In this document: one piece after another, positions 1 to 64,000 of the stretch
Layout: every line of letters begins with the position of its first letter
How positions within the stretch are numbered: the stretch's first letter is position 1
DNA from: Candidatus Saccharimonadales bacterium
GTDB lineage: Bacteria; Patescibacteriota; Saccharimonadia; Saccharimonadales; UBA10212
NCBI GenBank assembly: GCA_035758565.1
Contig: DASTXL010000002.1
Location: 147,118 to 211,117 of the forward strand
DNA: 64,000 bases
Direction of reading: 5' to 3'
Made by a program: the position numbers and the translations under genes
Notes under the pieces: model-generated
Database searches by the model: none
The model's input: only the letters and a program-made list of their open reading frames with translations
Told to the model about the DNA's origin: nothing

Positions 1-100
1 CAATAAGGCAACAGTTTCACAGAGTAGTTTCATGCTCGGGACGGTGAACAGTCAACAAAATTTCGGCGTCAGCCGACAGAAAGTCTACCACTAGATAAGC

Positions 101-625
101 ATGGCAGAGGAAGAAAATAATTGGGTATACCATTCTAGTGAGAGCGGCACCTCCACCAAGAAGAAATCGCAACCAGTAAGTTGGGAAGCCTCCGAGTATA
201 TCGACCACAAGCAAGGTCCGTTATGGTTCTTGGCGCTTAGCGTGGGAACGGCGATTATCGCGGCCGGAATATATATTTGGACCAAGGATTATTTTGCCAC
301 TGGAGCTATCATAGCGGTGGGCGTAATTGCTGGAGTTTTTGCCCATCAAACTCCTAGAAAGCTGAGCTATGGGTTATCTGGCAACACCTTAACAATCGGC
401 GATAAAGAATATCATCTGTCGGAGTTTAAGTCGTTTTCTATCATCGAAGAGGGAGCAATCAGCAGCGTAGAGTTGACACCACTCAAAAGGTTTATGCCGC
501 CCCTGTCTGCTTTTTTTGAAACTAAAGATCAAGATAAAATTATTGACGCTTTGGCGGATTATCTCCCCTACGAAGACAAAGAACTCGATGGAGTTGAACG
601 CCTTAGTCGCCGCCTCCGCTTCTAG
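101..625 (+). CDS. hypothetical membrane protein (two central TM helices, small soluble C-terminal domain)
   Basis: 174-aa ORF. Hydrophobic segments LWFLALSVGTAIIAAGIYIW and GAIIAVGVIAGVF. No catalytic motif recognised. Confidence 0.55.
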   Translation: MAEEENNWVYHSSESGTSTKKKSQPVSWEASEYIDHKQGPLWFLALSVGTAIIAAGIYIWTKDYFATGAIIAVGVIAGVFAHQTPRKLSYGLSGNTLTIGDKEYHLSEFKSFSIIEEGAISSVELTPLKRFMPPLSAFFETKDQDKIIDALADYLPYEDKELDGVERLSRRLRF

Positions 626-692
626 ACTGGCAATTACCCCTGTTATCTGCTAAAATTATCCATTGTACTAAAGGATTCCTATTGTACAACAA

Positions 693-726
693 GGGGTCCC
701 CGGCAAAGCTTGCCTTTGTTGGGGTA
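693..726 (+). repeat. hairpin module A (GGGGT-CCCC...GGGG-TA)
   Basis: GGGGT, then CCCCGGCAAAG / CTTTGTTGGGG forming an 11-bp stem (two G-U pairs) with loop CTTGC, then TA. Shares GGGGTCCCC and TTTGT(N)GGGGTA with module B at 958-988. Confidence 0.5.
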
Positions 727-859
727 AAGGAGGAACGTAGCCTCAAGTCATTATTTTGCTGGGCAAAATTAGACAGAGGCGCAAGTTCCGACGCGCGCGT
801 GTAGCTCAGGTAGCTCAGACAGGACAATCGCGTCGAGCTTGCGGTTCAGCACTTTTGAA

Positions 860-934
860 GTCCTCATAGTTCAATGGATAGAACACTGGCTTGCGGAGCC
901 GGCGATAGAGGTTCGAATCCTCTTGAGGGCACCA
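860..934 (+). tRNA. tRNA-Arg (anticodon GCG), CCA encoded
   Basis: Manual cloverleaf. Acceptor GTCCTCA/TGAGGGC. D-stem GTTC/GAAC. Anticodon stem CTGGC/GCCGG with loop TTGCGGA (GCG at 893-895). T-arm AGAGG-TTCGAAT-CCTCT. Discriminator A plus CCA. Confidence 0.85.
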
Positions 935-957
935 AAATTGCTGAACTAGCCGAAGTT

Positions 958-988
958 GGGGTCCCCACAAAATATATTTTGTGGGGTA
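958..988 (+). repeat. hairpin module B (GGGGT-CCCC...GGGG-TA)
   Basis: GGGGT followed by the perfect 24-nt palindrome CCCCACAAAATATATTTTGTGGGG, then TA. Related at both ends to module A. Confidence 0.5.
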
Positions 989-1033
989 TTTGTGTCGTAG
1001 GTTCAAATCCTGCCACGCGTACCAACTTAAAAC

Positions 1034-1056
1034 CACCTCATCTCGAGGTGATTTTT
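1034..1056 (+). terminator. Rho-independent terminator after the tRNA locus
   Basis: CACCTC-atctc-GAGGTG hairpin followed by ATTTTT. Confidence 0.6.
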
Positions 1057-1070
1057 AATTTAGAATTACG

Positions 1071-1211
1071 CTACTCGTTGACGCCCAGCGCGGCGTGAGC
1101 AGCATCAACGTCGCTGTCGTAAATGCCGTCAACTACTATAATCTTTTTGCCTTCTTTAATAAACGCACGCCAATGATCTTCGGATTCTTTGCGAACTATA
1201 ATCTTTCCCAT
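1071..1211 (-). CDS. small hypothetical protein (46 aa)
   Basis: Not in the ORF track (under 60 aa). ATG at 1211-1209 preceded by a strong GGAGGAG Shine-Dalgarno. Translation MGKIIVRKESEDHWRAFIKEGKKIIVVDGIYDSDVDAAHAALGVNE. Stop at 1073-1071. Confidence 0.4.
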   Translation of the reverse strand: MGKIIVRKESEDHWRAFIKEGKKIIVVDGIYDSDVDAAHAALGVNE

Positions 1212-1324
1212 AACTCCTCCAAAAAGTTAGTGCGCTATCTACTATCTAAGATAAGCGTACCTGCCGCCGTAAAATTTTTATCATTGAGCTTTACCTAGCG
1301 TGCTGCTAAACTGTGGCGTGATTC

Positions 1325-2092
1325 ATGCCGGCAAAGATAAGAGCAGTGTTTCTAAAACAATCCGGTGAGCTACTGGAAGATGAGAGAGTTGGCGGGCATT
1401 GGCGGGCAGCCGTCAAAGTGGCCGCTAAAATTGCGAATGCTCATCGCAAATTAAACGAGTTACATGTCAGCGGCTTAACCGTAGTTATTGGGGCGGGCAA
1501 CATAGCCCGTGGTAATACCCTTAAAGCGCAGGGTTTGGCCGATAAATACGCCGACGCAATTGGGCGCTGGGGAACGATCGGCAACGCCATGGTTTTGGTG
1601 GGCGCCCTAGAGGCCGCTAAAGTGCCGGTCGAGGTGCTAATAACCGCGAACATGCAGTACCAAGATCCGAAGTTTTCTTTCGACAGCTACAGCCCTCAAA
1701 AAGTACTAGCCGCCCATCGCCGGGGAAAAATAGTAGTGATTGCCGGAGGAACCGGCGAAGATAACGTGACAACAGATAATGCCGTAGCCTTTTATGCCAA
1801 GGACTTTCGGAAAGTGTTCGACGGCGAAATTGCAGTGCTCAAAGGCACTAAATATGACGGCGTTTACGATAAAGATCCAGCCAAAAATAAGGATGCTAAA
1901 AAATATCCGACCATTAGTGCCAAATTTATGCGTGATAACTACGAACAGTTCAAAGTTGTTGATAAAAGAAGCTTAGACCAGCTCATTGATGGGGATTTAA
2001 CCATGCTCATTTATAGCGAACCCCTTCACCCGCTAGAAAAAGTATTGGCTCTTAAAGATTATCAAATTGGCACCCTGGTCACGCCAGACTAA
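1325..2092 (+). CDS. pyrH: UMP kinase-like amino-acid-kinase family protein (divergent)
   Basis: VVIGAGNIARG matches the PyrH GGGNxxRG motif. KIVVIAGGTGEDNVTTDNAVAFYA matches GTGNPxxTTD. YDGVYDKDPAKNKDAKKY matches VDGVYxxDP. Confidence 0.65.
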   Translation: MPAKIRAVFLKQSGELLEDERVGGHWRAAVKVAAKIANAHRKLNELHVSGLTVVIGAGNIARGNTLKAQGLADKYADAIGRWGTIGNAMVLVGALEAAKVPVEVLITANMQYQDPKFSFDSYSPQKVLAAHRRGKIVVIAGGTGEDNVTTDNAVAFYAKDFRKVFDGEIAVLKGTKYDGVYDKDPAKNKDAKKYPTISAKFMRDNYEQFKVVDKRSLDQLIDGDLTMLIYSEPLHPLEKVLALKDYQIGTLVTPD

Positions 2093-2505
2093 GAAGTTTT
2101 GGGCTCTACTTTAGAGGTGCAGAATTGGCAGCGAGAGGCCTTTCTAGGGATGACTCCAAAGCAGTATGGACATTTTCGAGTAGTGGGCTCTGGGGTTTCT
2201 TTAGTGCGCATAGCTAGCTCGCTTAATTTGTTGATGGGCTGCACTACAAAGAAGAAAACAACAAACGCGATTACTAAAAACGACACCAGCACATTAATGA
2301 AGTCACCATAATGAAATACGTGGTTCTTGCCAATAGCAAAAGTTGCCGAAGCAAAACCATCGGCGCCGTTAACTGGCAAAATTGGCGTAATAATATCTTT
2401 AACTAAAGCCTGAACAACACCGTTAAAAGCCGAGCCGATAACAACACCGACGGCTAGGTCAATAACGTTTCCGCGGAGGATAAACTTTTTAAATTCGTTA
2501 AACAT
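2089..2505 (-). CDS. mscL: large-conductance mechanosensitive channel MscL with C-terminal zinc-ribbon extension
   Basis: N-terminus MFNEFKKFILRGNVIDLAVGVVIGSAFNGVV is the MscL signature. The C-terminus carries CPYC...x12...CQFC. Confidence 0.9.
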   Translation of the reverse strand: MFNEFKKFILRGNVIDLAVGVVIGSAFNGVVQALVKDIITPILPVNGADGFASATFAIGKNHVFHYGDFINVLVSFLVIAFVVFFFVVQPINKLSELAMRTKETPEPTTRKCPYCFGVIPRKASRCQFCTSKVEPKTS

Positions 2506-2557
2506 TAACTACTCCTTATCCATCAATTAAACCAGCAATTAGGGCTCTAGCAAAGAG

Positions 2558-3622
2558 TTAGGGATTTAATTGGCGCCGCGCTTCGGACTGAGAGTTTTTG
2601 TTCATGGCCGCGGCTTTGCTACCCGATCTGTTGCTGATCCAAGTAAAAATATTTTCCGAGAAAATAAACACTAGCGCCAGCAGCAGATAAACAGTGCCGC
2701 AAACCACAAAGCTCTTGTCAATTGGATGGGTTAGATCCGTAATAACGCTGCGCACCTCTGTTTGGGTAACATTGTTCGAGATTTTAATATTCGGCACCAC
2801 TGCTTTCTTAACGACTTCGTCGAAACCCCAGCCAAAAGCCAGCGTCAAGATTCCGGCTACGGCCAACGCGAGGCCCACCCGTCGAAGGCCACGGCCTCGA
2901 GTTGAACTTAGCATTACTATGGCAATGGCCAGTAAAATGACCAGGGCTGCTAGGTAGTAAGGTGCCTTTTTGAAGTGCTGGTATCTGTTCGGCAAATTCC
3001 GCAGTTGGTCACTAAAAATGCTTTGATTAGAATTAGAGCTTTTAACGCTACTGGCTGTTACGTCGGATTGGCCCAGGTAGTCTTGGTTGTTAGCAATCTG
3101 TGATTTAACCTGAGTGGCAATTTGTAAGGGGCTTACCCCGGGCGGCAAACAGCTGGCATTTATAACATCGGTAGAAATCCGTGATAACGACGTACAGGTT
3201 GGCAGGGTTGCGGCTCTTTGCTCAATAACCAAAGAAATGTTGTTGGCTAATTTGTCTTTGGGACCCGCTAGGCTGATGTTGAAGTTCGGAGTCTGAGTTT
3301 TACCGTTCAACCAGGCGTAAATACTATCTATAATCTTGTCGGCGTCGCCCTGGACTTCAGTGGGTGTTAGCGAAGATTCGGCAGCGGATTTGATCTGAGG
3401 ATCGTTCAGAGGAATATTGCCAACCGATGTCGAAATGCTCTGCGTTTGCGCTAAAGCATTTGGAACGATTGTTTTATAAATTCCGCTATCGGCCAGTGCC
3501 TTTTTGACGTTGGCAGAGTTACCAGCCGTATGGTTAATACCTATGCTTATGGCTAAGCTAAGCAGGGTCAGAGTCAGCAAGCTAGTAAAGCTAGCTACCA
3601 GGCTTTTTCGAATGAAGCTCAT
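2558..3622 (-). CDS. hypothetical polytopic membrane protein with large extracytoplasmic loop
   Basis: 354-aa ORF. N-terminal TM (LLTLTLLSLAISIGI) and a C-terminal cluster of TM helices. No motif recognised. Confidence 0.6.
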   Translation of the reverse strand: MSFIRKSLVASFTSLLTLTLLSLAISIGINHTAGNSANVKKALADSGIYKTIVPNALAQTQSISTSVGNIPLNDPQIKSAAESSLTPTEVQGDADKIIDSIYAWLNGKTQTPNFNISLAGPKDKLANNISLVIEQRAATLPTCTSLSRISTDVINASCLPPGVSPLQIATQVKSQIANNQDYLGQSDVTASSVKSSNSNQSIFSDQLRNLPNRYQHFKKAPYYLAALVILLAIAIVMLSSTRGRGLRRVGLALAVAGILTLAFGWGFDEVVKKAVVPNIKISNNVTQTEVRSVITDLTHPIDKSFVVCGTVYLLLALVFIFSENIFTWISNRSGSKAAAMNKNSQSEARRQLNP

Positions 3623-3693
3623 AGCGCTTATTGTAGCTTAAGGCTAGTGACTTATGGCAAAAAAAGCTTTAAAATTCCCCTGTTAGCCAGCTT

Positions 3694-3783
<90 letters not shown>

Positions 3784-3869
3784 ATAAAAATTCCTCGGCC
3801 GGCAGGTCGGGGTATTTTTATTGCTGAAAGTACGGCTCGGTTCCTCGGGCGGCTGCTTTAGCAGGCGCA

Positions 3870-3965
3870 ACCGAGGGTTCGTTGGAACGAAAGCACGCGC
3901 AGGAATTTATTTTGAGCATGCTTGAGTGGAGAAGGACGCAGTCCGCTATCCCTCCCTCTCCGCCA
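3870..3965 (+). repeat. partial second copy of the tRNA-Ser 3' end, split by a 66-nt insertion in the T-loop
   Basis: ACCGAGGGTTCG (3870-3881) equals 3753-3764. ATCCCTCCCTCTCCGCCA (3948-3965) equals 3766-3783. Unrelated sequence lies between (3882-3947). Confidence 0.7.
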
Positions 3966-3968
3966 TTA

Positions 3969-4280
3969 TTAGAATGTGAAATCACGCATAGCGTAAAAGA
4001 AAAATACAGAGAAAAGAACGATGGTAATTAGCACAGTTACGATTATAAGATTGGCTGCATTCGCCAAGTGATCCACTAAGCGTTTCTTAGCAAATTTATT
4101 CTTACGCCATTTTTTTATCCCAACCACAGAGGTCACAAAGGCGGTGGTAAAAAATATCCACGAAATTGTTTGCAATATCCAGCTTATTTCGTTGCTCGTA
4201 TTAATGCCTATCCTATCTGCCGCCCAATAAGCCAAGGTGAGTTGTAGTATTGCCAATATAGCCAGTTGATTACTGCTCAT
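3969..4280 (-). CDS. hypothetical small membrane protein (3 TM)
   Basis: 103-aa ORF with three hydrophobic helices and a basic loop KKWRKNKFAKKR. Confidence 0.5.
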   Translation of the reverse strand: MSSNQLAILAILQLTLAYWAADRIGINTSNEISWILQTISWIFFTTAFVTSVVGIKKWRKNKFAKKRLVDHLANAANLIIVTVLITIVLFSVFFFYAMRDFTF

Positions 4281-4296
4281 AAGTCGGATTATATAG

Positions 4297-4986
4297 CTAT
4301 AAGCGTTTTGCGAAAACTAATGCGTCTACCGATTTTGCTCCGGCTTTTCGTAACACGCTTGTCGCCTCGCGAATAGTCGCGCCGGTAGTTAAAACATCGT
4401 CAACTAAAAGAATGTTGCGCCCCGTTATTTTTTGAGGGTTTGAAATATAAAAAGCTTTTTGCAACTGCTTGATCCTATCTGAACGCCTAGCGCCAACTTG
4501 ACGGGATTGCCCGACGCGCTTAAGGCAGGGCATGGACTTAAAGCCTAAGTTGTCGGCCAGAGTACGGGCCAGTAGGGAGCAGTGATCAAAACTTCTTTCT
4601 CGAACGCGCGCCGTGGCTGTAGGCACCGGCACTATGACATAGTCCAGGTTCGCAAATGCACCGTTAATATAAGGCTGAGCAGAATTAGTCATAATGGTGG
4701 CGATTTCTCGAACTGCCGTGCGAAGGTGTTTAAATTTATAAGCTTGAATTAGTTGCTGCGCTACACCATCGTAATCGGTAGCTATAATGACGTGCCTAGG
4801 AGAGCCGGCCTGGCAGCGCTTGCAGCTGCGTGCAAGCGGACTGAGCGCACCGCAGTTGTAGCATCGCTCGCCAAAAGGAACGATGTTAGCCTCCAGGCAG
4901 GGCTCGCATAAACTAGCGCCTTCGGCGCCGCAGCCCACGCAATCGGGCGGCGCCAACCACCCAATAACTCTTTCCAAAACGCTCAT
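4297..4986 (-). CDS. comFC: ComF-family phosphoribosyltransferase (competence protein ComFC-like)
   Basis: N-terminal four-Cys pairs CVGCG...CEPC...CYNCG...CKRC. C-terminal PRTase motif ILLVDDVLTTGAT. Confidence 0.85.
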   Translation of the reverse strand: MSVLERVIGWLAPPDCVGCGAEGASLCEPCLEANIVPFGERCYNCGALSPLARSCKRCQAGSPRHVIIATDYDGVAQQLIQAYKFKHLRTAVREIATIMTNSAQPYINGAFANLDYVIVPVPTATARVRERSFDHCSLLARTLADNLGFKSMPCLKRVGQSRQVGARRSDRIKQLQKAFYISNPQKITGRNILLVDDVLTTGATIREATSVLRKAGAKSVDALVFAKRL

Positions 4987-5030
4987 GCCACTGTTGTAAT
5001 TCTTCTGTTGTTAAAGTTCATGGTAACATA

Positions 5031-5059
5031 TTGTAACCCGATAATGCCTAAGCTATACT
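5031..5059 (+). promoter_or_regulatory. candidate sigma70-type promoter for hsp20
   Basis: TTGTAA (5031-5036), 17-nt spacer, TATACT (5054-5059). About 95 nt upstream of the hsp20 ATG. Confidence 0.35.
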
Positions 5060-5155
5060 AGCATTAACACAAAGATGCAAATCTAAAGATAAACGCACCT
5101 GGCTCAAAGTGCATTCATCTTTACACCTAATAATTAATTTCGGAGGGAGATAAAA

Positions 5156-5632
5156 ATGGCTCGAGGTAGCCGACAACAGCAAGATGATCTTTTGATGGGC
5201 GATGATATCACCGCCGCTTTCCTAAGCGAGGATGAGATTATCGACGACCCAGCAGCAGCTGCCGCTCCAGCCGCTGTCGACGCCGAGTGGGACGAAGAAG
5301 AGCCGGTAGCAGGCCAGCTGGCGGTTGACGTTTATGAAACTAAAGAAAAGCTGGTCGTTAAGGGCCGCGTTGCCGGCGTTAACAAAAGCGAACTAGATGT
5401 TAGCATCTCTGACAATACTTTGACTATTCGCGGCACACTGAGCGCCGGTAGCGAAGATAACGTTGAGAATTATTTCTTGCAAGAATGCTATTGGGGCGAG
5501 TTTAGCCGCAGCATCGTTCTGCCGGTGGCCGTCAAAGAAGACGAGATCGAAGCAGTCCTTAAAGATGGCGTCTTAACCGTCAGCTTTGCTAAGCAAAAGC
5601 AAGATACCGTCAAAAAGATCCAAGTTCTTTAA
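5156..5632 (+). CDS. Hsp20/alpha-crystallin family small heat-shock protein
   Basis: Alpha-crystallin domain: LAVDVYETKEKLVVKGRVAGVNKSELDVSISDNTLTIRG ... GEFSRSIVLP ... AVLKDGVLTVSFAK. GGAGGGAG SD upstream. Confidence 0.9.
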   Translation: MARGSRQQQDDLLMGDDITAAFLSEDEIIDDPAAAAAPAAVDAEWDEEEPVAGQLAVDVYETKEKLVVKGRVAGVNKSELDVSISDNTLTIRGTLSAGSEDNVENYFLQECYWGEFSRSIVLPVAVKEDEIEAVLKDGVLTVSFAKQKQDTVKKIQVL

Positions 5633-5658
5633 TCCTAAGTTTTAGGGGCAGAATAAAT

Positions 5659-5687
5659 AATCCCGAATTAACCGGGATTATTTTTTT
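5659..5687. terminator. bidirectional terminator between hsp20 and the pilin array
   Basis: ATCCCG-aattaac-CGGGAT hairpin flanked by an A-run upstream and TTTTTTT downstream. Confidence 0.55.
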
Positions 5688-5695
5688 AGGCTAGT

Positions 5696-6103
5696 TTAGC
5701 CGGTAATGTTTTTGATAGTGAAGTGTACCAGCAATTGCGATAAAGCCACGATAACCAAGCCGATGATGGCATAAAGAATCGTATTTTTAGCACTAGTTAC
5801 GCTAGAATCGCTGCCACCACTCGTCACATAGCGGAAGCCGCCAAAAATTATCATTATGACAGCCACCACTCCAACTACAGCCGATAAGAGGTTGACTATG
5901 TGGTGGACAAGGTCCTGGATGCTATTGCTGGCCTGGCCAACATTGCCACAGGATGCGTCGGGCGTTGACTGGGGGAACTTTAGGTTAGAGCCGCATTCTA
6001 AACCGTTATTAATAGTTTGCTGAACGGTTTGGGCCGACACAAGGCCGCCCACTCCGAGGAGTAGCGAAAAGCCGAACATCAGGGCAATCAGTTTAGCCTT
6101 CAT
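5696..6103 (-). CDS. TrbC/VirB2-like T4SS pilin paralogue P1
   Basis: Signal peptide MKAKLIALMFGFSLLLGVGGLVSA. Variable Cys-containing mature N-region. Conserved C-terminal helix-loop-helix VVAVIMIIFGGFRYVTSGGSDSSVTSAKNTILYAIIGLVIVALSQ. Confidence 0.75.
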   Translation of the reverse strand: MKAKLIALMFGFSLLLGVGGLVSAQTVQQTINNGLECGSNLKFPQSTPDASCGNVGQASNSIQDLVHHIVNLLSAVVGVVAVIMIIFGGFRYVTSGGSDSSVTSAKNTILYAIIGLVIVALSQLLVHFTIKNITG

Positions 6104-6121
6104 GCTTTATATTATAGTCTT

Positions 6122-6550
6122 TTAGGACGTAGCTTGGCTAATTACGAAGTGAACAATGACTTGGGCGATGGCGACAATTACTAAGCCGATGATGGCGTAG
6201 ATAATCGCGTTTTTAGCCGTTTTGACACCACCTTCGCTACCAGCACTGGTAACATAACGAAAGCCAGCGTAGATAATCATGACAACTGCCACAATGCCGA
6301 TAAGGGCTGAAAATACGTTAAGGATAGTTTTAATCTTGCCGCTTAAGCTGTTGCTGTCAGTCGTACAGTCGCTAGTTGCTCCTGGACTGGCAGTCCCGCT
6401 CAAATTGAAGTTGCTACCGGCACACAAATTGCCATTAATAGTCTGTTGCTGAGTGCTCTGAGCATAGCTAACCGCTGGCGCTAACACCGGCGCCGCAAAG
6501 ACGGCTAGCAGGCTGATAGCCATCACTAGGTTTTTGATTTTTTGGATCAT
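6122..6550 (-). CDS. TrbC/VirB2-like T4SS pilin paralogue P2
   Basis: Signal peptide MIQKIKNLVMAISLLAVFAAPVLA. C-terminal IVAVVMIIYAGFRYVTSAGSEGGVKTAKNAIIYAIIGLVIVAIAQ, nearly identical in pattern to P1 and P3. Confidence 0.75.
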   Translation of the reverse strand: MIQKIKNLVMAISLLAVFAAPVLAPAVSYAQSTQQQTINGNLCAGSNFNLSGTASPGATSDCTTDSNSLSGKIKTILNVFSALIGIVAVVMIIYAGFRYVTSAGSEGGVKTAKNAIIYAIIGLVIVAIAQVIVHFVISQATS

Positions 6551-6607
6551 TTTAGAATAGTTCCTTTATTACTGCTTTTAACTTATATCTAAGCATAAGA
6601 AGTGTCA

Positions 6608-6909
6608 ACCCAGCACCTAGCATCAATATTGGTAAAATCGCCTCATGTACTCTCTCTATCTGCTAAGGAGCCTTGAGACGAAAGAGTTTTACGTTGGTGC
6701 AACCCTGACTTAAGAGGCGATTTTACTCACACAACGCCTGTAAGAATATCGCCACCAAACACGGAGCACCTTTGAGGTTGGTTTATTATGAGGCATACTC
6801 GACTAAGACAGACGCCGTTCGAAGAGAAGCTAGACTGAAGCAATACGGCCAGGCTCTACGCCAAATCAAGGCCAGAATAACCTTAGTCGATTGATGCTAG
6901 GTGCTGGGT
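6608..6909. mobile_element. 302-bp element bounded by perfect 20-bp terminal inverted repeats, carrying a decayed GIY-YIG gene
   Basis: ACCCAGCACCTAGCATCAAT (6608-6627) is the exact reverse complement of ATTGATGCTAGGTGCTGGGT (6890-6909). It lies in the only large gap of the pilin array. Confidence 0.6.
6645..6894 (+). pseudogene. GIY-YIG nuclease-family mini-gene, frameshifted
   Basis: Frame 1 (6645-6713) gives MYSLYLLRSLETKEFYVGATLT*. A shifted frame (6709-6894) gives LKRRFYSHNACKNIATKHGAPLRLVYYEAYSTKTDAVRREARLKQYGQALRQIKARITLVD*. Together these resemble the small stand-alone GIY-YIG (URI-domain) proteins, with a 1-nt frame disruption near 6708-6711. Confidence 0.6.
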
Positions 6910-6922
6910 CAATAAGCTTATG

Positions 6923-7375
6923 CTAGTGGAGATTGGCGTTGGATGACTGGTCATAACCCGAGGCTGGCGGACTGGCGTCGGCGGTAGAAGATACATTGGC
7001 GATGACAAAATGAACGATTATTTGAGCCATGGCGACAATAAGCAGACCAATCATGGCGTAAATAATGCCGCTTTTAGCGGCCTTGACAGAACCCTCGCTG
7101 CCCGCACCAGCCACCAGCCTAAAGCCGGCGATGACAATCATAATTACGGCCGCTACGCCGGCGACTGCCGACAAAACATTTAAGATGGTCTTTATGGTGT
7201 TAGCAATGGTATTCCCCGGGTCGCTCGGCGCACCTTTTTGGCCAGCAGCCTGGTTAACACCCGACTGTATTGAGTCTTGAACGGCGTCAGCATAAACAAA
7301 AGATGGATTTACGGCCAAGCTTATTGGCAGCAGGGCGAGAACAGCGATAATAAGAGTCTTAATTTTGGTAATCAT
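6923..7375 (-). CDS. TrbC/VirB2-like T4SS pilin paralogue P3
   Basis: Signal peptide MITKIKTLIIAVLALLPISLAV. Core VAAVIMIVIAGFRLVAGAGSEGSVKAAKSGIIYAMIGLLIVAMAQ. Extra C-terminal tail TADASPPASGYDQSSNANLH. Confidence 0.75.
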   Translation of the reverse strand: MITKIKTLIIAVLALLPISLAVNPSFVYADAVQDSIQSGVNQAAGQKGAPSDPGNTIANTIKTILNVLSAVAGVAAVIMIVIAGFRLVAGAGSEGSVKAAKSGIIYAMIGLLIVAMAQIIVHFVIANVSSTADASPPASGYDQSSNANLH

Positions 7376-7382
7376 AAGCGTA

Positions 7383-7799
7383 TTATAACAGCGTTCCTAT
7401 TATGAAGCTGGCCAGGACCCAGGCCAGGGCGGCAATGATTAGACCCACTATGGCCGAGGTTATGCGGCTTTTGGCGCTTTTGACGTTTTCGGGGCTGCCG
7501 CCAGAGGTAATTAAGTTTATGCCGGCAACCACAATGATAATAATCGAGGCAAAACCAATAATCAGACTTAGGACTTTGGCGGTTTTAGCGATCGCGTCTA
7601 TGGCTGGATTTTTATCTTTGCCCTGTTGCTCGTTAGCCTGCTGACAAATGGCCGAGTTCTGGACGTTTGTGTTGGTGTTATTATTGCAGGCCCGATTTAG
7701 CGGATTGTAGCTGCCGATGGCTGCTGCTCCCGAGGCTAAGCTTATACTCGCAAATACCCCAGCAAACATAAGAGCGAGACACTGAAGTAATCTTTTCAT
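7383..7799 (-). CDS. TrbC/VirB2-like T4SS pilin paralogue P4
   Basis: Signal peptide MKRLLQCLALMFAGVFASISLASG. Core IIIIVVAGINLITSGGSPENVKSAKSRITSAIVGLIIAALAW. ATGA overlap with P5. Confidence 0.7.
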   Translation of the reverse strand: MKRLLQCLALMFAGVFASISLASGAAAIGSYNPLNRACNNNTNTNVQNSAICQQANEQQGKDKNPAIDAIAKTAKVLSLIIGFASIIIIVVAGINLITSGGSPENVKSAKSRITSAIVGLIIAALAWVLASFIIGTLL

Positions 7800-8089
7800 G
7801 TTTGCACCTTCAGTATAAATTCAACGATGGTCGAGGCCAGACCAATCACCAAAAGCCCAATAAAGGTATAGATAATCATACGCTTAGATTGCCCAACCAT
7901 TTCGGAGTTGTCGCCGGCCAGCGTATAGCGCAGAGCGGCAATTAAAAGAATTAAGAAGGCTATAGCGCCAATTAACACATAAAAAACGTTTAGAGCGTGC
8001 TGGATGGTCGTGCCGTTGGCCGATGTATCGGTGTGCGGCAAAGCGATATCGTTTTTATTTAATATTTGTTCGGCGATATATTTCAACAT
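7796..8089 (-). CDS. TrbC/VirB2-like T4SS pilin paralogue P5 (no obvious signal peptide)
   Basis: 97 aa. Core FLILLIAALRYTLAGDNSEMVGQSKRMIIYTFIGLLVIGLAS. The N-terminus is hydrophilic. Confidence 0.65.
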   Translation of the reverse strand: MLKYIAEQILNKNDIALPHTDTSANGTTIQHALNVFYVLIGAIAFLILLIAALRYTLAGDNSEMVGQSKRMIIYTFIGLLVIGLASTIVEFILKVQT

Positions 8090-8093
8090 ATTT

Positions 8094-8474
8094 TTAACTC
8101 AGGGAATTTCCTACAAAAGTTACCATGGCAGTGGCCGCCATCACAATGGCTAGGCCAACTATCGCATGAACAATACTGCGTCGGGAACTGGTGATTTTCT
8201 GCGGATTACCAATCGCCAGTAAGTAATTTACGCCGGCAACCATAATCATAACTACCGCAATAATACCGGCAATGTGCAGCATAATATCGAGTATGCCCAG
8301 TGCCGCAGCAAAAATATCAGATTTGATGTTGAAATTAATAATGCATTCGTTTGCGGTACTCGAGCTAGTGTCTAAGAATTGCCACCAGTGTGGGATGCCA
8401 AAGAACCCGCCCTTGCTGCAAGCATCAGCTAGGTAGGGAGCAATCATGCGAATAGCCCTCCGGGGATTAGCCAC
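8094..8474 (-). CDS. TrbC/VirB2-like T4SS pilin paralogue P6 (no obvious signal peptide)
   Basis: Core IIAVVMIMVAGVNYLLAIGNPQKITSSRRSIVHAIVGLAIVMAAT. An alternative start at 8447 (MIAPYL...) makes an ATGA overlap with the P7 stop and may be the real start. Confidence 0.65.
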   Translation of the reverse strand: MANPRRAIRMIAPYLADACSKGGFFGIPHWWQFLDTSSSTANECIINFNIKSDIFAAALGILDIMLHIAGIIAVVMIMVAGVNYLLAIGNPQKITSSRRSIVHAIVGLAIVMAATAMVTFVGNSLS

Positions 8475-8833
8475 TGCAAGAAGCCGAATATCAGCATATA
8501 GAGAACTAGCGCGATCAGTGCATTAGCAATGCGTTTTTGGGCCGCTCCAATTTCGTTAGAGTTATCGCGTGCTAAGGAATACTGAATACCGCCCAAAATT
8601 ACCATTCCAACGACTATAACCCCTACCAGGCCGCTGGCTATATTCACTACTGTACGAACATCGGCAATGAACTTATTGTGGCTCAAGCACTCTTGCTCGG
8701 TTTTGTTCACGCAGCCGTTACCAAAAGTGCTGCCAGCATCTGATCCAGCGGCTAACGATACGTGGGGGATAAAGAAACCAAGGCTAAGTATAAGCGTTGG
8801 CAAAAGCAGTAACAGTTTTAGTTTTTGTATCAT
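8444..8833 (-). CDS. TrbC/VirB2-like T4SS pilin paralogue P7
   Basis: The ORF track extends to 8854. The internal start MIQKLKLLLLLPTLILSLG at 8833 parallels the MIQKIK/MITKIK starts of P2 and P3. Core VIVVGMVILGGIQYSLARDNSNEIGAAQKRIANALIALVLYML. Confidence 0.65.
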   Translation of the reverse strand: MIQKLKLLLLLPTLILSLGFFIPHVSLAAGSDAGSTFGNGCVNKTEQECLSHNKFIADVRTVVNIASGLVGVIVVGMVILGGIQYSLARDNSNEIGAAQKRIANALIALVLYMLIFGFLQWLIPGGLFA

Positions 8834-8902
8834 GTCGCTACCTTTTTTAAGCATAACAGTTTGGCGATATTTGGCAAGAAAAGCTTAAGTGCTTTTAATC
8901 TG

Positions 8903-8929
8903 TTGCAAGCATAAAAACTATGGTACTAT
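8903..8929 (+). promoter_or_regulatory. candidate extended -10 promoter for the plus-strand T4SS operon
   Basis: TTGCAA (8903-8908) and TGgTACTAT (8921-8929). The spacer is only 15 nt, so this is weak. Confidence 0.25.
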
Positions 8930-8956
8930 TTGAAACAGATATATATAAGAATAAAA

Positions 8957-11900
8957 ATGAGACTGACTAAAAGACTTGGGTTGGGCACAGTTTTAACCGT
9001 CTTGACGGTAGCCGTGCTGATGGGTCTAGTCGGATCGCGCCCAGTTAAAGCCGTTGCCGGATCTTGGTTTAGTACCGCCAACGTCCAGGCGGTATCTGGC
9101 GGTTCGGCCTTTTACTTTACGGACACGGGCGGCAAAACCGTGAATGTGAGCATAAAAGACCAAAACAATAAGTCGGTTACGGTTGGTTTTACCATAAACG
9201 GCAATGTAGCGCCGCAGAAAAACAACACATACATCTACACCAACTCAGCTGACTTTTGCCAGCCAGCAGACGGCAGCTATCCACCGGGCACTTACCAAAA
9301 AAACAGCACCATTGCCGTGCAGATCACCGGCAACAATCCTACAACCGGCAAGATTGTCCAAACCTATATAAACGGATTTACGCAAGAAAATGTTGGTGTT
9401 TGGCCCGGTCAAAACCAAACCAACTGCGGTATAGTCGTGGGCACCGGCAACAACCAGCAACACTATCCAGTAGCAATAAAACAAGATAGCGTGAGCGTTA
9501 AAAACTCTTCGCAGGCATCCGGGCCCGGCTCTAATTTCACCAAAAGCGCTGTTAGTAATTCCGTATTCAAATTTGTGGGCAACGCTGGCGTTATAAAAAT
9601 GGCCCTGCCGGGGTCTTCTGGCACCGACGCTACTTTTGTAGATAAGCAACCCTACGACAAAGATTTTAACTACGTTTCGACTTCCAAGGTTTTTTGCGAT
9701 GGCAACGGCGGATTAAGAACGGGTCAGCTGAACCTAACGCCGACTTCAACTTTTGACAGTATTGCCATTAAAGCGCAGACGGCGTTTAGCTACTTTAACG
9801 GTTCTAAATGTGTTTCGGACCCAATCACCATTAGTGTTAATAATCCCCAGGACAAGCTCACCGGTGGCATCACCTCCACGCTGGCCGAAGAATTTGCCCA
9901 GTGGGACACCGACAGCAAAGGCAATGCTGTTATCGATATCTTAAAGTGCAACACCAGTGATGCGACCTGTTCCACAGATTTTCAAATGTCTGTACTGCAG
10001 AATGCCGGCAACAAAACATATGTTCAGAACAACTCCAGCCAGTGCGGTGGCTACAACGTAAAGCTCGATTCAGTCAATGGATACACGGGTAATTTTTATC
10101 AGAACGGATCTAGCAACTGTAGCCAGTCCAACAATAGGATCGTTGGCATAACTGGCACCTACAATCAGGCTGCAGCCCCAGCTACACCCGCAGACGGCGG
10201 CGGCACAGTATCCAATCAAAGTTGCGACACCAGCACCTGGAGTTTTGGCTGGCTATTTTGCCCAATCTTATCTGGCATAGATGATGTGATCAGCAATCCC
10301 CACTATGGTTTAGACGCCGTAATTCAGGGTCAGCTCAACTTTAACACTAATGAGAATCTTGCCAATTCTGGCGTTGAGCCAGTTTGGACGGCCATTCGCG
10401 ACATATCGAGCATATTTTTGATAATTATCATGCTGGTGATGGTTATTGCCCAGGCGCTGGGTGGACTTGGGGGCCTGGACGCTTACACCGTTCGAAAAGT
10501 TTTGCCAAAAATAATTATCGCGGTTATTGCCGCTCAGATTTCCTGGAATTTGCTGATTTGGGTAATTAATGTGGCCAACGACGCCGGCCAGGGAATAGCA
10601 GACCTTATGTTCTTCCCGTTCCCGGGCGGGGCGTCCGCTATGCAATTGCAGAATCTAATAGCTAATCTGGGCGCCGGGGCGCCGGCCGGCATAACCAGCG
10701 CGGCGCTATTTTCTGGTGCTTTAGTGGTTATTTTAAATCCGTTTGGGATTGCGATTTTTGCACTGGCCGCAATCATGGCCGTTATAACCGCCGTGGCCAG
10801 CTTAATGATTAGAACAGCGCTCATTATTGGCTGTGTAATATTCTTCCCGCTGTTTATGATGGCTTGGATATTACCGGGCACTAAAAAATACTGGGACATG
10901 TGGAAGAGCAATTTTTCTAGGTTGTTGATAATGTTCCCCCTAATCATGGCCATGATTGCCGTAGGCCGGATCTTTGCTTGGATTGGGGGCCACAATGGTT
11001 CCACCGGCCTGTTTGACGTTATTGCCGTACTGGTGGGCTATTTTGGCCCGTATTTCTTTATTCCAAAAGCCTTTAAGTGGGGCGGCACACTGCTCACCCA
11101 AGCTAACGGCGCCATCAGCGGTGTGACTAGCAAAATTGGCGAGGGCCCAAAGAAGATTCTGCAAGAACGCCAAAAAGAGCTGGCTCACCAGAAGCAAATC
11201 AGCGCCGCCATGAGACTCAATGAGTTAGAGCGTGGCAATGCAGGATTCCGAAAGAAATTTGGCAGCGCTATTAGAGGAGACAAGTTGCGCTCCGGTGAGT
11301 GGGACCCGACTTACATAGGTATGCCTCCTGGTATTGGCCGAAAGGAAATGATGCGTCAACGACGTGAAAAGATGGCTAAATTCCGTGCCGCCGTACCAAG
11401 AGCCGAGGAAGAGGAAATTAAAGACGCATTTGATAAGTTAACTCTTCAACAGGCAACAATGACCGAGGACCAGCGCAGGGATAACTACAGGCGCATTATC
11501 AATGATGGAAACTCATCCTCAGCAGAAATTCAAGCTGCCCTAAAACAAGCGCTGTCAGATCGCGACTACGCCACTGTCGAAGACTGGGTTAACGCCAATA
11601 CGAACAGCGAACATGGCCGCGAACAAATCAACACTTTCCGCAAACTCAATGCCGGCGAACTATCTGTAAGAGTTCCTCACTTGCTTAAGGGTGATCTAGA
11701 TATAGATCCTAGTAGTCCGAACTATGGCCAACACCAAGGTATCATGCGAGCCGCCGGCAGCAACCAGCAAGAGGTTGCCCAGTTCCACGGCCGAACTGTT
11801 GAGGCTATAATTTCTCACCTATCGCAGAGGGCTCAAGCCGGCGATGCGGCAGCTGGTACTGCTTTGCAGGGATTTTTGCGGACATACGCCGCGGCCACCG

Positions 11901-12637
11901 CCAATCCCGATGTTAGCGGGAACATTAATCAAGACGCTGCGAATGTTGTTCGTCGTTTCGTAGACGAGCATCAAGCTGTAGCATACGACCCAGCCGGCAA
12001 TCCAATCACTTATTATCGATCGAGGCAGGGCCTGGGGCATGTTGAGCAAGGACCTGGCATGACGTACCGAGATAGCCTGATTCACGATCCCTCTTTTGCC
12101 CAAACCGTAAGTACTTTGACTACTAATGTACAGGACGGGGGAGTTATTACGCCAGGCTCAAGATCAGCCCCGCCGCCAGCCGCAGACCCAACAGTTATTC
12201 ACCTACAACACCAAACCAACTATAATGTCAGCCTGCCTCCAACGGCCGCCATTACAGCACCACCAGCTGGCGCGCCGCCAAACCCCCAAAGAGAGGCCTA
12301 TAAAGCCAGCGTTATTTCCGACGAAAGTACCGCTCAGACCCTGGCCCACAGCTTGGCCTACGACGTCGATCCTGCCGGACGAGCAACCCACATATCAGCC
12401 CTACAGGAACTTAGAACAGCCAGCGTTGGTAATGCCGACAGGACTGCTGCCTATAACTCGGTTATTACACGAATTCAACAAGCCTATACCCAAAGAGTCC
12501 GAGACGCAGCCGAACACGCCAGGGCCAACCCGCCAGCCGGCATGACACCAGATCAAGCTGCCGCGGCCGCTAGCCAAGCGGAGCAAGCTGCGATCGCGCC
12601 GCAGATGCAAGCTTTTGAAAGCATGAGGATAATTTAA
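8957..12637 (+). CDS. giant VirB6/TrbL-like polytopic T4SS membrane protein with large N-terminal ectodomain and long C-terminal extension
   Basis: The ORF track start at 8930 is a TTG; the ATG at 8957 gives MRLTKRLGLGTVLTVLTVAVLMGL (signal or anchor). A central block of at least 6 TM helices spans about nt 10370-11090 (IFLIIIMLVMVIAQAL, IIIAVIAAQISWNLLIWVINV, FGIAIFALAAIMAVITAVASLMI, CVIFFPLFMMAWIL, LLIMFPLIMAMIAVGRIF, VIAVLVGYFGPYFFIP). The stop overlaps the next start (TAATG). Confidence 0.6.
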   Translation: MRLTKRLGLGTVLTVLTVAVLMGLVGSRPVKAVAGSWFSTANVQAVSGGSAFYFTDTGGKTVNVSIKDQNNKSVTVGFTINGNVAPQKNNTYIYTNSADFCQPADGSYPPGTYQKNSTIAVQITGNNPTTGKIVQTYINGFTQENVGVWPGQNQTNCGIVVGTGNNQQHYPVAIKQDSVSVKNSSQASGPGSNFTKSAVSNSVFKFVGNAGVIKMALPGSSGTDATFVDKQPYDKDFNYVSTSKVFCDGNGGLRTGQLNLTPTSTFDSIAIKAQTAFSYFNGSKCVSDPITISVNNPQDKLTGGITSTLAEEFAQWDTDSKGNAVIDILKCNTSDATCSTDFQMSVLQNAGNKTYVQNNSSQCGGYNVKLDSVNGYTGNFYQNGSSNCSQSNNRIVGITGTYNQAAAPATPADGGGTVSNQSCDTSTWSFGWLFCPILSGIDDVISNPHYGLDAVIQGQLNFNTNENLANSGVEPVWTAIRDISSIFLIIIMLVMVIAQALGGLGGLDAYTVRKVLPKIIIAVIAAQISWNLLIWVINVANDAGQGIADLMFFPFPGGASAMQLQNLIANLGAGAPAGITSAALFSGALVVILNPFGIAIFALAAIMAVITAVASLMIRTALIIGCVIFFPLFMMAWILPGTKKYWDMWKSNFSRLLIMFPLIMAMIAVGRIFAWIGGHNGSTGLFDVIAVLVGYFGPYFFIPKAFKWGGTLLTQANGAISGVTSKIGEGPKKILQERQKELAHQKQISAAMRLNELERGNAGFRKKFGSAIRGDKLRSGEWDPTYIGMPPGIGRKEMMRQRREKMAKFRAAVPRAEEEEIKDAFDKLTLQQATMTEDQRRDNYRRIINDGNSSSAEIQAALKQALSDRDYATVEDWVNANTNSEHGREQINTFRKLNAGELSVRVPHLLKGDLDIDPSSPNYGQHQGIMRAAGSNQQEVAQFHGRTVEAIISHLSQRAQAGDAAAGTALQGFLRTYAAATANPDVSGNINQDAANVVRRFVDEHQAVAYDPAGNPITYYRSRQGLGHVEQGPGMTYRDSLIHDPSFAQTVSTLTTNVQDGGVITPGSRSAPPPAADPTVIHLQHQTNYNVSLPPTAAITAPPAGAPPNPQREAYKASVISDESTAQTLAHSLAYDVDPAGRATHISALQELRTASVGNADRTAAYNSVITRIQQAYTQRVRDAAEHARANPPAGMTPDQAAAAASQAEQAAIAPQMQAFESMRII

Positions 12638-13551
12638 TGGCAGTCTACAAAGTGATCCAGGATATCGAAGCCGAAGACAAGTTGCTTGGGCCGCTGAGCC
12701 TTAAAGGATTTGTCTATGCCGCTACGGCAGCACTGCTGGGTTTCATAAACTTCAAGTTGCTGGTTAGCGAAGCGCTGGGTCCGGTAAAGTGGGTATTCAT
12801 TTTTCTATTTATATTTCCGATGATTTTATTCGCCGTACTGGCTAGTCCATTGGGCCGTGAACAACCGACCGAAGTCTGGCTGCTAGCGCGTATTAAGTTT
12901 TTACTCAAACCTCGTCAACGTATTTGGAGTCAGCTGGGACTAAATCAGCTAGTAACAATAACTGCCCCAAAGAAAGAAGAGCAGCATCTTATCAAAGACC
13001 TTTCTCAAAATGAGGTGCAGAGTCGTCTGCAAGTTTTGGCACAAACTCTAGATACTCGTGGTTGGGCCGTCAAAAACGTGGCCGTCAACTTAAATACGTC
13101 TCCGGACTATTTGCAGGCAGCCGACCAAAACTCCGACCGGCTTATTGGCACCGATGTGCTAAACGTACCGGCACCAGTTATAGATGTTCGACCAGATGAC
13201 GATATTCTAGACGCCCAAAGTAACCCAACCGCTCAAAATTTCCAATCGCTTATGCAACAAGCCGAAGAAACCCGCAAAAAAGAATTGGCCGATAAGCTAG
13301 AGCAGGCGCGCAAGACTGGCATTATTTCTAAACCAAGCGCACCCAAAGAGAGCAATGATACCAAGGAACTGCTCAACGAAATGCACAAACGGGCCCAATT
13401 CTATACCGGAAAAACAGATACACCCTCAGTGACACCCGAGGTGCAAACTGCTAAACTGGAGCTAGCCCAAAGCGGTAATGATTTAAGCGTGGCCACGATT
13501 GCCAATTTGGTTAATCGAGGCAGCGACGAAATAGTGGTACCGCTACACTAG
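12637..13551 (+). CDS. PrgI-family (VirB3-like) T4SS membrane protein with extended C-terminal region
   Basis: N-terminus MAVYKVIQDIEAEDKLLGPLSLKGFVYAATAALLGF followed by a second TM helix, which is the PrgI/VirB3 pattern. Sits immediately upstream of the VirB4 genes. Confidence 0.65.
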   Translation: MAVYKVIQDIEAEDKLLGPLSLKGFVYAATAALLGFINFKLLVSEALGPVKWVFIFLFIFPMILFAVLASPLGREQPTEVWLLARIKFLLKPRQRIWSQLGLNQLVTITAPKKEEQHLIKDLSQNEVQSRLQVLAQTLDTRGWAVKNVAVNLNTSPDYLQAADQNSDRLIGTDVLNVPAPVIDVRPDDDILDAQSNPTAQNFQSLMQQAEETRKKELADKLEQARKTGIISKPSAPKESNDTKELLNEMHKRAQFYTGKTDTPSVTPEVQTAKLELAQSGNDLSVATIANLVNRGSDEIVVPLH

Positions 13552-13572
13552 CGCCTAGGGGTGGGATAAACA

Positions 13573-14505
13573 ATGAATGACGGCCAAACACCAAATCAAA
13601 ATCTACCGTTTATACCGGGAACACCATATCCTGGCGTTTCTGTAACTCCAGGATCTAGCATACCTCCAGCACCAAGCACTCTGCCGACCTCCAGCCCGCC
13701 GCCCGTACCGTCGATACCGGGTCAGCCACCCGTCGCCGGCGTTCCGCCTACGCCTTCTGCTAAAGAAAAAGGTTCGGCGACCAACCCAAACAGCACTCAA
13801 AATGCTCTCTTGATAAGCGAGATTCGCGACGGCATTATCATCATGAACGACGGCACTTTCCGGGCGGTAATTATGTGCAAGTCTATTAACTTCGACCTCA
13901 TGAGCCCCGAAGAGCGAGAAGCCGTTGAATTTAGTTATCAGGGATTCTTGAACTCGCTTTACTTCCCAATTCAAATATTTATCCGCAGCCAAAAAGTTGA
14001 TATCCGTCCTTACCTAGAAAAAATGGACAAGATTCGTACTCAAACCGACAATATGTTGCTTGGCCTTTTAATGGAAGATTATGTTGCCTTTTTGGCTGAC
14101 ATTGCCCAGCAAACCAACATTATGGACAAACGTTTTTACGTGGTAATTGAATACCCGGATCCAGACGAAAAAGATCTTAAGAGCTCTATTAAGCAAAGCA
14201 CTGGTTTCTTCACCGGCTTAGCCGATCTTTTTGCTCCCAAGAGTACGCATGTTGTGGTCAATGAGGCGCAGCTGGAACAGGCTAAAACAGAGTTGCGCAA
14301 CCGGGTGCAAGCCGTAATGCAGGGTCTGCAGGAGTGCGGCGTTCAAAGTATTCCGCTAGACACCCAGGAGTTAATCGAGCTTTACTACGACGCCTACAAT
14401 CCTGACACCGCCACCCGCCAGCAGTTAAAAAACTTCGAAGATCTAACGGCTCCGGTCATCACCAAAGCCACCAGTCCACAAGCTAATCCGGGAGGAGCTA
14501 GCTAA
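13573..14505 (+). CDS. T4SS-associated protein: Pro-rich N-terminus plus VirB4 N-terminal-domain-like region, no ATPase domain
   Basis: DGTFRAVIMCKSINFDLMSPEEREAVEFSYQGFLNSLYFPIQIFIRSQKVDIRPYL...RFYVVIEY follows the pattern of the VirB4/TrbE N-domain. No Walker motifs. TAATG coupling to virB4. Confidence 0.5.
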   Translation: MNDGQTPNQNLPFIPGTPYPGVSVTPGSSIPPAPSTLPTSSPPPVPSIPGQPPVAGVPPTPSAKEKGSATNPNSTQNALLISEIRDGIIIMNDGTFRAVIMCKSINFDLMSPEEREAVEFSYQGFLNSLYFPIQIFIRSQKVDIRPYLEKMDKIRTQTDNMLLGLLMEDYVAFLADIAQQTNIMDKRFYVVIEYPDPDEKDLKSSIKQSTGFFTGLADLFAPKSTHVVVNEAQLEQAKTELRNRVQAVMQGLQECGVQSIPLDTQELIELYYDAYNPDTATRQQLKNFEDLTAPVITKATSPQANPGGAS

Positions 14506-16430
14506 TGGCTTTATTTGGCAAAAAAAATAAGACGCCTATTACTCCAGCCATGCAACAGGCTCTGGAACAACAAGAGGTAAGTTCGGCTTTTGCCAAGGGC
14601 GTAACCGCACTGCGCGACTTTATCGCGCCGAGCTCGCTGGTGTTTAATGGCAATTATTTTCAGCTCGGCACCCGTTATGCTCGCACCTACTATGTCTACG
14701 GCTATCCTCGTCAGCTCTACACCGGCTGGCTATCTGGCATGGTTAACCTCGATGAGGTTATGGACCTGTCGATTGTTATTCATCCAGTAGATAGCCAGGT
14801 GGTTTTAAATAATTTGCGCAAAAAAGTTTCTCAACTAGAAGCTGGCATCCAGATCGATTCCGAAAAGGGCCGTGTCCGTGACCCAGGCAAAGAAGCAGCC
14901 GTGCAAGACGCCGAAGAAATGCGCGACAAATTACAGGTAGGTGAAGAACGTTTCTTCCGCTACGGCATGTACTTCACAATCTACGGCGGCTCAATGGAGG
15001 AGTTGGAGTTTGTCAGCCACAAGGTTGAAAGCCTTCTGGGCCAGCAGCTTATTTATTCCAAGGCAGCCACCGCTCAACAAGAACAAGGCTTGAATAGTTG
15101 CTTGCCGCAGTTCAGCGACCAGCTGCAGATTTATCGCAACATGAATACCGGCGCCATTTCTACCAGCTTTCCTTTTACCAGCGCCGACCTATCCCAAGAT
15201 AACGGCATTCTTTATGGCATTAATATGCATAATTCTGGCCTGGTGATCTTTGACCGCTTTAGTTTGGAGAATGGCAACAGCGTGGTGTTTGCTAAATCCG
15301 GCGCCGGCAAAAGCTTTACCGTTAAGCTTGAAGCTTTGCGCTCTATGATGCTTGGTACGGAAATATTCATTATCGACCCCGAAAACGAATACCAAAAAAT
15401 GTGCGATGCCGTCGGCGGTGCATATGTCCGCCTGAGCTTAAACAGCGTTACCCGGATTAATCCGTTTGATCTACCAAAGGTCATTGATACCGATGACGCC
15501 GACAATCCTCTGCGCTCTAACCTTATTACTTTGCACGGTTTACTGCGGTTAATGATGGGCGGTGCCCAAATAGAAATGCAGGCGGCCAACGGAGCAGCCG
15601 TAGCACCGGCGCTAACTCCGGTAGAAGAAGCCGATCTAGATGCCGCCTTAATTGAAACTTACGCAAAAGCCGGCATCACTAACGACCCACTAACTCATGG
15701 CAGCACGCCGCCAACCATTAATGATCTTTACGATACTTTGCTGCACATGGGCGGCACCGGACCGCAACTGGCTCAGCGTTTGCGCAAATACACCAGTGGA
15801 ACTTTTGCCGGTATCTTCAGCCAACAGAGCAATGTTGACGTCAATAACGCAATGGTAGTGTTTAACATTCGTGACCTAGAAGATGAGTTACGCCCGGTAG
15901 CCATGTATATTGTCTTGAATTATATCTGGAATAAGACTAAGGCCGACAAGCGCCGCCGCATGCTGGTTGTTGACGAGGCCTGGCAGTTAATGCGCTACGA
16001 AGATAGCGCCAACTTCTTGTTTAGTCTGGCTAAGCGAGCTCGCAAGTACGAGCTCGGCATCACTACTATTACTCAAGATGTCGAGGACTTTATGGCCAGT
16101 CGCATGGGTAGGGCAATCGTAGCCAACGCCAGTATGCAGATTTTGCTCAAGCAATCACCAACCGCCGTGGATGTTTTAAGCGATGTCTTTAAGTTAACCA
16201 GCGAAGAGAAGAAGCGCCTCAGCCAGTTCCCGGTTGGACAAGGTTTGTTCTTTGCCGGCCAGAACCACGTTCATATTCAAGTTATCGCTAGTCCGACCGA
16301 ACAAGAACTTATTACAACTACCCCAACTCTTGAGCAAGAAGCTTCCCCTCGAGCCGAAGTACCTCTGGCAGACAGCCAGCTTCCCTCGGATCTAGAAGCT
16401 GCCCAAGCCCAACCAGCTAGCGGAGTTTAA
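14505..16430 (+). CDS. virB4: VirB4-family T4SS ATPase (monoderm PrgJ/TcpF-like type)
   Basis: N-domain YARTYYVYGYPRQLYTGWLSGMVNLDEVMDLSIVIHP. Walker A FAKSGAGKSF. Walker B RRRMLVVDEAWQL. Downstream ITTITQDVEDF. Confidence 0.9.
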   Translation: MALFGKKNKTPITPAMQQALEQQEVSSAFAKGVTALRDFIAPSSLVFNGNYFQLGTRYARTYYVYGYPRQLYTGWLSGMVNLDEVMDLSIVIHPVDSQVVLNNLRKKVSQLEAGIQIDSEKGRVRDPGKEAAVQDAEEMRDKLQVGEERFFRYGMYFTIYGGSMEELEFVSHKVESLLGQQLIYSKAATAQQEQGLNSCLPQFSDQLQIYRNMNTGAISTSFPFTSADLSQDNGILYGINMHNSGLVIFDRFSLENGNSVVFAKSGAGKSFTVKLEALRSMMLGTEIFIIDPENEYQKMCDAVGGAYVRLSLNSVTRINPFDLPKVIDTDDADNPLRSNLITLHGLLRLMMGGAQIEMQAANGAAVAPALTPVEEADLDAALIETYAKAGITNDPLTHGSTPPTINDLYDTLLHMGGTGPQLAQRLRKYTSGTFAGIFSQQSNVDVNNAMVVFNIRDLEDELRPVAMYIVLNYIWNKTKADKRRRMLVVDEAWQLMRYEDSANFLFSLAKRARKYELGITTITQDVEDFMASRMGRAIVANASMQILLKQSPTAVDVLSDVFKLTSEEKKRLSQFPVGQGLFFAGQNHVHIQVIASPTEQELITTTPTLEQEASPRAEVPLADSQLPSDLEAAQAQPASGV

Positions 16431-16433
16431 AGC

Positions 16434-19400
16434 ATGGCGGAACCGGCACGCCAGTTTGATAACAGCGAAGAACAAGAGAGGGCCAAGCTGCGCGACCTAG
16501 GCGGTGGCGGCCAAGGCGGCGGGCCCGCTAGTTCGCGCGATAACATCAAGGCCGCCCCAGACCCGGTGTATGATACCAAAGGTAATGCGCCCGTAGATCA
16601 GCCGGGTCGCAACCTAAGGTCCGTGCCGGATAAGGACCAATTAAACAACGCCGAAAATAGCGGTGGTCAGGTCGGCGGTCTCGCTCCGCAGCACGAGGGC
16701 GCCTTTGAACGCGGCTACACAGGCCAGGGGAGCCCCAAGGGACTGTCTCGCTTTTCTCTAAAAGGCCGCTTGAGCCGGCGCCGCGCCGTGGTGGGCGGCG
16801 GCGTGCTGGCTGGGGGCATAATTACCGCAGCCGTTCTTTTTACTACTGTTTCCGGCCCGCTTGAGTTTATTCACTTTGCCCAAACGCTGACTCGTTTTCA
16901 CTTTTCGGCCCAAAACGACACCCAGGACGGCCGCTTTTTGAAAGAGGTTAGGTTTTTTAGGTACGCCAAATCCGGCCAGCTAGAAAAAACGCGCCTCAAT
17001 GTTTTTGCCAATAAGTGGGCCGACAGCTACGAGGCCAAGATTGGCACCAGCGGCTTATCGTCGGCCTACTCGCCGATTTTTCAAAACTTTGACGGCTATG
17101 TGGTTGACCGATCGCAGTTTAAAAACCCTGACGGATCCCAAATGAGCGACGACAAAATAAAGGCAACTATTAAGGATCAATACGGCGTCGAAGCCATTGA
17201 CGGCGACGGTTTAGCACACAACCCCGGGCTTAAGGGCAGGTTAGTTGTTAGCTCCAGAGATCTAAGTGCCCTGGAAAATATTAAGTTGACCTACGGACTG
17301 CTGAGGGCTCAGGGGCTAAATAAATTATCGGCCATAAACGGCACCCGTCTTTTGATAGTTCGCGACGGCGTCACTCTTCACCCGATAAAAATTTTGAAGA
17401 CCAAAGGAGAAACCGCCGCCGAACTAAAAAAGGCCGCCTATCAAAGCGAAAATCAAGATATTAGCTCTGGCAGCACTACAGAAGTAACCGCCACAGACTC
17501 CACCGAAAACAATTCTAATTCCACAGAAAATCAAAAATCTTCGGCGGCCAGCGCCAAAGAAGGCGGTGAAGAGCTGGTAAAGGCCGGCGAGGACCTGGCC
17601 AGTAGCCTGGAGTCTGGCGGAGACGAAAGCTCGGTAAAAAGTAGCGCTTCCAGTCTAAAATCCGGATTTCTCAATGCCGGGCTTTTGTATGGTACAGCCT
17701 GTGTCGTTAACGGCATCAATAAAAACGCTGCTACCTTGGAGCAAATACACGTTGTCGAGCCCTTAATCAGGATGGCAATGTGGACCATAGCACTTGGCAG
17801 CCAGATTCAAAGCGGCCAGGGCATAGACTTAGATACCCTCCACGCCTATGCCGAACAGCTCGATGGTATAGACTCTAGCAATAATCAATCCTCTTGGATT
17901 AATAGCGAGAGCATTCAAGCCAACCTGGGCCACGCCAACACCGGCGTGCCACCGGACAGTACCCTAAAGAGCATAAACGCCAATAAGGTTCCGTTCCCCT
18001 GGATGCAGCCTTTTTCCGGCGCGGTTGATGTAGCCTGCAGTACTCCAGTGGTGGCGGCCGGCGTGCTGGTTGGTTTCCTGGGCGGCGATATCGCTACGGT
18101 CGCGCTGGACGGTCTAAAGCAAGCTTTAGCAACCGACGCGATAGACCGCGTCGTATCACTTTGGGCAAGCGGCACAGCTATAGACCCCGTAGCCGTGGGT
18201 GCCGACAGGGGTAACGAGGCCGACTTTGGTGCTGCCTTGGCTGCCAACGATCATTCGATAGCTGCCGGCGGCGTGGCTCTCAGCACCTCGCAGCAATCCG
18301 TTCTTAACAACTTAACCAATCAAGCCTCAACCGCTGAATTCAATAGTCACAGTCTGGCCTATAGAATCTTTGACCCCTATGATCAGCGCACAGCAATTTC
18401 AAGCCTAATAGATAATTCCAGCACCAGCGTCACCCAAAACATCGCCAAAATGGGTTCGGCTATGCTAAACATTGGCCATATTTTTGGGTCCATCGGCAGC
18501 CTATTCAGCCCCAAGGCCCAAGCCGCTTCTGCGGTGCCTTATGATTATGGCTTTCCGATTTATGGTTTTAGCGCCTCGGAACTAAACGACTCTAGATTCG
18601 AAAATCCTTATCAAAACGCCTGCTATGTGGTTGGTGGTTGCAAAGATCCGGACACCGGCCAGCCGATATCTGGATTTTTGAGTGTTGATCCTGGCACCGG
18701 ACAACCCAGCCCTGAAGACCCCTACCTAAAAAAGGCGACTGCCTGTTTTGACGTTAAGATAGCCCCGGACGCCAACGGTAATTGGGCGGTAACCAGTTTA
18801 ACATCCGACGAAAATAATAAATTTGAGGTGTATAACAAGAACAAATACCCTGCTGATTGCGCCAACCCCACCGGACTTGATCCCACCAACTGGCAGCGCC
18901 TGCGCTTCTTTATATTAGACGAGGAAACAGCCGACAGTATGGGTTGCTATGCCGGCGACACCCAAGGCTGCACCAACATTGGCGCCAACGCTAACGACAT
19001 ATCGTCCAGCGGTTCTGGATCCGGGGCTACCGGCTCTACCGATACCGGCGATAACTCCCAGTTGGCCCAAAAAATCCTAGACTACCGCAGCACCGGCCAG
19101 TACAAATGCGACAACCCCGGCGACTGCACCGATCTACAAAAAGTGGCCAGCAACCAAAGTATTGCCGGCAGTGATGGCTGTAAGGCTCAGAATCTGGATC
19201 CCAAGGTTCTACAGCTAATTCTATATTTGATAGAGGTGGGCAACTTTAAAATAGGCACTTACGCCTTGTGCGGCGACCACAGCTTTGATAGTCTGGGCGG
19301 CCACTCTGGCGGTCACGCCGTAGACATAGATTCCATCAACGGCGTGTTTGTTAATAACGATTCGGCCCAGGCCAAAAGCTTAACTCTGGGCCTGGATCAA

Positions 19401-19592
19401 TACCTCAATAACAATCTGCCTTCCGATCTCAATATTAAGCAGCTAATCTCGTTTGGCTATGGCAACCATCAGGACTCCGATCTTCAGGCCCAGCAGCGCG
19501 CCAATGGTCAACTTTGCACTTCTTCGTGTCTGGGTTTTTATGGAATAAGTACAGAGCTAGAACACATGAATCATGTCCACGTAGGTTTTTAG
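16434..19592 (+). CDS. membrane-anchored T4SS-associated protein with C-terminal LAS-family (M15-like) zinc peptidase domain; functional analogue of VirB1/PrgK-type wall hydrolases
   Basis: Single TM VVGGGVLAGGIITAAVLFTTV. The C-terminal region (about nt 19060-19589) has GGHSGGHAVDID, matching the LAS motif (S/G)xHxxGxAxD, and a terminal NHVHV (HxH). Confidence 0.6.
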   Translation: MAEPARQFDNSEEQERAKLRDLGGGGQGGGPASSRDNIKAAPDPVYDTKGNAPVDQPGRNLRSVPDKDQLNNAENSGGQVGGLAPQHEGAFERGYTGQGSPKGLSRFSLKGRLSRRRAVVGGGVLAGGIITAAVLFTTVSGPLEFIHFAQTLTRFHFSAQNDTQDGRFLKEVRFFRYAKSGQLEKTRLNVFANKWADSYEAKIGTSGLSSAYSPIFQNFDGYVVDRSQFKNPDGSQMSDDKIKATIKDQYGVEAIDGDGLAHNPGLKGRLVVSSRDLSALENIKLTYGLLRAQGLNKLSAINGTRLLIVRDGVTLHPIKILKTKGETAAELKKAAYQSENQDISSGSTTEVTATDSTENNSNSTENQKSSAASAKEGGEELVKAGEDLASSLESGGDESSVKSSASSLKSGFLNAGLLYGTACVVNGINKNAATLEQIHVVEPLIRMAMWTIALGSQIQSGQGIDLDTLHAYAEQLDGIDSSNNQSSWINSESIQANLGHANTGVPPDSTLKSINANKVPFPWMQPFSGAVDVACSTPVVAAGVLVGFLGGDIATVALDGLKQALATDAIDRVVSLWASGTAIDPVAVGADRGNEADFGAALAANDHSIAAGGVALSTSQQSVLNNLTNQASTAEFNSHSLAYRIFDPYDQRTAISSLIDNSSTSVTQNIAKMGSAMLNIGHIFGSIGSLFSPKAQAASAVPYDYGFPIYGFSASELNDSRFENPYQNACYVVGGCKDPDTGQPISGFLSVDPGTGQPSPEDPYLKKATACFDVKIAPDANGNWAVTSLTSDENNKFEVYNKNKYPADCANPTGLDPTNWQRLRFFILDEETADSMGCYAGDTQGCTNIGANANDISSSGSGSGATGSTDTGDNSQLAQKILDYRSTGQYKCDNPGDCTDLQKVASNQSIAGSDGCKAQNLDPKVLQLILYLIEVGNFKIGTYALCGDHSFDSLGGHSGGHAVDIDSINGVFVNNDSAQAKSLTLGLDQYLNNNLPSDLNIKQLISFGYGNHQDSDLQAQQRANGQLCTSSCLGFYGISTELEHMNHVHVGF

Positions 19593-19593
19593 T

Positions 19594-20910
19594 ATGAGGA
19601 TTTTTAAATCTAATCAGAATCTTAAAAGACTTTCATTGATGATTGTATGTTCGATGCTAATGATTGGGGTATCATTTTCTGGCACTCTTGCTCTAAGCGA
19701 TGAGCAAATTAAACTATTTGATCAGGGAATTTACTACTTTGATGCCGCCTTGTCTTCCTCAACTCCTTACTGCAGCTTAGGTAGTGGAACCCTGCCATCC
19801 CAGGTTCCGTCGCCCTACAACGGCATTTTTACCGCTGCCGCTTCGAAGTTCGGCATACCACCGGCGCTTTTGGCGTCCATATTCTACGGCGGCGAACACG
19901 GCAACAGCTTTCCGGACCCGCCTCCACCTTATGGCCATGGAAGTCCGTGGGCCTCTTCGCCAACCGGCGCCCAAGGTCCATTTCAATTCGAGCCCAACAC
20001 CTGGCCATCTTACGCGCAGGACGGTAATGGCGACGGAGTTAAAGATGTTCAAGACTTAACCGACGCGGCCTTTGCAGGCGCCAACTATCTTTCAGACCTG
20101 GGCGGCAAAACCGCCAACAACGAGTCCGCTGTCAGGGACGTAGCTTGGAAATACAACGAAGGTCCCGGCGGCAACCCCAACCCCAACGGTTCTTACGCCA
20201 ACAATGTTTGGGCGGCTTTTCAGAGCTTTAGCGGTGGTGGCTCTGGCGCCCCTGCCACAGTCGACACTTCGACTACCACCAGCGCCCCACCTACTGGCTG
20301 CAGTGGAAGCTCCTCGCTCGGCTCTATAACCATAAATCAGGATGGCAGCTTTGGTACGGGCGACGGTTTAATGGGTCATCCGCCGACCATGATCGGCGTT
20401 CACTATACCGCTGGCAACGAACAAACGGTTCAAGACGTTATAAGCGACCTCAAAGACCCAACCGGCAGCAAGCACTGCAACCACGTGACCCATACCTGCA
20501 GCGTTCAACTAACCGTTCTGCCTGACGGCAGTATTTATCAGCTAACGTCTCGTTTAGATGTAGTGACCGAAAATATTATTAACTTTAACGACGCCGATAT
20601 TGGCATAGAGATTGTCGGTAAAGACGAATCGACCCTGCTGGGCAACCAGGCTCAGTTCAAATCTGTCGTGGCCTTAGTAGCCCAGCTAATGCAGAAGTAT
20701 AATATCAAAATGGAACAGAACTTCATTCAAAAATCTGGCCTGATGGGCCATATGGAATGCGACGCATGGAGCGGCGGTCATATCGGCAGTAAGTTTTCAG
20801 GTATATATAGCGGCGATAGCTCCGTAGAATCTACCGACGGCCACACCGACCCCGGGCCAACCTACATGTCTAACCTTAGGGACGCGTTAAGCAAAGGGGG
20901 TGTATCATGA
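19594..20910 (+). CDS. bifunctional cell-wall hydrolase: lytic transglycosylase (SLT/MltB-like) plus N-acetylmuramoyl-L-alanine amidase (amidase_2/PGRP-like)
   Basis: Signal anchor. GAQGPFQFEPNTWPSYAQDGNGDGVKDVQDLTDAAFAGANYL matches the MltB-type SLT pattern. The C-terminal half has IGVHYTAG...DIGIEIVG...GLMGHMECD...HTDPGP, matching the amidase_2 pattern. Confidence 0.7.
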   Translation: MRIFKSNQNLKRLSLMIVCSMLMIGVSFSGTLALSDEQIKLFDQGIYYFDAALSSSTPYCSLGSGTLPSQVPSPYNGIFTAAASKFGIPPALLASIFYGGEHGNSFPDPPPPYGHGSPWASSPTGAQGPFQFEPNTWPSYAQDGNGDGVKDVQDLTDAAFAGANYLSDLGGKTANNESAVRDVAWKYNEGPGGNPNPNGSYANNVWAAFQSFSGGGSGAPATVDTSTTTSAPPTGCSGSSSLGSITINQDGSFGTGDGLMGHPPTMIGVHYTAGNEQTVQDVISDLKDPTGSKHCNHVTHTCSVQLTVLPDGSIYQLTSRLDVVTENIINFNDADIGIEIVGKDESTLLGNQAQFKSVVALVAQLMQKYNIKMEQNFIQKSGLMGHMECDAWSGGHIGSKFSGIYSGDSSVESTDGHTDPGPTYMSNLRDALSKGGVS

Positions 20911-22265
20911 TAAAAAAACTGGTCAGCTTCTTTATTATCGGCATTTTAGTGGTTATTTTCTTGATCTGGCTCCAAGGTTATCTAACTAATGGCAATCTAA
21001 CAGTTACTAGCACCGATTCTTACGGCACAATTACTGTTACTAAATCGGGTGGTTCTACGCCCATAAAACAAGCAAAAAAATCTATGTCTATTAAGCTACG
21101 TAAGGGCACCTACAATGTTTCAATTACAGGAAATTCGGTGGGGGCTAGCCAATCAGTTGCGGTTAAAGCTCATCATAATACCAGCCTGCAGCTCAACCCC
21201 CCTCAGCCGATCGGGGTGGAGCCAGTGGTCGGTGTAGGCGGCGCCGATATATCAGCCAACAGCCAGGACTTATATTTTATAAACGGCACTAGCCGAGGCT
21301 TAAATCATCTGGATTCCAACAACCAGATGCACACAGTCGGTGATGTTTCTACGTTAATATCCGCTCAGTGGGCCGCACCGGGCAGGGGTGTCGTTCAGGA
21401 CGACAACGGCAATCTTTATTCGGTTTCCGGCGATAGTCTTAACAGGTTGTCCCTACCAGTCTCGCCGGCAAATTATCTGGCGGTAGCCCCCAACGGCGAT
21501 ACCTATTACTCCAGTGGCACAAAGGTCTTTAAGGGCACGCTAAGCGGCTCTTTTAAGCAAGTCTACACCGCCAAACAGTCGTTTACTTCACTCGCCGCCT
21601 TTAACGACGGCGTGGCAGTCATAGGTAGTCCGGCGGCCGACAACGGCAAGTCGGATGCCGGCTTTGCGGCTATTATGTTCAATACCGGCAAGGTTGTGTC
21701 CAAAAAAATATCTCTTTATGGCAGTTTTGCTTGGTCACCAAACGGCAAGCACCTAGCCAGCGTCGGTAATTTGACTTACGAGATTCTAGACCAAAACCTA
21801 AACGTGGTTGCTAGTATTCCAAATAGTTCAATCGCTAACCCTATGTGGGTTGATTCCAACACTTTGCTTTACACATCCAAGGACACGCTGTGGTCGTACA
21901 ACATGTCTAGCGGCAAAGCCGGTCTTATAGCCAATATGCCGCTTGGCGACCCCATACTCAACGGCAGTGTTGGCCAAACAGGTGATTATGCATATCTAAA
22001 TGTTAGCGACCAGTCGCGTGGTCAACTTATTAAACGCGTAGCCCTGAAGGGGCAACAAGTTTCAAAAGAGATTTATGAGCTTCAAAGCATCATGCCAGAA
22101 AACATTGGTGAATGCACCGCCGATCTGGTTAATTTTACAGGTTTAACCATCCGGGTTAGGGACCTTGGCGAAGGCCCAAGCAACTCTTCCTGCCAAAGCG
22201 TTATTCAAAACGACTTAAGCTCTCGTGGCATTGATTTAAAGACCCTGAATTTTACTCAAGACTAG
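20907..22265 (+). CDS. membrane-anchored exported protein, probable beta-sandwich plus beta-propeller (TolB/PD40-like repeats)
   Basis: N-terminal TM LVSFFIIGILVVIFLIWL. Repetitive beta-strand-rich sequence with SPNGKHLASVG-type segments. ATGA-coupled to the hydrolase gene. Confidence 0.45.
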   Translation: MIKKLVSFFIIGILVVIFLIWLQGYLTNGNLTVTSTDSYGTITVTKSGGSTPIKQAKKSMSIKLRKGTYNVSITGNSVGASQSVAVKAHHNTSLQLNPPQPIGVEPVVGVGGADISANSQDLYFINGTSRGLNHLDSNNQMHTVGDVSTLISAQWAAPGRGVVQDDNGNLYSVSGDSLNRLSLPVSPANYLAVAPNGDTYYSSGTKVFKGTLSGSFKQVYTAKQSFTSLAAFNDGVAVIGSPAADNGKSDAGFAAIMFNTGKVVSKKISLYGSFAWSPNGKHLASVGNLTYEILDQNLNVVASIPNSSIANPMWVDSNTLLYTSKDTLWSYNMSSGKAGLIANMPLGDPILNGSVGQTGDYAYLNVSDQSRGQLIKRVALKGQQVSKEIYELQSIMPENIGECTADLVNFTGLTIRVRDLGEGPSNSSCQSVIQNDLSSRGIDLKTLNFTQD

Positions 22266-22327
22266 CCCATCATTGACATTTTGGGCAATTAATGGTAGGC
22301 TTTTCAGTAAGTTAAGCAAAAACAAAA

Positions 22328-23104
22328 ATGAGCGAAGCAAAAAAATCAAACGAAAGAAGCTGGCGCCAAACAGGTATGCTTATTGGAGCTGTAGGCGCTA
22401 GTGCGCTATCCTTGTTCGCTGGTAAGGCTGGTGCTGCTCGCATGGACTCGGCCCCCTCAGGCGCGACCCCTACGGCATCAGCAGAACTTATGAAGAAGCC
22501 GATTGGCCCCGTGCCGCCAGGTCTGGAGAAGTATGTTGTTCGCACCGACCAAGAGCGCGCAGCCCAGAGCCAAGAAGTAGATCAGCGCCCAATGACTGGT
22601 TGGAACGGTGTTCTGGTTGTCCATTCTGCCACTAAGATCCCGGGCGAGTTATGGTTAACGGACACCCCAACCGACTATAGCATAGGCCATGCTCATTTTG
22701 TGGGCGATTCTAACTTTTCCAAACATCCGTATAAACTGAAGAGTGGAACTAATTATATATTCTATAAACCCGACTTATTCACCATGAAGTTTGGCAACCA
22801 AGTTAGGACTTTTGTTAGGGCTTATAATGCTGGTGATTTTAAGGTTACAGTCTTCGATTTAACGTTTGCTGAACAAATAGGTGCGGTTGACTCTTATTCT
22901 ATCGATGGTAAAAAGCCTGCGACCTTCAACGATAAAAAACGCGGCAATGATTTACCAGTTTGGAATAACCTATTTGTACCCACAGGGGATAGGGTAGACG
23001 GTATCCATAGTTTTCAGTTCGGTGTTCCTGTTCAAGGCACTGATCACGAAGCCAAGATATACACCTTAACTCCTAGCAAGGTGTTGCCGCCAGTTCGTCA
23101 TTAA
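22328..23104 (+). CDS. hypothetical exported protein (last gene before recF)
   Basis: 258-aa ORF. N-terminal hydrophobic segment GMLIGAVGASALSLFAGKAGA. No recognisable motif. Confidence 0.5.
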   Translation: MSEAKKSNERSWRQTGMLIGAVGASALSLFAGKAGAARMDSAPSGATPTASAELMKKPIGPVPPGLEKYVVRTDQERAAQSQEVDQRPMTGWNGVLVVHSATKIPGELWLTDTPTDYSIGHAHFVGDSNFSKHPYKLKSGTNYIFYKPDLFTMKFGNQVRTFVRAYNAGDFKVTVFDLTFAEQIGAVDSYSIDGKKPATFNDKKRGNDLPVWNNLFVPTGDRVDGIHSFQFGVPVQGTDHEAKIYTLTPSKVLPPVRH

Positions 23105-24162
23105 AGCTTCGACATGGTTATAAGGTTGGTGTTCTTGAAAAAATAGCCAAGCGTACTGTCGGCGTCGGTTGTGGTTAGAATTGATTGGTGGTCTTTTAGC
23201 ATATCAACGAGAGCTTGGCGGCGGGCTCCATCTAACTCTGAAAGCACGTCGTCGAGCAGAAGGATTGGTTTTTGGCCGCGGGCCTGCTCGATAATGGCCA
23301 GTTCAAGTTTTTTGAGACTCAAGAGCATGGTGCGGATTTCGCCGCGTGACGCCGTAGCGCTTATTGGTTGATTGTTGATTTTAATAATAATGTCTTCGCG
23401 ATGAGGGCCGAACAGAGTGAAACCGCGCTCTAGCTCTTTATTCAAACTTTTTTCGAGGTTGGCCACCATGCGGCTAGCGTAGTTTTCGATGGGCATTTGG
23501 TGGTCGTAGCTAATTTCTACTTTGGTATTTTTGCCGGCAATTTGGCTGTAAGTTTTGGCTAGGTTTTTGTTTAAATCTTCTACAGCCCGGTTGCGTTGTT
23601 CGGCTATTTTACTGCCATGCTCCGCCAAGCGGATATTCCAGGCAAAAATTTGTTGGCTGGCTAGCAACGAACCTTTTTTTAGAAGAGCGTTTCTTTGGAC
23701 GAGGGTGCGGCGATAGGCCGCCGACAGGGATTTAAAGCCCGTAACTGACCGCTCTAAAAGGTCGTCTAGGTATTCACGGCGGCGGTCCGGTCCGCGGGTT
23801 ATGGCTTGCAGGTGTTCTGGTTCAAAAAGAACAATTGGTAGGCTGCGCTCTAGGTTAATCCGCTTAAATGGTTGATTGTTTATAAGGTAGGTTTTAGTTA
23901 ATGATTCATCGTTTTGTTCCAGCTTAAGCGAGCGTTCCTGACCAGCAAAAAACCCATCAAGCCGTGTCCACGACGCGTGATGACGCATTAAATTTACATC
24001 TTTGGCTTTATACGAGCTTCCGTGGGCTAAAACCACTATAGCCTCTAGTAGGTTAGTTTTGCCGGAAGCGTTTGGGCCGACAACTATGTTGACGCCGGGC
24101 TCAAACTCAAATGAGCCGTCTTTATAGGATCGGAAGTTTTGCAACCGGATGCTGGTAATCAT
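23101..24162 (-). CDS. recF: DNA replication and repair protein RecF
   Basis: MITSIRLQNFRSYKD...VVGPNASGKTNLLEAI (Walker A). C-terminal LLLDDVLSELD. Canonical position after dnaN. Confidence 0.92.
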   Translation of the reverse strand: MITSIRLQNFRSYKDGSFEFEPGVNIVVGPNASGKTNLLEAIVVLAHGSSYKAKDVNLMRHHASWTRLDGFFAGQERSLKLEQNDESLTKTYLINNQPFKRINLERSLPIVLFEPEHLQAITRGPDRRREYLDDLLERSVTGFKSLSAAYRRTLVQRNALLKKGSLLASQQIFAWNIRLAEHGSKIAEQRNRAVEDLNKNLAKTYSQIAGKNTKVEISYDHQMPIENYASRMVANLEKSLNKELERGFTLFGPHREDIIIKINNQPISATASRGEIRTMLLSLKKLELAIIEQARGQKPILLLDDVLSELDGARRQALVDMLKDHQSILTTTDADSTLGYFFKNTNLITMSKL

Positions 24163-24180
24163 TTATATAGCTTAGCTGAT

Positions 24181-25272
24181 TTAGCTGCGAAGAGGCATGA
24201 TTAGGTGGAGGTAGTCGGGTTCGCTGGCGCTGCGTAAAATGCAAGGCTCAAGCTTACCGTTGAAGCAGAATTCCACCATCTCGCCAGAAAATGCGTTTAG
24301 CGCGTCGATCAAATAACGCGAGTTTAGGGTTACTTCGCCGTCGGCAGTAACTTCAGCTTCGGCTGAGGCTGTGTTTTCGCCCAATTGAGAAGCAATGGCG
24401 TTAATACTAACCTTGGCGCCAGTTTTGCTGGCATTAATTGTAATGCTGCCAGCACTTTCGCGGGCGAATAAACTAGAAACCTTAGCTATGTTAGCTAATT
24501 CGGCGCGCTTTAATTTGGCAACCGTGGCAAACTTCGACGGAATTAGTTTTTTGTAGTCTGGATAATTGCCTTCGATCAATCTGGCGACCAAGGTAATATC
24601 GCCGGATTCAAAACGAACCTGCTGATCGTCGTGGGTAATTAACACCTCGCTATCGGCGTCATTGATTATGCGCAGTAAGTCTTGAGCGGCGCTAGCCGGC
24701 AATAAGAAATTAACTTGGTCTTTGGCTTTAGCTATAGTCGATTCTGCTAGACGGTAGCTGTCGGTGGCGGCGATGTTTATTCCTTTAGGGCCATTGCCAA
24801 AATAAACTCCTGTCAAAACCGGACGAGCATCGTCGCTACTAGCCGCAAACACGACTTGGCTTAGAGATTTTTTGAGCTGGTCGGTTGACATACTCCATGT
24901 CGATCCGCCACTAATTGCCGGCATGACAGGGAAGTCATCGGCACTAATTCCGTTAATTGTTGACTGATACTTGTCGGTTGTTATATGAAGTTTATTGTCG
25001 CTTAAATCAAAATTAATTACTTCATCCGGCAGGCTACTTATGAAGTCCTGCATCAGACGAGCGGGCACGGTGATGGCGCCTTCTGTCTCGATTTTAGATC
25101 CGACAAAATGAGTGATGGCAATATCGAGGTTGGTGGCCGCAATGCTTAAACGGTTATTCTCGGCTTTTAATAGAACATTGGCGAGTATTGGCAAGGTATT
25201 GCGAGTATTGGCTATACGAGCGACGGAATTTAAAGCCTTGCTTAAATTGGCTTGAGTGACTTGCAGCTTCAT
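24181..25272 (-). CDS. dnaN: DNA polymerase III beta sliding clamp
   Basis: 363 aa. MKLQVTQANLSKALNSVARIANTRNTLPILANVLL... Three-domain length. Follows dnaA. Confidence 0.92.
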   Translation of the reverse strand: MKLQVTQANLSKALNSVARIANTRNTLPILANVLLKAENNRLSIAATNLDIAITHFVGSKIETEGAITVPARLMQDFISSLPDEVINFDLSDNKLHITTDKYQSTINGISADDFPVMPAISGGSTWSMSTDQLKKSLSQVVFAASSDDARPVLTGVYFGNGPKGINIAATDSYRLAESTIAKAKDQVNFLLPASAAQDLLRIINDADSEVLITHDDQQVRFESGDITLVARLIEGNYPDYKKLIPSKFATVAKLKRAELANIAKVSSLFARESAGSITINASKTGAKVSINAIASQLGENTASAEAEVTADGEVTLNSRYLIDALNAFSGEMVEFCFNGKLEPCILRSASEPDYLHLIMPLRS

Positions 25273-25560
25273 AAATTAAATCCTCTATTTAATTTATTAG
25301 TATTTATTGATCTTGCGGAAAATGGGTAAAAAACCACACCAAACAGAGGTAATTTGACTAACTTTGCTTGTGCAAAAATACTAAACACTTGTGAATAAAG
25401 TGAGTTTAAAAAGCGCACAACCGCGAACATGCGTGATATTTTTAACAGAACATTGTGGACGAGCGTGATTAAGTTAAAGGTTTGTGCCACGGCTTTCCAG
25501 GCTTTATCCACGCCGTTTACACAACCAAAAAACGCGTTAAAAGCCAAACCAAAGTAAGAT
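25273..25560. promoter_or_regulatory. oriC candidate (dnaA-dnaN intergenic DnaA-box cluster plus AT-rich unwinding region)
   Basis: DnaA-box-like 9-mers: AAAACCACA 25330-25338, TGTGCAAAA 25369-25377, TGTGAATAA 25390-25398, TGTGGACGA 25454-25462, TTATCCACG 25504-25512. AT-rich tract at 25273-25315 next to dnaN. Confidence 0.7.
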
Positions 25561-26934
25561 TTAAGCATATAGCTTCTCCTTTAGTTCGCTAACATACTGC
25601 TTAACCGGGCCATCGTAGCTGATCTCTTTCTGGATTTTTTCAATGGAGTGAATCGCGGTGGTGTGATCTTTGCGACCAAGCTCGTGAGCAATCTTAGGAA
25701 AGCTTAAGTGCAGTTCGCTCCTGAGCATATACATAGCTACTTGACGGGGAACCACAATATCTTTATCGCGCTTAGGGCCCAGAATGTCCTCGATCGGGAC
25801 CTGAAAATACTTAGCGGTCTTTTCTATAATGCTGCGCGAATTTAAATGCTTTGGTCGAGTGCGGTTAATGTCAAACATGCTGGCAACAAGCTGCATAGAC
25901 GGCTCAACATTTCGCATCTCGCAAAAGGCTATAACTTGATTTAGAGCGCCCTCGAGTTCGCGGATATTGCTTTGCACGCGAGTGGCTAGAAATTCCATAA
26001 CGTCGCGTGGCAGTTCAATGTGGCCGCTAGCCTTGGTTTGTAAAATAGCGCAGCGTGTTTCGAAATCGGGCGTCTGCATGTCAATTGTCATACCCCAAGC
26101 GAAGCGTGAACGCAGCCTTTCTTCTAGGGTTGGAATGTCTTTGGGCGGCTTGTCGGAACTCATGATAATTTGCTTATTGGCTTGATGCAGGGCGTTGAAG
26201 GTGTGAAAGAACTCTTCTTGAATCTTTTCTTTGCCGGCTAGGAACTGGATGTCGTCGACAATTAATACATCGGCACTTCTATAAAATCCGGCAAAATCGC
26301 TAGTATTTTTCTTAAACCTCAGCGCATCAACAAATTCTTGAACAAACTGTTCGGTAGAAGCATAGACAATCCGAGCGTTGGGTTTGTTAGCTAAGATGGC
26401 GTTGCCAACAGCTTGGATTAGGTGGGTTTTGCCAATGCCCACGCCGCCGTATATAAAGAGCGGATTATATTTAGTGCCGGGCTTGGCGGCGATTGCCTGG
26501 CAGGCCGCATAGGCTAGCTCATTGCCGGCGCCGACGACAAAATTATCAAAGCTGTAGCGCTCGTTAAGGCCCTGGCGATAAGAGTGAGTGACATTGGAAA
26601 TGGTCTTAGCTTGCGGACGGACGGGTGTTTTTTGATCGGCTGGATTTTTAAGAATGACCGAGGTGTCTTGCACCAGCGGTTGAGCATAGGCAGTGTGAAT
26701 CTTGTATTCAATTTGTTCCGGCTTAACGCCATTTTTTTCTAAAACATTTAAAACCAGGTCGTTAAATTTACGCTCCAATTGGTTTTTGACAAAAATATTC
26801 GGAACTCCAACGATAACCATGTCGTCTTTGTGGCGCAAAAGCTGAGTGTTTTTAAACCACGTCACAAAATTGCCGCGGGAAATGCTAAGTTCTATTTCGC
26901 CTAAGACTGCTTGCCAAAGAGCGCTGTCTTGCAT
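25561..26934 (-). CDS. dnaA: chromosomal replication initiator DnaA
   Basis: Walker A GGVGIGKTHL. VLIVDDIQFLAGKEKIQEEFFHTFN. C-terminal DNA-binding region ...GRKDHTTAIHSIEKI. Confidence 0.95.
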   Translation of the reverse strand: MQDSALWQAVLGEIELSISRGNFVTWFKNTQLLRHKDDMVIVGVPNIFVKNQLERKFNDLVLNVLEKNGVKPEQIEYKIHTAYAQPLVQDTSVILKNPADQKTPVRPQAKTISNVTHSYRQGLNERYSFDNFVVGAGNELAYAACQAIAAKPGTKYNPLFIYGGVGIGKTHLIQAVGNAILANKPNARIVYASTEQFVQEFVDALRFKKNTSDFAGFYRSADVLIVDDIQFLAGKEKIQEEFFHTFNALHQANKQIIMSSDKPPKDIPTLEERLRSRFAWGMTIDMQTPDFETRCAILQTKASGHIELPRDVMEFLATRVQSNIRELEGALNQVIAFCEMRNVEPSMQLVASMFDINRTRPKHLNSRSIIEKTAKYFQVPIEDILGPKRDKDIVVPRQVAMYMLRSELHLSFPKIAHELGRKDHTTAIHSIEKIQKEISYDGPVKQYVSELKEKLYA

Positions 26935-27215
26935 AAGTGTTTTTGCCCTCTATCCCGTTGCTTGTTAAAAGCAACTAATAATCACTAACTATAATCAAAC
27001 CTTTGTGGTTTTTCCACAGGCTTGTAAAAAATCACTACAGTCTGATTAAAAAACAGCCATAAGGAGAATAGTTATACACAAAACAACTTTACACCTGTTT
27101 TTTTGTGGAAAAAAGTTGGCTAACAGTGGAAAAACTGATAAGATTTGTGGGTTATCATTGTTAAATTAACGCAGACTCTTTTATAAAAAATGCTCGTCTG
27201 CTAGGAGCAAAATTA
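26935..27215. promoter_or_regulatory. second DnaA-box cluster (dnaA-rpmH intergenic; dnaA promoter/oriC part)
   Basis: TTTTCCACA 27010-27018 (part of the palindromic TGTGGTTTTTCCACA), TTATACACA 27072-27080, TGTGGAAAA 27104-27112, AGTGGAAAA 27126-27134, TGTGGGTTA 27146-27154. Confidence 0.65.
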
Positions 27216-27353
27216 ATGCCTAAGCGAACGTATCAACCAAAGAAAAAACAACGCTCAAGGGAACACGGCTTTCTTAAGCGAATGGCTAGTCGGGCGGGAA
27301 AGAAGGTGCTAAAAAGCCGGCGCGCTAAAGGTCGCGCTCGCTTAACGCACTAG
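27216..27353 (+). CDS. rpmH: 50S ribosomal protein L34
   Basis: Not in the ORF track (45 aa). [45 protein letters not shown]. Canonical position upstream of rnpA. Confidence 0.93.
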
Positions 27354-27470
27354 TTCGTACCGCCTCTCGGTCCGCTTGCCGGCGGAGCCGTCAACCCGCC
27401 GATGCTTACGGCATACAACTTTGTCGTGATCACCAGGGCTCCTCGCTGTGCGTTCGCATACGAACTAGTG
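27348..27470 (+). other. GC-rich structured element between rpmH and rnpA, closed by a 12-bp perfect stem
   Basis: CACTAGTTCGTA (27348-27359, overlapping the rpmH stop) pairs with TACGAACTAGTG (27459-27470). Internal hairpins TCCGC-ttgccg-GCGGA and GCCG-atgctta-CGGC. Long-range GGAGCC/GGCTCC pairing. Confidence 0.5.
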
Positions 27471-27502
27471 TCAGTACTCAATATTTTAGATAAGCTATAC
27501 AT

Positions 27503-27862
27503 ATGATTAGTAGAAAGCATCGGTTTCACGGCTACGGCAGTCTAAAATATGTTTATCGTAACGGCAACACTGTTAGGGGCCCACTATTTGCTGTAAAAAG
27601 TCTGCACAACCCGCGCCGCAAAAGCTACCGTCTAGCCGTAGTGGTAAGTCGCAAGGTTAATAAATCGGCCGTTGTCAGAAACCACATTCGCCGCCGTTTG
27701 TACGAAGTCGTTCGTAGCCTAGAGGATCAAATTGCCGAGCCTTATGACATTGTGATAACGGTTTTTCACGACGTAGTAACAGAAGAATCTCCCAAAAAAT
27801 TGGCCTCTCAGGTTAAAAAGCAGCTTTCTCAAGCGAACATAATCGGCGGACCAAAAACGTAG
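27503..27862 (+). CDS. rnpA: ribonuclease P protein component
   Basis: 119 aa, basic. RLAVVVSRKVNKSAVVRNHIRRRLYE matches the RNR-type motif of RnpA. Position after rpmH. Confidence 0.9.
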   Translation: MISRKHRFHGYGSLKYVYRNGNTVRGPLFAVKSLHNPRRKSYRLAVVVSRKVNKSAVVRNHIRRRLYEVVRSLEDQIAEPYDIVITVFHDVVTEESPKKLASQVKKQLSQANIIGGPKT

Positions 27863-27897
27863 TGTTATAGTAGATAACCAGAGAGATTTATCCTTAT

Positions 27898-28812
27898 ATG
27901 TTTACAACCATTATTGTCCAACCGATTTTTAACCTGCTGGTTTTGATCTATGCCCTTATCCCCGGGCACAACTTTGGCTTAGCCATCATTATATTTACGA
28001 TACTGATCCGGTTGCTTTTGTGGCCGTTGGTCAAAAAGCAACTTCACCAGGCCCGAGCGATGCGCGAGCTGGCGCCCGAGATAAAAAAGATTAAAGCCGC
28101 CACAAAAGGTGATCGTCAAAAAGAATCGATGCTGACCATGGAGCTTTACCGCGAACGCGAAATTAATCCATTTGCCAGCTTGCTAGTAGCTATTGTTCAA
28201 ATCCCAATCCTAATCGGTCTATATAGCGGCTTGCGCCGGATTATTGACGACCCGCACCAAATCATCAGCTTTTCTTACCCTTTTATGCATAACCTGCCAT
28301 GGCTAAAAACCTTAGCTGGCGATATTCATAAATTCGACGATTCGTTGTTTGGGGTGGTTAACCTAACCAGAACAGCTATTGAGTCCAGTGGAATTTACTG
28401 GACAGCAATGATTATCGTGGTTGCCAGCGCCATCGCTCAGTACTTCCAAACCAAGCAGTTAATGCCCCAAGATCCAGAGGCCAGGAGCTTGCGCCGAATC
28501 TTATCCGAGGCCGGCACCGGAAAGCAGGCCGATCAGAGCGAGGTGAATGCCGCAGTTGGCCGCAGCACCCAATTTTTGGTGCCGATTATGGTATTTATAA
28601 TCGCCCTTCGCCTGGCGGTAGCGCTGCCGCTTTATTGGCTGGTTAGCAGCGTTGTAGCCTATGTCCAGCAATCACGCGCCCTTAAGAAAGATGCCGATAA
28701 GGCCGATGCCGCGGTTGGTACCGACAGCCGGGTTAAGGTAGAATCGAAAGTCTCGACCAGAAAAAACAAAAAAACCAAAAAAACTTCTTCTAAAAAAAGG
28801 AGGAGAAAATGA
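27898..28812 (+). CDS. yidC: membrane protein insertase YidC (short monoderm type)
   Basis: LLWPLVKKQLHQARAMRELAPEIKKIK...MELYREREINPFAS. Multi-TM. Lys-rich C-terminal tail. Position after rnpA. Confidence 0.9.
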   Translation: MFTTIIVQPIFNLLVLIYALIPGHNFGLAIIIFTILIRLLLWPLVKKQLHQARAMRELAPEIKKIKAATKGDRQKESMLTMELYREREINPFASLLVAIVQIPILIGLYSGLRRIIDDPHQIISFSYPFMHNLPWLKTLAGDIHKFDDSLFGVVNLTRTAIESSGIYWTAMIIVVASAIAQYFQTKQLMPQDPEARSLRRILSEAGTGKQADQSEVNAAVGRSTQFLVPIMVFIIALRLAVALPLYWLVSSVVAYVQQSRALKKDADKADAAVGTDSRVKVESKVSTRKNKKTKKTSSKKRRRK

Positions 28813-29294
28813 ATCAAGACATAGAAGAAGCAATTCTTTACGCCAAAAAATACCTAGAGGATCTACTTAGTTTTTTTGGTCTAAATACTGACGTTTATGC
28901 TACCACCGAAGACCACGAAGTAATCGAACTGGAAGTTCCCTCGACACACCTAAATGGATTTTTGATTGGCAGTCGGGGAGACACGCTGCGCTCTTTACAG
29001 CAGCTAATTGCCTCAGCTCTTAAGAACCAAAACTTTAGCCACACCCGCGTTAACATTGATATTGCCGGCTATAAAAAGCAGCACGCCGAGAAACTAGCAA
29101 AACAAGCCGAGACTTGGTTTAAAGAAGTTCAAAAATCTGGTCAACCCAAGGAGCTGGCACCTATGAATCCGGCTGATCGCCGTACTGTTCATAAAGCTGC
29201 CGACGATTACGGACTAATCACCGAATCGGTTGGTTTTGGCCGTGATCGCCACATTGTACTAAAACCAGGCGACAAAACCACCGACGCTGAATAA
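28809..29294 (+). CDS. jag: Jag/KhpB-type RNA-binding protein (KH plus R3H domains)
   Basis: C-terminal R3H region LAPMNPADRRTVHKAADDYGLITESVGFGRDRHIVLKP. Canonical position after yidC. Confidence 0.85.
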   Translation: MNQDIEEAILYAKKYLEDLLSFFGLNTDVYATTEDHEVIELEVPSTHLNGFLIGSRGDTLRSLQQLIASALKNQNFSHTRVNIDIAGYKKQHAEKLAKQAETWFKEVQKSGQPKELAPMNPADRRTVHKAADDYGLITESVGFGRDRHIVLKPGDKTTDAE

Positions 29295-29297
29295 CTG

Positions 29298-30431
29298 TTA
29301 CCCAAGAACTTTTTTGTATATATCTAAGGTTTGTTCGGCTGTTTTTTGCCAGGAGTATGTTTTGGCCAGAACTAAACCTTTATGGATTAAGTCTTTGCGC
29401 AGGCCTGGACTGCTAGCCAGCTGTATTATTTTGCTGGCGATACCCTTAGTGTCTTCTGGGTTAAAGTAGAGAGCCGCGTCCTTATAAATTTCTGGCAGGC
29501 AAGAAGCGTTGCTGGAGGCAACCGGCAGGGAATAGCTCATAGCTTCTAAGCCAGGGAGCCCGAAACCCTCGCTCAGAGAAGGAAATACGTAACCCAAGGC
29601 ATTCTTATATAACCAAACCAACTGGCCGTCAGAAACGAAATCAGTAAAAATAACTTGACTTGTTAAGTTATTTTCTTGAGTCAGCTTTTTTATTTTTTCG
29701 TAATTCTTATCATTTTTTCCGGCTAGCACTAGCTTTAATTCCGGATGGCTAGCTTGGACAATTTGCATAGCCTCAATCAAACGTTCGAGGTTCTTGTGCG
29801 GGTTTGGGCGGCCAACATACATAACAAACTTCTGGCCGACTAGGCCTGCCACCTTTTTGGGCTTATCTTTATAATTTGTTGCTGCCTCGTAAGTTACCAA
29901 GATCTTTTTAGGATTAATTTTTGCAAAGCGTGCTACATCCTGGCGTACATAGTCGCTTGGGGTTATTAATATCTTTGATTTATGCCCGATCCAAAAAAGC
30001 ATGAACCCGAACATCAGCTGCTTGAACTTAAACTTTAAAAAGTTTTCGGAGGGGTTGCTAAAGCGTAGAGCCGTAAGGTCGTGGACGGTAGTAATCGACT
30101 TGCCAAAATAAAGTAGCGGTTGCTGGGTAATGGCAAAATGAACAAGATCTGGTTTTAGGCGATAAAGCCGCCAGGCTAAATTAAACTGTTCTTTCAAGCT
30201 GCCATTAATCGGATAATTGGCTTTTTGGAGACTGAAATTGGCAGGCAATTTCAGGGATTTGCGGTCGTAGTCGGGCCAAACCAAAACTGTGTATCTGGTG
30301 GCGGTGTCAATCTTACCAAGATTTTCTAACAACCCCCGCAGATAGGTGCCATAGCCAGAGGAGCTGATCGGCCGGGCGTCTATAACGACATGCTTAATTT
30401 TGTCCATAAATCTCCATATGTTGCTTAACAA
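29298..30431 (-). CDS. glycosyltransferase family 4 (GT-B)
   Basis: FPSLSEGFGLPGLEAMSYSLPVASSNASCLPEI matches the E(x7)E GT4 C-terminal motif. Confidence 0.85.
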   Translation of the reverse strand: MLSNIWRFMDKIKHVVIDARPISSSGYGTYLRGLLENLGKIDTATRYTVLVWPDYDRKSLKLPANFSLQKANYPINGSLKEQFNLAWRLYRLKPDLVHFAITQQPLLYFGKSITTVHDLTALRFSNPSENFLKFKFKQLMFGFMLFWIGHKSKILITPSDYVRQDVARFAKINPKKILVTYEAATNYKDKPKKVAGLVGQKFVMYVGRPNPHKNLERLIEAMQIVQASHPELKLVLAGKNDKNYEKIKKLTQENNLTSQVIFTDFVSDGQLVWLYKNALGYVFPSLSEGFGLPGLEAMSYSLPVASSNASCLPEIYKDAALYFNPEDTKGIASKIIQLASSPGLRKDLIHKGLVLAKTYSWQKTAEQTLDIYKKVLG

Positions 30432-31503
30432 TATTTTGCCACGAAAAATAATCGGCTAATTTTGCCGAGCCAGACTCGATGGTGTCTTGGAGTTCCTTGG
30501 AGTTTTCCAGTTCCGCTACAGCCCCGCCTAGTTTTTCTGGCGAGGGGCCTAATATCAGACGGCTGTTCTGGCGGTCGATAAAGGGTAGCGTCTCTGTTGG
30601 GTTTTTTGAGCCGCTGCTGATTAAAAGCAGTCCGTGGGTAATCGCCGTGATGGCTGTGCTTGATTTGGCCGAAAGGGGTTGGTGCTGGGGTAGAACGAAA
30701 TATTTTCCAGCCTGAAGAGCCCTTGATACTTGTTCGTCGCTCAAAAACCCGGCAACAGCCACGCGCTTTTTAGCAGAATTAACAGAGTCTATCTGCTTCA
30801 AAATTTTGGCTTGATAACTATCCTGGGCGCTTAGTTCGGTGAGTAGCAAAAGTTGGTAGTCCGCGAGTTTTTCGCTGACCATGGCGTCGAGCAACACCTC
30901 AAGATTTTTGTTGGGCTGAGCAAAGCCAAAATAAAGCAAGGTTGGTTTCTGGTTGTCCAGTCCGCCGGACTTCATTAAACCGGAATAAACGCTCGGATCG
31001 GCCGGCACTCTTTTGATATTCGGACCAATTGGTATAACAACCGTTTTTTTACGCAAAAATCCAGGCAAGGCTAGTCGGTCTTGTTCGTTAGACAAGATTA
31101 TTTTATTCGCCGGCAGAACGGTTATAAAATCACGAACCTTGCCGATGAGTCTGGACTCGTGATACTCGTGCAGGGTTACCAGCACGCGTTTGCCACTTAA
31201 TCTCAAAACATAAGGCAGTAGATTGATGCCGAGCTGCCGACCATAGCCAACGGCCGGATACTGAACATGAACAATGCTGGCGCCAGACTGCTTTACCTGC
31301 CGGTTAATTTTGACCAAAGTTGTAAGCTTCCAGTTTTTGACTGTTCGTAACCGTGGAACCGTAATTTGATCAACACCAGTGGTCGAAAGTATTTCATAGC
31401 TAATTTTTTGGGTCGAAAACTCTTCGATTAGTCGCTGGGTGTAATAGCCAACTCCACATCGAATAGGCGGCAGTGAGCCAGAAATAATTAAAAGCTTCTT
31501 CAT
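30394..31503 (-). CDS. glycosyltransferase, GT4-like
   Basis: The ORF track extends to 31557. The start MKKLLIISGSLPPIRCGVGYYT at 31503 gives an ATGA overlap with the upstream stop. GT-B-like N-terminal glycine motif. Confidence 0.7.
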   Translation of the reverse strand: MKKLLIISGSLPPIRCGVGYYTQRLIEEFSTQKISYEILSTTGVDQITVPRLRTVKNWKLTTLVKINRQVKQSGASIVHVQYPAVGYGRQLGINLLPYVLRLSGKRVLVTLHEYHESRLIGKVRDFITVLPANKIILSNEQDRLALPGFLRKKTVVIPIGPNIKRVPADPSVYSGLMKSGGLDNQKPTLLYFGFAQPNKNLEVLLDAMVSEKLADYQLLLLTELSAQDSYQAKILKQIDSVNSAKKRVAVAGFLSDEQVSRALQAGKYFVLPQHQPLSAKSSTAITAITHGLLLISSGSKNPTETLPFIDRQNSRLILGPSPEKLGGAVAELENSKELQDTIESGSAKLADYFSWQNIVKQHMEIYGQN

Positions 31504-32429
31504 AATCGCCTCTTCAGCTTGCCGCTTTTGCCGCGCAGACCGTCTGCCCAACCCCAAAAAAGCCCTTTAGCGGCCTGGTGTTTTTGCGAATAACGTAACC
31601 AGATGTTAATCACGTACTTAAGGCTTATGTACAATAATCTCAAAAAGGCGACAAATTTATATAAGCCGCCAACACGATCTCTTATAAATAAAAAGTGATT
31701 GCGGATATTGTAGTAAATATAGGCCGGTGATCGAACGCCTAAGCTAGAAGATACGTGATGCAAAATTTTGACATTGGGCAAATAAAGAAGCTCAAAACCT
31801 GCCCCAAGGGCCCGGGCACACCAGTCGGCATCTTCCCAGTAAAGAAAGTATTCATCTTGGAATAAAAGTTGCTTTAGATCAGCTCGTTTTAAGGCGATAG
31901 CGAAGCAACAACCGGTTATAAAACTAACTGTTTTTGCCGAGCCCGGTTGAGCGCTGGCTATCTTGCCGACTCCTAAGTGTTTGACAACTGACGTCTTGGT
32001 AGATAACTGGCCACCACCGTACCAAATGACGGCTGGTTTGTTGCTACTGAGTATTGTGGGCGCAGCCGCCAGCGCTGACTTATTGGCCTCGAGTCCTGCC
32101 ACCAGTTCTTTAAAAACCTCTTTGTCGATAATTTCTGTGTCGGGGTTGAGGACAAAAACATAGGCATAGCCTGATTCTTTGGCCGCCTTTATATTTGGGT
32201 TGTGGCCACCGGCAAAACCAAGGTTATCGGAGTTTTCAATGACTTTTAAAGAGCGAAGCTTATTTTTTACAGCCGCATCTAATTTGAGCGGATCAACGAG
32301 CGAGTGGTTGTCCACCACTACGACATCGGGCTGCTCTTCCTTAGGCAGCTGGGCAATACCAAACAGGCAAGCATTAGTAGCGGCAGAATTGTTCCAGTTG
32401 ACAATCGAAACCAGTGATTTGTTCTTCAT
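31500..32429 (-). CDS. glycosyltransferase family 2 (rhamnosyltransferase-like)
   Basis: VSIVNWNN...VVVDNHS...GFAGGHN...LNPDTEI matches the GT-A/GT2 pattern. Confidence 0.8.
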   Translation of the reverse strand: MKNKSLVSIVNWNNSAATNACLFGIAQLPKEEQPDVVVVDNHSLVDPLKLDAAVKNKLRSLKVIENSDNLGFAGGHNPNIKAAKESGYAYVFVLNPDTEIIDKEVFKELVAGLEANKSALAAAPTILSSNKPAVIWYGGGQLSTKTSVVKHLGVGKIASAQPGSAKTVSFITGCCFAIALKRADLKQLLFQDEYFLYWEDADWCARALGAGFELLYLPNVKILHHVSSSLGVRSPAYIYYNIRNHFLFIRDRVGGLYKFVAFLRLLYISLKYVINIWLRYSQKHQAAKGLFWGWADGLRGKSGKLKRRL

Positions 32430-32489
32430 AAGGGGTAGCTTATCAATCGACTAAACGGGCCCATCTCCTCTATAATACTTTAAGCTACT

Positions 32490-33293
32490 ATGTTTAGACA
32501 TGCTTTATCGAAGAAGAATCGAGCTTTAATATCAGAGCTGGTTCGGACAGACTTTAAACTGCGTTACCAAGGATCTGTTTTGGGGTATGCTTGGTCTTTG
32601 CTTCGTCCCCTTTTGATTTTTGTAATTCTGTACGTGGTATTCGTAAAATTCTTAAAACTTGGCACCGAGGTGCCACATTTTCCGATATATCTACTCCTGG
32701 GCATAGTTATATGGAACTTCTTTAATGAAATGACGGTGATGAGCCAGGGTTCAATTGTGGCCCGCGGTGATCTTATTCGCAAAATTAGGATTCCTAGATG
32801 GATTATTGTTCTGTCGAGCAGCTTATCGGCTTTAATTAACTTAGTCCTAAACTTGATTGTGGTGGGAGTTTTTATGGCTATTAACCATGTTGATATTCTG
32901 AAAACAACTTTGTGGTTCCCGCTAATCCTACTAGAAATATATGTTTTTGCGCTCGGTATATCGTTGTTTTTGTCTGCCGCCTTTGTTAAATACCGGGACG
33001 TTGGCTACATTTGGGAAGTCATTCTTCAGGCGGGTTTTTACCTTACCCCAATCTTGTACCCACTGGCTCGAATCACTAACTTAACCTTTCAAAAACTTAT
33101 AATGCTTAACCCTATGGCCCAGACAATTCAGGACGCTCGCTACACGGTTGTAACCCATCAAACGGCTACGACCTTTAGTGTATACGCCGGCGGTTGGCTA
33201 AAATTCACCCCGTTTGTAATAGTGGTTATGGTTTTTGCCGGAGGATTAACCTACTTCATCAAAGAATCTAAATACTTCGCGGAGAATATATAG
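32490..33293 (+). CDS. wzm: ABC-2 type polysaccharide/teichoic-acid exporter permease (Wzm/TagG-like)
   Basis: 267 aa with six hydrophobic helices. N-terminal ELVRTDFKLRYQGSVLGYAWSLLRPLL is the ABC-2 export permease signature. Confidence 0.85.
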   Translation: MFRHALSKKNRALISELVRTDFKLRYQGSVLGYAWSLLRPLLIFVILYVVFVKFLKLGTEVPHFPIYLLLGIVIWNFFNEMTVMSQGSIVARGDLIRKIRIPRWIIVLSSSLSALINLVLNLIVVGVFMAINHVDILKTTLWFPLILLEIYVFALGISLFLSAAFVKYRDVGYIWEVILQAGFYLTPILYPLARITNLTFQKLIMLNPMAQTIQDARYTVVTHQTATTFSVYAGGWLKFTPFVIVVMVFAGGLTYFIKESKYFAENI

Positions 33294-34477
33294 TGGACGG
33301 CGATACGGCAATTTCGGTCGATAGTGTTAGTAAAGTTTTCAAGCTGCCCCGCGAAAAGAATACCTCGGTTAAGTCGGCTGTAGTTAATTTTTACCGCCGC
33401 AATAAAAATTTTGAAATGCAAAAGGCGCTTAATAATGTTTCATTCGAGATTAAAAAAGGCGAATTTTTTGGAATAGTTGGTCGCAATGGCAGCGGCAAAA
33501 GCACAATGCTCAAGGTATTGGCTGGGATTTATTCGCCGACCAGCGGCGCGGTGAAGGTAGAGGGCACACTTACGCCTTTTATAGAACTTGGCGTTGGTTT
33601 TAACGCCGAACTGACTGGCCGCGAAAACGTTTTTTTGAACGGTGCGTTGCTTGGTTTTTCTCGCAAGGAAATGCAGGCAATGTACAAAGATATTGTTGAT
33701 TTTGCTGAGCTTGGAAAGTTCATGGACCAAAAGCTCAAGAACTACTCTTCGGGCATGCAAGTTAGATTGGCCTTCTCTATTGCCATTAGGGCCAAAAGCG
33801 ATATTTTACTTATCGATGAAGTGCTGGCGGTGGGCGATTCGGCTTTTCAACGCAAATGTTTTGAACATTTTGACCGCTTAAAGAACGAAAAAACAACCGT
33901 TATTTTGGTTACCCACGACATGGGTGCCGTAGAGAAATACTGCGACCGAGCTATTTTAATTAACAAAGGAGAACTGGTTGAAGCCGGTGGTCCCCGTGAT
34001 ATTGCCGCTAGCTATCGCTTACTAAACATGGCTACCAGTGAACGTGGCAGCGATAGCGAACAGATTTATGGCAGGCAAGTGAAGATTAAGTCTACCAGGC
34101 TTAACGGACAAACCGATCTGATACTCAAGAATGAGAAAGAGTTAAAGCTCGAAATGGATTTGAGTGCCGCTGTCGACACCGACGTAGTAGCCGGACTTTC
34201 TATTATTAGAGACGACGGGACTTTGATTGCACACTATAACTCTAAAGATGAAAAACCACTAAAGCTCGCCAAAAAGACGCAACATACTATTAAATGCAAC
34301 ATAAACGCCGAGCAGTTTTTAGAAGGCGGCTATCAGATTGATGTTGCTATTTATGATGAGCAGGGCGGCTACCTAGATCGTAAGCCGAATGCAGTGCGCT
34401 TTGCCGCCACGCCAAAAAATACAAGTAAATCAAAATTCGGAATAATGAACCTGGATGGTAAGTGGCAGCTAAATTAA
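33293..34477 (+). CDS. wzt: polysaccharide exporter ATP-binding protein (Wzt/TagH-like) with extra C-terminal domain
   Basis: Walker A GRNGSGKST. Signature YSSGMQVRLAFS. Walker B ILLIDEVLAVGD. About 145 additional C-terminal residues, consistent with a Wzt-type glycan-binding domain. Confidence 0.85.
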   Translation: MDGDTAISVDSVSKVFKLPREKNTSVKSAVVNFYRRNKNFEMQKALNNVSFEIKKGEFFGIVGRNGSGKSTMLKVLAGIYSPTSGAVKVEGTLTPFIELGVGFNAELTGRENVFLNGALLGFSRKEMQAMYKDIVDFAELGKFMDQKLKNYSSGMQVRLAFSIAIRAKSDILLIDEVLAVGDSAFQRKCFEHFDRLKNEKTTVILVTHDMGAVEKYCDRAILINKGELVEAGGPRDIAASYRLLNMATSERGSDSEQIYGRQVKIKSTRLNGQTDLILKNEKELKLEMDLSAAVDTDVVAGLSIIRDDGTLIAHYNSKDEKPLKLAKKTQHTIKCNINAEQFLEGGYQIDVAIYDEQGGYLDRKPNAVRFAATPKNTSKSKFGIMNLDGKWQLN

Positions 34478-35631
34478 TCAGGGTCAAAAAACCCGCACTC
34501 ACTAGGTTTAATATCCGGAAACTAAGGGACGGGGCCAACTCTGCTCAAGTTAACGACCTTGTTAATTATATAAATCATCGCTCTGCTCCAAGCACTGTTA
34601 GGCTTACCGGGGGGGGTACATCAATCAATAAGCTCGCCAGCCTGTCTAAACTTGAGCCCTTTGTTATTTCTGTCCAAAGAGCGGACGATCTTAAGAAAAT
34701 TATTTTAAAGCTAAAAGAAGCCGGTTGCCAGAACGTTAACTGCGGCTATTTAAGCAATCAAAATCAGGGGTTAATCATTACCGGCACTCAAGCCTATCCC
34801 CCAAAAATAAAGACCGAAAAATCTGTGCTGGCTATTGTTTCGCTCCATAACGAGGCGGACATAATTGGACACACCGTAAGACACCTGCTAGAAGAGGGTG
34901 TAGACGTCCATGTTATCGATAACTGGTCGAACGACAACAGCCATAAGATTGTTCAAACTTTGGCTAAACGAAACCCAGGTAGAGTCAAAATAGAAATGTT
35001 TCCGAAAAAACGCGTAAAAAATTATGACTGGACAGGTATTTTATCGCGCGTTGAGCAAATTGCTTCTGAGTCAAGCTACGACTGGTATATCCATCATGAT
35101 TCTGACGAGATAAGGTTATCGCCGTGGCCAGGCACATCTTTACGACGAGCAATTTCTTATGTTGATAGCTTGGGCTATAACGCCATCGACTTCACTGTCT
35201 TGGATTTTAGGCCGACCCAAGATGGTTTTGGCGCCAAAGACGACCCAGAAAAATTCTTTAAATACTTTGAGTTTGGAAGTCGATCGGGACACTTTGTTCA
35301 GGTAAAAGGCTGGAAAAAACAGCCATCAATTAGTTTAGCTAACTCGGGAGGCCACGAGGCAGCTTTCGAAGGGCGCAAAATCTATCCTCTTAAATTTGTG
35401 CTCAAACATTATCCTCTGCGGAGCACTAATCAGGCCAGTAAAAAAATTTTTAAAGAACGTTTGCCAAGAATTCTCGAAGAAGAACGCCAAAAAGGCTGGC
35501 ACTTTCAGTATGACCACTTTAAGAAGGATCACGACTTCATCTGGGCTAAGGATGGACTAATAAAATTCGATGACAAGTTCTGGAGCAATTATTTGCTGCA
35601 AAGAATTAGTGGTATCGGGATTAAGGATTAG
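34462..35631 (+). CDS. glycosyltransferase family 2-like protein
   Basis: LAIVSLHNEADIIGHTVRHLLEEGVDVHVIDNWSNDNS and HHDSDE (DxD-like). GTG start overlapping the wzt end. Confidence 0.65.
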   Translation: MAAKLIRVKKPALTRFNIRKLRDGANSAQVNDLVNYINHRSAPSTVRLTGGGTSINKLASLSKLEPFVISVQRADDLKKIILKLKEAGCQNVNCGYLSNQNQGLIITGTQAYPPKIKTEKSVLAIVSLHNEADIIGHTVRHLLEEGVDVHVIDNWSNDNSHKIVQTLAKRNPGRVKIEMFPKKRVKNYDWTGILSRVEQIASESSYDWYIHHDSDEIRLSPWPGTSLRRAISYVDSLGYNAIDFTVLDFRPTQDGFGAKDDPEKFFKYFEFGSRSGHFVQVKGWKKQPSISLANSGGHEAAFEGRKIYPLKFVLKHYPLRSTNQASKKIFKERLPRILEEERQKGWHFQYDHFKKDHDFIWAKDGLIKFDDKFWSNYLLQRISGIGIKD

Positions 35632-36653
35632 CGGCTGCCCTTGATTCGACCGCGAGTCTGCTGAAGCTTGCGGGCATACTTAAAGGCTTTGGAGTGGGTA
35701 ATCTCGTTTAACCTTTGTTCTAAATCTTGATTGACAGCCATTAAATGAGAAATTTCTTCATATTGCTTGGCAGCTTCGACAGATAGTTTATCTAGCGCGT
35801 CAAGTGGACTGCTGGCCATGAATTTATCGTAGATTTCACTACCGGCGACTTTTCTTGGAGTGTCGAAGGGTTTAATTCCCATCTGGTCAGACACGTTGGA
35901 TTGAACCTCGAGAACATAGTTGTTGAAGTGAGCCTCGGCTAAAATAAGATTGGTGAGATTTAGGAAAATCCGCTCATATTTTTCGTAAACAAAGGCGGGA
36001 ACATACAAGTTCTCGGCAACTTCCATCAAATCGTATTTGTTGGCAAACATCACTACTAGGTTTTGGTAGCGACGCAGTAGGCTCCAAAAAAGCACTCGGC
36101 CCATCAATAAATCGGTAGGTACAGGAAAATCAAAACACCACTCGTAGTCGAATAAATTCCAGGAGCCACTAGCGTCGATAATAAAATTGTCGAAGTTTAG
36201 ATCCACCAGTCCGAGACTGGCGCATTTTTGGTTGGAGTCGTATGTCGGTCCAAAAACTTTTACGTAGTTTTTATTGATGGCGGGGTTAGCGGTAGTGCTT
36301 GGTAAAGATGAGATAATAGTTTCTATTTTTGCGAATAGATCGAGAACTGCTTTGTGATCTCCGGCTTTAAGGGCTTCAACCAGAAGTCTCTCAGGATTTG
36401 ACCCTTTTACATAGGAAGAATGGGCGCTGATGCCGACAATGAACGTTTCCACTATGGTTGCCGTCTTTTTCAGGTTTTTGACGTCGGCTAACCTATTATA
36501 GGTTTCAGCTAATTTTGCGATATGGGCGCAGGAAGCGTTATTGAGTGGTTGCTTCTGAGCCACCAGCTTACCCCCGGTCCTTTTTATGATAGTTTGGGTA
36601 GCGAATTTATCTTTGCGATCTCTCACGCTTACGCAAAAAATCGGCTGGCTCAT
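35628..36653 (-). CDS. protein-kinase-like fold phosphotransferase with C-terminal coiled coil (WbdD kinase-like)
   Basis: LVDLNFDNFII matches the catalytic-loop DxxxxN pattern. NLFDYEW matches the D-x-E metal site pattern. The C-terminus LDKLSVEAAKQYEEISHLMAVNQDLEQRLNEI is heptad-like and ends in a basic tail. Confidence 0.5.
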   Translation of the reverse strand: MSQPIFCVSVRDRKDKFATQTIIKRTGGKLVAQKQPLNNASCAHIAKLAETYNRLADVKNLKKTATIVETFIVGISAHSSYVKGSNPERLLVEALKAGDHKAVLDLFAKIETIISSLPSTTANPAINKNYVKVFGPTYDSNQKCASLGLVDLNFDNFIIDASGSWNLFDYEWCFDFPVPTDLLMGRVLFWSLLRRYQNLVVMFANKYDLMEVAENLYVPAFVYEKYERIFLNLTNLILAEAHFNNYVLEVQSNVSDQMGIKPFDTPRKVAGSEIYDKFMASSPLDALDKLSVEAAKQYEEISHLMAVNQDLEQRLNEITHSKAFKYARKLQQTRGRIKGSR

Positions 36654-37585
36654 TTTGCTACCACCAAAAAGGAATTAGCAAACTGGTCGAATAGCTGATT
36701 TTTTTCCAGGGAAAGCATAGCCATCTGTTCCGAAAAAAGTTGATGGCGTGAGGCATCGCGCTGCTGAACCGGTAATAAGCCAAGCGGGAATTCACAGTCT
36801 CGTCCTGGTAGGTATTGATCGCTATAGATAAGTAGCGGCAATTTATAATCTGGGAAAGGATAATAGAAATCTTGTTCTGAAAAACCGGCTGCACCAAAAA
36901 GACTACCAAGCTCGGCCTTGCCGAAGGTTTGCACAGCTTTATCGCCGGGATAGCCGTTCAGGCCCTCGAAAAATTTACCAGTGTGATCCTCGCGTGCGCC
37001 TGCCCAGTATTTGAGACCAAGCCGGTTTTCGATGGCTAAGATTATTTTGCCGGAAGGCTTGAGGCATCGTTTGAGCAGCTTGAGAAATTCGACATATGGA
37101 TCGCCCTTGTCGGTAATAAAACTTCCGGCATACTCTAAAACACCCACACAAACCACGTAATCAAAAAGCTCGGCTGGCTGATAATCCTCGAGATTGCCAA
37201 CCACAACATTCAGGGCAGATCCTTGGTTCCGGTAAGCGTTAATGAGCGATCTTTTTTCGGTGAGCTCTAGCGCTGTTAAATCAACATCCTGCCTTAAAAG
37301 CTCTTCTGTTATGGCGCCGCAGCCAGCCCCTACTTCCAAAACCTTTACATCTGGCTCAAATTCATACCAACCAATGATATTGCCGCGCTGAGGCGAAAGA
37401 TGATAATAAAGCGACCAAGGAGGATTGTTGGACAGAATCTCAAAACGCTGTTTGTTGGCGTCGTCAGACATAAAGAGTTCAAGCAGTTGGTCTTCTGCGT
37501 CGTCAGCATAGCTAGCGTTTGGCTCATCTGATAAATACGCGAGCTTAACGCGTCCAACTGAGTTAACTCGATCTCTTTTGGGCAT
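36650..37585 (-). CDS. class I SAM-dependent methyltransferase
   Basis: Motif I VLEVGAGCGAITEEL, with downstream FDYVVCVGVLEY. ATGA-type overlap with the kinase-like gene. Confidence 0.8.
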   Translation of the reverse strand: MPKRDRVNSVGRVKLAYLSDEPNASYADDAEDQLLELFMSDDANKQRFEILSNNPPWSLYYHLSPQRGNIIGWYEFEPDVKVLEVGAGCGAITEELLRQDVDLTALELTEKRSLINAYRNQGSALNVVVGNLEDYQPAELFDYVVCVGVLEYAGSFITDKGDPYVEFLKLLKRCLKPSGKIILAIENRLGLKYWAGAREDHTGKFFEGLNGYPGDKAVQTFGKAELGSLFGAAGFSEQDFYYPFPDYKLPLLIYSDQYLPGRDCEFPLGLLPVQQRDASRHQLFSEQMAMLSLEKNQLFDQFANSFLVVAK

Positions 37586-37611
37586 AATTATCCTTATATT
37601 AGCACGCCAGA

Positions 37612-40188
37612 CTAAGACCGCTGGCGGGCCAGCTCCTTTTTGTAACGCTCCGGCAAGTGGTCTTTATCCCAGCTATTAACTGCTTGGTCGGCGCGCAACC
37701 GATAAAATATTTCTTCATCTGTAAGTTGGTCGCTATTTGTGTACCACGGGAGGTGCCTTGCCGTGTAGGGATCGCCGGTTCTCAAGCTTGGGTGGATGCA
37801 GTAAATAAAGGTGCCGGGTTTATATAGTGCAAAAGTGGTGTCGACTCCGGCTTCGTAAACACCCTCTTGAACGGGTTTTGTCCAAAACTGCTTTTCCCAT
37901 GCAATCACGTCGCTCTTCAATCTGTAGTGATCTGGCAAATCATCGATCTTGAGCCCCAAGCCCACTTTAAGGTAATTAGGATAGAGGTTGTGGAGCTCAT
38001 ATAAATGGGGCAGAACGTTCTTGTTGGTGGCCGGTACTACATCCGGGTCACTGACTACGTAAAAATCCGTTGGCAGCAGCGTTTTAACAATGCCGTTTGT
38101 CCAGAGCGCCCGGTGGCCAGCGTTACGTCCGAGCTCTAGTACCTGATAGTTGGTTTTGTTTAAGAAATCAACGAGCGGGGGAAGGGTTGAGTCGTTATCG
38201 ACGAGCACAATTTTCTTTAGGCTCTGCTTGTTGAGCCAAGCTAGCAATTGCTTTAGGGGTTCCAGCCGATCGCGCGTCAAAATAAAAATTACGGTTTCTT
38301 CGGAATGGTCGCGAAGATAATTTAGTCGTGCCTGTCGTTCTTGTTGAATTTTCTCCATATTGAGCGCATAACGACTGCCAACTAACTCATTCCGTATATG
38401 AGTTAGCTCAATGGCTAGCCTCTGCCGGTTGATTGTTAGTACTGACAGAATTAGATTTTTCGTACGGGCCAGCTTGAGATAGGTAGTTATTTTTGGCGAA
38501 GCATACCACTTAATCAGTAAGCGAAGCTGGTAAAGCCTAAACTGAGCGAACTCTTTAAAGCGGGCTTGCGTAACATCAGGTCTTTCGCGACTCGCCAAAG
38601 CCTCGTGATAACGAGCGTTAAGAATGCCCAACAGTTCAATATCTGATCTGAGCGAATCGCTGTATGACGGCAAGGCGGCCTTGTTGACTCGCGTATTTAT
38701 AGAAGCTATTTTGCCAATCAGCGAGCCATAGCAAATCAAAGACCTCAGGTTATTGGCAAAGGCAGATCCTTTGAAAAATCCTCCAGCCTCAATAAACAGG
38801 CTGCGCCTAAATAGGATCAGCGGCAGGCATGGCACAGAAAGAGCTTCTTTGACGTTTACTGCTGTTTCGCTTTTGGAAAAGTAAGCGAGCCACTTGCCCC
38901 CGCGGAACATGCTATAAACAGCTTCGGCCAGATCGTTCTTGAGAGAGGTCACAGTGCCAACATTTGATTGATTGACAGAGACAACAAGCTCGTTCTTAGC
39001 GCAAATTACTCCCAGATTTTCTGACGGCACATCAAACACGCCGGCATTTTTGCATATTCGAAGTCTTTGATTTTTAGCAACAGCCTGACCAGCTTCGTTA
39101 GTTAGCTTACGGTCCGACAAAACCAAGAGCAATTCATCGTTATTTTCCATAGTCGAGGCGTAAGCGAGACAATTCTTTAAGCCCGATTTGGAATTGCAGG
39201 CCACGACAACGCTAAGCGGTTGTTGCTCCCTGACGATTAGCTGATTGTAGTTAGATGGGCCAAGTTCTTTTTTGAGTTTCCAACGTTCGTAAAAAGCTGC
39301 AGAACCCCGAAAAACATTATAGTAAAACGCTTTGGCGTAGGCTCTTCTTATGTAACGCTCTTCGTCTTGTAGCGGTAATTTAACGGTGCAAATTAGGCCA
39401 AGCTTTAGGTAAAACAGCAGAAACCGCCGGAGAGACCAACTATCAAAGTTGCGAACGGCAAACCGAAAACGGTTGCGCATCATCATGTAATAGGCGAAAG
39501 TTGAACCCTTGCGGTTAGAGCTCTTGGCATTGGCATGCCAAATAGCCAGCTCGGGGTGATAAATAATTTTAAAACCGGCGCGTTTCATGCGGGCGAATAA
39601 GTCGGACTCTTCGAAATAGGCAAAAAAAGGATTGTGCAAGTAGCCTACCTGCTCAACAACTGAACGACGGACCATGACGCAGGAGCCGGAAACGTTGTTC
39701 ACTTCTTGAGGATAACCATGATCTGATTGAGTGAAAATTCCATCGGCGGTCGTAGGGTTAATGTTCTGGTAGGCGTAAAATTTATTAGTCGTACCAAACA
39801 ACGGATTATCGTCATCCCAATGGTAGGCGCGGCCACCGATAGCGCCGACCTGATCGTGCCCGATCATGTAGTCTACCGCCTTTTGCACGTATTCGTTATC
39901 CATGACAGCGTCGTTATTTAAGAGTAGAATAAACTGCCCGCTAGCGGCGTTATAGCCGGCAATGTGCCCGCCGGTAAAGCCTAGGTTGGTTGGATTTTCG
40001 ACCAAAACAATGTCGTTAATTTTGCGTAGAGTATCAACTGAGCCGTCGGCAGAACCGTTGTCCACAACGACCAGCTCGATGTTTTTGTAAGTCTGCTTGC
40101 GGGTATTCTCGAGGCAGGCAATAGTGTCGTCAATACCATTCCAGTTAACAATAACGATTGAGACCAGCGGCTGTTTGCTTGAGATCAT
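37612..40188 (-). CDS. large multidomain glycosyltransferase (N-terminal GT2, central region, C-terminal second GT-A-like domain)
   Basis: N-terminus VSIVIVNWNG...VVVDNGSADGS...GFTGGH...LLNNDA. C-terminus VIFILTRDRLEPLKQLLAWL...VLVDNDS. Confidence 0.8.
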   Translation of the reverse strand: MISSKQPLVSIVIVNWNGIDDTIACLENTRKQTYKNIELVVVDNGSADGSVDTLRKINDIVLVENPTNLGFTGGHIAGYNAASGQFILLLNNDAVMDNEYVQKAVDYMIGHDQVGAIGGRAYHWDDDNPLFGTTNKFYAYQNINPTTADGIFTQSDHGYPQEVNNVSGSCVMVRRSVVEQVGYLHNPFFAYFEESDLFARMKRAGFKIIYHPELAIWHANAKSSNRKGSTFAYYMMMRNRFRFAVRNFDSWSLRRFLLFYLKLGLICTVKLPLQDEERYIRRAYAKAFYYNVFRGSAAFYERWKLKKELGPSNYNQLIVREQQPLSVVVACNSKSGLKNCLAYASTMENNDELLLVLSDRKLTNEAGQAVAKNQRLRICKNAGVFDVPSENLGVICAKNELVVSVNQSNVGTVTSLKNDLAEAVYSMFRGGKWLAYFSKSETAVNVKEALSVPCLPLILFRRSLFIEAGGFFKGSAFANNLRSLICYGSLIGKIASINTRVNKAALPSYSDSLRSDIELLGILNARYHEALASRERPDVTQARFKEFAQFRLYQLRLLIKWYASPKITTYLKLARTKNLILSVLTINRQRLAIELTHIRNELVGSRYALNMEKIQQERQARLNYLRDHSEETVIFILTRDRLEPLKQLLAWLNKQSLKKIVLVDNDSTLPPLVDFLNKTNYQVLELGRNAGHRALWTNGIVKTLLPTDFYVVSDPDVVPATNKNVLPHLYELHNLYPNYLKVGLGLKIDDLPDHYRLKSDVIAWEKQFWTKPVQEGVYEAGVDTTFALYKPGTFIYCIHPSLRTGDPYTARHLPWYTNSDQLTDEEIFYRLRADQAVNSWDKDHLPERYKKELARQRS

Positions 40189-41537
40189 TACTTTAAGTGG
40201 TTCCTGGTTTTTATCAAGGCCTTTTTAACAGATAGCGGCAGAACTTTTTTGGCTACCTGGGTTGCCTTGTTGGACTTTTTTAACTTTGGGGCCATTTGTA
40301 ATCGGTCCAATTTTCCGGGCCGATTAACCAATAAATTGCTAAGACCAGCAAGTGTAACCGACCAATCTAAATTGCGCCGTTCAGTCTTGATGCTAGCTTT
40401 AACCTCTTTAAGGATCTTAGGCTCCAGGATATCTAAAATGGCTTTTTCGAGAGCCGCTTCATCATTGGGCGGCACCACAAAGCCCAGTTTTTTAGGTGCG
40501 ATAATTTCGTCAGATAGATAATCACCCTCGGTCGAAATAGTTGGAAGGTCGGCAAGCAAATGGTCTAGCACCCTAGTCCGGTGCGAAAACTCGGTTTCTA
40601 TCGAAGCTCTATGAGTATTAACCGCCACGTCTGCTTCGAGCAAATAATCTATTCGCTCACCATACTTAACCCAACCTTTATTGAAAAAAACATTTTTGCC
40701 GACCAGGCCTAATTCGGTAGCCAAGCGCTGAGTTTCGAGTGACTCTTTGGTTTCTTTGACACTGGGGTTAGGGTGTTTGATGCCAAAAAATACTAACTTG
40801 ATGTCCGGCCGCTTGTTTTCGAGGCTTTTCATAGCTCTAATTAACACTTGGGCGTCAAAGTGTCCCCAAATGCCGCCCGTCCAAAGCAAGACTTTGTCGG
40901 TCTTAGAAATACCATTCATCACGCCCTTAATGACCGGGCGAGTACTTTTTATTGATACGCCGGTGTCGATGCCCATGGGGGCGCTTATAAAGCGGTCATA
41001 AATCGGACGGGAGCTGTAGTTCGCTAGATGAACCTGATCGGCACCAAAAACGTATCCTGTCCAATAATCTAGTTGGCGTCGGTTAGAGAATAAGAAAAGA
41101 TCTCCATTAGCAAAAAAATGGCGGTACATAGCAAGCGACTGGTCAAATTGTTCGTCATTTTGCGACCAGCTTTCTGGGTCATTGAAAAGGCTTGAAACTA
41201 AATTCTCGACTGGACCCACAACGTATAGATCAAAAACTATAAAAATCTGGTGTTGGTTGCAGTAGCTAATCATTGGCTCGCTTAACCAGTGCGCAATGAC
41301 TACGCCAAAATCCTTAAAAGAAGTCTCAAATAGACGTGCGTCTATACTCGCGACATCATAAGATCGTTTAAATCCAGCTTCTGGAACGTAGGAGGGGTCA
41401 AAGAATCCGACAGTTACGTCAAATTGGGTCGATAACTGTTCGGCCATGTAGTGGTAGCGGATGCCAGGGCCCGCCATGCTAGCGCCAACTTTGTCATGCG
41501 AAATAACTAAGACTTTAGGACGGCCTGAACTTCTCAT
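40188..41537 (-). CDS. glycosyltransferase, GT-B (GT4-like)
   Basis: 449 aa with Rossmann-like halves. The call rests mainly on context and the overall pattern (PKVLVISHDKVGASMAGPGIRY). Confidence 0.55.
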   Translation of the reverse strand: MRSSGRPKVLVISHDKVGASMAGPGIRYHYMAEQLSTQFDVTVGFFDPSYVPEAGFKRSYDVASIDARLFETSFKDFGVVIAHWLSEPMISYCNQHQIFIVFDLYVVGPVENLVSSLFNDPESWSQNDEQFDQSLAMYRHFFANGDLFLFSNRRQLDYWTGYVFGADQVHLANYSSRPIYDRFISAPMGIDTGVSIKSTRPVIKGVMNGISKTDKVLLWTGGIWGHFDAQVLIRAMKSLENKRPDIKLVFFGIKHPNPSVKETKESLETQRLATELGLVGKNVFFNKGWVKYGERIDYLLEADVAVNTHRASIETEFSHRTRVLDHLLADLPTISTEGDYLSDEIIAPKKLGFVVPPNDEAALEKAILDILEPKILKEVKASIKTERRNLDWSVTLAGLSNLLVNRPGKLDRLQMAPKLKKSNKATQVAKKVLPLSVKKALIKTRNHLK

Positions 41538-41565
41538 TCAACCTACATTGTATCAGTTAAGTAAG

Positions 41566-43224
41566 CTAGCTGCAGGTGAAAAGGGAGCCGGAGCGAGTCG
41601 GCATGGCACCTGAACTAATCGGGTAGCCATCGCTCAAGCTGTAGTGCAGGCGGTAGGCAAAGCATTCCCAAGGGCCGAATGGCCGCTTGATTACACCATT
41701 GGCGTCATAGTCGGCTACGTAGATGCCGTCGGGCGCTAACAGTATGGTTCCTTGAGCAATGTCAACATTGGTGCCGTTAGGCAAGGCAACGTCTGCGGAT
41801 GTAGCGGATTTGACTTTACCCCAATCAAACCGGTTGGTATTAAAGGCGTTTGGTCCATAAACGTATCGCTTTACCAACTGGCCACCTTGCATATCAAGTA
41901 AGTAGGTTCGTCCGTTTGACCAGTCAACTACTAGCGTGCCGGCTGGGTGGGCGCTGGCGAATAGAATATTGCTGGCCGTTGCAGTTGGCATTTCGCCCGG
42001 CGGAACGTAAGTGACTTGATCCCAGCTATAGCCAAGCGCGTTAAAAGCGGCTAAAGAAATCTCTTGTTTTACAAGCGAGCCCGATTGATAAGTCATTATG
42101 TAGGTCGGTGTGTTGGTAGATCTGAAGATTGTGCCTGGCGCCAGAGTTGAAATGTTTGCACCGGCAGGCAAGTTAGCGTCACCAATACTTGCCGGTTTGA
42201 TCAAACTCCAACCACCCCAGCCATAGTAGCTTTGGAAGACATCACCGTTGGTAATCCACTGGCGGGTATTGTTGCTTATTAAATACACTTTGCCGCCGCT
42301 GGCTACGAGTGTGCCGTTGGGGTGTGCCGTAAAGGTGTCGGTTGCCGAAACGCTGCCGAATCCAAGATAGCCATCACTGATAGCACCTTGGAAAATATTA
42401 TCGAAACTGAGGTTGCCAGAAATAAACGGAGTGTAATAGTAGAGACTGGCGGTGGTGCCATTAGTTATGGTGACGCTGGTGCCGTCGGAAGTAGTGTAAG
42501 AGCCGTCGTAGTAGATGGTGCTTCCGCCGGCTACTCTTTGTCTATAGCCTTGCGTCATAGGGCCGGAATAGGTGAAGTTTTGGTCACCGGTTTCGTAACC
42601 CTTATATCCGGTCAGATTGCCGTACGCTCGCTGCTCACCAAATCTTAACAACCAGGTTCCGAGCGTAAGCTGCATGCTAAAACCTTCGTCGGCCACAGAG
42701 CAGTAATTAGGACAGCCATAGCTCATGGCAATGTTCATACAGCCGCCAGAATAGGGGCAAGCAATGGTGCAAGGAGTCTTAGCCGTGCCACAAGGGCTAT
42801 TTGCTGCCGTTGCGGGATCTGGACTGTTGCTATGGCAACCTACGCCGCCGGTAACAATGCTTTGCTCCTTTTGAAGAGTGGTCAGTATTACTTGGGGATT
42901 GATGTTATAGTTTACAGCCACGTCGTGGACGGCCTGGCCGCCCGAAACACTCGAACCAAATAAGTATTTATTCTGGGCATCCGACCAGCCTTGGGGGTCG
43001 GCGGTGGTGAAGCCAGTGCTAGGAGTTATGCAGCCGCTGGCAAAGTTAGAATTTAGCCAGGAATCAATACTGCCGGCAGACATTGTGCCGGTGTTCTCAA
43101 AAGTAAAGTCATCCATTAAGTTGTTTGGATTAAACGGCGTAGCCGCGCTGACCCGAGGTGTTAACGGTGCTAACAAGCCAACGACTAAGACTAAAACTAA
43201 TAGCGCGCTAAATATTTTTTTCAT
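41566..43224 (-). CDS. secreted Cys-rich protein with C-terminal approx 60-70-aa repeats (possible wall-associated/glycan-binding protein)
   Basis: Signal peptide MKKIFSALLVLVLVVGLLAPLTPRVSA. N-region QVILTTLQKEQSIV resembles muramidase/glucosaminidase-family starts. Repeated G-T-L-V...Y-L...LP-G-N modules. Confidence 0.45.
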   Translation of the reverse strand: MKKIFSALLVLVLVVGLLAPLTPRVSAATPFNPNNLMDDFTFENTGTMSAGSIDSWLNSNFASGCITPSTGFTTADPQGWSDAQNKYLFGSSVSGGQAVHDVAVNYNINPQVILTTLQKEQSIVTGGVGCHSNSPDPATAANSPCGTAKTPCTIACPYSGGCMNIAMSYGCPNYCSVADEGFSMQLTLGTWLLRFGEQRAYGNLTGYKGYETGDQNFTYSGPMTQGYRQRVAGGSTIYYDGSYTTSDGTSVTITNGTTASLYYYTPFISGNLSFDNIFQGAISDGYLGFGSVSATDTFTAHPNGTLVASGGKVYLISNNTRQWITNGDVFQSYYGWGGWSLIKPASIGDANLPAGANISTLAPGTIFRSTNTPTYIMTYQSGSLVKQEISLAAFNALGYSWDQVTYVPPGEMPTATASNILFASAHPAGTLVVDWSNGRTYLLDMQGGQLVKRYVYGPNAFNTNRFDWGKVKSATSADVALPNGTNVDIAQGTILLAPDGIYVADYDANGVIKRPFGPWECFAYRLHYSLSDGYPISSGAMPTRSGSLFTCS

Positions 43225-43826
43225 GGCTGAATATCCATAACTCGACTGTCGGTAGTGGTCTTAGTTTGCCCGTTGAGACTGGCAACAGCAGAAACCGTCC
43301 AGTTTCCAGTAGTAAAACCGGCTGTTTTGACATCCCAATTCCAGGTTACGGAGCCGGTACTGTCGGCTGTCAGCTCGTCTAATTTCTTAACTACGTTGCC
43401 CTGAGTAAATTCTATATAACAGGTTGCACCCGGAACGGTGTTGCAGATAGATTGCTCCTGGCTGGGTGCCGGCGTGCCGCTAAGGTTAGGAATATGGTTG
43501 CTGACAAATGTGCCACTCGGACCCTCAGTTAACGAGCCAGTAGTGCTTGAGCTTGCCGGCACGGGCAAGGATTTCGGAGAGCTGTTATACGAATTTTGAG
43601 CAGTAGTGGTATCAGGGTGGGCGCTGGCGGTATTGGGTCTGGCGTTGGGAGATGTTGAAGCAATAACGCCACTAGTGGCTTTGGGCTGATGGTAATGCAG
43701 CGCAAGAGTCACTCCGCCAATTATTAGCACCGCCACAATAGCGCCGGCGGCGTAAAATCGTTTAAGCTGGTTAGTTTTTAGCTTGCGGGCGGTTAAGCGT
43801 TGCATATTTATTTTGGCTTTCAACAC
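43221..43826 (-). CDS. hypothetical membrane-anchored exported protein
   Basis: 201 aa. TM AAGAIVAVLIIGGVTLAL, then a Ser/Thr/Pro-rich linker and a small beta-rich domain. Confidence 0.5.
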   Translation of the reverse strand: MLKAKINMQRLTARKLKTNQLKRFYAAGAIVAVLIIGGVTLALHYHQPKATSGVIASTSPNARPNTASAHPDTTTAQNSYNSSPKSLPVPASSSTTGSLTEGPSGTFVSNHIPNLSGTPAPSQEQSICNTVPGATCYIEFTQGNVVKKLDELTADSTGSVTWNWDVKTAGFTTGNWTVSAVASLNGQTKTTTDSRVMDIQP

Positions 43827-43892
43827 TTAAAGTATAGCATTTTGAAGTCGAGCTGTAAAAACATAAGTCCCAACCGTATACTTAAAACAAAT

Positions 43893-45338
43893 ATGGCTGA
43901 ATTAGTTAAAAGATTTAAGCGGCCCGAGCTTTTCTTTTTGAGTTGTGCCGCCTTATTTGGCTTTTTGATGGTCGTTCTAACCCCGCCGATGCAAACCTAC
44001 GATGAACAGGACCACTTCTTCCGAGCATATCAATTGTCTACCTTTAATCTAAGACCAGATATCGTGTCCGAAGGCCCGGGAATTTCACCGTCTCAGGCTC
44101 CTGGCGGCAACTTGCCAGTCAATGTAGCTAAAATGGGCTACGGATACCTCTACTCAGTTCGGCTGGACGTTAATCATACATCCCACTATAAACTTGGCGT
44201 TTTGAAGAATAATTTTAAGAACCTGGCTTGGCTAAAAGTCGACAATAATCAAAAACAAGCGGCCTACTTTCCGGGGGCCGGAGCTTACTCACCAATTTCG
44301 TACTTACCGCAGATAGTCGCCATATGGTTGGGGCGCTTGGCTCACACGCCCATACTGTGGTTCTTCTATTTAGGTAGAATATTTAACCTGGCGGCCTGGA
44401 TTGCATTGGTTTATTTCGCCATAAAGCTGCTGCCGGTTGGCCGCTGGCTGATGGTGGCTATAGCTCTACTACCGGTATCACTCTTCCAGGCAGCTACTTT
44501 TTCGGCGGATGCTATGACTAACGGTTTGACATTCTTGGTTGTAGCCCTGTTTTGCTATTTGCTAGCCCAAAAAGAAGTTTCCAGAAAAGATCTCATAATA
44601 ACGCTGGCCGCAACTGGCGCTCTGTCGTTATGTAAGTCGGGTTTTTGGCCACTGGCCTTGCTGTTTTGGTTGATTCCGATCCGTAACTTTGGAAGCTCAA
44701 AAAAATATTTACTAAGCAACTTATCTATAACAGGCTTAAGCCTAGCCTTATTTGGCTTATGGTATTCATTGGTTAAATTCGTCATACCATATATGGCGGC
44801 GGTGCAAAGGGCGGGCGAAACTATTAATTATCAGCAGCAAGTTAAATATATAGAGGGTCACCCGTTTAGTTTTGTAGTGGTTTTATGGCACGAATATTTT
44901 AACAGCACTATGATTGGCGTACTTAAATACGGCGTGGGTATTTTGGGCTGGGGCGAGGCCTCAATTGGGCTGGCAGGCTTCCTGCTCATAATACTAGTGT
45001 TAGTTCTGGGCATTCTAATGGCCGTGACTGAAAAAAATAATTCTAATTTAAAGTGGCCGCAACGGCTAGGAAGCTTAATTATTGCTGCCGGACTGGTGTT
45101 GATGATGAGCATATCGCTTTATGCTGCCTTCACGCCGCTTCATTCTCGATCCATAGACGGACTTCAGGGGCGCTACTTTATACCTTATATAGCCTTATTG
45201 GTGCCGGTTTTTGGAGGAGTTTTGTACAAGTGGCGATCGAAATTGGCGGCAGTTAACCGCTACACGTTAGTAATGCCCACGGCTATTTTGATTTTAATGT
45301 GCTTAAGCGTAGCTGCTATTGTCGGGCGCTACTATTAA
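43893..45338 (+). CDS. DUF2142-like polytopic membrane protein (putative GT-C glycosyltransferase), paralogue 1
   Basis: The ATG at 43893 (MAELVKRFKRPELFF) is preferred over the track start at 43800. First-loop motif YDEQDHFFRAYQLS. More than 10 TM helices. C-terminal GLQGRYFIPY is shared with paralogue 2. Confidence 0.65.
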   Translation: MAELVKRFKRPELFFLSCAALFGFLMVVLTPPMQTYDEQDHFFRAYQLSTFNLRPDIVSEGPGISPSQAPGGNLPVNVAKMGYGYLYSVRLDVNHTSHYKLGVLKNNFKNLAWLKVDNNQKQAAYFPGAGAYSPISYLPQIVAIWLGRLAHTPILWFFYLGRIFNLAAWIALVYFAIKLLPVGRWLMVAIALLPVSLFQAATFSADAMTNGLTFLVVALFCYLLAQKEVSRKDLIITLAATGALSLCKSGFWPLALLFWLIPIRNFGSSKKYLLSNLSITGLSLALFGLWYSLVKFVIPYMAAVQRAGETINYQQQVKYIEGHPFSFVVVLWHEYFNSTMIGVLKYGVGILGWGEASIGLAGFLLIILVLVLGILMAVTEKNNSNLKWPQRLGSLIIAAGLVLMMSISLYAAFTPLHSRSIDGLQGRYFIPYIALLVPVFGGVLYKWRSKLAAVNRYTLVMPTAILILMCLSVAAIVGRYY

Positions 45339-45372
45339 CCAGCCGATTAACCTATAATTGTCTTTGAATATC

Positions 45373-46050
45373 ATGAAGAGTGTTTATGTTGTCATACCCG
45401 TTTATAACGAGGCGACTGTTGTCGGGTCGGTAATAGAAGAAGTCTGCAAGCAGTATCCCAACGTCGTTGGGGTGGATGACGGCAGCCGAGATAACTCAGG
45501 TGAAGAAATTAAGAAAGCAGGCGGCATTTTAGTGCAGCATGCCGTTAATGTCGGTCAGGGCGGAGCGCTTCAAACCGGCATTGACTACGCCCTGAAAGAC
45601 AAAGAGGCTGAATACTTAGTGACATATGACGCCGACGGACAACATAGTCTTAAAGACGTAGGCCACATGCTCGATGTAATCCAAAAGGAAAAGGTGGATA
45701 TCGTTTTGGGCTCGCGTTTTTTGGGCAAGACCGAGCGTTTATCCCCACTCAAAAAAGTAATCTTGAAGCTGGCTATCCAGTTCTCTAACCATACTTCAGG
45801 CCTTAAGCTAACAGATACTCATAACGGACTTAGGGTTTTTAATCGCCACTTTGCCGAGAATTTGAATATTCAAAACCCGGATTTTTCGCATGCCTCAGAA
45901 ATAATCGATAAAATCGCGCGCGGTAACTACAAATACTGCGAAGTCCCAGTCACGATCAAGTACACTGATTATTCTAAGGCCAAGGGCCAATCAATTTTTA
46001 ATGCTGTAAACATGGGTTTTGACATTTTGTTAGGCAGGATAATTAAATGA
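45373..46050 (+). CDS. GT2 polyprenyl-phosphate glycosyltransferase (GtrB/GacI/DPM1-like)
   Basis: VVIPVYNE...VDDGSRDNSG...TYDADGQH... Small soluble GT2 followed by a small membrane partner. The track start at 45358 is a TTG. Confidence 0.8.
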   Translation: MKSVYVVIPVYNEATVVGSVIEEVCKQYPNVVGVDDGSRDNSGEEIKKAGGILVQHAVNVGQGGALQTGIDYALKDKEAEYLVTYDADGQHSLKDVGHMLDVIQKEKVDIVLGSRFLGKTERLSPLKKVILKLAIQFSNHTSGLKLTDTHNGLRVFNRHFAENLNIQNPDFSHASEIIDKIARGNYKYCEVPVTIKYTDYSKAKGQSIFNAVNMGFDILLGRIIK

Positions 46051-46391
46051 TTATAAAGATTGTTATCATCGCTTTTGTACTAGCGGCAATGTTTTGGTTT
46101 CTGGCCAATAGGAACACGCATCAATCTAAAGCCTGGCAGAAAATCGGTATTATTTTATTAACAATCATTGCCGTGATCGTGGTTTGGATGCCCGACACTT
46201 CTAATAAGTTTGCGCACAAACTAGGAGTTGGTAGAGGAGCGGACCTGTTGCTTTATCTTTTGACGCTAGCCTTTATCTTCGTGGTTTTGAACACTTACAT
46301 TAAAAGCAAAGAGGAGCAGCGGCGAATGGTTAAGATCGTACGACGTCTGGCTCTACTTGAAGCCTCTATCAATAAAAAAAATGAACGCTAG
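46047..46391 (+). CDS. small 3-TM membrane protein (DUF2304/GacJ-like partner of GT2)
   Basis: 114 aa with three TM helices and a basic C-terminus. ATGA-coupled to the GT2. Confidence 0.6.
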   Translation: MIIKIVIIAFVLAAMFWFLANRNTHQSKAWQKIGIILLTIIAVIVVWMPDTSNKFAHKLGVGRGADLLLYLLTLAFIFVVLNTYIKSKEEQRRMVKIVRRLALLEASINKKNER

Positions 46392-46791
46392 GCTTGCCGT
46401 TACTCTAAAGAATTCACCACAAGCTCGGTTTCTCATTGTTGGTTCTATGACAGTAGTCGTCGAGTATGTGGTTTTTTATATCCTTTACGTTGGCCTTAAC
46501 TGGAACTTGTTTTTAGCAAATTCCCTGAGTTTTGCAGTCGGTTTATCAATGAGTTTTATGTCTAACCGTTTATGGGCGTTCAAAAAAGACGAGTTTGAGC
46601 GGCCGGCCCACCACCAAGCAATGATTTACGCCGCTTTGGCCGTCACTAATCTTGTTGTTAATAACTTGATTGTTGGCGGTTTGAAAAGTGCTGGACTCGA
46701 TCCAAGAATTGGCAAGGTGGCCGCTATCGCCGTAATTGCGGTTTGGAATTTCTTTGTCTACAAACATATTATTTTTAAAGAAAAGCACTAG
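46381..46791 (+). CDS. GtrA-family membrane protein (polyprenyl-phosphate-sugar handling)
   Basis: RFLIVGSMTVVVEYVVFYIL...SFMSNRLWAF matches the GtrA pattern. The track start at 46357 is a TTG; the ATG at 46381 is preferred. Confidence 0.75.
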   Translation: MNARLAVTLKNSPQARFLIVGSMTVVVEYVVFYILYVGLNWNLFLANSLSFAVGLSMSFMSNRLWAFKKDEFERPAHHQAMIYAALAVTNLVVNNLIVGGLKSAGLDPRIGKVAAIAVIAVWNFFVYKHIIFKEKH

Positions 46792-46855
46792 CGTCTTAAA
46801 AAGCAGCTTTCGGTCTGCTAAAATAGAGCTAAATCTTAGGGGGATTTAAGCTAAA

Positions 46856-48283
46856 ATGGCCCAAGCCTACGGGTATCTGGCAGCTGGCGTAAAAAAATTC
46901 TTCGCTAACCCAGTTCAAAAATATTTTTTCTGGACTGCCTTAGTGTTTGGGCTTTTATTCTGTATAGTTACGCCCCCGTTTAATGTTCACGATGAAGACA
47001 CGCACATGTACCGTGCGTATCAAATATCTCGCGGGGATTTTGTTAGCAATAAAATCCCCGGCGGGCTGGGCGGCCAAATACCGGCGAGTATTGTTGTAGA
47101 CGCCACCGATTACCGCGCAAATTATTTTGGCAAAAACGAGAAAATAAATACAGCTAGATTTCATAAAGATTGGAATGCGCCACTTAAGGCTTCGGACACC
47201 GTGCCGATCCATTTTGAAAACACTGCACTTTATCCACCAGTAGCTTACGCGCCTCAGGCCATTACTATAAGAATCCTAAGTCACTTTGATCTATCGCCGC
47301 TGAAACTTTTGTATATTAGCCGCATTGCTACGTTTTTGGTGTGGCTGATTCTAGCCAGTCTGGCGGTATATTTTATGCCGACTAAAAAAATCCTACTAGC
47401 AGGCATTTTGCTTCTGCCGATGTCCATGTTCCTAGCGGGATCAATATCGGCCGATGCTTTATCAAACGGCCTCGCGGCTCTAACGGTTGCGTATTATTTA
47501 GCTGCAATTGTCAGCCCCGAAAAGAAAATTGGCTGGCGTCAAGCTGCCTTAATGGTACTAATGTCGGTTTTGCTGGGCTTGGTCAAGCAGCCCTATTGGT
47601 TGGTGGGTTTGCTCAGCGTACTATTGCCATCTCAGAAATTTGCTTCGAAACGCGATGAGGTAATTAAGAAAACCTTAATTATTGGAGCACTGATTATAGT
47701 GGCCGGTACTTGGATTATCTTAAGTAAGCATATCTTTGCGCCATATCGCCACGACGTTGTTATTGACCCAAATGGTCAGTTATCGTTTGTCTTTAGTCAC
47801 CCGCTTACCTTTATCAGGACCTTATGGAACACTTACGTAACCGCCAATGGCAGTGGTTTTATACGAGAATTTGTGGGCGTTCTAGGCGCTGGCATGTTGC
47901 AGCTGCCTGTTTGGGTGAACTATCTGACCATTCTTTCACTTAGCTGGTATGCTCTAGCACCGGACAAAAGGTTCCCTAGTATTACGCACCGGACAAAAAG
48001 TGTCTTCGTCATCATTGCGGTAATTTTTGCTGGAGCTGTCAGCCTACTCCTCTATACTAACTGGACGCCAGTCGGCGAAGAGAAAATAGAAGGCCTGCAA
48101 GGCAGGTATTATTTGCCAATTGCCATGGTGCTCATACCGGCTTTTATCAATGTAGATCGCTTACGGGTCAAGGAAGGAAGACTGACTAAGCCTGCCTTTG
48201 GCGTAATGATTCTGGTTCTGACTACTGCCATAATCTGCTCTGTCCAGTTTAACTATCAAGTGCTTGACAGGTTCTTGAGTTAA
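46856..48283 (+). CDS. DUF2142-like polytopic membrane protein (putative GT-C glycosyltransferase), paralogue 2
   Basis: HDEDTHMYRAYQIS first-loop motif and GLQGRYYLPI near the C-terminus, parallel to paralogue 1. GGGGGA SD upstream. Confidence 0.65.
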   Translation: MAQAYGYLAAGVKKFFANPVQKYFFWTALVFGLLFCIVTPPFNVHDEDTHMYRAYQISRGDFVSNKIPGGLGGQIPASIVVDATDYRANYFGKNEKINTARFHKDWNAPLKASDTVPIHFENTALYPPVAYAPQAITIRILSHFDLSPLKLLYISRIATFLVWLILASLAVYFMPTKKILLAGILLLPMSMFLAGSISADALSNGLAALTVAYYLAAIVSPEKKIGWRQAALMVLMSVLLGLVKQPYWLVGLLSVLLPSQKFASKRDEVIKKTLIIGALIIVAGTWIILSKHIFAPYRHDVVIDPNGQLSFVFSHPLTFIRTLWNTYVTANGSGFIREFVGVLGAGMLQLPVWVNYLTILSLSWYALAPDKRFPSITHRTKSVFVIIAVIFAGAVSLLLYTNWTPVGEEKIEGLQGRYYLPIAMVLIPAFINVDRLRVKEGRLTKPAFGVMILVLTTAIICSVQFNYQVLDRFLS

Positions 48284-48284
48284 C

Positions 48285-49877
48285 ATGCTGCCTAGACTGT
48301 TCGCTGCCGTCAGAAGCCATGTGTTTATTACTGTTCTAGTAGCGGTATTTTTGTTGATCGGGATTGCGTTTTCGGTGACTTGGTACCGTTATCAACTAAA
48401 TCCAGATGCCAGTTCCTATTTCACCATCGCTTATAAATACGCCCACTTTAACATCAAAGACGCCCTAAACGGCTATTGGTCGCCGCTACTTTCTTGGCTG
48501 CTAGTGCCTGCAGTCTGGTTGCACATTGGTTTATCGGCAGCGGCCAAAATACTGACAATCTTTATTAGTGGAATTATTTTAACCATTGTCTATGCTTTTT
48601 TGGTGCGCCGCGGCTCTTCTAAAACCTTAGCAACAATGGTCTGCCTATTTTTGGCGGCACTGTTGCTTGATTGGGGTATGGTAGGGCCAATCACGCCTGA
48701 TCTGCTAATGGCCTTAATGATCTTGATGTTTACTCTGTTGCTCAATAGCTACATTAGTTTGCCAACCCGCAACAAGGCGTTGTTGCTGGGTGCTAGCGGT
48801 GCTTTGATGTACTACGCCAAAGGCTTAGGCTTTTACTTATTTTTGTTCTGTTTGCTGGCTGTAGTTTGTTGGCAGTGGCTGCTTGCCAGAAAGGAGCTTA
48901 AAAAATATGCTCGCCTGCACCTAATCGCGCTGGCTAGTTTTTTAGTTATCTGTGCGCCGTTTATTATCGCCGTTTCGGCAAAATACAATGCGCCCACGAT
49001 CAGCACGGCCGGTTCGTTAGATCACAAGGTTTTTGGACCTTACTACCAGGGTAATTTGTATCCGGAATTGTTTGCCGGGCCGCTGCCGCCGCCCAATGCC
49101 TCGGCCGTGACACCGGGCGAGGACCCGGGCGCCAGCTTTGACTTAAGCAAAGGTGCCTGGAGCCCTCTGTCGTCTAGCGGCAACTTTAAGTATTTTATGA
49201 AGTCGGTTGTCTGGAACAACGGCATAAAAACACTGAATTTCTTCAAGGACTTTGGCGTTTTTATAGTGCTTGCAACGGTGATTACTTTGATTGGGTGTCT
49301 AAAACAGACCACTTATCGGCGGGAATTCGTGATTTTTAGCTTGGTTGGCGTGCTGCTTTGTTTAGGCTACTGCTTAATCTATACAGAGGCGCGTTATGTT
49401 GAAGCGGCCGTTTTCTTGGCGCTGCTTGGCGCCGGTTTGTGGTTGTCGAGTCTGCAAAAGCGTAACCTACTAAACCAAGCGCAAATTATAGTGACTGGTC
49501 TTTTGGTGGCTGGCTTTGCCTCTATTTCTACGGCTCACGCCATTAATCAAAACCGTTATGTTGACAGGGCTCAATCTGATTTAGCGGCGAGCCTTAAGGC
49601 AGATTTGCCACCAGGTTCAAACATCATCTCCGATCAATATTCTTCCTACTTTGTGTGCTATTACCTAAAGCTGCATTGTTACGGCAACATTTATCTTGCA
49701 GGCCAGAACGACGACCAATACTACCAAAAAATCAAAGACTCTCACATCACTTATTATCTGGACTATCATAGTCAAGACAGCGACTCTAGGTTAAATGCAT
49801 TTGTGACCGATTACTTTAATCACCTGCGCGACCAAGCCTGGGCCGGCGGTACGCTAAGCATCTACAAAATTAATTAG
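48285..49877 (+). CDS. GT-C fold membrane glycosyltransferase (ArnT/PMT-like)
   Basis: 530 aa. About 10 or more N-terminal TM helices followed by a soluble C-terminal domain, the typical GT-C architecture. Early loop YRYQLNPDASSY. Confidence 0.55.
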   Translation: MLPRLFAAVRSHVFITVLVAVFLLIGIAFSVTWYRYQLNPDASSYFTIAYKYAHFNIKDALNGYWSPLLSWLLVPAVWLHIGLSAAAKILTIFISGIILTIVYAFLVRRGSSKTLATMVCLFLAALLLDWGMVGPITPDLLMALMILMFTLLLNSYISLPTRNKALLLGASGALMYYAKGLGFYLFLFCLLAVVCWQWLLARKELKKYARLHLIALASFLVICAPFIIAVSAKYNAPTISTAGSLDHKVFGPYYQGNLYPELFAGPLPPPNASAVTPGEDPGASFDLSKGAWSPLSSSGNFKYFMKSVVWNNGIKTLNFFKDFGVFIVLATVITLIGCLKQTTYRREFVIFSLVGVLLCLGYCLIYTEARYVEAAVFLALLGAGLWLSSLQKRNLLNQAQIIVTGLLVAGFASISTAHAINQNRYVDRAQSDLAASLKADLPPGSNIISDQYSSYFVCYYLKLHCYGNIYLAGQNDDQYYQKIKDSHITYYLDYHSQDSDSRLNAFVTDYFNHLRDQAWAGGTLSIYKIN

Positions 49878-50298
49878 TTTGGAGGTCGGGCGTTGATAGC
49901 AATCGTCGCCGAGCAAAAAAACTCCAAAAGAATACGCCGAGCAGCGCTAGTAGTTTGGACTTTAAATAAAACAGACCAACAGCTGAAGTAAAGAACCAAA
50001 TAATAACTAAATTAAGGCCAAGGCCAACAATGCCGATTATCAAAAACATAATAATTTCGACGTGGCGACGGTAAGCGGATCGCGAAAAAACCCAGACCGT
50101 ACTCAGCAGGTAGTTTAAAATTAGCGATATTAAAAACGAGGCAGTGGCCGAAAGCAGGTAAAACCAGTGCAGGTAGTGGGTGAAAATAAATAGCAAACCG
50201 GTGTCGACTATGGCAGCGGCTACCGCCACAAAGCCATATCGGAAAAACTGGATTACAAGAGCGTCGGAATTGCGAACAAGAATCTTCGATAAATCCAT
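49870..50298 (-). CDS. GtrA-family membrane protein (second copy)
   Basis: QFFRYGFVAVAAAIVDTGLLFIF...STVWVFSR matches the GtrA pattern. 4 TM. Confidence 0.75.
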   Translation of the reverse strand: MDLSKILVRNSDALVIQFFRYGFVAVAAAIVDTGLLFIFTHYLHWFYLLSATASFLISLILNYLLSTVWVFSRSAYRRHVEIIMFLIIGIVGLGLNLVIIWFFTSAVGLFYLKSKLLALLGVFFWSFFARRRLLSTPDLQTN

Positions 50299-50373
50299 GC
50301 CTCATCATTTTAACTGCTTTAGGGATCGCTGTGTAGCCTTGTCTAAAAAACTTATATAAATTAATCTTAAAGA

Positions 50374-51303
50374 ATGCTGGTTAAAAATCTGCTGGACGTG
50401 TTCCGGCCTAAGCGCTGGTACCGTAATTTAATGATGATCATCGGCGTGCTCATCGCTGTAAAAGTTCTCAATTTAGACATTTCCCAAACCTTTGGTGGAA
50501 CTAATAGTTGGACGTTTGTGGCCGCTCTAGTTTCGCTATGTTTGATCGCTTCGGCCAACTACGGCATCAATGAGGTGCTAGACGCGCCGTTTGACGCTAA
50601 GCACCCACAGAAAAAGCATCGGGCCATTCCGTCGGGCCGAATTTCGGCTAAGCTTGTAGTTTGGATTTCGATTGGACTATATATACTAGGCATGGCCGTG
50701 GTGGCACTTACCACTAAGTGGCCGCTAATCGCTTCGGTATTCCTGCTTTTGCTCAGCGGCATAGTTTATAACATTCCGCCTATTAGATTAAAAGACCGCG
50801 CTTACGTGGACTTTACCACCGAAGCTCTTAATAACGCTATCCGCTTAATGATCGGTTGGTACGTTATAGCCAGTAGCAGCCAGTGGGTGCCGGCGTCCTT
50901 TGTGCTGGCTTATTGGTTTATCGGGGTCTTTTTAATGGCTTCTAAACGCTTTGGCGAAATCCGTTTGATTGGTGACAGGAAAGCCGCTGGTGAATACCGC
51001 CGCAGCCTAGCCCATTACGATGAAGAGCATTTATTAATGTCGATGATCGGCGCCCTGGCAGCCTGTTATTTTATGGTCGGTTTCTTGTGCTTTAAGTACA
51101 GCGTCGATATTGTTATTGTCCTGCCATTTATGGTCGGTTGGGTAATCTGGTTCTTTAAGCTGGCTTTCGAAGACAACACCATTGTTAAAGATCCGGAACG
51201 TATTTTTGAAAAAAAAGGCTTTTTGTCTTATAGCTTGCTAACCGGCATATTGTTTGCCTACTTTTTCTTTAGTGGCAGCCAATTTCTTAACTGGATAAAA
51301 TAA
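50374..51303 (+). CDS. UbiA-superfamily prenyl/phosphoribosyl transferase (decaprenyl-phosphate phosphoribosyltransferase-like)
   Basis: First Asp-rich motif NYGINEVLDAPFD (NxxxDxxxD). 8-9 TM. Operonic with a HAD phosphatase and a PRPP synthase. Confidence 0.65.
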   Translation: MLVKNLLDVFRPKRWYRNLMMIIGVLIAVKVLNLDISQTFGGTNSWTFVAALVSLCLIASANYGINEVLDAPFDAKHPQKKHRAIPSGRISAKLVVWISIGLYILGMAVVALTTKWPLIASVFLLLLSGIVYNIPPIRLKDRAYVDFTTEALNNAIRLMIGWYVIASSSQWVPASFVLAYWFIGVFLMASKRFGEIRLIGDRKAAGEYRRSLAHYDEEHLLMSMIGALAACYFMVGFLCFKYSVDIVIVLPFMVGWVIWFFKLAFEDNTIVKDPERIFEKKGFLSYSLLTGILFAYFFFSGSQFLNWIK

Positions 51304-51899
51304 TGGCTAAACCGGTACTCGCTGCCTTTGATTTTGACGAAACGCTTATAGCTAAGGATAGTCTGCTGGATTTTCTACGATACTCATTCAACACCCCAAC
51401 ATTTTTAATTAAGAGTGCGTGGTTTATCCCAACCCTAGTTGCTTTTAAGACAGGCAGGATTAGTAACTCAGAAGCTAAGCGCCGGTTACTCACTCTGTTT
51501 TTGAAAGGTATGGACGATAAAAGATTTGGCCTACTCTGCGAGGCTTATGTCAACCGTTTAGAAATTATTAAAAATCCAGAAGCCATCGAGCGTCTGCGGT
51601 GGCACGCCAAAAAAGGCCACAAAACAATAATTATCAGCGCCTCGGCCGAAGATTGGATTAAGCCCTGGGCGGCACGATATGGCGTAAGCGATGTGATCGC
51701 CACCAAACTTGAAAGAAAGCAGGGCAAGCTTACCGGTAGCTTATCCGGCAAAAATTGCCACGGGCCAGAAAAGATAGTTCGCTTGCTAAAAGATTTTCCG
51801 GACCGCGGCAATTATGAATTATATGTTTACGGCGACGGCAAATCCGATCAAGATCTTTTTAAGGTTGCCGACCGAATTTTCGAAAAAAAGTTTGCCTGA
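51303..51899 (+). CDS. HAD-superfamily phosphatase (HAD-IB/SerB-like)
   Basis: Motif I AAFDFDETL. IIISAS (motif II). GDGKSD (motif IV). Overlapping start and stop codons on both sides. Confidence 0.8.
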   Translation: MAKPVLAAFDFDETLIAKDSLLDFLRYSFNTPTFLIKSAWFIPTLVAFKTGRISNSEAKRRLLTLFLKGMDDKRFGLLCEAYVNRLEIIKNPEAIERLRWHAKKGHKTIIISASAEDWIKPWAARYGVSDVIATKLERKQGKLTGSLSGKNCHGPEKIVRLLKDFPDRGNYELYVYGDGKSDQDLFKVADRIFEKKFA

Positions 51900-52813
51900 T
51901 GGACACAGAAGTTATTATCAAAACAGCTTCTGGAGCAGAAAGAGTTAGTGTCCTGTTTTCGGAGTTCCCAGATCAGGACAGTCACTGTGTTGTGGAGGAT
52001 TGCGACAAAGTTGCCGACAAGCCAGTACTTATTATGCACAGTCTCTACCCCGATCAGAACAATCAACTCGTTAAGCTAGTTCTACTTTTAAGCGCCCTTA
52101 AAGACGCCGGTGCTGTTAGTGTGGCCGTTTTTGTTCCGTATTTGCCCTACAGCCGTCAAGACAAAAAACATGTCGCCGGCGAAGCTGTTAGTTTGGACGT
52201 TGTTCTGTCGTTTATGGCGAACGCCGGCTGCGACCAGCTTTATACGATCGATTGCCACTTTATGAAAGGAGCCGCTCAGTGCGAGCGGGCCGGACTCAGT
52301 ATTAAGAATTTTTCCGCAGGCAAAAGATTGCTCGATCACTGTCGAAGCGTTCTGAGCAACGAAGACCTGCAGATTATTGGTCCTGATGAAGGCGCTAAGT
52401 ATCTTCTAGACGGCACCCGTAGTGGGCATATGAAAAAGCTGCGGGGTGGTTATGGAGAGCTTGCTAAAGGCAACAGCTACCGTAAGATTGCCGAGCTCAA
52501 AAGCGAACACCTCGATATAACTTGCGGAGACATAGTCATCGTCGACGATATGATAAGCACCGGCTCGACTCTTATTAAGGCCATTGATAATTTAAAAAAT
52601 CAGGGAGCAAAAAACATTTCTTGCGTAGCGAGCCACGGTCTATTTATAGGCGACGCCTACCAAAAAATAAATAAACTTTGTTCAAACATAGTCGTCTCGG
52701 ACACGATTAATCACTTGAAATCGGTGCCGGTTGTTGACGATTTACTTATTGAAAAGATAATTCCTGATTGGTTTAAACTAGACCCAGCAAGTACTGACCA
52801 TACCCGGATTTAG
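51899..52813 (+). CDS. prs: ribose-phosphate pyrophosphokinase (PRPP synthase)
   Basis: [14 protein letters not shown] (divalent cation/ribose-5-P site pattern) and PRPP-binding loop [14 protein letters not shown]. Confidence 0.85.
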
Positions 52814-53627
52814 TGAGCGGCTGAGCTAACTCTTTGAGCTTAGCGTCGTCGATAAAACCCTGGCGCCAGGCAGCTTCCTCTATGCAGCCAATTTTGATAC
52901 CTTGACGCTCTTCGATAACTTGCACGAACTGGGCAGCCTGATTAAGCGTGGCAAAGGTGCCGGTGTCGAGCCAAGCGGTGCCACGGTCTAGTAGCTGAAC
53001 TTTGAGCTTGCCGGCTCGCAAATAGGCGTTGTGGAGCTCGGTGATTTCAATCTCTCCACGAGCCGATGGTTTAACATCTTTGGCGTAATCAACAACATCG
53101 TTATCGTAAAAATATAATCCTGGAATGGCGTAGTTCGATTTTGGTTTTTCTGGTTTTTCTTCGATGGATAAAACGTTCATATCCTTGTCGAACTCCACGA
53201 TGCCGTAACGCTCTGGGTCGGCGACTTGAGCGCCAAAAATATAACCACCATCAACGTCGGTTAAACTTTTTAGGTCGCTAAGTTGGCTGCCGTAAAAAAT
53301 GTTATCGCCTAAAATCATGGCCACCTTGTCATTGCCAATAAAGTCGGCGCCAACTATAAAGGCGTCTGCCAAACCACGGGGCTCATCTTGGACTTTATAG
53401 CTAAAGGAGCAGCCGATCCGGCTACCATCGCCCAGTAACTGTTCAAAGCGGGGCAAATCGTGCGGCGTAGAGATAATTAGAATTTCTCGTATGCCTGCAT
53501 CGATCAGTGTTGTTAACGGGTAGTAAACCATGGGTTTGTCATAAAGCGGGATAAGCTGTTTACTAACGCCCATAGTAATTGGATAAAGTCTGGTGCCAGA
53601 TCCTCCGGCTAAAATTATGCCCTTCAT
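52773..53627 (-). CDS. rmlA: glucose-1-phosphate thymidylyltransferase
   Basis: [18 protein letters not shown]...C-terminal YGQYLL. Confidence 0.93.
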
Positions 53628-54488
53628 TTATTTTTTCTCCATTTCCTTATCGACGTAATTCTTGAGTTCGCTATGCCAGTCGCTGAGCTGAGCCCCGGAA
53701 GACTTTATTTTAGTTAAGTCCATAGCGCTCTTTAAAGGTCGAGGTGAACTTTCGGGCTTGCTGGCGAAGTACTCCGCTGTTGTAGTGTCGGTAACCTTCA
53801 GGTCTTTACGGCCCATATACTCAAAGATTAGGCGAGTGATATCGGCCCAAGAAGCCGGGTCTCCATCATTTGAGACATTATAGATTCCAAATTCAATTTG
53901 ATTTCTTAGTGCATGGTCGATGACATCAACCAGCGTGGGCGTAAAGGTCAGGCGGCCTACTTGATCCGCTACTACGGTCGGCGAAACATTCTTTTCGGCC
54001 AAACCCATCATGGTACGGACGAAATTGTGGCCCTCGCCAATTAACCAGGAAATACGAAAAATGTAGTGCTTGGGTGTCAGGCCGGCCACGATTTCACTCG
54101 CTGCTTTAGTTTGTGCGTAAACGCCCAGCGGCGAATAAGGCTCATTGACGGCGTGATTGTCTTTGGTGCCGTCAAAAACATACTCTGTTGAAACATGAAC
54201 CAGAGTCAAATTATTCACCTGAGCAGCTTCAACTAGATGAGCTACCGCCTGAGCATTGACTCTCCAAGCCGCCACTCGGCCTTCAGGTGTTTCGGCCGCG
54301 TCAACATTCGTAAATGCGGCAGCGTTGATTATCGCATCGATGTTAGACCAATTGTAGCCAAGTACGCTATCGCGATTAGTGATATCCATCTGATCGATGT
54401 CGGCTGATTGAGCATTTGGATATTTTTGGCGTAGGGCGGTGCCTAGCTGACCATTAGCGCCGGCAATAAAAATCTTTGAACCGTCCAT
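53628..54488 (-). CDS. rmlD: dTDP-4-dehydrorhamnose reductase
   Basis: IFIAGANGQLG...STEYVFDG...YAQTKAASE (YxxxK). Confidence 0.9.
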   Translation of the reverse strand: MDGSKIFIAGANGQLGTALRQKYPNAQSADIDQMDITNRDSVLGYNWSNIDAIINAAAFTNVDAAETPEGRVAAWRVNAQAVAHLVEAAQVNNLTLVHVSTEYVFDGTKDNHAVNEPYSPLGVYAQTKAASEIVAGLTPKHYIFRISWLIGEGHNFVRTMMGLAEKNVSPTVVADQVGRLTFTPTLVDVIDHALRNQIEFGIYNVSNDGDPASWADITRLIFEYMGRKDLKVTDTTTAEYFASKPESSPRPLKSAMDLTKIKSSGAQLSDWHSELKNYVDKEMEKK

Positions 54489-55057
54489 TAAATCTCCATC
54501 GGGATTACATTATCTAGCATTGGGTGAGCAGCATCCTTATCAGAAATAATGGCCTGGTCTTTTGGAATTGGCCAGCTTATTCCAATGGCTGGGTCAAACA
54601 AGTTCACGAAAGTATATTTAGCATCCGGAGACCAGTGTTCGTTAACTAAATATGTATAAGTTACGTTTTCATCCAGGGTCTGGTAGCCGTTGGCCACGCC
54701 GCGCGGCACGAACACAGCTCTACCTGGATTAATCTCGAGTGTCAGAGTTTTGCCGAAGCTATCACCGGCTCGCAGGTCAACCCACGCGCCGAACACCCGA
54801 CCGTTAGCAACAGAAATAAACTTTTCCCAGGGTTCGGCATGCAGACCCCGTGTCACCCCTCGCTGCTTGTTATAGGAAAAATTATTCTGGACAACTTCAA
54901 ATTTGGGTAAGCCTAGCGCTTCCATCTTCTCTTTCTGATAATTCTCCTTAAACCAGCCGCGATTATCACCATAAACGGCCAGATCTATTTCGTAAAATCC
55001 AGGAATATCTAGCTCCCAAACCTTTAATTCTTGGAAGTCTTTAGGATCAAAAGTCAT
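54488..55057 (-). CDS. rmlC: dTDP-4-dehydrorhamnose 3,5-epimerase
   Basis: Cupin-type RmlC pattern: DNRGWFKENY...RGLHAEP...VFVPRGVANGYQTL. Confidence 0.88.
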   Translation of the reverse strand: MTFDPKDFQELKVWELDIPGFYEIDLAVYGDNRGWFKENYQKEKMEALGLPKFEVVQNNFSYNKQRGVTRGLHAEPWEKFISVANGRVFGAWVDLRAGDSFGKTLTLEINPGRAVFVPRGVANGYQTLDENVTYTYLVNEHWSPDAKYTFVNLFDPAIGISWPIPKDQAIISDKDAAHPMLDNVIPMEI

Positions 55058-56071
<1,014 letters not shown>

Positions 56072-56136
56072 TCATAAGCTAGTATATCAAGTAAATTGTC
56101 GGTGAGTTTATGTCATCTTTTTGTTAAAGTTTACTT

Positions 56137-57180
56137 ATGCCAACCAAGAAGCTGACCGCCAAAGTGCGGTTTTTTCACGCAATTACTCCGAAGAAGCTTG
56201 TAAAACCTTTAGCTTTATTTACCTTAGCTATAGCGGCGGTCGCCGCTATAGCCACCTTGGGCATAATTACTGAGCCGTCTGCTAGTAAAAAGAATGATGC
56301 CCAAACGACGCCAAAACCTGTGACGCCCCTATGTTTCAGAGGAGTATCGCTCAATATTGTTGCTCACGAAGACGATGATATTCTATTTATGAATCCTGAT
56401 ATTCAGCAAGATATTTATGATGGACGATGTGTTACAACAGTGTTCGTAGCTTCTGGAGACCCCGGTTTGGGCCTGGATTATATCAAATCGCGTGAAGCCG
56501 GTGCTCGGGCTGCCTATGCCTTTATGAGTGGCGAACCCAATAAATGGATCGAGTCCACCAGACTTTATGACGGCCGGTCAATAGAAACTTACAGTCTGGA
56601 TAATTATCCTAAAATACGGCTAATGTTTATGAGATTACCCAACAGCGACGGAGGTGCAGATGGCTTCTCGCTTTATAGCAACCAAACGTTAGAACGCTTA
56701 CGCCAAGACAAAATATCTCAGGTTGAGGCTGCGGACGGTACGGCTACCTATACTTCGTCCGATCTTGTGGCTACTTTGGCCAGTATCATACAAAAAGTTC
56801 ATCCTGATACTGTTCGTACCCAAGACTTCACAATCGCGTTTGGCAACACGGCCGGTGATCACTCTGACCACCTAGCTGTGGCTGATTATACGATTGATGC
56901 CAACGAACTCGTTAGTTATCCACACGTCCTAATTGGCTATAAAGATTATCCGATTGCCAGTTTTCCAGTTAACCTAGCACCCGCTCAGATAAAACGCAAA
57001 GAAAGCATTTGGTTTGCTTACAGCCCAAATGACAAAGAAGTCTGTGACACTATCGAAATGTGCAAAGATACAAAAGGCAACACCTACTATCAGTGGTTCT
57101 ATAGAGAATATACAGTGGGCACTATCCCCTCGTACTATTCGGTCGGCGTCCCAGCGAATGTGCCGGCCAGCATTCGTTAA
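56137..57180 (+). CDS. membrane-anchored PIG-L/LmbE-family N-deacetylase
   Basis: N-terminal TM LALFTLAIAAVAAIATLGII. Catalytic region IVAHEDDDILFMNPD matches the AHPDDE pattern. Downstream HSDH. Confidence 0.75.
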   Translation: MPTKKLTAKVRFFHAITPKKLVKPLALFTLAIAAVAAIATLGIITEPSASKKNDAQTTPKPVTPLCFRGVSLNIVAHEDDDILFMNPDIQQDIYDGRCVTTVFVASGDPGLGLDYIKSREAGARAAYAFMSGEPNKWIESTRLYDGRSIETYSLDNYPKIRLMFMRLPNSDGGADGFSLYSNQTLERLRQDKISQVEAADGTATYTSSDLVATLASIIQKVHPDTVRTQDFTIAFGNTAGDHSDHLAVADYTIDANELVSYPHVLIGYKDYPIASFPVNLAPAQIKRKESIWFAYSPNDKEVCDTIEMCKDTKGNTYYQWFYREYTVGTIPSYYSVGVPANVPASIR

Positions 57181-57211
57181 AGACATTAGCGTTTTGATAT
57201 ACTTTTAGACA

Positions 57212-57709
57212 ATGAGCAAATCTTGGGGAGCGCCAATAGTTAACTTTAAAGAGTTTGAGCGCTTGCGACCAAAGCTAGGCAAAATTGTAGCTACCAGCGG
57301 CGGCTACGACCCAATTCACCCCGGGCATATCAGTCTAATTATTGATAGCCGAAAATATGGAGATACGGTCGTAGTTATAGTGAACGGCGATGATTTTTTG
57401 AAAGCAAAAAAAGGCAAGCCGTTCCAAAACCTAGAAACCCGCTGCCTGATTGTCAGCGGCATAAAAGAAGTAGATTATGTGATACCGGCTATAACTGAAA
57501 CCGACATGAGCGTCAACCAGGCGCTGGCAGCCGTCCGGCCGCACGTCTATACCAAGGGCGGAGATACGGTTGATCCGTCGACCATTCGTGAATGGGACGT
57601 CTGTCAAAAATATAATATCGAAGTTGTTTTTGGCGTGGGCGAAGATAAGCAATGGTCGTCCAGCTGGTTCCTAAAAGACTGGGACGACGCCAAAGAAAGT
57701 CGTGTCTAA
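57212..57709 (+). CDS. cytidylyltransferase-family nucleotidyltransferase (HldC/RfaE-domain-II or TagD-like)
   Basis: VATSGGYDPIHPGHISLI (HxGH motif)...GDTVVVIVNGDDFLKAKKGKP...VYTKGGD. Confidence 0.75.
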   Translation: MSKSWGAPIVNFKEFERLRPKLGKIVATSGGYDPIHPGHISLIIDSRKYGDTVVVIVNGDDFLKAKKGKPFQNLETRCLIVSGIKEVDYVIPAITETDMSVNQALAAVRPHVYTKGGDTVDPSTIREWDVCQKYNIEVVFGVGEDKQWSSSWFLKDWDDAKESRV

Positions 57710-59058
57710 GAATTCTGCCTGATAATTTCTTGCACCCGCTCGATTAGCCGGTCTAGTTTGTCTTGAGAGCGCGATTCGGCATTTAGGCGCATCAGCGGTT
57801 CGGTATTGCTCGAGCGGACACTCATGCGCCAATCCTTAGTTTCTATTACGACGCCGTCGGTTCGGTCGATTTTGGCACCAGTTCCCAGTTCATGCTCAAT
57901 TACAGTAATGATTTTCTGAGGATTGGCTATCTCAAAGTTTATTTCGCCAGAGACTTTAAACTCCTGCATTAATGGAGCGACGAGCTCTTCTAAACTTTTA
58001 TCTCCTCGACTCATTAGTTGCATTACCAACAAAAGCGGCACAATGCCGTTATCGGCGTAAAAACTTTTCTTAAAGTAATAATGCCCGCTGGATTCACCAG
58101 CGAAGACGGCGCTTTCTTCACGCATTCGGCGCTTAATGAAAGTATGCCCTGTGCGGTTGGCGATAGCTACTCCGCCAGCCGATTCAATCGATTGCTTTAT
58201 CGGCCAGCTGGTCGTCAGATCGTAAATAATTTTAGCGCCAGGTTGCTTTTTGAGCACTTCTTCCGACAGCAGAGCGATTATGTAGCAACTGGGTATAAAC
58301 GTACCGTCGCCAGCAAAGAGAAAACAGCGATCGGCGTCGGCATCCCAGGCCACGCCTAGGTCGTAAGCTCCTTTTTTCAGTGCTTCGCTCATCTCTGCTC
58401 TGTTTTCGGGTAGCAGCGGATTTGGTGGGCCCTTTGGAAATGTGCCGTCTTGCTCCCAGTTAAGATGTTCTAGCTTTAGCCCTAGGCGATCAGCTAGTAT
58501 ATCAACACCTCGGCCAACCGCACCAAAGTTCGCATTGGCTAGTATGTTGTAGGGTTTAATCTTGCCGGCGTCCACATAACTGAGTAAGTGCTCAACATAG
58601 TCTTCAATAATTTCTTTTTTTGATGCAACGCCTTGTTTGTTTGCTACAGTTGCTTGATGCTTGGCCAACACCCAATCCTTGATGGCCTCTAACTGCTCGC
58701 TGCCAAGCGGTGCACCGCCGGCTTCGGCGAATTTAAAACCGTTATACTCGCTGGGATTGTGAGAGGCGGTTACAGAAATGCCACCGCCGTAACCATAATT
58801 TCCGACGGCGAAGTACAGTTGGTCGGTGGTGATGACGCCAATGTCGATAACATCTACACCCGACTCGATCAAGCCACGAATCAGCTCCGGCTTAAGCTTT
58901 TCGCCGGAGGCCCGCACGTCGCGGCCGACAGCGACTTTTTTGGGTTTAAGAGCAGCGGCATAGGCTCTGCCAATCAGGTAGGCCACCTGCTCATTAACCT
59001 GACCAGGGTATAGCCCCCTGACGTCATAAGCCTTAAAAATTTTGTCGAGTTCGTTCAT
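57706..59058 (-). CDS. phosphohexomutase (phosphomannomutase/phosphoglucomutase family; could also serve as GlmM)
   Basis: Active-site loop VTASHNPSEYNGFK. Metal loop WDADADRC. Sugar loop GESSGH. Confidence 0.88.
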   Translation of the reverse strand: MNELDKIFKAYDVRGLYPGQVNEQVAYLIGRAYAAALKPKKVAVGRDVRASGEKLKPELIRGLIESGVDVIDIGVITTDQLYFAVGNYGYGGGISVTASHNPSEYNGFKFAEAGGAPLGSEQLEAIKDWVLAKHQATVANKQGVASKKEIIEDYVEHLLSYVDAGKIKPYNILANANFGAVGRGVDILADRLGLKLEHLNWEQDGTFPKGPPNPLLPENRAEMSEALKKGAYDLGVAWDADADRCFLFAGDGTFIPSCYIIALLSEEVLKKQPGAKIIYDLTTSWPIKQSIESAGGVAIANRTGHTFIKRRMREESAVFAGESSGHYYFKKSFYADNGIVPLLLVMQLMSRGDKSLEELVAPLMQEFKVSGEINFEIANPQKIITVIEHELGTGAKIDRTDGVVIETKDWRMSVRSSNTEPLMRLNAESRSQDKLDRLIERVQEIIRQNS

Positions 59059-59173
59059 CTCTTATCCTTTCAACTTATCCACTGAAAAAATGTTTGCGAG
59101 TAACTTTTTATCTCTAAAGATTAATTTCATATGTGGAAATTTATTGAATCAATTATTGGTTCAATTTCCACGA

Positions 59174-61000
59174 TTATTCTACCGTAACCGACTTTGCCAA
59201 ATTGCGTGGACGATCGACATTTTTGCCCAAGCTGATCGCCACGTAATACGAGAACAGCTGCAATACAATTGCTACTAGAATTGGCTGAACCTGTTCCAGG
59301 CAGTCAGGAATGTAAATAACCTCGTCGGCGATTCTTTTAATTGATTTATTGCCTTTTGTGGCCAGGGCGACCACTGGTCCAGACCTGGCGCGGATTTCCT
59401 CAATATTAGAGTACGTTTTTTCCATCATAGAGCCATCCGGCGCGATAGCGAAGGTGGCGAAGTTTTCATCGATCATAGCCAGCGGTCCGTGCTTCATCTC
59501 GCCGGCAGCGTAACCCTCGGCGTGAATATAGCTGATTTCTTTTAGCTTCAGTGCGCCCTCCAGGGCGCAAGGGTAGTTATATCGCCGCCCAATGTATAAG
59601 AAGTTTTTATAGCCGGCAAATTTTTCGGCAATTTCTTTAATAGCGTCGGCCTGAGCCAGCACCACCTCGGCTTTACGCGGCAGCTCATCGAGCTCCTTAA
59701 GTAACGGTTCAAAAAGGTTGGTTGGCTGATGACCCAAGTGCAGAGCAATTTCGGCGAGCACTGTAACTTGGGCGATGAATGCTTTTGTGCTGGCAACGGC
59801 TCGCTCTGGTCCGGCGTGGCAGTAAACGCCAGCATCAGTTATGCGAGCGATGGTCGAACCAACAGCGTTAACAATCCCGAGCCTCAAGACCCCAGAGCCC
59901 TCAACCTTCCTCAAAGCGGCAATCGTATCGGCCGTTTCGCCGGATTGCGATATTGCCAAAACAGCCGTGCTGCGGCTCAAGGGTTCCTCGCGATATTTGA
60001 ATTCGCTAGCAAGTTGAACTTCTACCGGAATGCCAGCTAACTCTTCTATAAGGTACTCGCCCACCAGGCCAGCGTAATAGGATGTGCCGCAGGCCACAAT
60101 TATTATCCGCTCGATATATTTAAGCTGTTCGGAAATGCTCTCCAGGCCGCCTAATTTCACGGTTGAACTTTTTGGTTTAATGCGGCCAAGCGTGGCCGAG
60201 CGGATAGTTTGAGGTGCCTCAAAAATCTCTTTAAGCATAAAGTTGGGGTAGTCGCCCAAGCTTGCTTGCTCAAGGTCAAAGTCCAGCAACTCGGCGTCGC
60301 GCCTTATTTTTTTGTCGCGGTTGATGTTTTTGATGTGGTAGCCATCGCGTTTTACTACAACCAACTCGTGGTCGTCCAGATAGACAACGTTTTTAGTGTG
60401 TTCCATTACCGCCGTCGGGTCGGAAGCCAGGATATATTCGTTATCGCCAACGCCCAGAATCAACGGACTGGATAGCCGGGCGGCATAAATAGCGTCTGGA
60501 TCGCTGGCGTTAATAATGGCAATTGCGTAGGCGCCTCTTAAATCCTGGAGTGTCCGCTCAAAGGCTGACGGCATGTCAAAATCGCGCTTGAGATAGTAGT
60601 CGATTAGATGGGGAATTACCTCTGTGTCGGTTTGAGAAACAAACTGGTAGCCCTCGGCCTCGAGCCTATCGCGAAGTTCTGCAAAGTTTTCGATGATGCC
60701 GTTATGCACGACTTGTATAGTTTTGTCGCTACTTGCGTGTGGATGAGCATTGATGATGCTCGGTGCGCCGTGGGTAGCCCAGCGGGTGTGGCCAATAGCT
60801 AAAGTCGGTAAAGATTTTGTAGAACCAGCGGCTTTGGCTAGTTGCTCTACGCGGCCGACTTTTTTGATGACATTTATTTGGCCATTAGCCAAAAAAGCGA
60901 TTCCGGCCGAATCATAGCCTCTATATTCCAGGGCCTCTAGGCCCGAAATAACCGGTTCAATAGCGTTCTTACGACCAATATAACCAACAATTCCGCACAT
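59174..61000 (-). CDS. glmS: glutamine--fructose-6-phosphate aminotransferase
   Basis: MCGIVGYIG N-terminal nucleophile. Two SIS domains. C-terminal ...NLAKSVTVE. Confidence 0.95.
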   Translation of the reverse strand: MCGIVGYIGRKNAIEPVISGLEALEYRGYDSAGIAFLANGQINVIKKVGRVEQLAKAAGSTKSLPTLAIGHTRWATHGAPSIINAHPHASSDKTIQVVHNGIIENFAELRDRLEAEGYQFVSQTDTEVIPHLIDYYLKRDFDMPSAFERTLQDLRGAYAIAIINASDPDAIYAARLSSPLILGVGDNEYILASDPTAVMEHTKNVVYLDDHELVVVKRDGYHIKNINRDKKIRRDAELLDFDLEQASLGDYPNFMLKEIFEAPQTIRSATLGRIKPKSSTVKLGGLESISEQLKYIERIIIVACGTSYYAGLVGEYLIEELAGIPVEVQLASEFKYREEPLSRSTAVLAISQSGETADTIAALRKVEGSGVLRLGIVNAVGSTIARITDAGVYCHAGPERAVASTKAFIAQVTVLAEIALHLGHQPTNLFEPLLKELDELPRKAEVVLAQADAIKEIAEKFAGYKNFLYIGRRYNYPCALEGALKLKEISYIHAEGYAAGEMKHGPLAMIDENFATFAIAPDGSMMEKTYSNIEEIRARSGPVVALATKGNKSIKRIADEVIYIPDCLEQVQPILVAIVLQLFSYYVAISLGKNVDRPRNLAKSVTVE

Positions 61001-61144
61001 AGTTTTAAATAACTCTCCTTCTTAAAATGCTTGGGATAATTCGCGAGGAATAGCTATGAATTATAGAAAGGTTATTTTAACTATCAATACAAATTGGCAA
61101 CAAAAAATTGACAAAAATTCAACTGTTGTTTAATTTGTTAGAAA

Positions 61145-61906
61145 ATGATTGGTGACAAACCTACAATTCAGCAAGTGCTTAAGAATTTAGGCTTTTCTGA
61201 AGCCGAAGGCGAGACATTTTGGGCGCTCATGAATCTAGAAACCGTTTCAATTCGCAAAGTGGCGGCCGCTAGCGGTATTAATCGAGGCACGACCTACGAA
61301 GCAATTAAGAGCCTGGTTGCAGCCGGCCTGGTCACGGCCCGTAAAGTCGGCGCGCGCGAATACTTTACCGCCGAATCTCCAGATAAAATTAATGATTTGA
61401 TTCGCGACAAGCGCAAGGATTTATTGCAAGTCCAGCAAGACGCCCAAAAATTAATTCCAGAGCTTTTGGCCCGTAAAGCTCGGCCCAAAGGCCGGCCGCT
61501 AGTTAAGTATTACGAAGACGATGAAGGCGTGGTGACAATCCTACGGGATGTGTTGCAAACTTGCGGCCAGCTAGATAAGCCGGAATACCGCGTTTATTCG
61601 TCACGGCCTCTGCGCCAGTATTTATACCGCAAGTTCCCGCAATTTACGGATCGCCGGGTGCGTGAGGGCATTGCCGTAAAAGTGATTGCTGTTGGTGAGG
61701 GCGGCGACCCGGCAGAAGTAAGCGAACGTAAGTGGCTGCCGGAACCAGCTGGCGGCGAGATCTCAAGCTACGCAATTATTTATGGCGATAAAGTAGCTAA
61801 TATCTCGATTTCCAGCGACTTCACGCCTTACGGAGTGGTGATCGAAGACGCTGGTGCTGCCGCTATGCAGCGCTTATTATTCGATAAGCTTTGGCGATCT
61901 TTATAA
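61145..61906 (+). CDS. TrmB-family winged-helix transcriptional regulator
   Basis: N-terminal LKNLGFSEAEGETFWALMNLETVSIRKVAAASGINRGTTYEAIKSLVAAGLV, a typical TrmB HTH. Confidence 0.75.
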   Translation: MIGDKPTIQQVLKNLGFSEAEGETFWALMNLETVSIRKVAAASGINRGTTYEAIKSLVAAGLVTARKVGAREYFTAESPDKINDLIRDKRKDLLQVQQDAQKLIPELLARKARPKGRPLVKYYEDDEGVVTILRDVLQTCGQLDKPEYRVYSSRPLRQYLYRKFPQFTDRRVREGIAVKVIAVGEGGDPAEVSERKWLPEPAGGEISSYAIIYGDKVANISISSDFTPYGVVIEDAGAAAMQRLLFDKLWRSL

Positions 61907-62986
61907 GCCGGCTATAAACTTACTAAATTTAGTCCGGAATTCGGCGGCCGAAAATTGGCTAGCGAACTTTGCGATTTTTTCGTGGTTGAAACTATCGGGC
62001 TTAAAGTTTGCTAAAGCCCTGGCTAGTGATTTAGCGGTCTGTTCATTAAACAATAAACCCGTATCTTTAGTTACGTAATCCAGCGCGCCGCCCTGACCGT
62101 AGGCTATAACTGGCGTGCCAGCCGCCAGAGCCTCCACGGCTACAATTCCAAAATCATCCAATCCAGGGAAGATAAAAGCTTGGCTGGTCTTAAACAAATG
62201 AACGAGCTTTTCGTCGTCGGCCTGCATGAATGTAACACTTTTGCCGGCCATTTTTTTAAGACGTCGGTTATCGGGGCCTTTGCCGGTTACAATGAGCGGC
62301 ATACTGAGCTGGCTGCAAGCTTCAACCGCTAAAGCTATGCGCTTATATGGTGTTTGCCGGCCAGCCGTTATAAAGCCGCGCCGGGGTTCATCCACGTTGC
62401 CGCCGTAGCGCTCGACATCAACCGGCGGGTGAATGACATACGCCTCGCGGCCATAATATTTTTTGATTTCGGATTTAATAAAGTTAGAGTTGGCAATTAC
62501 ATAGTCTGGGCGCTGGGCGGCCTGATAGTCCCAGCGGCGCAAAGGACCAACCAGCAGCTTGAGACCCAGGCGGGCCACAGGATCAAACCGGCCAAAGCCG
62601 GGTTGTTGCATATACTCGTCGTAGCGGCTCCAATAATAGTGAGTCGGCGCATGACAATAGTTAACATGTAAAGTATTTTGACTAGTTTTAATGCCTTTAG
62701 CCTCGGCGCCAGAGCTAGAAATCACTAAATCATAATCAGAAAAATCTAATCGGCTAAACCACCAAATTCTAAGGATTGGTAGATATTTGCGCATACTCGA
62801 GAACGGCCACTTTTGCAAAAAACCAGTGATTATAGGTGCTGGTTCTAGGCGCTTGCGCCATTCGTCGGAAATGTAAGATGTGTAGATAGGTGCTTCTGGA
62901 TAGAGTTTGTGAATTTCTAAAACAACCTTTTCGGCACCGCCGCCAACAAACCAGTCGTGAACAATCGCGACTTTTGACTTGGCCAT
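61901..62986 (-). CDS. glycosyltransferase family 4
   Basis: VAIVHDWFVGGGAEKV...IFPGLDDFGIVAVEALAAGTPVIAYGQGGALD matches the GT4 E(x7)E region. Confidence 0.85.
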   Translation of the reverse strand: MAKSKVAIVHDWFVGGGAEKVVLEIHKLYPEAPIYTSYISDEWRKRLEPAPIITGFLQKWPFSSMRKYLPILRIWWFSRLDFSDYDLVISSSGAEAKGIKTSQNTLHVNYCHAPTHYYWSRYDEYMQQPGFGRFDPVARLGLKLLVGPLRRWDYQAAQRPDYVIANSNFIKSEIKKYYGREAYVIHPPVDVERYGGNVDEPRRGFITAGRQTPYKRIALAVEACSQLSMPLIVTGKGPDNRRLKKMAGKSVTFMQADDEKLVHLFKTSQAFIFPGLDDFGIVAVEALAAGTPVIAYGQGGALDYVTKDTGLLFNEQTAKSLARALANFKPDSFNHEKIAKFASQFSAAEFRTKFSKFIAGL

Positions 62987-64000
62987 TTAAAAAGCTCCGC
63001 TGCGCGAAAGTACGGCTCTGATGGTTTTGATGACAATGCTGATATCGAGCCACAGACTCCAATTCTGAACGTAATAAATGTCCAGATTGCGACGCTCTTC
63101 AAAGCTAATGTCACGCCGGCCCGAGACCTGGGCGAGCCCGGTCAATCCGGACTTAACAGCCAGGATCGTGTGGCGCTGCTCATACAACGATAGCTCCTGG
63201 GGAATTAAGGCCCGCGGACCAACAAAACTTAAATCGCCGCGAAAAATATTTATAAGCTGCGGCAACTCATCAAGACTGGAAGCACGCAGCCATTTACCGA
63301 TTGGTGTAATGCGTGGATCTTTGGGCAAGTAGTCGCCGTTGGCCCGATACTGCCGGGCAAGTTCCGGTTGCCCCATCATGGCAAAAGCTTCCTCTGGTGT
63401 GGTGCCATCATATTTTCTGTATTGTGTGCGGAATTTAAAAACTTTAAACTCCTGATCAAACCGAGTCAAGCGCACTTGGCGGAAGAAGATCGAGCCACCG
63501 CCGCTAACTAGTTCGAGTAAGGTTATAAGTAAGAAAAGCGGCGAAGTTACGATTAGTAGCAGTGAGGCAAAAATAAAATCGCAAACGCGTTTAACCACTC
63601 GGCCCCACCCAATGAGCGGCGTTTGGTGGACGGCAATAACCGGCACGGATGAACGGAACAGCTCAACATCGATATTGCCGACAAACAACTCACTGTTGCC
63701 AGGTACGAAACGAAAGGCAATATGATGCACTTGGGCAAATTCTAAAATCTCGTTATTTTTAAGGTTGTCAGCATAAAGTTCGGTTTGCAAAATAGCGTGA
63801 ATATCGTTGGCCTTTAGATCTTTGGTAGCTTCCTCAAGCGACGAAAACGTTTTTAAATGAGGGAATCTTTCGGCTGTGCGGCTTTTGCTGCCAATCACTC
63901 CCACTATCCGGTAGCCGGAAACCTTGTTGTTGGCAAGAGCGCCTACTAATTCGCGGGCAACTTTAGTGTCGCCAATAATGAGCAGATTGGTGATTCCAAT
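62987..64000 (-). CDS. polyprenyl-phosphate sugar-phosphate transferase (WbaP/WcaJ-type bacterial sugar transferase), 5' end outside window
   Basis: C-terminal catalytic domain ...SLDELPQLINIFRGDLSFVGPRALIPQE...GLTGLAQV. The reading frame stays open upstream of the track start (63904) to the window edge (IGITNLLIIGDTKVARELVGAL...). Confidence 0.85.
   Translation of the reverse strand: MGITNLLIIGDTKVARELVGALANNKVSGYRIVGVIGSKSRTAERFPHLKTFSSLEEATKDLKANDIHAILQTELYADNLKNNEILEFAQVHHIAFRFVPGNSELFVGNIDVELFRSSVPVIAVHQTPLIGWGRVVKRVCDFIFASLLLIVTSPLFLLITLLELVSGGGSIFFRQVRLTRFDQEFKVFKFRTQYRKYDGTTPEEAFAMMGQPELARQYRANGDYLPKDPRITPIGKWLRASSLDELPQLINIFRGDLSFVGPRALIPQELSLYEQRHTILAVKSGLTGLAQVSGRRDISFEERRNLDIYYVQNWSLWLDISIVIKTIRAVLSRSGAF

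Follow-up and report, generated by a model that had tools for sequence, protein, structure and literature searches.

Small, non-autonomous and gene-free pieces of DNA with terminal inverted repeats are familiar as MITEs or foldback elements, which carry a target-site duplication and occur in several copies per genome. Integrases reportedly fall into classes by the sublocation that they target within tRNA genes, and these classes are said to include the anticodon loop (Williams, 2002). Integrating genetic elements leave tRNA gene fragments behind as att scars, as described in the part of PMC9897764 that was consulted. In Caldiarchaeum subterraneum, the tRNA-Thr(GGU) locus is disrupted by a mobile element, and the authors invoke, in the consulted part of PMC3293823, both a mobile element and a short time frame. 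A full-text literature search found no description of a tRNA gene that was replaced from within.

Here we analysed a window of 64,000 nt, C2:147118-211117 of a two-contig, 839-kb genome (G000, 98.6% complete), in which an intact 75-nt tRNA-Arg(GCG) gene stands between the two halves of another tRNA gene. We consider it about 85% probable that this outer shell is what is left of a dead gene, the 77-nt tRNA-Arg(GCG) gene resident in the lineage, and that its replacement came from inside it. The nest is a snapshot of the exchange of an essential gene, with the newcomer lying within its predecessor.

Organization and identity of the nested locus

The features of the nest (795-1024) and of its surroundings are listed below with window coordinates.

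627..656, + strand: promoter-like site (CTGGCA, 18 nt, TAAAAT preceded by TG), the resident promoter of the tRNA-Arg locus
693..794, + strand: structured pre-tRNA leader of ~100 nt, with the GGGGTCCCC hairpin, an AGGAGG box, a second hairpin and GGCGCAAGTTCCGACGC
795..809, + strand: shell 5' end, i.e., acceptor 5' strand, nt 8-9 and D-stem 5' strand (old gene nt 1-15); 15/15 identical to the intact gene (eight loci and G015)
810..818, + strand: 9-nt tandem duplicate of 801-809, GTAGCTCAG; strain-specific, absent from the X2 and X3 contigs
819..844, + strand: decayed old middle, with a diverged D loop, the 3' strand of the D stem, the 5' strand of the anticodon stem and the anticodon loop as far as nt 37 (aligned by eye to the orthologous 77-nt gene)
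845..947, + strand: 103-nt insert (cassette) between old-gene nt 37 and 38 (sequence, ARAGORN, Rfam and orthologue comparison)
845..859, 860..934 and 935..947, + strand: parts of the insert, a 15-nt leader, the 75-nt tRNA-Arg(GCG) and a 13-nt trailer
843..851, + strand: left arm, GGTTCAGCA, of the inverted repeat that brackets the inner tRNA; bases 1 and 2 of this arm come from the old anticodon loop
939..947, + strand: right arm of the bracketing inverted repeat, TGCTGAACT
948..955, + strand: resumption of the old gene, AGCCGAAG, with nt 38, the anticodon-stem 3' strand and the start of the variable loop; 8/8 identical to the orthologue
956..993, + strand: 38-nt insert in the old variable loop, a copy of the dispersed GGGGTCCCC hairpin repeat, terminator-like
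994..1024, + strand: shell 3' end, i.e., end of the variable loop, T arm, acceptor 3' strand, discriminator A and CCA; 31/31 identical in six of eight loci and 30/31 in two
1034..1060, + strand: terminator-like hairpin (1034-1050) and T run behind the old gene

An earlier note on this DNA had described an intact 75-nt inner tRNA-Arg, and the gene was recovered at 860-934 with a GCG anticodon by both ARAGORN and Rfam (65.1 bits). It is the only tRNA called in the region by either ARAGORN or Rfam RF00005. The outer shell was not recognised as a cloverleaf, and ARAGORN returned the inner gene alone when introns were allowed and also at a relaxed score. The elements from which the note had assembled an outer tRNA are all present, subject to minor corrections. 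The acceptor-like GCGCGTG occupies 795-801, and the terminal A and CCA lie at 1021-1024. The D-arm motif TAGCTCAG does occur twice, the exact repeat unit being GTAGCTCAG (801-809 and 810-818). The T arm at 997-1013 is identical to that of the working orthologue, but it is not perfect as had been stated, having four Watson-Crick pairs and one G.T pair; similarly, CACGCGT (1014-1020) pairs with 795-801 through six Watson-Crick pairs and G1.T72 rather than by full complementarity. The 9-bp bracketing helix exists at 843-851/939-947, with the left arm one position away from the 844-852 given earlier and with eight Watson-Crick pairs and one G.T pair. It flanks the inner tRNA but does not bracket it exactly, leaving spacers of 8 nt and 4 nt.

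Of the pairs in this inverted repeat, seven are internal to the insert and two draw on the old anticodon loop. Across the genome, two of the 42 tRNA genes are flanked by an inverted repeat with at least eight perfect pairs. The old anticodon loop can be followed up to nt 37 as TTGCGG (839-844), an extra A stands at 836 in the 5' strand of the old anticodon stem, and the D arm of the outer gene is scrambled. As a whole, the region folds far better than its shuffled versions (z = -5.3).

The identity of the shell emerged from relatives. Window 780-1040 was used as a query against 61 genomes, i.e., 60 relatives and the window's own genome. The inner gene was matched at 92-100% identity in six of them (G009, G019, G032, G035, G026 and G017), the final 31-32 nt of the shell were matched at 97-100% in eight, and a ninth genome was matched at 92% over 39 nt. 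ARAGORN and the sequences themselves identified the matches to the shell's 3' end as the 3' end of an intact 77-nt tRNA-Arg(GCG) gene, designated 77a, and an intact 77-nt tRNA-Arg(GCG) gene is found at the orthologous locus in nine relatives. The first 15 nt of 77a are the same as window 795-809 in all nine (eight loci and G015, in which the gene is split across two overlapping contig ends), and the last 31 nt are the same as window 994-1024 in seven; the other two, G004 and G048, differ at one T-loop base (30/31). This letter-for-letter match of both shell ends (15 + 31 nt) to intact tRNA-Arg(GCG) genes is a pattern far beyond chance. Both the identity of the shell and its exact break points can be read directly from the alignment.

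A homologue of the upstream gene (window 101-625) lies within ~1.3 kb of tRNA-Arg(GCG) at the loci of 24 of 26 relatives, with tRNA-Ser(GCT) and tRNA-Ser(TGA) as recurring neighbours, and by sequence comparison the tRNA-Arg(GCG) locus is orthologous between the window genome and its relatives. Of the readings offered in the earlier note, that of a disrupted outer pseudogene is therefore the one supported: the outer gene is the lineage's 77-nt tRNA-Arg(GCG), and the insert is its functional replacement. The note had also held that an ordinary single tRNA-Arg with unrelated flanks in related genomes would count against a meaningful shell. Such genes are indeed present in the relatives, and they explain the shell instead of dismissing it.

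The inner gene is the sole GCG gene among the 42 tRNA genes. Its identity with 77a is 66-68%, and the part in common is the 13-nt anticodon arm only, indicating that the inner gene was not copied from the outer one; its body is closest to the 75-nt tRNA-Arg(CCT)/(CCG) class (72-76% identity). On the + strand ahead of the nest, no promoter-like site other than 627-656 was found, and none was found inside the insert. In relatives, the same TGnTAAAAT...CCCCTGTTA motif stands directly 5' of tRNA-Arg(GCG) genes of both the 75- and the 77-nt kind. The leader at 693-794 ends right at the first base of the shell and can be aligned with at least 11 other leaders that precede tRNA genes or tRNA relics of the same genome; Rfam has no family for these leaders or for the 38-nt hairpin. 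A second terminator-like hairpin lies at 963-986, before the 3' piece of the shell. We infer from this layout that the inner gene is probably expressed from the promoter of the old gene via the ~100-nt leader.

Two other identities for the shell were considered and rejected. It is not a tmRNA, as ARAGORN reported no tmRNA and the Rfam tmRNA match lies elsewhere, at C2:337738-338128. Nor is it a tRNA that the genome otherwise lacks, because by orthology the shell is Arg(GCG). The tRNAs for Ile(GAT) and Ala(TGC) are absent from the assembly, but a contig end interrupts the 16S gene, and the assembly therefore probably lacks the rRNA spacer as well.

Strain variation and history of the two gene versions

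Logan contigs of the probable source run, X1, reproduced window 560-1023 and 994-1160 with zero differences. Contigs from two independent soil studies, X2 and X3, also bridge the nest, which therefore is not an assembly error. In X3, record 13 covers 560-1157, with 22 substitutions and 12 gap letters; in X2, record 7 covers 732-946 and record 8 covers 917-1004. The 9-nt duplication is absent from both of these strains. Both also differ from the window at 828, 830, 831 and 991 and have an A added after 829, with extra differences at 838 and 1020 in X3 and at 843 in X2; zero differences were found in the insert (845-947) in the X2 and X3 contigs. In the comparison with X3, five differences fall within the 26 nt of 819-844 versus two in the other 120 non-tRNA nucleotides of the nest (p=0.002), and the shell ends have one difference in 46 nt versus 18 in 368 nt of flanking sequence (p=0.71). 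A middle part that changes faster, together with shell ends that change at the flank rate, fits the decay of a dead gene.

Six other relatives carry the 75-nt version alone. To follow the two versions, 26 of 29 genomes were typed as 75 or 77 and placed on an RpoB tree (IQ-TREE, LG+G4, ultrafast bootstrap and SH-aLRT); RpoB was chosen as the marker because GlmS was found in only 10 of 30 genomes. Five changes of state are needed on this tree, at least four of them forced by well-supported branches, and a single clade of 75-carriers was rejected (p-AU 6e-6, for a group defined after a quick tree had been viewed). G032, with the 75-nt version, is sister to G021, which has a hybrid-looking 77-nt gene (100/100), and G017 (75) groups with G031 (77a) at 100/99. 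The window genome G000 is weakly sister to G009 (82/58) in a clade with G014 and G015 that is supported at 88/93, and G014 and G015, themselves a sister pair, both have intact 77-nt genes.

Window 847-934, comprising the inner tRNA and 13 nt of its leader, is identical to G009 at 88 of 88 nt. As G009 belongs to another genus, this identity suggests transfer or movement. Among 32 pairs of same-anticodon tRNAs from G000 and G009, only Arg(GCG) has a leader identity of 13/13, the next best being 11/13 and the rest about 1-8 of 13. Three of the 32 tRNA bodies are identical and 13 of the 32 pairs are less than 85% identical. Three of 49 family genomes have this leader combined with the gene, and the unit occupies the same locus each time. 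The motif GGCTTGG in the G009 leader may be a vestige of a shell, an unproven hint. Shell likeness in the flanks of the G009 gene was not significant, as 725 and 1489 of 2000 shuffles scored as well, and the promoter regions of G000 and G009 are barely alignable. Because the G009 flanks are unlike the shell, the leaders and promoters are dissimilar and the shell ends are changing at about the flank rate, we infer that the insertion took place long after G000 and G009 had separated, and that the unit was acquired laterally or moved within the lineage.

Alternatively, the insertion could be old and vertically inherited, from the ancestor of G000 and G009 or through long coexistence of both versions, with later loss of the shell in G009 and no recent transfer or movement. 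We regard this as unlikely. The two genomes do share the leader and the 75-nt gene at an orthologous locus, and the leader of the distant G019 is the same at 10 of 13 positions, so that the leader may be functionally conserved; the other tRNA leaders of G000 and G009 are nevertheless mostly dissimilar, and the G009 flanks lack the significant shell likeness that a lost shell might have left. Likewise, the grouping of G000 with G009 as weakly supported RpoB sisters in the 88/93 clade would suit a common ancestral insertion, but the sister pair in the same clade has intact 77-nt genes. Moreover, a neutral shell of that age would not hold 46 of 46 bases, given that the shell ends drift at about the flank rate between strains.

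Patterns for nested or tandem 75/77 Arg genes gave zero matches in two genome-contig pattern scans, from which the window's own record may be left out, and no nested Arg arrangement was found in any other species representative scanned. Searches with junction 16- and 17-mers returned at least 120 genome-contig and 79 metagenome-contig matches, which are attributed to chance, as no fetched locus had the shell or the inner gene. No shell remains were seen in the relatives with the 75-nt gene only, so the nest is not established as a general route of swapping. In four relatives (G032, G035, G017 and G026) the promoter is directly followed by the 75-nt gene, an arrangement otherwise seen with the 77-nt gene. 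This resembles allelic replacement, which in its ordinary form probably underlies some of the 75/77 swaps.

Functional and artefactual readings of the shell

The shell could be a functional, non-decoding tRNA-like scaffold, with the acceptor stem, the T arm and CCA, the long helix in place of an anticodon arm and the 38-nt hairpin as a long variable arm; it might serve as a substrate of RNase P or the CCA enzyme, releasing the upstream leader RNA or stabilising the precursor. We consider this quite improbable. Over their 46 nt the shell ends match working orthologues exactly, but their rate of change is not below that of the flanks in the comparison with X3 given above. All three larger insertions fall at loop positions of the old cloverleaf; however, the outer acceptor stem is missing from the minimum-energy fold, and the terminator-like hairpin at 963-986 precedes the 3' piece. 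Three strain substitutions lie in putative shell stems, at 838 (C>T), 843 (G>A) and 1020 (T>C), and all the pairs that they touch (804-838, 843-947 and 795-1020) are kept or improved, with the other changes lying in putative loops. Such stem-preserving substitutions would also fit a conserved structure. The earlier note had asked for covariation in the helices; although pairing is indeed kept or improved, two of the three "conservative" substitutions are transitions that involve G.T pairs and would leave the pairing intact in any case, and the comparison covers three strains. The related proposal in that note of a two-piece RNA held together by the helix gained no support, as the D arm and the anticodon stem are damaged and differ between strains.

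It is much less probable still that the outer gene is a working tRNA-Arg whose intervening sequences, in the D loop, at 37/38 and in the variable loop, are removed at the RNA level, with the inner tRNA arising from the 37/38 intron. The location of the large insert is suggestive, since 37/38 is the canonical intron position and just one of 76 possible junctions by chance, and the ends of the insert are paired. However, a single uninterrupted 9-bp helix contains both junctions, with 844/845 facing 947/948, in place of the two bulges of a bulge-helix-bulge motif, and no 3-nt bulges were found there by inspection. The EndA-type endonuclease (PF01974) gave zero matches in this 98.6% complete genome, whereas the control found it in four of four archaea. 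A group I intron is also disfavoured, as Rfam gave no match at E up to 1 in window 1-5000, and the criterion for group I is about 200 nt or more, compared with an insert of 103 nt of which 75 are tRNA. When the duplication, the cassette and the hairpin were deleted in silico, ARAGORN gave only a poor tRNA-Ala(tgc)-like fold instead of Arg. The remaining molecule had a broken D stem of two pairs, the extra A (836) and a shifted loop. The shell could thus not be a working tRNA-Arg even if all inserts were spliced out. The would-be exon sequence also varies between strains, and a working GCG gene is already present in the genome. The earlier note's suggestion of an unusual intervening sequence accordingly found no support in intron-mode ARAGORN, in the group I and EndA searches or in the deleted sequence.

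Finally, an assembly chimera of strains with the 75-nt and the 77-nt gene is hardly credible: the assemblies of G002, G006 and G015 do break within their own tRNA-Arg(GCG) genes, but the X1 contigs reproduce the nest without change, the X2 and X3 contigs cross both junctions with substitutions of their own, and the junctions hold sequence that is absent from both gene versions.

Proposed route of replacement and comparison with known systems

Under our preferred reading of the shell as a gene replaced from within, a 103-nt DNA carrying a complete, different 75-nt tRNA-Arg(GCG) with short flanks would have entered the old gene at 37/38. The newcomer would thereby have come to lie behind the resident promoter and leader and ahead of the terminator-like hairpins, where it could decode CGU and CGC immediately. 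Loss of a single-copy essential gene would have been tolerated because a newcomer with the same anticodon could take over decoding at once. The old gene would then have decayed or been hit further, acquiring the scrambled D arm, the extra base in the anticodon stem and the 38-nt hairpin in the variable loop as well as, in this strain alone, the 9-nt duplication.

The bracketing repeat, in turn, appears to be an incidental product of the insert flanks or of the joining, and not a helix with a function. It may have originated from pairing between the leader and trailer of the incoming gene, or from snap-back during joining. The genome contains a second nested tRNA, a tRNA-Met at C2:290493-290569, which stands behind the 5' stump of another version and has a 12-bp repeat (by eye). 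This repeat is unrelated to that of the Arg nest, so the repeats are not the conserved ends of one element family. Elsewhere in the genome, a reverse-oriented copy of the 38-nt hairpin, likewise seen by eye, splits the anticodon loop of a dead tRNA-Glu copy.

No base is duplicated at the junctions of the insert, which thus lacks a target-site duplication, and each of its flanks, left and right, is single-copy in the 839 kb. In this genome, the behaviour of the unit is therefore not that of a multi-copy mobile element. No second insertion site for the 103-nt unit was found in pattern scans and in its own genome. Among 127 of 137 ORFs of at least 100 aa that were scanned at the locus and at the loci of 26 relatives, no nuclease, integrase or other recombinase, or transposase gene was found, with one nuclease-like exception, a PD-(D/E)XK ORF in G021. 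There are six GIY-YIG matches in the genome, none of them at the nest locus. The Arg nest fits the description of a complete same-anticodon tRNA on an inverted-repeat-bounded piece of ~100-150 bp within the loop of a dead resident. As a tentative possibility, the 103-nt unit may belong to a class of gene-free CPR cassettes that enter the loop of a same-anticodon resident, kill the gene, borrow its promoter and become indispensable. If true, such a class would represent an addiction-like selfish strategy, and it would explain the frequent tRNA swaps (13 of 32 pairs below 85% identity and at least four tRNA-Arg(GCG) swaps).

At the level of single bases, the nest illustrates how a very small genome can exchange an essential, single-copy tRNA gene for a different version with no functional gap: the newcomer sits inside the old gene, probably uses the old promoter and has left the two halves behind as a dated scar. 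Taken with the frequent swaps, it points to a tRNA turnover in Saccharimonadales-like CPR bacteria far above what conservation suggests, which selfish DNA may drive. As practical consequences, tRNA sequences are poor phylogenetic markers in these bacteria, and shells of this kind risk being mis-annotated as pseudo-tRNAs, split tRNAs or intron-bearing tRNAs.

Like a MITE, the Arg insert is small and gene-free and has terminal inverted repeats, here of 7-9 bp. Unlike a MITE, it has no target-site duplication, its flanks are single-copy, and the unrelated repeat of the tRNA-Met nest gives no family with shared ends. Free-standing homing endonucleases would explain the repeated replacement of tRNA alleles with co-conversion of short flanks, and are suggested by analogy as a lead only; the small GIY-YIG ORFs in the genome fit this lead, whereas the lack of a nuclease gene at the nest locus stands against it.

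The Caldiarchaeum locus, as far as the consulted part of its description extends, resembles the Arg nest in the heterogeneity of the population at one tRNA locus and in a 5' fragment that lies upstream of another complete version. Unlike the Arg nest, it is archaeal and involves a 1.8-kb element that encodes a recombinase, as well as spliced introns, and that part describes no complete gene nested in an anticodon loop.

The likeness to att scars, again within the consulted part of their account, is that incoming DNA interrupts a tRNA gene and brings tRNA sequence that keeps the function, with the displaced pieces adjoining. The Arg insert differs from such scars in being 103 nt long and without genes, and it brings a complete and different tRNA (66-68% identity) rather than a matching partial copy of the kind described in that part. 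Both halves of the old gene remain as dead flanks in the Arg nest, which has neither a direct tRNA repeat nor an integrase, and none of the shell parts was seen repeated. That an insertion can disrupt a tRNA gene while a functional spare is at hand is already known. What appears to be new, judging from the literature search, is a gene-free 103-nt piece that carries a complete, different tRNA with the same anticodon and lies in the anticodon loop of the dead resident.

Hairpin repeat and interrupted tRNA copies

A hairpin repeat made up of GGGGTCCCC, an A/T-rich stem-loop and GGGG was found dispersed in the genome that holds the window (G000, contigs C1 and C2). GGGGTCCCC was observed at 10 sites, versus a chance expectation of about 6.4; the hairpin is present at 9 of the 10, and 7 lie no more than about 170 nt from a tRNA gene. 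The sites are the following.

Window 693-731: hairpin repeat copy
Window 956-993: hairpin repeat copy, 38 nt
C1:41224, C1:60372, C1:232680, C1:332893: hairpin repeat sites elsewhere in the genome, first contig
C2:266421, C2:287929, C2:328103: hairpin repeat sites elsewhere in the genome, second contig

The Arg shell, the dead 77-nt tRNA-Arg(GCG) that holds the working 75-nt gene, is interrupted in its variable loop by the copy at 956-993. Related copies were also found in relatives, at locus L023 and at locus L029, where the copy is situated between tRNA-Ile and tRNA-Ala. The GGGGTCCCC hairpin repeat may be a tiny insertion module.

A second tRNA relic of the genome, outside the window (C2:328036-328250), was observed 5' of the working tRNA-Glu(TTC) (C2:328251-328325). 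This dead tRNA-Glu copy has its own promoter and leader, and its nucleotides 1-32 carry the same letters as the working gene. They are followed by a reversed 38-nt copy of the hairpin repeat, which interrupts the anticodon loop, then by a 17-nt piece corresponding to nucleotides 35-51 of the working gene with one mismatch, and finally by a longer insert.

A nested tRNA-Met(CAT) with the same layout as the Arg nest was also observed outside the window, at C2:290493-290615. A 12-bp inverted repeat without mismatches (TTTTGTACTTTT / AAAAGTACAAAA) encloses it, and on its 5' side lies the 5' stump of another tRNA version, about 26 nt long and fused to a leader.

A structured leader upstream of many tRNAs

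Many different tRNAs have, between promoter and tRNA, a structured leader that is conserved and about 100 nt long. Its first hairpin is variable and is followed, in order, by an AGAGGAG box, TAGCC, GAAGC, a TTTTGCC...GGCAAAA hairpin, CGAGG and, immediately 5' of the tRNA, GGCGCAAGTTSCGACG. Its occurrences are as follows.

Window 693-794: structured leader of the Arg shell
Elsewhere in G000: structured leader at 11 other places
Relatives' loci L017, L281, L289, L290 and L291: structured leader

Among orthologous tRNA-Arg loci, some relatives have the leader and others do not. An Rfam search with the leader returned no family match.

Variation of tRNA genes among relatives

A genome-wide comparison of G000 with G009, a relative of another genus, revealed identities below 85% in 13 of 32 same-anticodon tRNA pairs; Cys (53/74), Arg(CCT) (58/76) and His (60/77) are among them. 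RpoB is 86% identical between the two genomes, despite these surprisingly unlike tRNA genes. Swapping of tRNA gene versions seems to be common in this family.

G032 (locus L004) carries at 1739-1765, about 165 nt behind its 75-nt tRNA-Arg(GCG), a 27-nt sequence that copies the 3' end of that gene at 96% identity. In three relatives' assemblies the contig breaks inside the tRNA-Arg(GCG) gene, and the two contig ends overlap by about 30-55 nt in each case (G002, L283/L293; G006, L286/L294; G015, L288/L295). Mixed strains with different sequences at the locus could explain these breaks.

At locus L008 of G021, an ORF at 2454-2894 has a PD-(D/E)XK endonuclease domain (PF11645, E 4e-14) and is flanked by tRNA-Ser(TGA) and tRNA-Ser(GCT). 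Some 900 nt away lies a 77-nt tRNA-Arg(GCG) of hybrid appearance, which has its D stem and T arm in common with the 75-nt version. In the window, a short GIY-YIG match (28 bits, 61-aa open frame) at 6709-6852 (C2:153826-153969) probably represents a fragment of a gene. Two GIY-YIG ORFs elsewhere in G000 (C1:26356 and C1:363744) are small and complete.

tRNA complement and decoding

The 16S rRNA gene of G000 is truncated by the contig end (C2:84-1014), and tRNA-Ile(GAT) and tRNA-Ala(TGC) were not found in the assembly; both are probably located in the unassembled rRNA spacer. No ACG tRNA-Arg gene is present among the 42 tRNA genes of G000. Throughout its family (G000 and all relatives typed), CGU and CGC are read by the GCG-anticodon tRNA-Arg; in bacteria, these codons are usually read by an ACG (inosine) tRNA-Arg.

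Follow-up and report, generated by a model that had tools for sequence, protein, structure and literature searches.

The spacer between two T4SS pilin genes of a Candidatus Saccharimonadales bacterium holds a discrete 300-bp insertion with conserved ends, a target-site duplication and a conserved fold, and the GIY-YIG gene inside it has become a pseudogene. We consider it probable, with a chance of roughly 60%, that the insertion represents the decayed copy of a mini-element that is IS-like and related to Ssn and carries a single gene for an 83–85-aa GIY-YIG protein. The insertion lies within a 64,000-nt stretch of DNA that was analysed as a whole (the window), and all coordinates below refer to it.

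The pilin array consists of seven tightly packed T4SS pilin genes (PF18895) on the − strand, and the gene of the inserted unit runs antisense to them. The spacer between P2 (6122–6550, − strand; PF18895, 51.8 bits; the downstream operon neighbour, with an orthologue in L034) and P3 (6923–7375, − strand; PF18895, 40.7 bits; 67% identical to its orthologue P0122) is 372 nt long. Both genes lie outside the element, and their spacer is the sole large gap in the seven-gene array, as a sequence-only reading of the window had stated. That reading had also suggested comparing this junction in relatives, and an uninterrupted P3–P2 site with a single TCAA was found in L034 (GCA_964402725.1), the closest relative with the same locus. 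There, the gene order is pilin-pilin-P3-P2-P1-HSP20 and the P3–P2 spacer measures 69 nt, lacks the element and contains the uninterrupted site GTGTCAATAAGC. The L034 spacer reads ...ACTGCTTTTAACTTATACGTGTTGTCAGCCGGTGTCAATAAGCTTATG..., whereas that of the window reads ...AGTGTCAA (CCCAGC – 300 nt – GCTGGG) TCAATAAGCTTATG..., and the 304 extra bases of the window are the 300-nt unit and a second copy of TCAA. This is the only clean empty site that we found, which counts against the IS-like explanation. The spacer between the S1 and ROK kinase genes, 170 nt in L040 versus 484 nt in L003 with the unit, fits an empty site as well, although these spacers have diverged too far for the junction to be placed to the base. 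In L005, the T4SS region has another arrangement than in the window and was unusable as a second empty site.

The terminal arms at 6608–6627 (ACCCAGCACCTAGCATCAAT) and 6890–6909 are complementary at 20 of 20 nt and lie 262 nt apart; the perfect 20-bp inverted repeat described from the sequence is thus real. In the 64-kb window these two were the only matches to the arm with up to three mismatches (chance expectation 0.01). The repeat had been taken to bound a unit of 302 bp. The enclosure by the repeat stands, but the extent has to be corrected: the outermost A/T pair comes from the duplicated target TCAA, which leaves a conserved repeat of 19 nt and an inserted unit of 300 nt (6609–6908, + strand, CCCAGC...GCTGGG). 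This unit is missing in syntenic L034, and homology is bounded exactly at its two ends. The left and right terminal inverted repeats occupy 6609–6627 and 6890–6908 (+ strand), and the target-site duplication TCAA lies at 6605–6608 and 6909–6912, two copies in the window against the one of the L034 empty site (GGTGTCAATAAGCTTATG). The P3 stop codon is separated by 10 nt from the right TCAA copy and by 14 nt from the unit's end. Rfam returned only two tRNAs at the gathering threshold and, at E up to 10, only noise in 6500–7000; PADLOC gave no meaningful match. A promoter scan of 6300–7200 detected no promoter-like site, which counts against the IS-like explanation. In a terminator scan of the same interval, the single terminator-like hairpin was located inside P3.

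On the + strand, ATG 6645 opens the frame MYSLYLLRSLETKEFYVGATLT, which reaches TAA 6711–6713 and forms an N-terminal fragment of 22 codons plus stop (6645–6713). The C-terminal fragment follows in the +1 frame from 6709 (6709–6894, + strand; LKRRFYSHN...ARITLVD; 61 codons plus stop) and ends at TGA 6892–6894, within the right arm as had been noted. Both pieces align to the Pfam GIY-YIG profile PF01541, with a score of 54.9 bits for the rejoined protein (cut-off 22.6), of 29 bits for the C-terminal piece on its own and of 14.3 bits for the N-terminal one. The frameshifted GIY-YIG ORF that the sequence-only reading had placed opposite to the pilins is therefore correct as to ORF, strand and break. 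Its 1-nt disruption is imprecise, since two bases are lost relative to intact homologues. Alignment with these homologues shows a +1/−2 shift with the two bases missing at ~6703–6709 (ACCCCTGATCTT vs ACCC-TGA-CTT), in the T-P-D-L codons. The window copy retains Y5, Y16, G18, R26, H30, N31, E50, R61 and E62, which are invariant in the family, and carries Y3S and W44L at otherwise conserved residues. An independent Logan assembly (L001) is identical, frame break included, and may stem from the same reads. A second, independent pseudogene was found in L015, and the broken copies thus number two of ten in Saccharibacteria, each broken differently. Programmed frameshifting was considered and is unlikely, as the intact homologues are unshifted, L015 is broken elsewhere and two conserved residues are changed. 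The window copy is a decayed pseudogene, and to judge from the alignment its function was lost later, through the 2-nt loss in the TPDL codons.

Intact homologues of 83–85 aa, 60–72% identical, occur in Saccharibacteria metagenomes and MAGs. A profile search yielded 638 relatives, and a separate search among 1.84 billion cluster representatives yielded 4,909 at E ≤ 1e-10. The intact homologues occupy at least six other genomic contexts in Saccharibacteria: adjacent to nrdR, between S1 and ROK kinase genes, in a T4SS cluster (L005), at atpB/malic enzyme, adjacent to murB, and others. In all Saccharibacteria units the enclosing ends are CCCAGCAC(Y)TA(G/C)... and ...(C/G)TA(R)GTGCTGGG, with arms 263 nt apart, and the alignable sequence starts and stops exactly at these ends. 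Whether intact copies elsewhere share the termini of the window unit had been raised as a check, and they do so in unrelated contexts.

Most units are abutted by flanking direct repeats of 3–5 nt, namely TCAA in the window and in L005, AAAA at the nrdR site, TTGA in L040, TTATA in L023 and CAA in L022. No flanking direct repeats were found in L003 and L041, which counts against the IS-like explanation. The targets in the window and in L040 both contain TCAATAAGCT although the neighbouring genes are unrelated, and this sharing hints at a target preference. An insertion of L040 at the pilin-linked site of the window was considered and rejected, as the L040 neighbour is not a pilin.

The nrdR-adjacent copies are syntenic in four genomes (L002, L008, L015 and L016), with flanks that are only ~69% identical, and so vertical inheritance can maintain the unit for a long time with its ORF unbroken, much as it does a domesticated gene. 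These copies are one old insertion kept in synteny. Vertical persistence at the nrdR site counts against the IS-like explanation. Strict scans for the end pattern retrieved three genome loci (185,579 species genomes, among which that of the window was not included) and five metagenome loci, all of them single-copy and mostly already known. Neither further copies nor solo ends were detected in the window (64 kb) or in related loci that total ~200 kb; each contig has one copy, and there is therefore no sign of active proliferation, which counts against the IS-like explanation. The contig from which the window comes, part of a Candidatus Saccharimonadales MAG, is 355,811 bp long; none of 120 family proteins listed has a longest contig of that length, and an intact copy on it is therefore improbable. 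A search of viral contigs with protein patterns found no relative, and a relaxed scan of viral contigs for the end pattern gave at least 120 loci, which were discarded as chance matches, none encoding a GIY-YIG relative.

The sequence-only reading had likened the feature to a miniature mobile nuclease cassette. This likeness is supported by the empty site, the 4-nt target duplication, the sharply bounded homology and the intact copies with the same termini. At the level of sequence, we have here direct evidence that mini-nuclease genes bounded by inverted repeats are mobile as units.

An alignment of nine units gave an RNAalifold consensus of three helices. H1 is formed by the terminal inverted repeats (6609–6627 with 6890–6908); across the nine units, 98.8% of its cells are paired and seven of the 19 pairs are compensatory. 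H2 pairs the 13 nt preceding the ATG (6632–6644, + strand, abutting ATG 6645) with their perfect complement at 6714–6726 (+ strand) in the RRFY(S) codons, and is conserved with compensatory changes. H3 joins 6800–6808 (PTK-region codons, STK in the window) to 6881–6889 (TLV codons; both + strand), the latter arm stacking on H1. Both of its arms are coding, four of nine pairs are compensatory, partly at synonymous sites (ACT/TTA vs ACC/TTG), and eight of nine are kept in the window. Over 39 pairs in the three helices, 96% of cells are paired and 14 pairs are compensatory, a result that none of 500 shuffles equalled; when the partners were slid by 1–3 columns as a control, pairing was 31–39%.

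The folding z-score was −4.95 for the DNA (6605–6912, the unit with both TCAA copies) and −5.3 and −6.5 for the unit as RNA of the + and − strand, respectively. Single sequences compared with shuffles gave z of −4.4 to −7.0, whether folded as DNA or RNA and on either strand. Pairing is almost purely Watson–Crick, with G.U at 2% of paired positions across the nine aligned units. G.U-type mismatches in the nine units number 8 versus 8 between the strands, with H1 alone showing 5 versus 1 in favour of the sense strand. This hints, from nine sequences, that the pairing fits a DNA-level structure or transcripts in both orientations better than an ordinary RNA element.

The gene-in-a-stem layout is kept in distant members. 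A Yonathbacteria member (48% identity) has a 19-bp enclosing repeat of entirely different sequence, which overlaps the start codon. In a WOR-3 member (51% identity), the ends are the same CCCAGCAC and the unit is located within the RNase P RNA gene. There, the true P1 and P2 5′ strands of the RNA precede the unit and the P4 sequence AGGAAAGTCCGGGC follows directly after it; H1 therefore replaces the P3 hairpin, with the ORF in its loop. P8 of this RNase P RNA is made of both unit ends joined via a short loop, the sole solo hairpin that we saw.

The 83–85-aa protein is a single domain, and no second Pfam domain was detected. With the family profile, gonococcal SsnA scores 44.8 bits, which exceeds the score of any solved structure, followed by the UPF0213 protein BH0048 with 35.9 bits and SLX1 with 23.8 bits. 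The AF2 model (pLDDT ~89; 89.4) has a beta-beta-alpha-beta-alpha-alpha fold and is closest to Slx1 (7cq3; TM 0.70 over the query) and BH0048 (1zg2). A tblastn match with 34% identity to SsnA led to the gonococcal ssnA locus (L035), in which NTS repeats lie on both sides of ssnA in inverted orientation. Ssn nucleases are ssDNA-specific and bind hairpins that flank their own genes, a layout that the authors likened to that of an IS (Chenal et al, 2025; PMC11893778). SsnA itself is a 94-aa single-domain GIY-YIG enzyme that binds an ssDNA hairpin and cuts beside it (PMC11893778). By sequence, the protein of the unit is probably closest to the Ssn single-domain ssDNA nucleases, and its own ssDNA activity is a prediction.

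The two systems share ~85–95-aa single-domain GIY-YIG proteins, including the C-terminal REKxLK...helix, and in both the gene is bracketed by pairing inverted repeats. They differ in that the arms of the unit pair across the whole gene, which comes to lie in the loop, whereas the Ssn flanks are local hairpins, and in the extra conserved helices within the coding region of the unit. Dispersed repeat copies characterise Ssn but were not found for the unit in the 64-kb window or in related loci. The published SRM pattern gave no match at ten units versus six NTS in a 1.4-kb Neisseria control. For the window unit, we document both a target duplication and an empty site; a text search of PMC11893778 found no report of either, one reference title aside. 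The UPF0213/YhbQ and SLX1 proteins have the same minimal GIY-YIG fold, and SLX1 is structure-specific. As far as known, however, they are encoded by stable cellular genes that lack enclosing repeats, and SLX1 moreover has a partner as well as additional domains.

Single-domain GIY-YIG genes between repeats that pair have been known as a kind since 2025. What is new is an architecture in which the gene sits inside the stem and internal helices covary, a CPR/WOR-3 lineage that lacks the Ssn-related motif and, as read from the comparison with L034, base-exact insertion evidence with target duplication for an Ssn-related gene. In the literature we found no earlier demonstration that an Ssn-type unit moves.

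The window unit has terminal inverted repeats, a target-site duplication and presence or absence at a defined site, as is general for IS. No IS transposase of the DDE, HUH, serine or tyrosine class was found in it, its only ORF being the 83–85-aa GIY-YIG nuclease. Elements of the IS200/IS605 and REP/RAYT (REPtron) type are similarly small, have a nuclease that acts on folded ssDNA ends (as predicted for the unit) and inverted palindromic repeats that bracket the gene, and occur as domesticated, vertically kept copies as well. However, the transposases of these elements are of the HUH Y1 type and form covalent intermediates, and the target is not duplicated, whereas the unit has a hydrolytic GIY-YIG enzyme and duplications of 3–5 nt.

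It is unlikely, in our estimate, that a conventional DDE transposase which recognises CC... ends mobilises the unit in trans, so that the unit would be MITE-like and non-autonomous and the GIY-YIG gene a passenger. Terminal inverted repeats together with 3–5-bp target duplications are the classic DDE signature, and elements of the IS1380 type have CC ends and 4–5-bp duplications (ISfinder family tables). The unit is also MITE-sized: MITEs such as Correia are ~100–400 bp long with terminal inverted repeats and short target duplications, and they too insert between the genes of operons, with transcripts that can fold at these places and be cleaved by RNase III. MITEs, however, are non-coding and multi-copy, whereas the units are coding and single-copy, with one per contig. 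The gene and its enclosing stem occur together across Saccharibacteria, Yonathbacteria and WOR-3, with start or stop codons overlapping the repeats, and a MITE would have no need of the conserved internal helices H2 and H3. None of the loci retrieved contained an IS with these ends.

We regard as quite unlikely an ordinary small host nuclease gene, toxic or regulated, whose mRNA is locked by long-range pairing and which is shuffled by recombination. In such a gene, H2, which spans the 13 nt upstream of the ATG, and H1 and H3, which enclose the 3′ end, would act in a manner analogous to hok or to the fold-back inhibition of IS10. The conserved TAAAAT within the 5′ arm of H2 lies 6 nt upstream of the ATG and could give a leaderless mRNA; such an mRNA, starting at the ATG itself, is possible. 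If so, H2 would block translation in read-through transcripts only, and in the fold-back inhibition of IS10 the translation block is confined to read-through transcripts. Vertical retention at the nrdR site is consistent with a host gene, as is the WOR-3 unit, in which H1 must form in RNA as the P3 of RNase P. However, a gene of this kind does not account for the clean 304-nt difference between presence and absence with its duplicated TCAA, for the recurrent 3–5-nt flanking duplications or for homology that stops exactly at the repeat in unrelated contexts. A G.U content of 2% without strand bias would also be unusual for an RNA-only structure.

It is very unlikely that the unit is a homing endonuclease gene of the free-standing GIY-YIG kind, which would cut empty alleles and be copied into them by double-strand-break repair, and the homing-type cassette suggested by the sequence-only reading did not hold up. 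The GIY-YIG domain is present, with weak similarity to the N-terminus of group I intron endonucleases (TIGR01453, 20 bits vs a cut-off of 56), and presence or absence differs between relatives. Homing leaves no target duplication, however, whereas the units have them; the 83–85 aa include no DNA-binding domain; and in place of a conserved long homing site, the insertions occupy unrelated genes with a common motif of at most 4–10 nt. The rRNA genes of CPR bacteria, too, contain small GIY-YIG ORFs, which lie in insertions that belong to neither the group I nor the group II introns (Tsurumaki et al, 2024; PMC11270868). In that study, these insertions are scattered over poorly conserved sites, mostly the tops or bases of stem-loops, and were likewise judged not to spread by homing. 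They parallel the WOR-3 unit at P3 of the RNase P RNA. Terminal inverted repeats, target duplications and a conserved fold are not described in the passages of PMC11270868 on GIY-YIG, and the window copy lies in a protein-gene spacer rather than in an RNA gene.

A unit that drives duplication or gene conversion of the pilin paralogues, and whose stem serves to process or attenuate the transcript of the pilin operon, is highly improbable: although the unit sits in a spacer of the pilin operon and has a stable closed fold on both strands, L034 has the same array without it and the other copies lie away from pilins, except that of L005 in a T4SS cluster. P2 and P3, which had been called near-identical, are only 49% identical as proteins and are old paralogues. 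Because the order P3-P2-P1 is found in L034 as well, where the element is missing, the array is older than the insertion, and the link with paralogue duplication, gene conversion or diversification proposed in the sequence-only reading therefore falls away. As the fold closes on either strand, the stem may still mark a site at which the pilin transcript is processed or attenuated.

The whole unit inserted into the P3–P2 spacer of the Saccharimonadales T4SS operon in antisense orientation, duplicating TCAA. Under the IS-like, Ssn-related explanation, we infer that the element is mobilised by its own nuclease, and the form of the substrate and the positions of the cuts given here are likewise inferred. 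The nuclease would recognise the conserved CCCAGCAC and GTGCTGGG ends once they are joined into a stem, in DNA that is single-stranded or extruded, and would cut this stem at its base. With an A-rich target (TCAA/AAAA-like) cut in a staggered manner, host repair would produce the 3–5-nt duplication. Because the fold closes on either strand, the unit may be tolerated inside transcribed or structured-RNA regions. Two points of background count against the IS-like explanation: a hydrolytic GIY-YIG nuclease of 83 aa is not known to transfer strands or to ligate, and we know of no GIY-YIG transposase. We put forward only tentatively, as a possibility that we doubt, that the unit is an autonomous 300-bp transposon whose sole protein, the 83–85-aa GIY-YIG nuclease, acts as the transposase.

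The biology of the window copy itself is modest: it is a dead copy in the spacer of a pilin operon, with a polar effect possible. If the unit is autonomous, it would represent a new class of IS and the smallest protein-coding mobile element known, with a nuclease that would recognise its own ends as a folded stem and cut short A-rich targets. The closed fold would let such an element sit harmlessly, in either orientation, in operons and in structured RNA genes. Its hosts would include RNase P RNA and possibly the rRNA genes with insertions in CPR, and the Ssn hairpin repeats (Neisseria NTS) would be gene-less derivatives of such elements. The GIY-YIG insertions in CPR rRNA and the WOR-3 insertion in RNase P RNA suggest a general strategy in which a self-closing insert is tolerated by structured RNAs. 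If the nuclease is responsible for the movement, it would constitute a new and extremely compact transposition system, which could explain the origin of dispersed hairpin repeats.

The insertion in the window is flanked by an imperfect inverted repeat at 6588-6598 and 6917-6926 (CTAAGCATAAG and CTTATGC-TAG), and a perfect palindrome, ATAAGCTTAT (6912-6921), adjoins the target TCAA. Once restored, the target site would form a hairpin whose loop contains the insertion point. In the syntenic relative, L034, the empty site does not have the left arm of the flanking repeat. A 10-nt target, TCAATAAGCT, is common to the window (6605-6618, restored) and, as the reverse complement, to the target of the L040 copy (L040:2455-2470). 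These are independent insertions next to unrelated genes, with the units in opposite orientations, and the shared target raises the possibility of a target-sequence preference.

The unit in the window lies among seven consecutive T4SS pilin paralogues (PF18895; 5696-8854, - strand), opposite which runs a divergent cluster (8930-22265, + strand) whose first product is a 1,235-aa protein. The copy at L005 likewise lies within a T4SS cluster (PrgI, TraC-like and TraG-like). Copies next to nrdR (L002:4966-5266, L008:4966-5266, L015:4984-5286 and L016:2040-2341) are syntenic across the four genomes, with a flank identity of only about 69%. Their arms have undergone compensatory changes in situ (CCTAG/CTAGG versus CTTAG/CTAAG). 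The L015 unit is a second pseudogene that was broken independently, by a frameshift near the C-terminus together with E62G.

We found no Shine-Dalgarno sequence at the start of the GIY-YIG gene in the window or in the other Saccharibacteria units. A TAAAAT motif 6 nt before the ATG (window 6634-6639), conserved at the equivalent site in all Saccharibacteria units, could be a -10 box yielding a leaderless mRNA; the same motif doubles as the 5′ strand of helix H2, which pairs the sequence before the ATG with coding sequence. In the Yonathbacteria unit (L028:2987-3277), ORF and stem are interlocked still more tightly than in the family of the window: one arm of the enclosing repeat (CCCCCCACCACAATATGCA / TGCGTATTGTGGTGGGGGG) runs into the start codon, and the other starts straight after the stop codon.

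A GIY-YIG unit closed by an inverted repeat was also found at 2477-2773 of L041, from the WOR-3 MAG GCA_030643605.1, within an RNase P RNA gene (2453-3096; RF00010, 200 bits); L042 and L043 show the same arrangement. The unit sits exactly at the P3 hairpin, with the 5′ strands of P1 and P2 upstream of it and P4 (AGGAAAGTCCGGGC) directly after it. The cmscan call of the right arm of the unit as P1/P2 is a mis-assignment. P8 of the same RNA (2804-2828, CCCAGCACATAGTTTATGTGCTGGG) consists of both unit ends connected through a loop of 2-3 nt; this 'solo hairpin' recalls the Ssn-related repeats, which are dispersed. In the gonococcal locus used for the Ssn comparison (L035, NZ_CP119142.1), no ATG in frame is present at the 5′ end of ssnA, whose reading frame may therefore be disrupted N-terminally. 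This record is entered as a plasmid in PLSDB, a collection that holds two 2.17-Mb Neisseria gonorrhoeae records that are clearly chromosomes.

The top two family representatives by score, P0151 (214 aa) and P0152 (205 aa), each contain two tandem near-identical GIY-YIG domains in one called ORF, which suggests tandem unit copies read through as a single gene. A length of at least 190 aa was seen in 64 of the best 150 of 4,909 representatives (E ≤ 1e-10). Of these 64, 50 (P0157, P0160, P0164, P0170, P0172, P0177, P0178 and P0194, among others) have G|FTL(I/V)E, the canonical cleavage motif of type IV prepilins (Pfam N_methyl), at residues 85-132, straight after the GIY-YIG domain. Given this position, the nuclease domain of these long proteins is a giant 'leader' fused to a type IV pilin-like protein.

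Follow-up and report, generated by a model that had tools for sequence, protein, structure and literature searches.

A predicted PRPP-dependent ribofuranose donor pathway in a polysaccharide locus of a Saccharimonadales bacterium

Background

The closest described counterpart of the genes reported here is a three-component pentofuranose system, which was characterised biochemically and shown to be widespread by Kelly et al. (PNAS 2024; PMC11127046). In Citrobacter youngae O1/O2 it consists of ORF15, in which the phosphatase (PRP) and the polyprenyl-phosphate 5-phosphoribosyltransferase (PPPRS) form a single protein, the transporter ORF14 and the GT-C glycosyltransferase ORF12 of family GT136. 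The supporting information of the same paper notes an example of split PRP and PPPRS, as well as transporters of the SMR type. Another relative is the mycobacterial DPA pathway. Its PRPP-dependent first step belongs to Rv3806c, the adjacent phosphatase Rv3807c is of the PAP2 type, DprE1 (a FAD oxidase) and DprE2 (an SDR reductase) are used, and the final transferases, Emb and Aft, are GT-C enzymes. To our knowledge, the PRPP synthase gene prs is not clustered with the pathway genes in M. tuberculosis. A third comparison is offered by the rhamnose-polysaccharide side-chain systems of streptococci and lactococci, which start from nucleotide sugars via a GT2 enzyme; DUF2142 proteins occur in rgp loci (PMC9746298).

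Is there any such system in the Saccharibacteria? The surface glycans of CPR epibionts lie at the host-cell interface, and as far as we know their characterisation has hardly begun, in Saccharibacteria or elsewhere in the CPR. A literature search pairing Saccharibacteria or Patescibacteria with a PRPP-UbiA pathway found nothing relevant. The first-pass annotation of the DNA studied here proposed a lipid-linked ribofuranose donor pathway and knew of no description of it in this kind of organism. The design itself is already in Kelly et al. (2024; PMC11127046), for other bacteria, and what appears unreported is only its occurrence in Saccharibacteria/CPR and the operonic prs.

Results

The DNA inspected was a 64-kb window on a 356-kb contig of a Candidatus Saccharimonadales MAG, together with roughly the next 10 kb to its right, which was obtained by a TrmB look-up. 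The genes of concern are as follows, with positions in the window.

48285-49877, plus strand: 530-aa polytopic membrane protein, predicted from its modelled fold to be a GT-C glycosyltransferase using lipid-linked pentose
49870-50298, minus strand: GtrA-family small membrane protein (PF04138), candidate flippase or escort for lipid-linked pentose
50374-51303, plus strand: UbiA-superfamily membrane enzyme (PF01040), predicted PPPRS, DPPR-synthase-like
51303-51899, plus strand: HAD-IB phosphatase (TIGR01490, PF12710), predicted polyprenyl-phospho-5-phosphoribose 5'-phosphatase (PRP analogue)
51899-52813, plus strand: ribose-phosphate diphosphokinase (PRPP synthase, Prs; TIGR01251), archaeal/class-III-like

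The ORF coordinates and the junction sequences confirm that the last three genes have overlapping start and stop codons. At aaaTAATGgct the UbiA stop codon and the HAD ATG have one base in common (TAATG), as do the HAD stop codon and the Prs ATG at gccTGATGgac (TGATG). The motifs quoted in the first-pass annotation were all located: NEVLDAPFD is residues 66-74 of the UbiA protein, DFDET is residues 10-14 of the HAD protein and [13 protein letters not shown] is residues 213-225 of Prs. A scan of 49800-53700 for promoters and terminators gave counts equal to or only modestly above the shuffle expectation.

What kind of enzyme is the UbiA-superfamily protein? It matches PF01040 with an E value of 1.2e-27 and stays below the equivalog cut-off of every NCBIfam model that it matches. 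DPPR-synthase models lead the list together with the HAD-UbiA fusion model, with top scores of about 75 bits. NF008976-8 give 75, 70.5 and 58 bits (cut-offs 207, 234 and 474), and the fusion model NF006088 gives 74 bits (cut-off 351). The next model is the generic prenyltransferase NF009516 with 40 bits, and all models of the UbiA, MenA, CyoE, CtaB and chlorophyll synthase types give at most 40 bits against cut-offs of at least 180. In a PDB sequence search the only match is Rv3806c (8j8j, E 9e-12), and no prenyltransferase structure was matched at E<0.01. The same structure is the best fold match of an AF2 model of the protein (pLDDT 90; TM 0.76/0.81), at an identity of only about 21% in the structural alignment, and the archaeal AfUbiA structure comes second with a TM of 0.68. 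A profile of the UbiA family gives 74.7 bits for Rv3806c but 20 for UbiA, 18 for CyoE and 3 for MenA of E. coli, and a neighbour-joining tree puts the family and Rv3806c in one clade with 100% bootstrap against these three. Model ranking, PDB match, profile, tree and fold thus agree, and they support the grouping of the protein with the membrane phosphoribosyltransferases and not with the quinone or haem prenyltransferases.

The residues of Rv3806c that bind the pyrophosphate, the ribose and the 5'-phosphate of PRPP were taken from PMC10994848 and compared with the family. Most of them are kept: Y70, N73, D77, K87, R90, Y138 and K143 are unchanged and R22 is also R, while K28 becomes R or Q and K208 becomes K, R or L, mostly basic. 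Two positions differ, Q135 being replaced by G or A and Y157 by N or S. All 25 aligned family members have Y70, K87 and H84-P85, which the three E. coli prenyltransferases lack. The loop-II motif reads N66-E67-x-x-D70-x-x-x-D74 in the window protein, its second residue being Glu and not Asp; at the equivalent position of ORF15 the change D248A nearly abolished activity (PMC11127046). In loop IV, K191-R192-x-x-E195 aligns to KRYAE of Rv3806c.

Then could the protein still be a conventional prenyltransferase, which uses a prenyl diphosphate for a quinone, haem O or ether-lipid-like product and has the HAD and prs genes as chance housekeeping neighbours? The generic PF01040 match, the lack of any equivalog hit, the rank of AfUbiA among the fold matches and Asp-rich motifs common to the whole superfamily would all fit. 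Yet models of such enzymes score far lower than the DPPR synthases (at most 40 versus 75 bits), none of their structures is found by sequence, and PRPP-specific residues are kept that E. coli UbiA, CyoE and MenA lack. The HAD partnership is conserved or even fused and the recruitment of prs is recurrent and non-orthologous, as described below. Moreover, the context is one of glycan synthesis, with no quinone or haem genes within the window. We therefore regard a conventional prenyltransferase as highly improbable.

The HAD protein matches PF12710 (E 2.9e-36) and TIGR01490 (133 bits against a cut-off of 98), and carries motif I as DFDET and motif IV as GDGKSD. Its pairing with the UbiA gene extends far beyond this contig. 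In 19 of the 23 family loci, across many phyla, the UbiA gene directly adjoins an ORF of about 200 aa with a DxDxT motif, and among close relatives (40-46% identical to the window UbiA protein) there are HAD-UbiA fusions, built like the biochemically proven ORF15 (PMC11127046). The partner seen in the first-pass annotation is therefore a near-universal neighbour in the family, and sometimes a fusion partner. The HAD protein gives a weak match (E 0.003) to the HAD region of NF006088, the ORF15-type fusion model, and at this value orthology to the PRP domain of ORF15 is not claimed. The fused relatives P0281, P0282 and P0284 are also below the cut-off of that model; they represent an independent fusion lineage.

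Prs scores 173.6 bits on TIGR01251 (cut-off 113), and its best PDB match is the Prs of M. jannaschii (1u9y, E 3e-26). It contains FPDQD, YSRQDKK, DCH, KKLR and DDMISTGST, which we take to be the canonical Prs catalytic motifs. Is it dedicated to the pathway, as was first proposed? The adjacency does recur. Of 9 Saccharibacteria-type loci, 5 have prs; L004, L005 and L040 have it at the position that it takes in the window, and L029 has it nearby. The copy in L004 is a non-orthologous class-I type in the same position as the class-III-like one, so that two types have been recruited. Another cluster, L028, has the order RpiB-Prs-UbiA-HAD-GtrA-epimerase and is built on a different DPPRS-like UbiA clade. 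On the other hand, prs is missing from the other 4 of the 9 loci and from all UbiA-family loci in other phyla. A Prs 44% identical to that of the window is found elsewhere in a nucleotide-salvage context, and because of this relative the window prs could be the plain housekeeping copy of the genome. Chance adjacency of a housekeeping gene is thus weakened by the non-orthologous replacement in L004 and kept alive, not eliminated, by the salvage-associated Prs. The recurrence of the adjacency holds, while dedication is not established.

The GtrA gene beside the operon is confirmed (PF04138, E 3e-17). It lies 75 bp upstream of the UbiA gene and is divergently transcribed. Its orthologues (125-181 bits) adjoin the UbiA-HAD pair in L001, L004, L005 (about 2 kb off), L038, L039 and L040. 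We know of no member of the GtrA family for which flippase activity has been directly demonstrated.

The first-pass annotation counted three GT-C candidates near the operon. For one of them, the 530-aa protein, a GT-C fold is now predicted. It has no match in Pfam or NCBIfam, and only 40 homologues were found among 5.8 billion proteins, one of them named ArnT-like by JGI. Its AF2 model has a pLDDT of 93.9, and a Foldseek search against the PDB returned STT3/PglB, ArnT (TMq 0.59), ALG9, DPY19 and AftA, all of them GT-C enzymes. D41 and Y45 are invariant past the first transmembrane helix. In L004 (a fragment), L005, L029, L037 and L040 an orthologue lies directly beside the UbiA-HAD(-Prs) genes. 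The other two are DUF2142 proteins, which remain candidates. They belong to a contiguous gene set upstream, assigned by Pfam and, for the GT2 gene, also by NF058614.

43800-45338, plus strand: DUF2142 protein
45358-46050, plus strand: PpgS-like GT2
46047-46391, plus strand: DUF2304 protein
46357-46791, plus strand: second GtrA protein
46856-48283, plus strand: DUF2142 protein

The GT2 protein scores 263 bits on NF058614 (polyprenyl-phospho-GalNAc synthase PpgS), under the cut-off of 370. No relation between DUF2142 and the 530-aa protein was detected with hhalign (probability 1%), and DUF2142 has no PDB sequence match. The set at 43800-48283 resembles the streptococcal and lactococcal type, which comprises a GT2 lipid-sugar synthase, a small membrane partner, a flippase and a polytopic glycosyltransferase. 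It is probably a separate lipid-sugar module, and by this analogy the two DUF2142 proteins more probably serve it than the pentose pathway.

Note that this module is contiguous and co-directional with the 530-aa gene, and there is a further question of what the PRPP-derived sugar is attached to. The 530-aa protein might belong to the GT2/DUF2304 module, and the lipid-linked sugar might serve another target such as pilin glycosylation or a lipoglycan. A homologous pathway is used for pilin arabinosylation in P. aeruginosa (PMC11127046), and sequence cannot reveal the acceptor. However, the 530-aa orthologue accompanies UbiA-HAD without a visible GT2 module in L037 and L029 (both on short contigs), and the operon sits within a polysaccharide locus. 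Besides GT2 and GT4 enzymes (one GT4 gene is at 61901-62986), this locus encodes a Wzm/Wzt-like ABC transporter, rmlABCD and a Bac_transf initiating transferase. Another target is therefore quite unlikely in our judgement, and decoration of the product of the locus is preferred.

Which pentose would be transferred? The DprE1 and DprE2 probes used for the search passed validation with 795 and 427 bits on NCBIfam models whose cut-offs are 500 and 250. They matched nothing at E<1e-3 in all ORFs of the window or in any fetched related locus that was scanned, which bears out the earlier statement that no such oxidoreductases appear in the window. No spare SDR or FAD oxidase is present among the Pfam-scanned ORFs, which extend from about position 22 kb to the right end of the window and through the next 10 kb, and these 10 kb hold no oxidoreductase. 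The products of the adjacent rmlB and rmlD are SDR enzymes, but they complete an rmlABCD set, which argues against a role as epimerase in the pentose pathway. Since neither DprE1 nor DprE2 is at the locus, a polyprenyl-phosphate ribofuranose donor is the best prediction.

Alternatively, before the GT-C acts, an epimerase whose gene is located elsewhere might convert the lipid-linked ribose to arabinofuranose or xylofuranose. Known systems do diversify the sugar in this way, via DprE1/E2 or an SDR epimerase (PMC11127046), and about 74 kb of the 356-kb contig was covered. Some related clusters also have candidate genes: L028 contains PF01370 genes along with an SDR and a GMC-like oxidoreductase, a PF01370 epimerase is present in L035, and L039 has an RmlD-like gene close by. 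In the characterised systems, however, the epimerase clusters with the other genes. Here the scanned ORFs of the window and the flanking 10 kb have none to offer, nor have the other Saccharibacteria-type loci save for the RmlD-like gene of L039. Epimerisation by a distant enzyme seems to us rather unlikely, and ribofuranose is kept as the predicted sugar.

Discussion

These results make it fairly probable that the genes at 48285-52813 encode a system for side-chain glycosylation with a pentofuranose, like that of Kelly et al. (2024), which would add ribofuranose (Ribf). The proposal of a lipid-linked ribofuranose donor pathway is thus supported in silico by the placement of the UbiA protein, by its partners and by the missing DprE1/DprE2. 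Counting against it are the UbiA scores far below the DPPR-synthase cut-offs, the low identity to Rv3806c, the two changed PRPP-site residues, the Glu in loop II and the loci without prs. We infer all functions at the locus in silico, including the catalytic steps, the nature of the lipid, the glycan that accepts the sugar and the anomeric outcome, and the scenario would be as follows. Prs would make PRPP from ribose-5-phosphate and ATP. The UbiA-like enzyme would move 5-phosphoribose from PRPP onto a polyprenyl phosphate, presumably undecaprenyl phosphate, at the cytoplasmic face of the membrane, and the translationally coupled HAD phosphatase would strip the 5'-phosphate to give polyprenyl-phosphate ribofuranose. 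The GtrA protein may aid its passage to the outer face, where the 530-aa GT-C would add ribofuranose to an already exported wall polysaccharide. The acceptor is probably a rhamnose-containing polymer that is made by the surrounding locus (29-64 kb) and exported by its ABC transporter. The added sugar is most likely ribofuranose because no epimerase accompanies the genes.

How close is the locus to the described systems? Like that of C. youngae, it has a UbiA-type enzyme related to Rv3806c, a HAD-family phosphatase for the 5' position, a small membrane transporter candidate and a predicted GT-C, next to a polysaccharide locus of the ABC-transporter type, and the lack of an epimerase implies Ribf. 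It differs in that the HAD protein is a separate coupled gene after UbiA and not an N-terminal domain, and in that the transporter candidate is of the GtrA family and not of the MATE family. Its predicted GT-C is of an unannotated family; the sole likeness to ORF12 (GT136) noted is an invariant Asp with a Tyr four residues on, which are D41 and Y45 here and D31 and Y35 in ORF12, past the first transmembrane helix. Unlike in C. youngae, a PRPP synthase is in the operon and the host is a CPR/Saccharibacteria epibiont. With the mycobacterial pathway it shares the dependence of the first step on PRPP, Rv3806c being the closest solved structure, a GtrA-family protein encoded nearby (Rv3789 there) and a final GT-C, AftA being among the fold matches. 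The phosphatase is HAD-IB in place of PAP2, DprE1 and DprE2 are not found, and the predicted product is Ribf and not Araf. A PAP2 gene does occur some 18 kb downstream, beyond the window, but nothing suggests that it is linked to the operon. As in the streptococcal and lactococcal systems, a rhamnan-type wall polymer would be decorated outside the cytoplasm, but from PRPP via the UbiA-type enzyme instead of from nucleotide sugars via GT2.

Two kinds of uncharacterised cassette with only generic annotation have a similar layout. In UbiA-HAD-GtrA cassettes on Rhizobium plasmids, as in the window, separate genes with overlapping ends are accompanied by a small transporter, which follows them there. 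The human-gut scaffold MT837543.1, the one weak match found in a phage collection and of unverified phage status, carries UbiA-HAD-SMR-epimerase-DUF6044, with UbiA and HAD split and overlapping at their ends. The UbiA proteins are 33-38% (Rhizobium) and 25% (MT837543.1) identical to that of the window. The HAD protein of MT837543.1 scores 133 bits with the window HAD, while that of Rhizobium has no detectable similarity to it. Both kinds lack prs and have other GT-C families.

The locus gives a concrete and testable prediction, that is, a PRPP-derived polyprenyl-phosphate ribofuranose donor and a wall polysaccharide decorated with Ribf. It would carry the pentofuranose scheme of 2024 over to a lineage of ultra-small cells with a reduced metabolism, add the supply gene prs to the module and nominate an unannotated GT-C family as pentofuranosyltransferase. 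A bolder scenario, which we offer tentatively and consider doubtful as a whole, is that in Saccharibacteria PRPP synthesis is wired into the decoration of envelope glycans. The operonic prs, replaceable by a non-orthologous type, would be either the sole genomic copy or dedicated to the Ribf donor, and the 530-aa protein would found a new family of GT-C pentofuranosyltransferases that places Ribf on a rhamnose-type wall polymer shown to the actinobacterial hosts.

A wider consequence concerns annotation, as thousands of genes that now bear only the label 'UbiA family prenyltransferase' could be given a new one. With a limit of E<=1e-10 the search for the UbiA family yielded 814 cluster representatives, and with E<=1e-30 it yielded 176. 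Many family members adjoin a HAD gene.

Organization of the operon

A first-pass annotation had read three overlapping genes as a donor pathway for polyprenyl-phosphoribose. This interpretation is supported in silico, and the observation behind it is confirmed: ORF calling placed the three ORFs exactly where they had been claimed, all on the + strand, and all motifs quoted for them were found in the three proteins.

Features of the operon and its nearest neighbour
50374-51303, + strand: UbiA ORF (PF01040, E 1e-27)
51303-51899, + strand: HAD ORF (PF12710, E 3e-36; TIGR01490, 133 bits, cut-off 98)
51899-52813, + strand: Prs ORF (TIGR01251, 174 bits, cut-off 113)
75 bp upstream of the UbiA gene, divergent: GtrA-family gene (Pfam match)

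At both junctions, TAATG for UbiA/HAD and TGATG for HAD/Prs, one base is common to the stop codon and the following start codon. Downstream, prs (+) and rmlA (-) are convergent and their 3' ends share 41 nt (52773-52813).

Relationship of the UbiA protein to DPPR synthases

What kind of transferase is the UbiA protein? Its four top NCBIfam models are NF006088, which describes a HAD-UbiA fusion, and three models for DPPR synthases (58-75 bits). The generic prenyltransferase model NF009516 ranks next with 40 bits, and the models for haem O, chlorophyll, GGGP and quinone prenyltransferases score below that. No NCBIfam equivalog cut-off is reached, and thus the protein should be regarded as a distant relative of DPPR synthases, not an orthologue. 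Among all PDB sequences, the sole match at E<0.01 is Rv3806c, the mycobacterial DPPR synthase (8j8j, E 9e-12). A profile of the UbiA family gives 74.7 bits on Rv3806c, compared with 20.3, 18.2 and 3.0 on UbiA, CyoE and MenA of E. coli. The phylogeny proposed as a check came out in the same direction: in an NJ tree, which is small, has only these three E. coli enzymes as outgroups and is indicative only, the family, alphaproteobacterial plasmid homologues, Rv3806c and a DPPRS-like protein of locus L028 form one clade with 100% bootstrap, apart from the E. coli enzymes. An AlphaFold model based on 25 family members (pLDDT 90.1) has 8j8j as its best fold match (TM 0.76/0.81, rmsd 3.6 Å), followed by AfUbiA (TM 0.68); the fold comparison agrees with the others and does not discriminate strongly.

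Residues contacting PRPP in the Rv3806c structure (PMC10994848) and their counterparts in 25 aligned UbiA-family members
R22: R
K28: R or Q
Y70: Y
N73: N
D77: D
K87: K
R90: R
Q135: G or A
Y138: Y
K143: K
Y157: N or S
K208: K, R or L

Every aligned family member has Y70, K87 and the H84-P85 pair, all of which E. coli UbiA, CyoE and MenA lack, and loop IV keeps its KR..E element. There are three departures from Rv3806c: at Q135, at Y157, and at the second motif position, which is Glu and not Asp. These independent comparisons agree in suggesting that the UbiA protein is akin to DPPR synthases rather than to quinone or haem prenyltransferases. In other lineages, some relatives (P0310, P0311, P0326, P0334 and P0352) have a fused class-I methyltransferase domain or, at the N-terminus, a GT2 domain.

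The HAD phosphatase partner

The HAD protein has DFDET as motif I and GDGKSD as motif IV. Is it a regular partner of UbiA? Loci with UbiA relatives were gathered from Saccharibacteria, other Patescibacteria, Planctomycetota, Synergistota, Fibrobacterales, Ignavibacteria, Bacteriovoracaceae, Omnitrophota and Thiotrichaceae. In 19 of the 23 distinct loci, the UbiA gene has an adjoining or overlapping ORF of about 200 aa with an N-terminal DxDxT; this ORF precedes UbiA in most phyla and follows it in Saccharibacteria. The two are also found fused: among 1.84 billion cluster representatives, the nearest clusters beyond the family's own include proteins of 504-522 aa with an N-terminal HAD, whose UbiA domain is 40-46% identical to that of the window. 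ORF15 of Citrobacter youngae has the same fused architecture; it was shown biochemically to convert PRPP to farnesyl-P-ribose, and its HAD domain takes off the 5'-phosphate (Kelly et al., PMC11127046). Against the HAD part of NF006088, the window protein gives only a weak match (E 0.003). The partnership is thus conserved, and we regard the window HAD as a putative analogue of the phosphoribose phosphatase (PRP).

Large plasmids of Rhizobium carry UbiA-HAD-GtrA cassettes with overlapping genes and generic annotation (L033, 6950-8999; L036, 7827-9879). The former, on R. etli pRetIE4803d, adjoins virB type IV secretion genes.

GtrA and a candidate GT-C enzyme

The GtrA gene noted beside the operon is a recurrent neighbour, since its orthologues lie beside UbiA-HAD in six other loci (L001, L004, L005, L038, L039 and L040). 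Three GT-C candidates had also been named. One of them, the 530-aa protein (ORF 48285-49877), retains this status by its modelled fold, whereas the other two, both DUF2142 proteins, have no detectable relation to it in profile comparison. The 530-aa protein has no Pfam or NCBIfam match, and the search recovered just 40 homologues, including one that JGI names ArnT-like. Its AlphaFold model (pLDDT 93.9) matches the GT-C enzymes STT3/PglB, ArnT (TMq 0.59), ALG9, DPY19 and the arabinosyltransferase AftA, and D41 and Y45, directly past transmembrane helix 1, do not vary among its homologues. Orthologues adjoin UbiA-HAD(-Prs) in L004 (a fragment), L005, L029, L037 and L040; in L038 and L039 different ORFs of 550-570 aa without Pfam match take their place.

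The order of GtrA, UbiA, HAD, Prs and 530-aa genes in L005 is almost the same as in the window. L005 comes from a 279-kb contig (CAVWNV010000009.1) labelled 'uncultured Acidimicrobiaceae', with 49% GC across the 19 kb examined, and is probably mis-binned Saccharibacteria sequence.

Is the PRPP synthase dedicated to the pathway?

The window Prs contains stretches which we take to be Prs catalytic motifs. Its top PDB match is M. jannaschii Prs, its nearest homologue, setting aside the identical source protein, reaches only 54% identity, and by sequence it classes as archaeal/class-III-like. A prs gene is present in 5 of 9 Saccharibacteria-type loci, window included: it directly follows HAD in L004, L005 and L040 and is one gene off in L029, while L001, L037, L038 and L039 have UbiA-HAD without it. 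The UbiA proteins of L004 and the window share 71% identity, and the prs following the L004 HAD gene (2296-3270) encodes a classical class-I bacterial enzyme with only 78 bits to the window Prs. The gene in this slot has been displaced non-orthologously. Furthermore, a Prs 43% identical to that of the window lies in L028 inside an RpiB-Prs-UbiA-HAD-GtrA-epimerase cluster, whose UbiA belongs to a separate, Rv3806c-like clade. The non-orthologous prs in the L004 slot and this cluster around a different UbiA clade argue for functional coupling of prs to UbiA-HAD over chance adjacency. Against the term 'dedicated', used in the first-pass annotation, speaks L027, where a 44%-identical Prs has nucleotide-salvage genes and no UbiA as neighbours.

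Epimerase and predicted product

Which pentose would the donor carry? Probes for DprE1 and DprE2, validated at 795 and 427 bits, had no match in the window, as had been claimed, or in any of the fetched loci scanned. A Pfam scan of the ORFs between position 22 kb or so and the right window end found no SDR or flavin oxidase besides RmlB and RmlD, which are parts of a complete rml set, and the next 10 kb past the edge held none either. Because no epimerase was found in these regions, the donor is, on current evidence, taken to be polyprenyl-P-ribofuranose; an epimerase may be encoded elsewhere in the genome. The full ribofuranose-donor model for the locus, drawn from sequence and modelled structure, seems to us somewhat favoured; taken more narrowly, it is quite probable that UbiA and HAD together make a polyprenyl-phosphate pentose from PRPP.

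The cluster in L028 (3311-15149, GCA_025928155.1) also contains two proteins of about 541 aa without Pfam match; its epimerase is of the NAD type. Upstream are a GMC-oxidoreductase-like flavoprotein, an SDR and a further GtrA. The flavoprotein and SDR could be a DprE1/E2 analogue built from unrelated enzymes.

Comparison with known systems

The window system matches that of Kelly et al. (PNAS 2024, PMC11127046) on each feature tested in silico. They proved the pathway design by experiment and showed it to be widespread; their SI has one example with PRP separate from the polyprenyl-phosphate phosphoribosyltransferase, and notes that transporters may be of MATE or SMR type. The design itself is therefore not new, but a literature search found no paper on the pathway in Saccharibacteria/CPR. 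The predicted pentofuranose system in these organisms, the operon-encoded prs, at times swapped for a non-orthologous type, and the unannotated GT-C family of the 530-aa protein appear to be unreported. In contrast, the window system falls outside the mycobacterial DPA pathway proper: its UbiA does not qualify as a DPPRS equivalog, a HAD and not a PAP2 protein serves as the putative phosphatase, and DprE1/E2, present in that pathway, were not found in the regions searched.

A PAP2-family phosphatase, of the same superfamily as Rv3807c, lies beyond the window (L041, 18907-19575); some 18 kb separate it from the operon on the right, and no linkage between the two is evident. It is more probably an undecaprenyl-diphosphate phosphatase than an Rv3807c counterpart.

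Genomic setting

Judged by its genes, the stretch from 29 to 64 kb represents a wall-polysaccharide locus.

Features of the wall-polysaccharide locus
32490-34477: Wzm/Wzt-like ABC transporter
43800-48283: second lipid-sugar module with DUF2142, PpgS-like GT2, DUF2304, GtrA and DUF2142 (Pfam/NCBIfam)
29-64 kb, other genes: GT4 and GT2 enzymes, methyltransferase, rmlABCD, GlmS, phosphoglucosamine-mutase-like enzyme, initiating Bac_transf enzyme

Directly beyond the right window edge are a Wzy_C protein and a third GtrA. This setting mirrors that of the Citrobacter system, in which an ABC-transporter-exported polymer is decorated outside the membrane.

The GT2 of the 43800-48283 module scores 263 bits on NF058614, below the cut-off of 370. 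In L005 and L040, too, the orthologue of the 530-aa protein has the same GT2 plus a small ORF beside it. The module resembles side-chain systems of the GacI/GacJ or Rv3631/Rv3632 type. By analogy with streptococcal, lactococcal and mycobacterial systems, we take it to be a side-chain module of its own, for a hexose or HexNAc.

The chromosomal origin neighbourhood is at 23101-29294, with recF, dnaN and dnaA (-) followed by rnpA, yidC and a Jag-like KH/R3H gene, and cumulative GC skew has its minimum near 20-22 kb. To its left, a type-IV-secretion-like block (8930-22265) encodes a PrgI-family protein, a VirB4/TraG-like ATPase, an amidase/SLT hydrolase, and proteins of 1235, 1052 and 452 aa without Pfam match.
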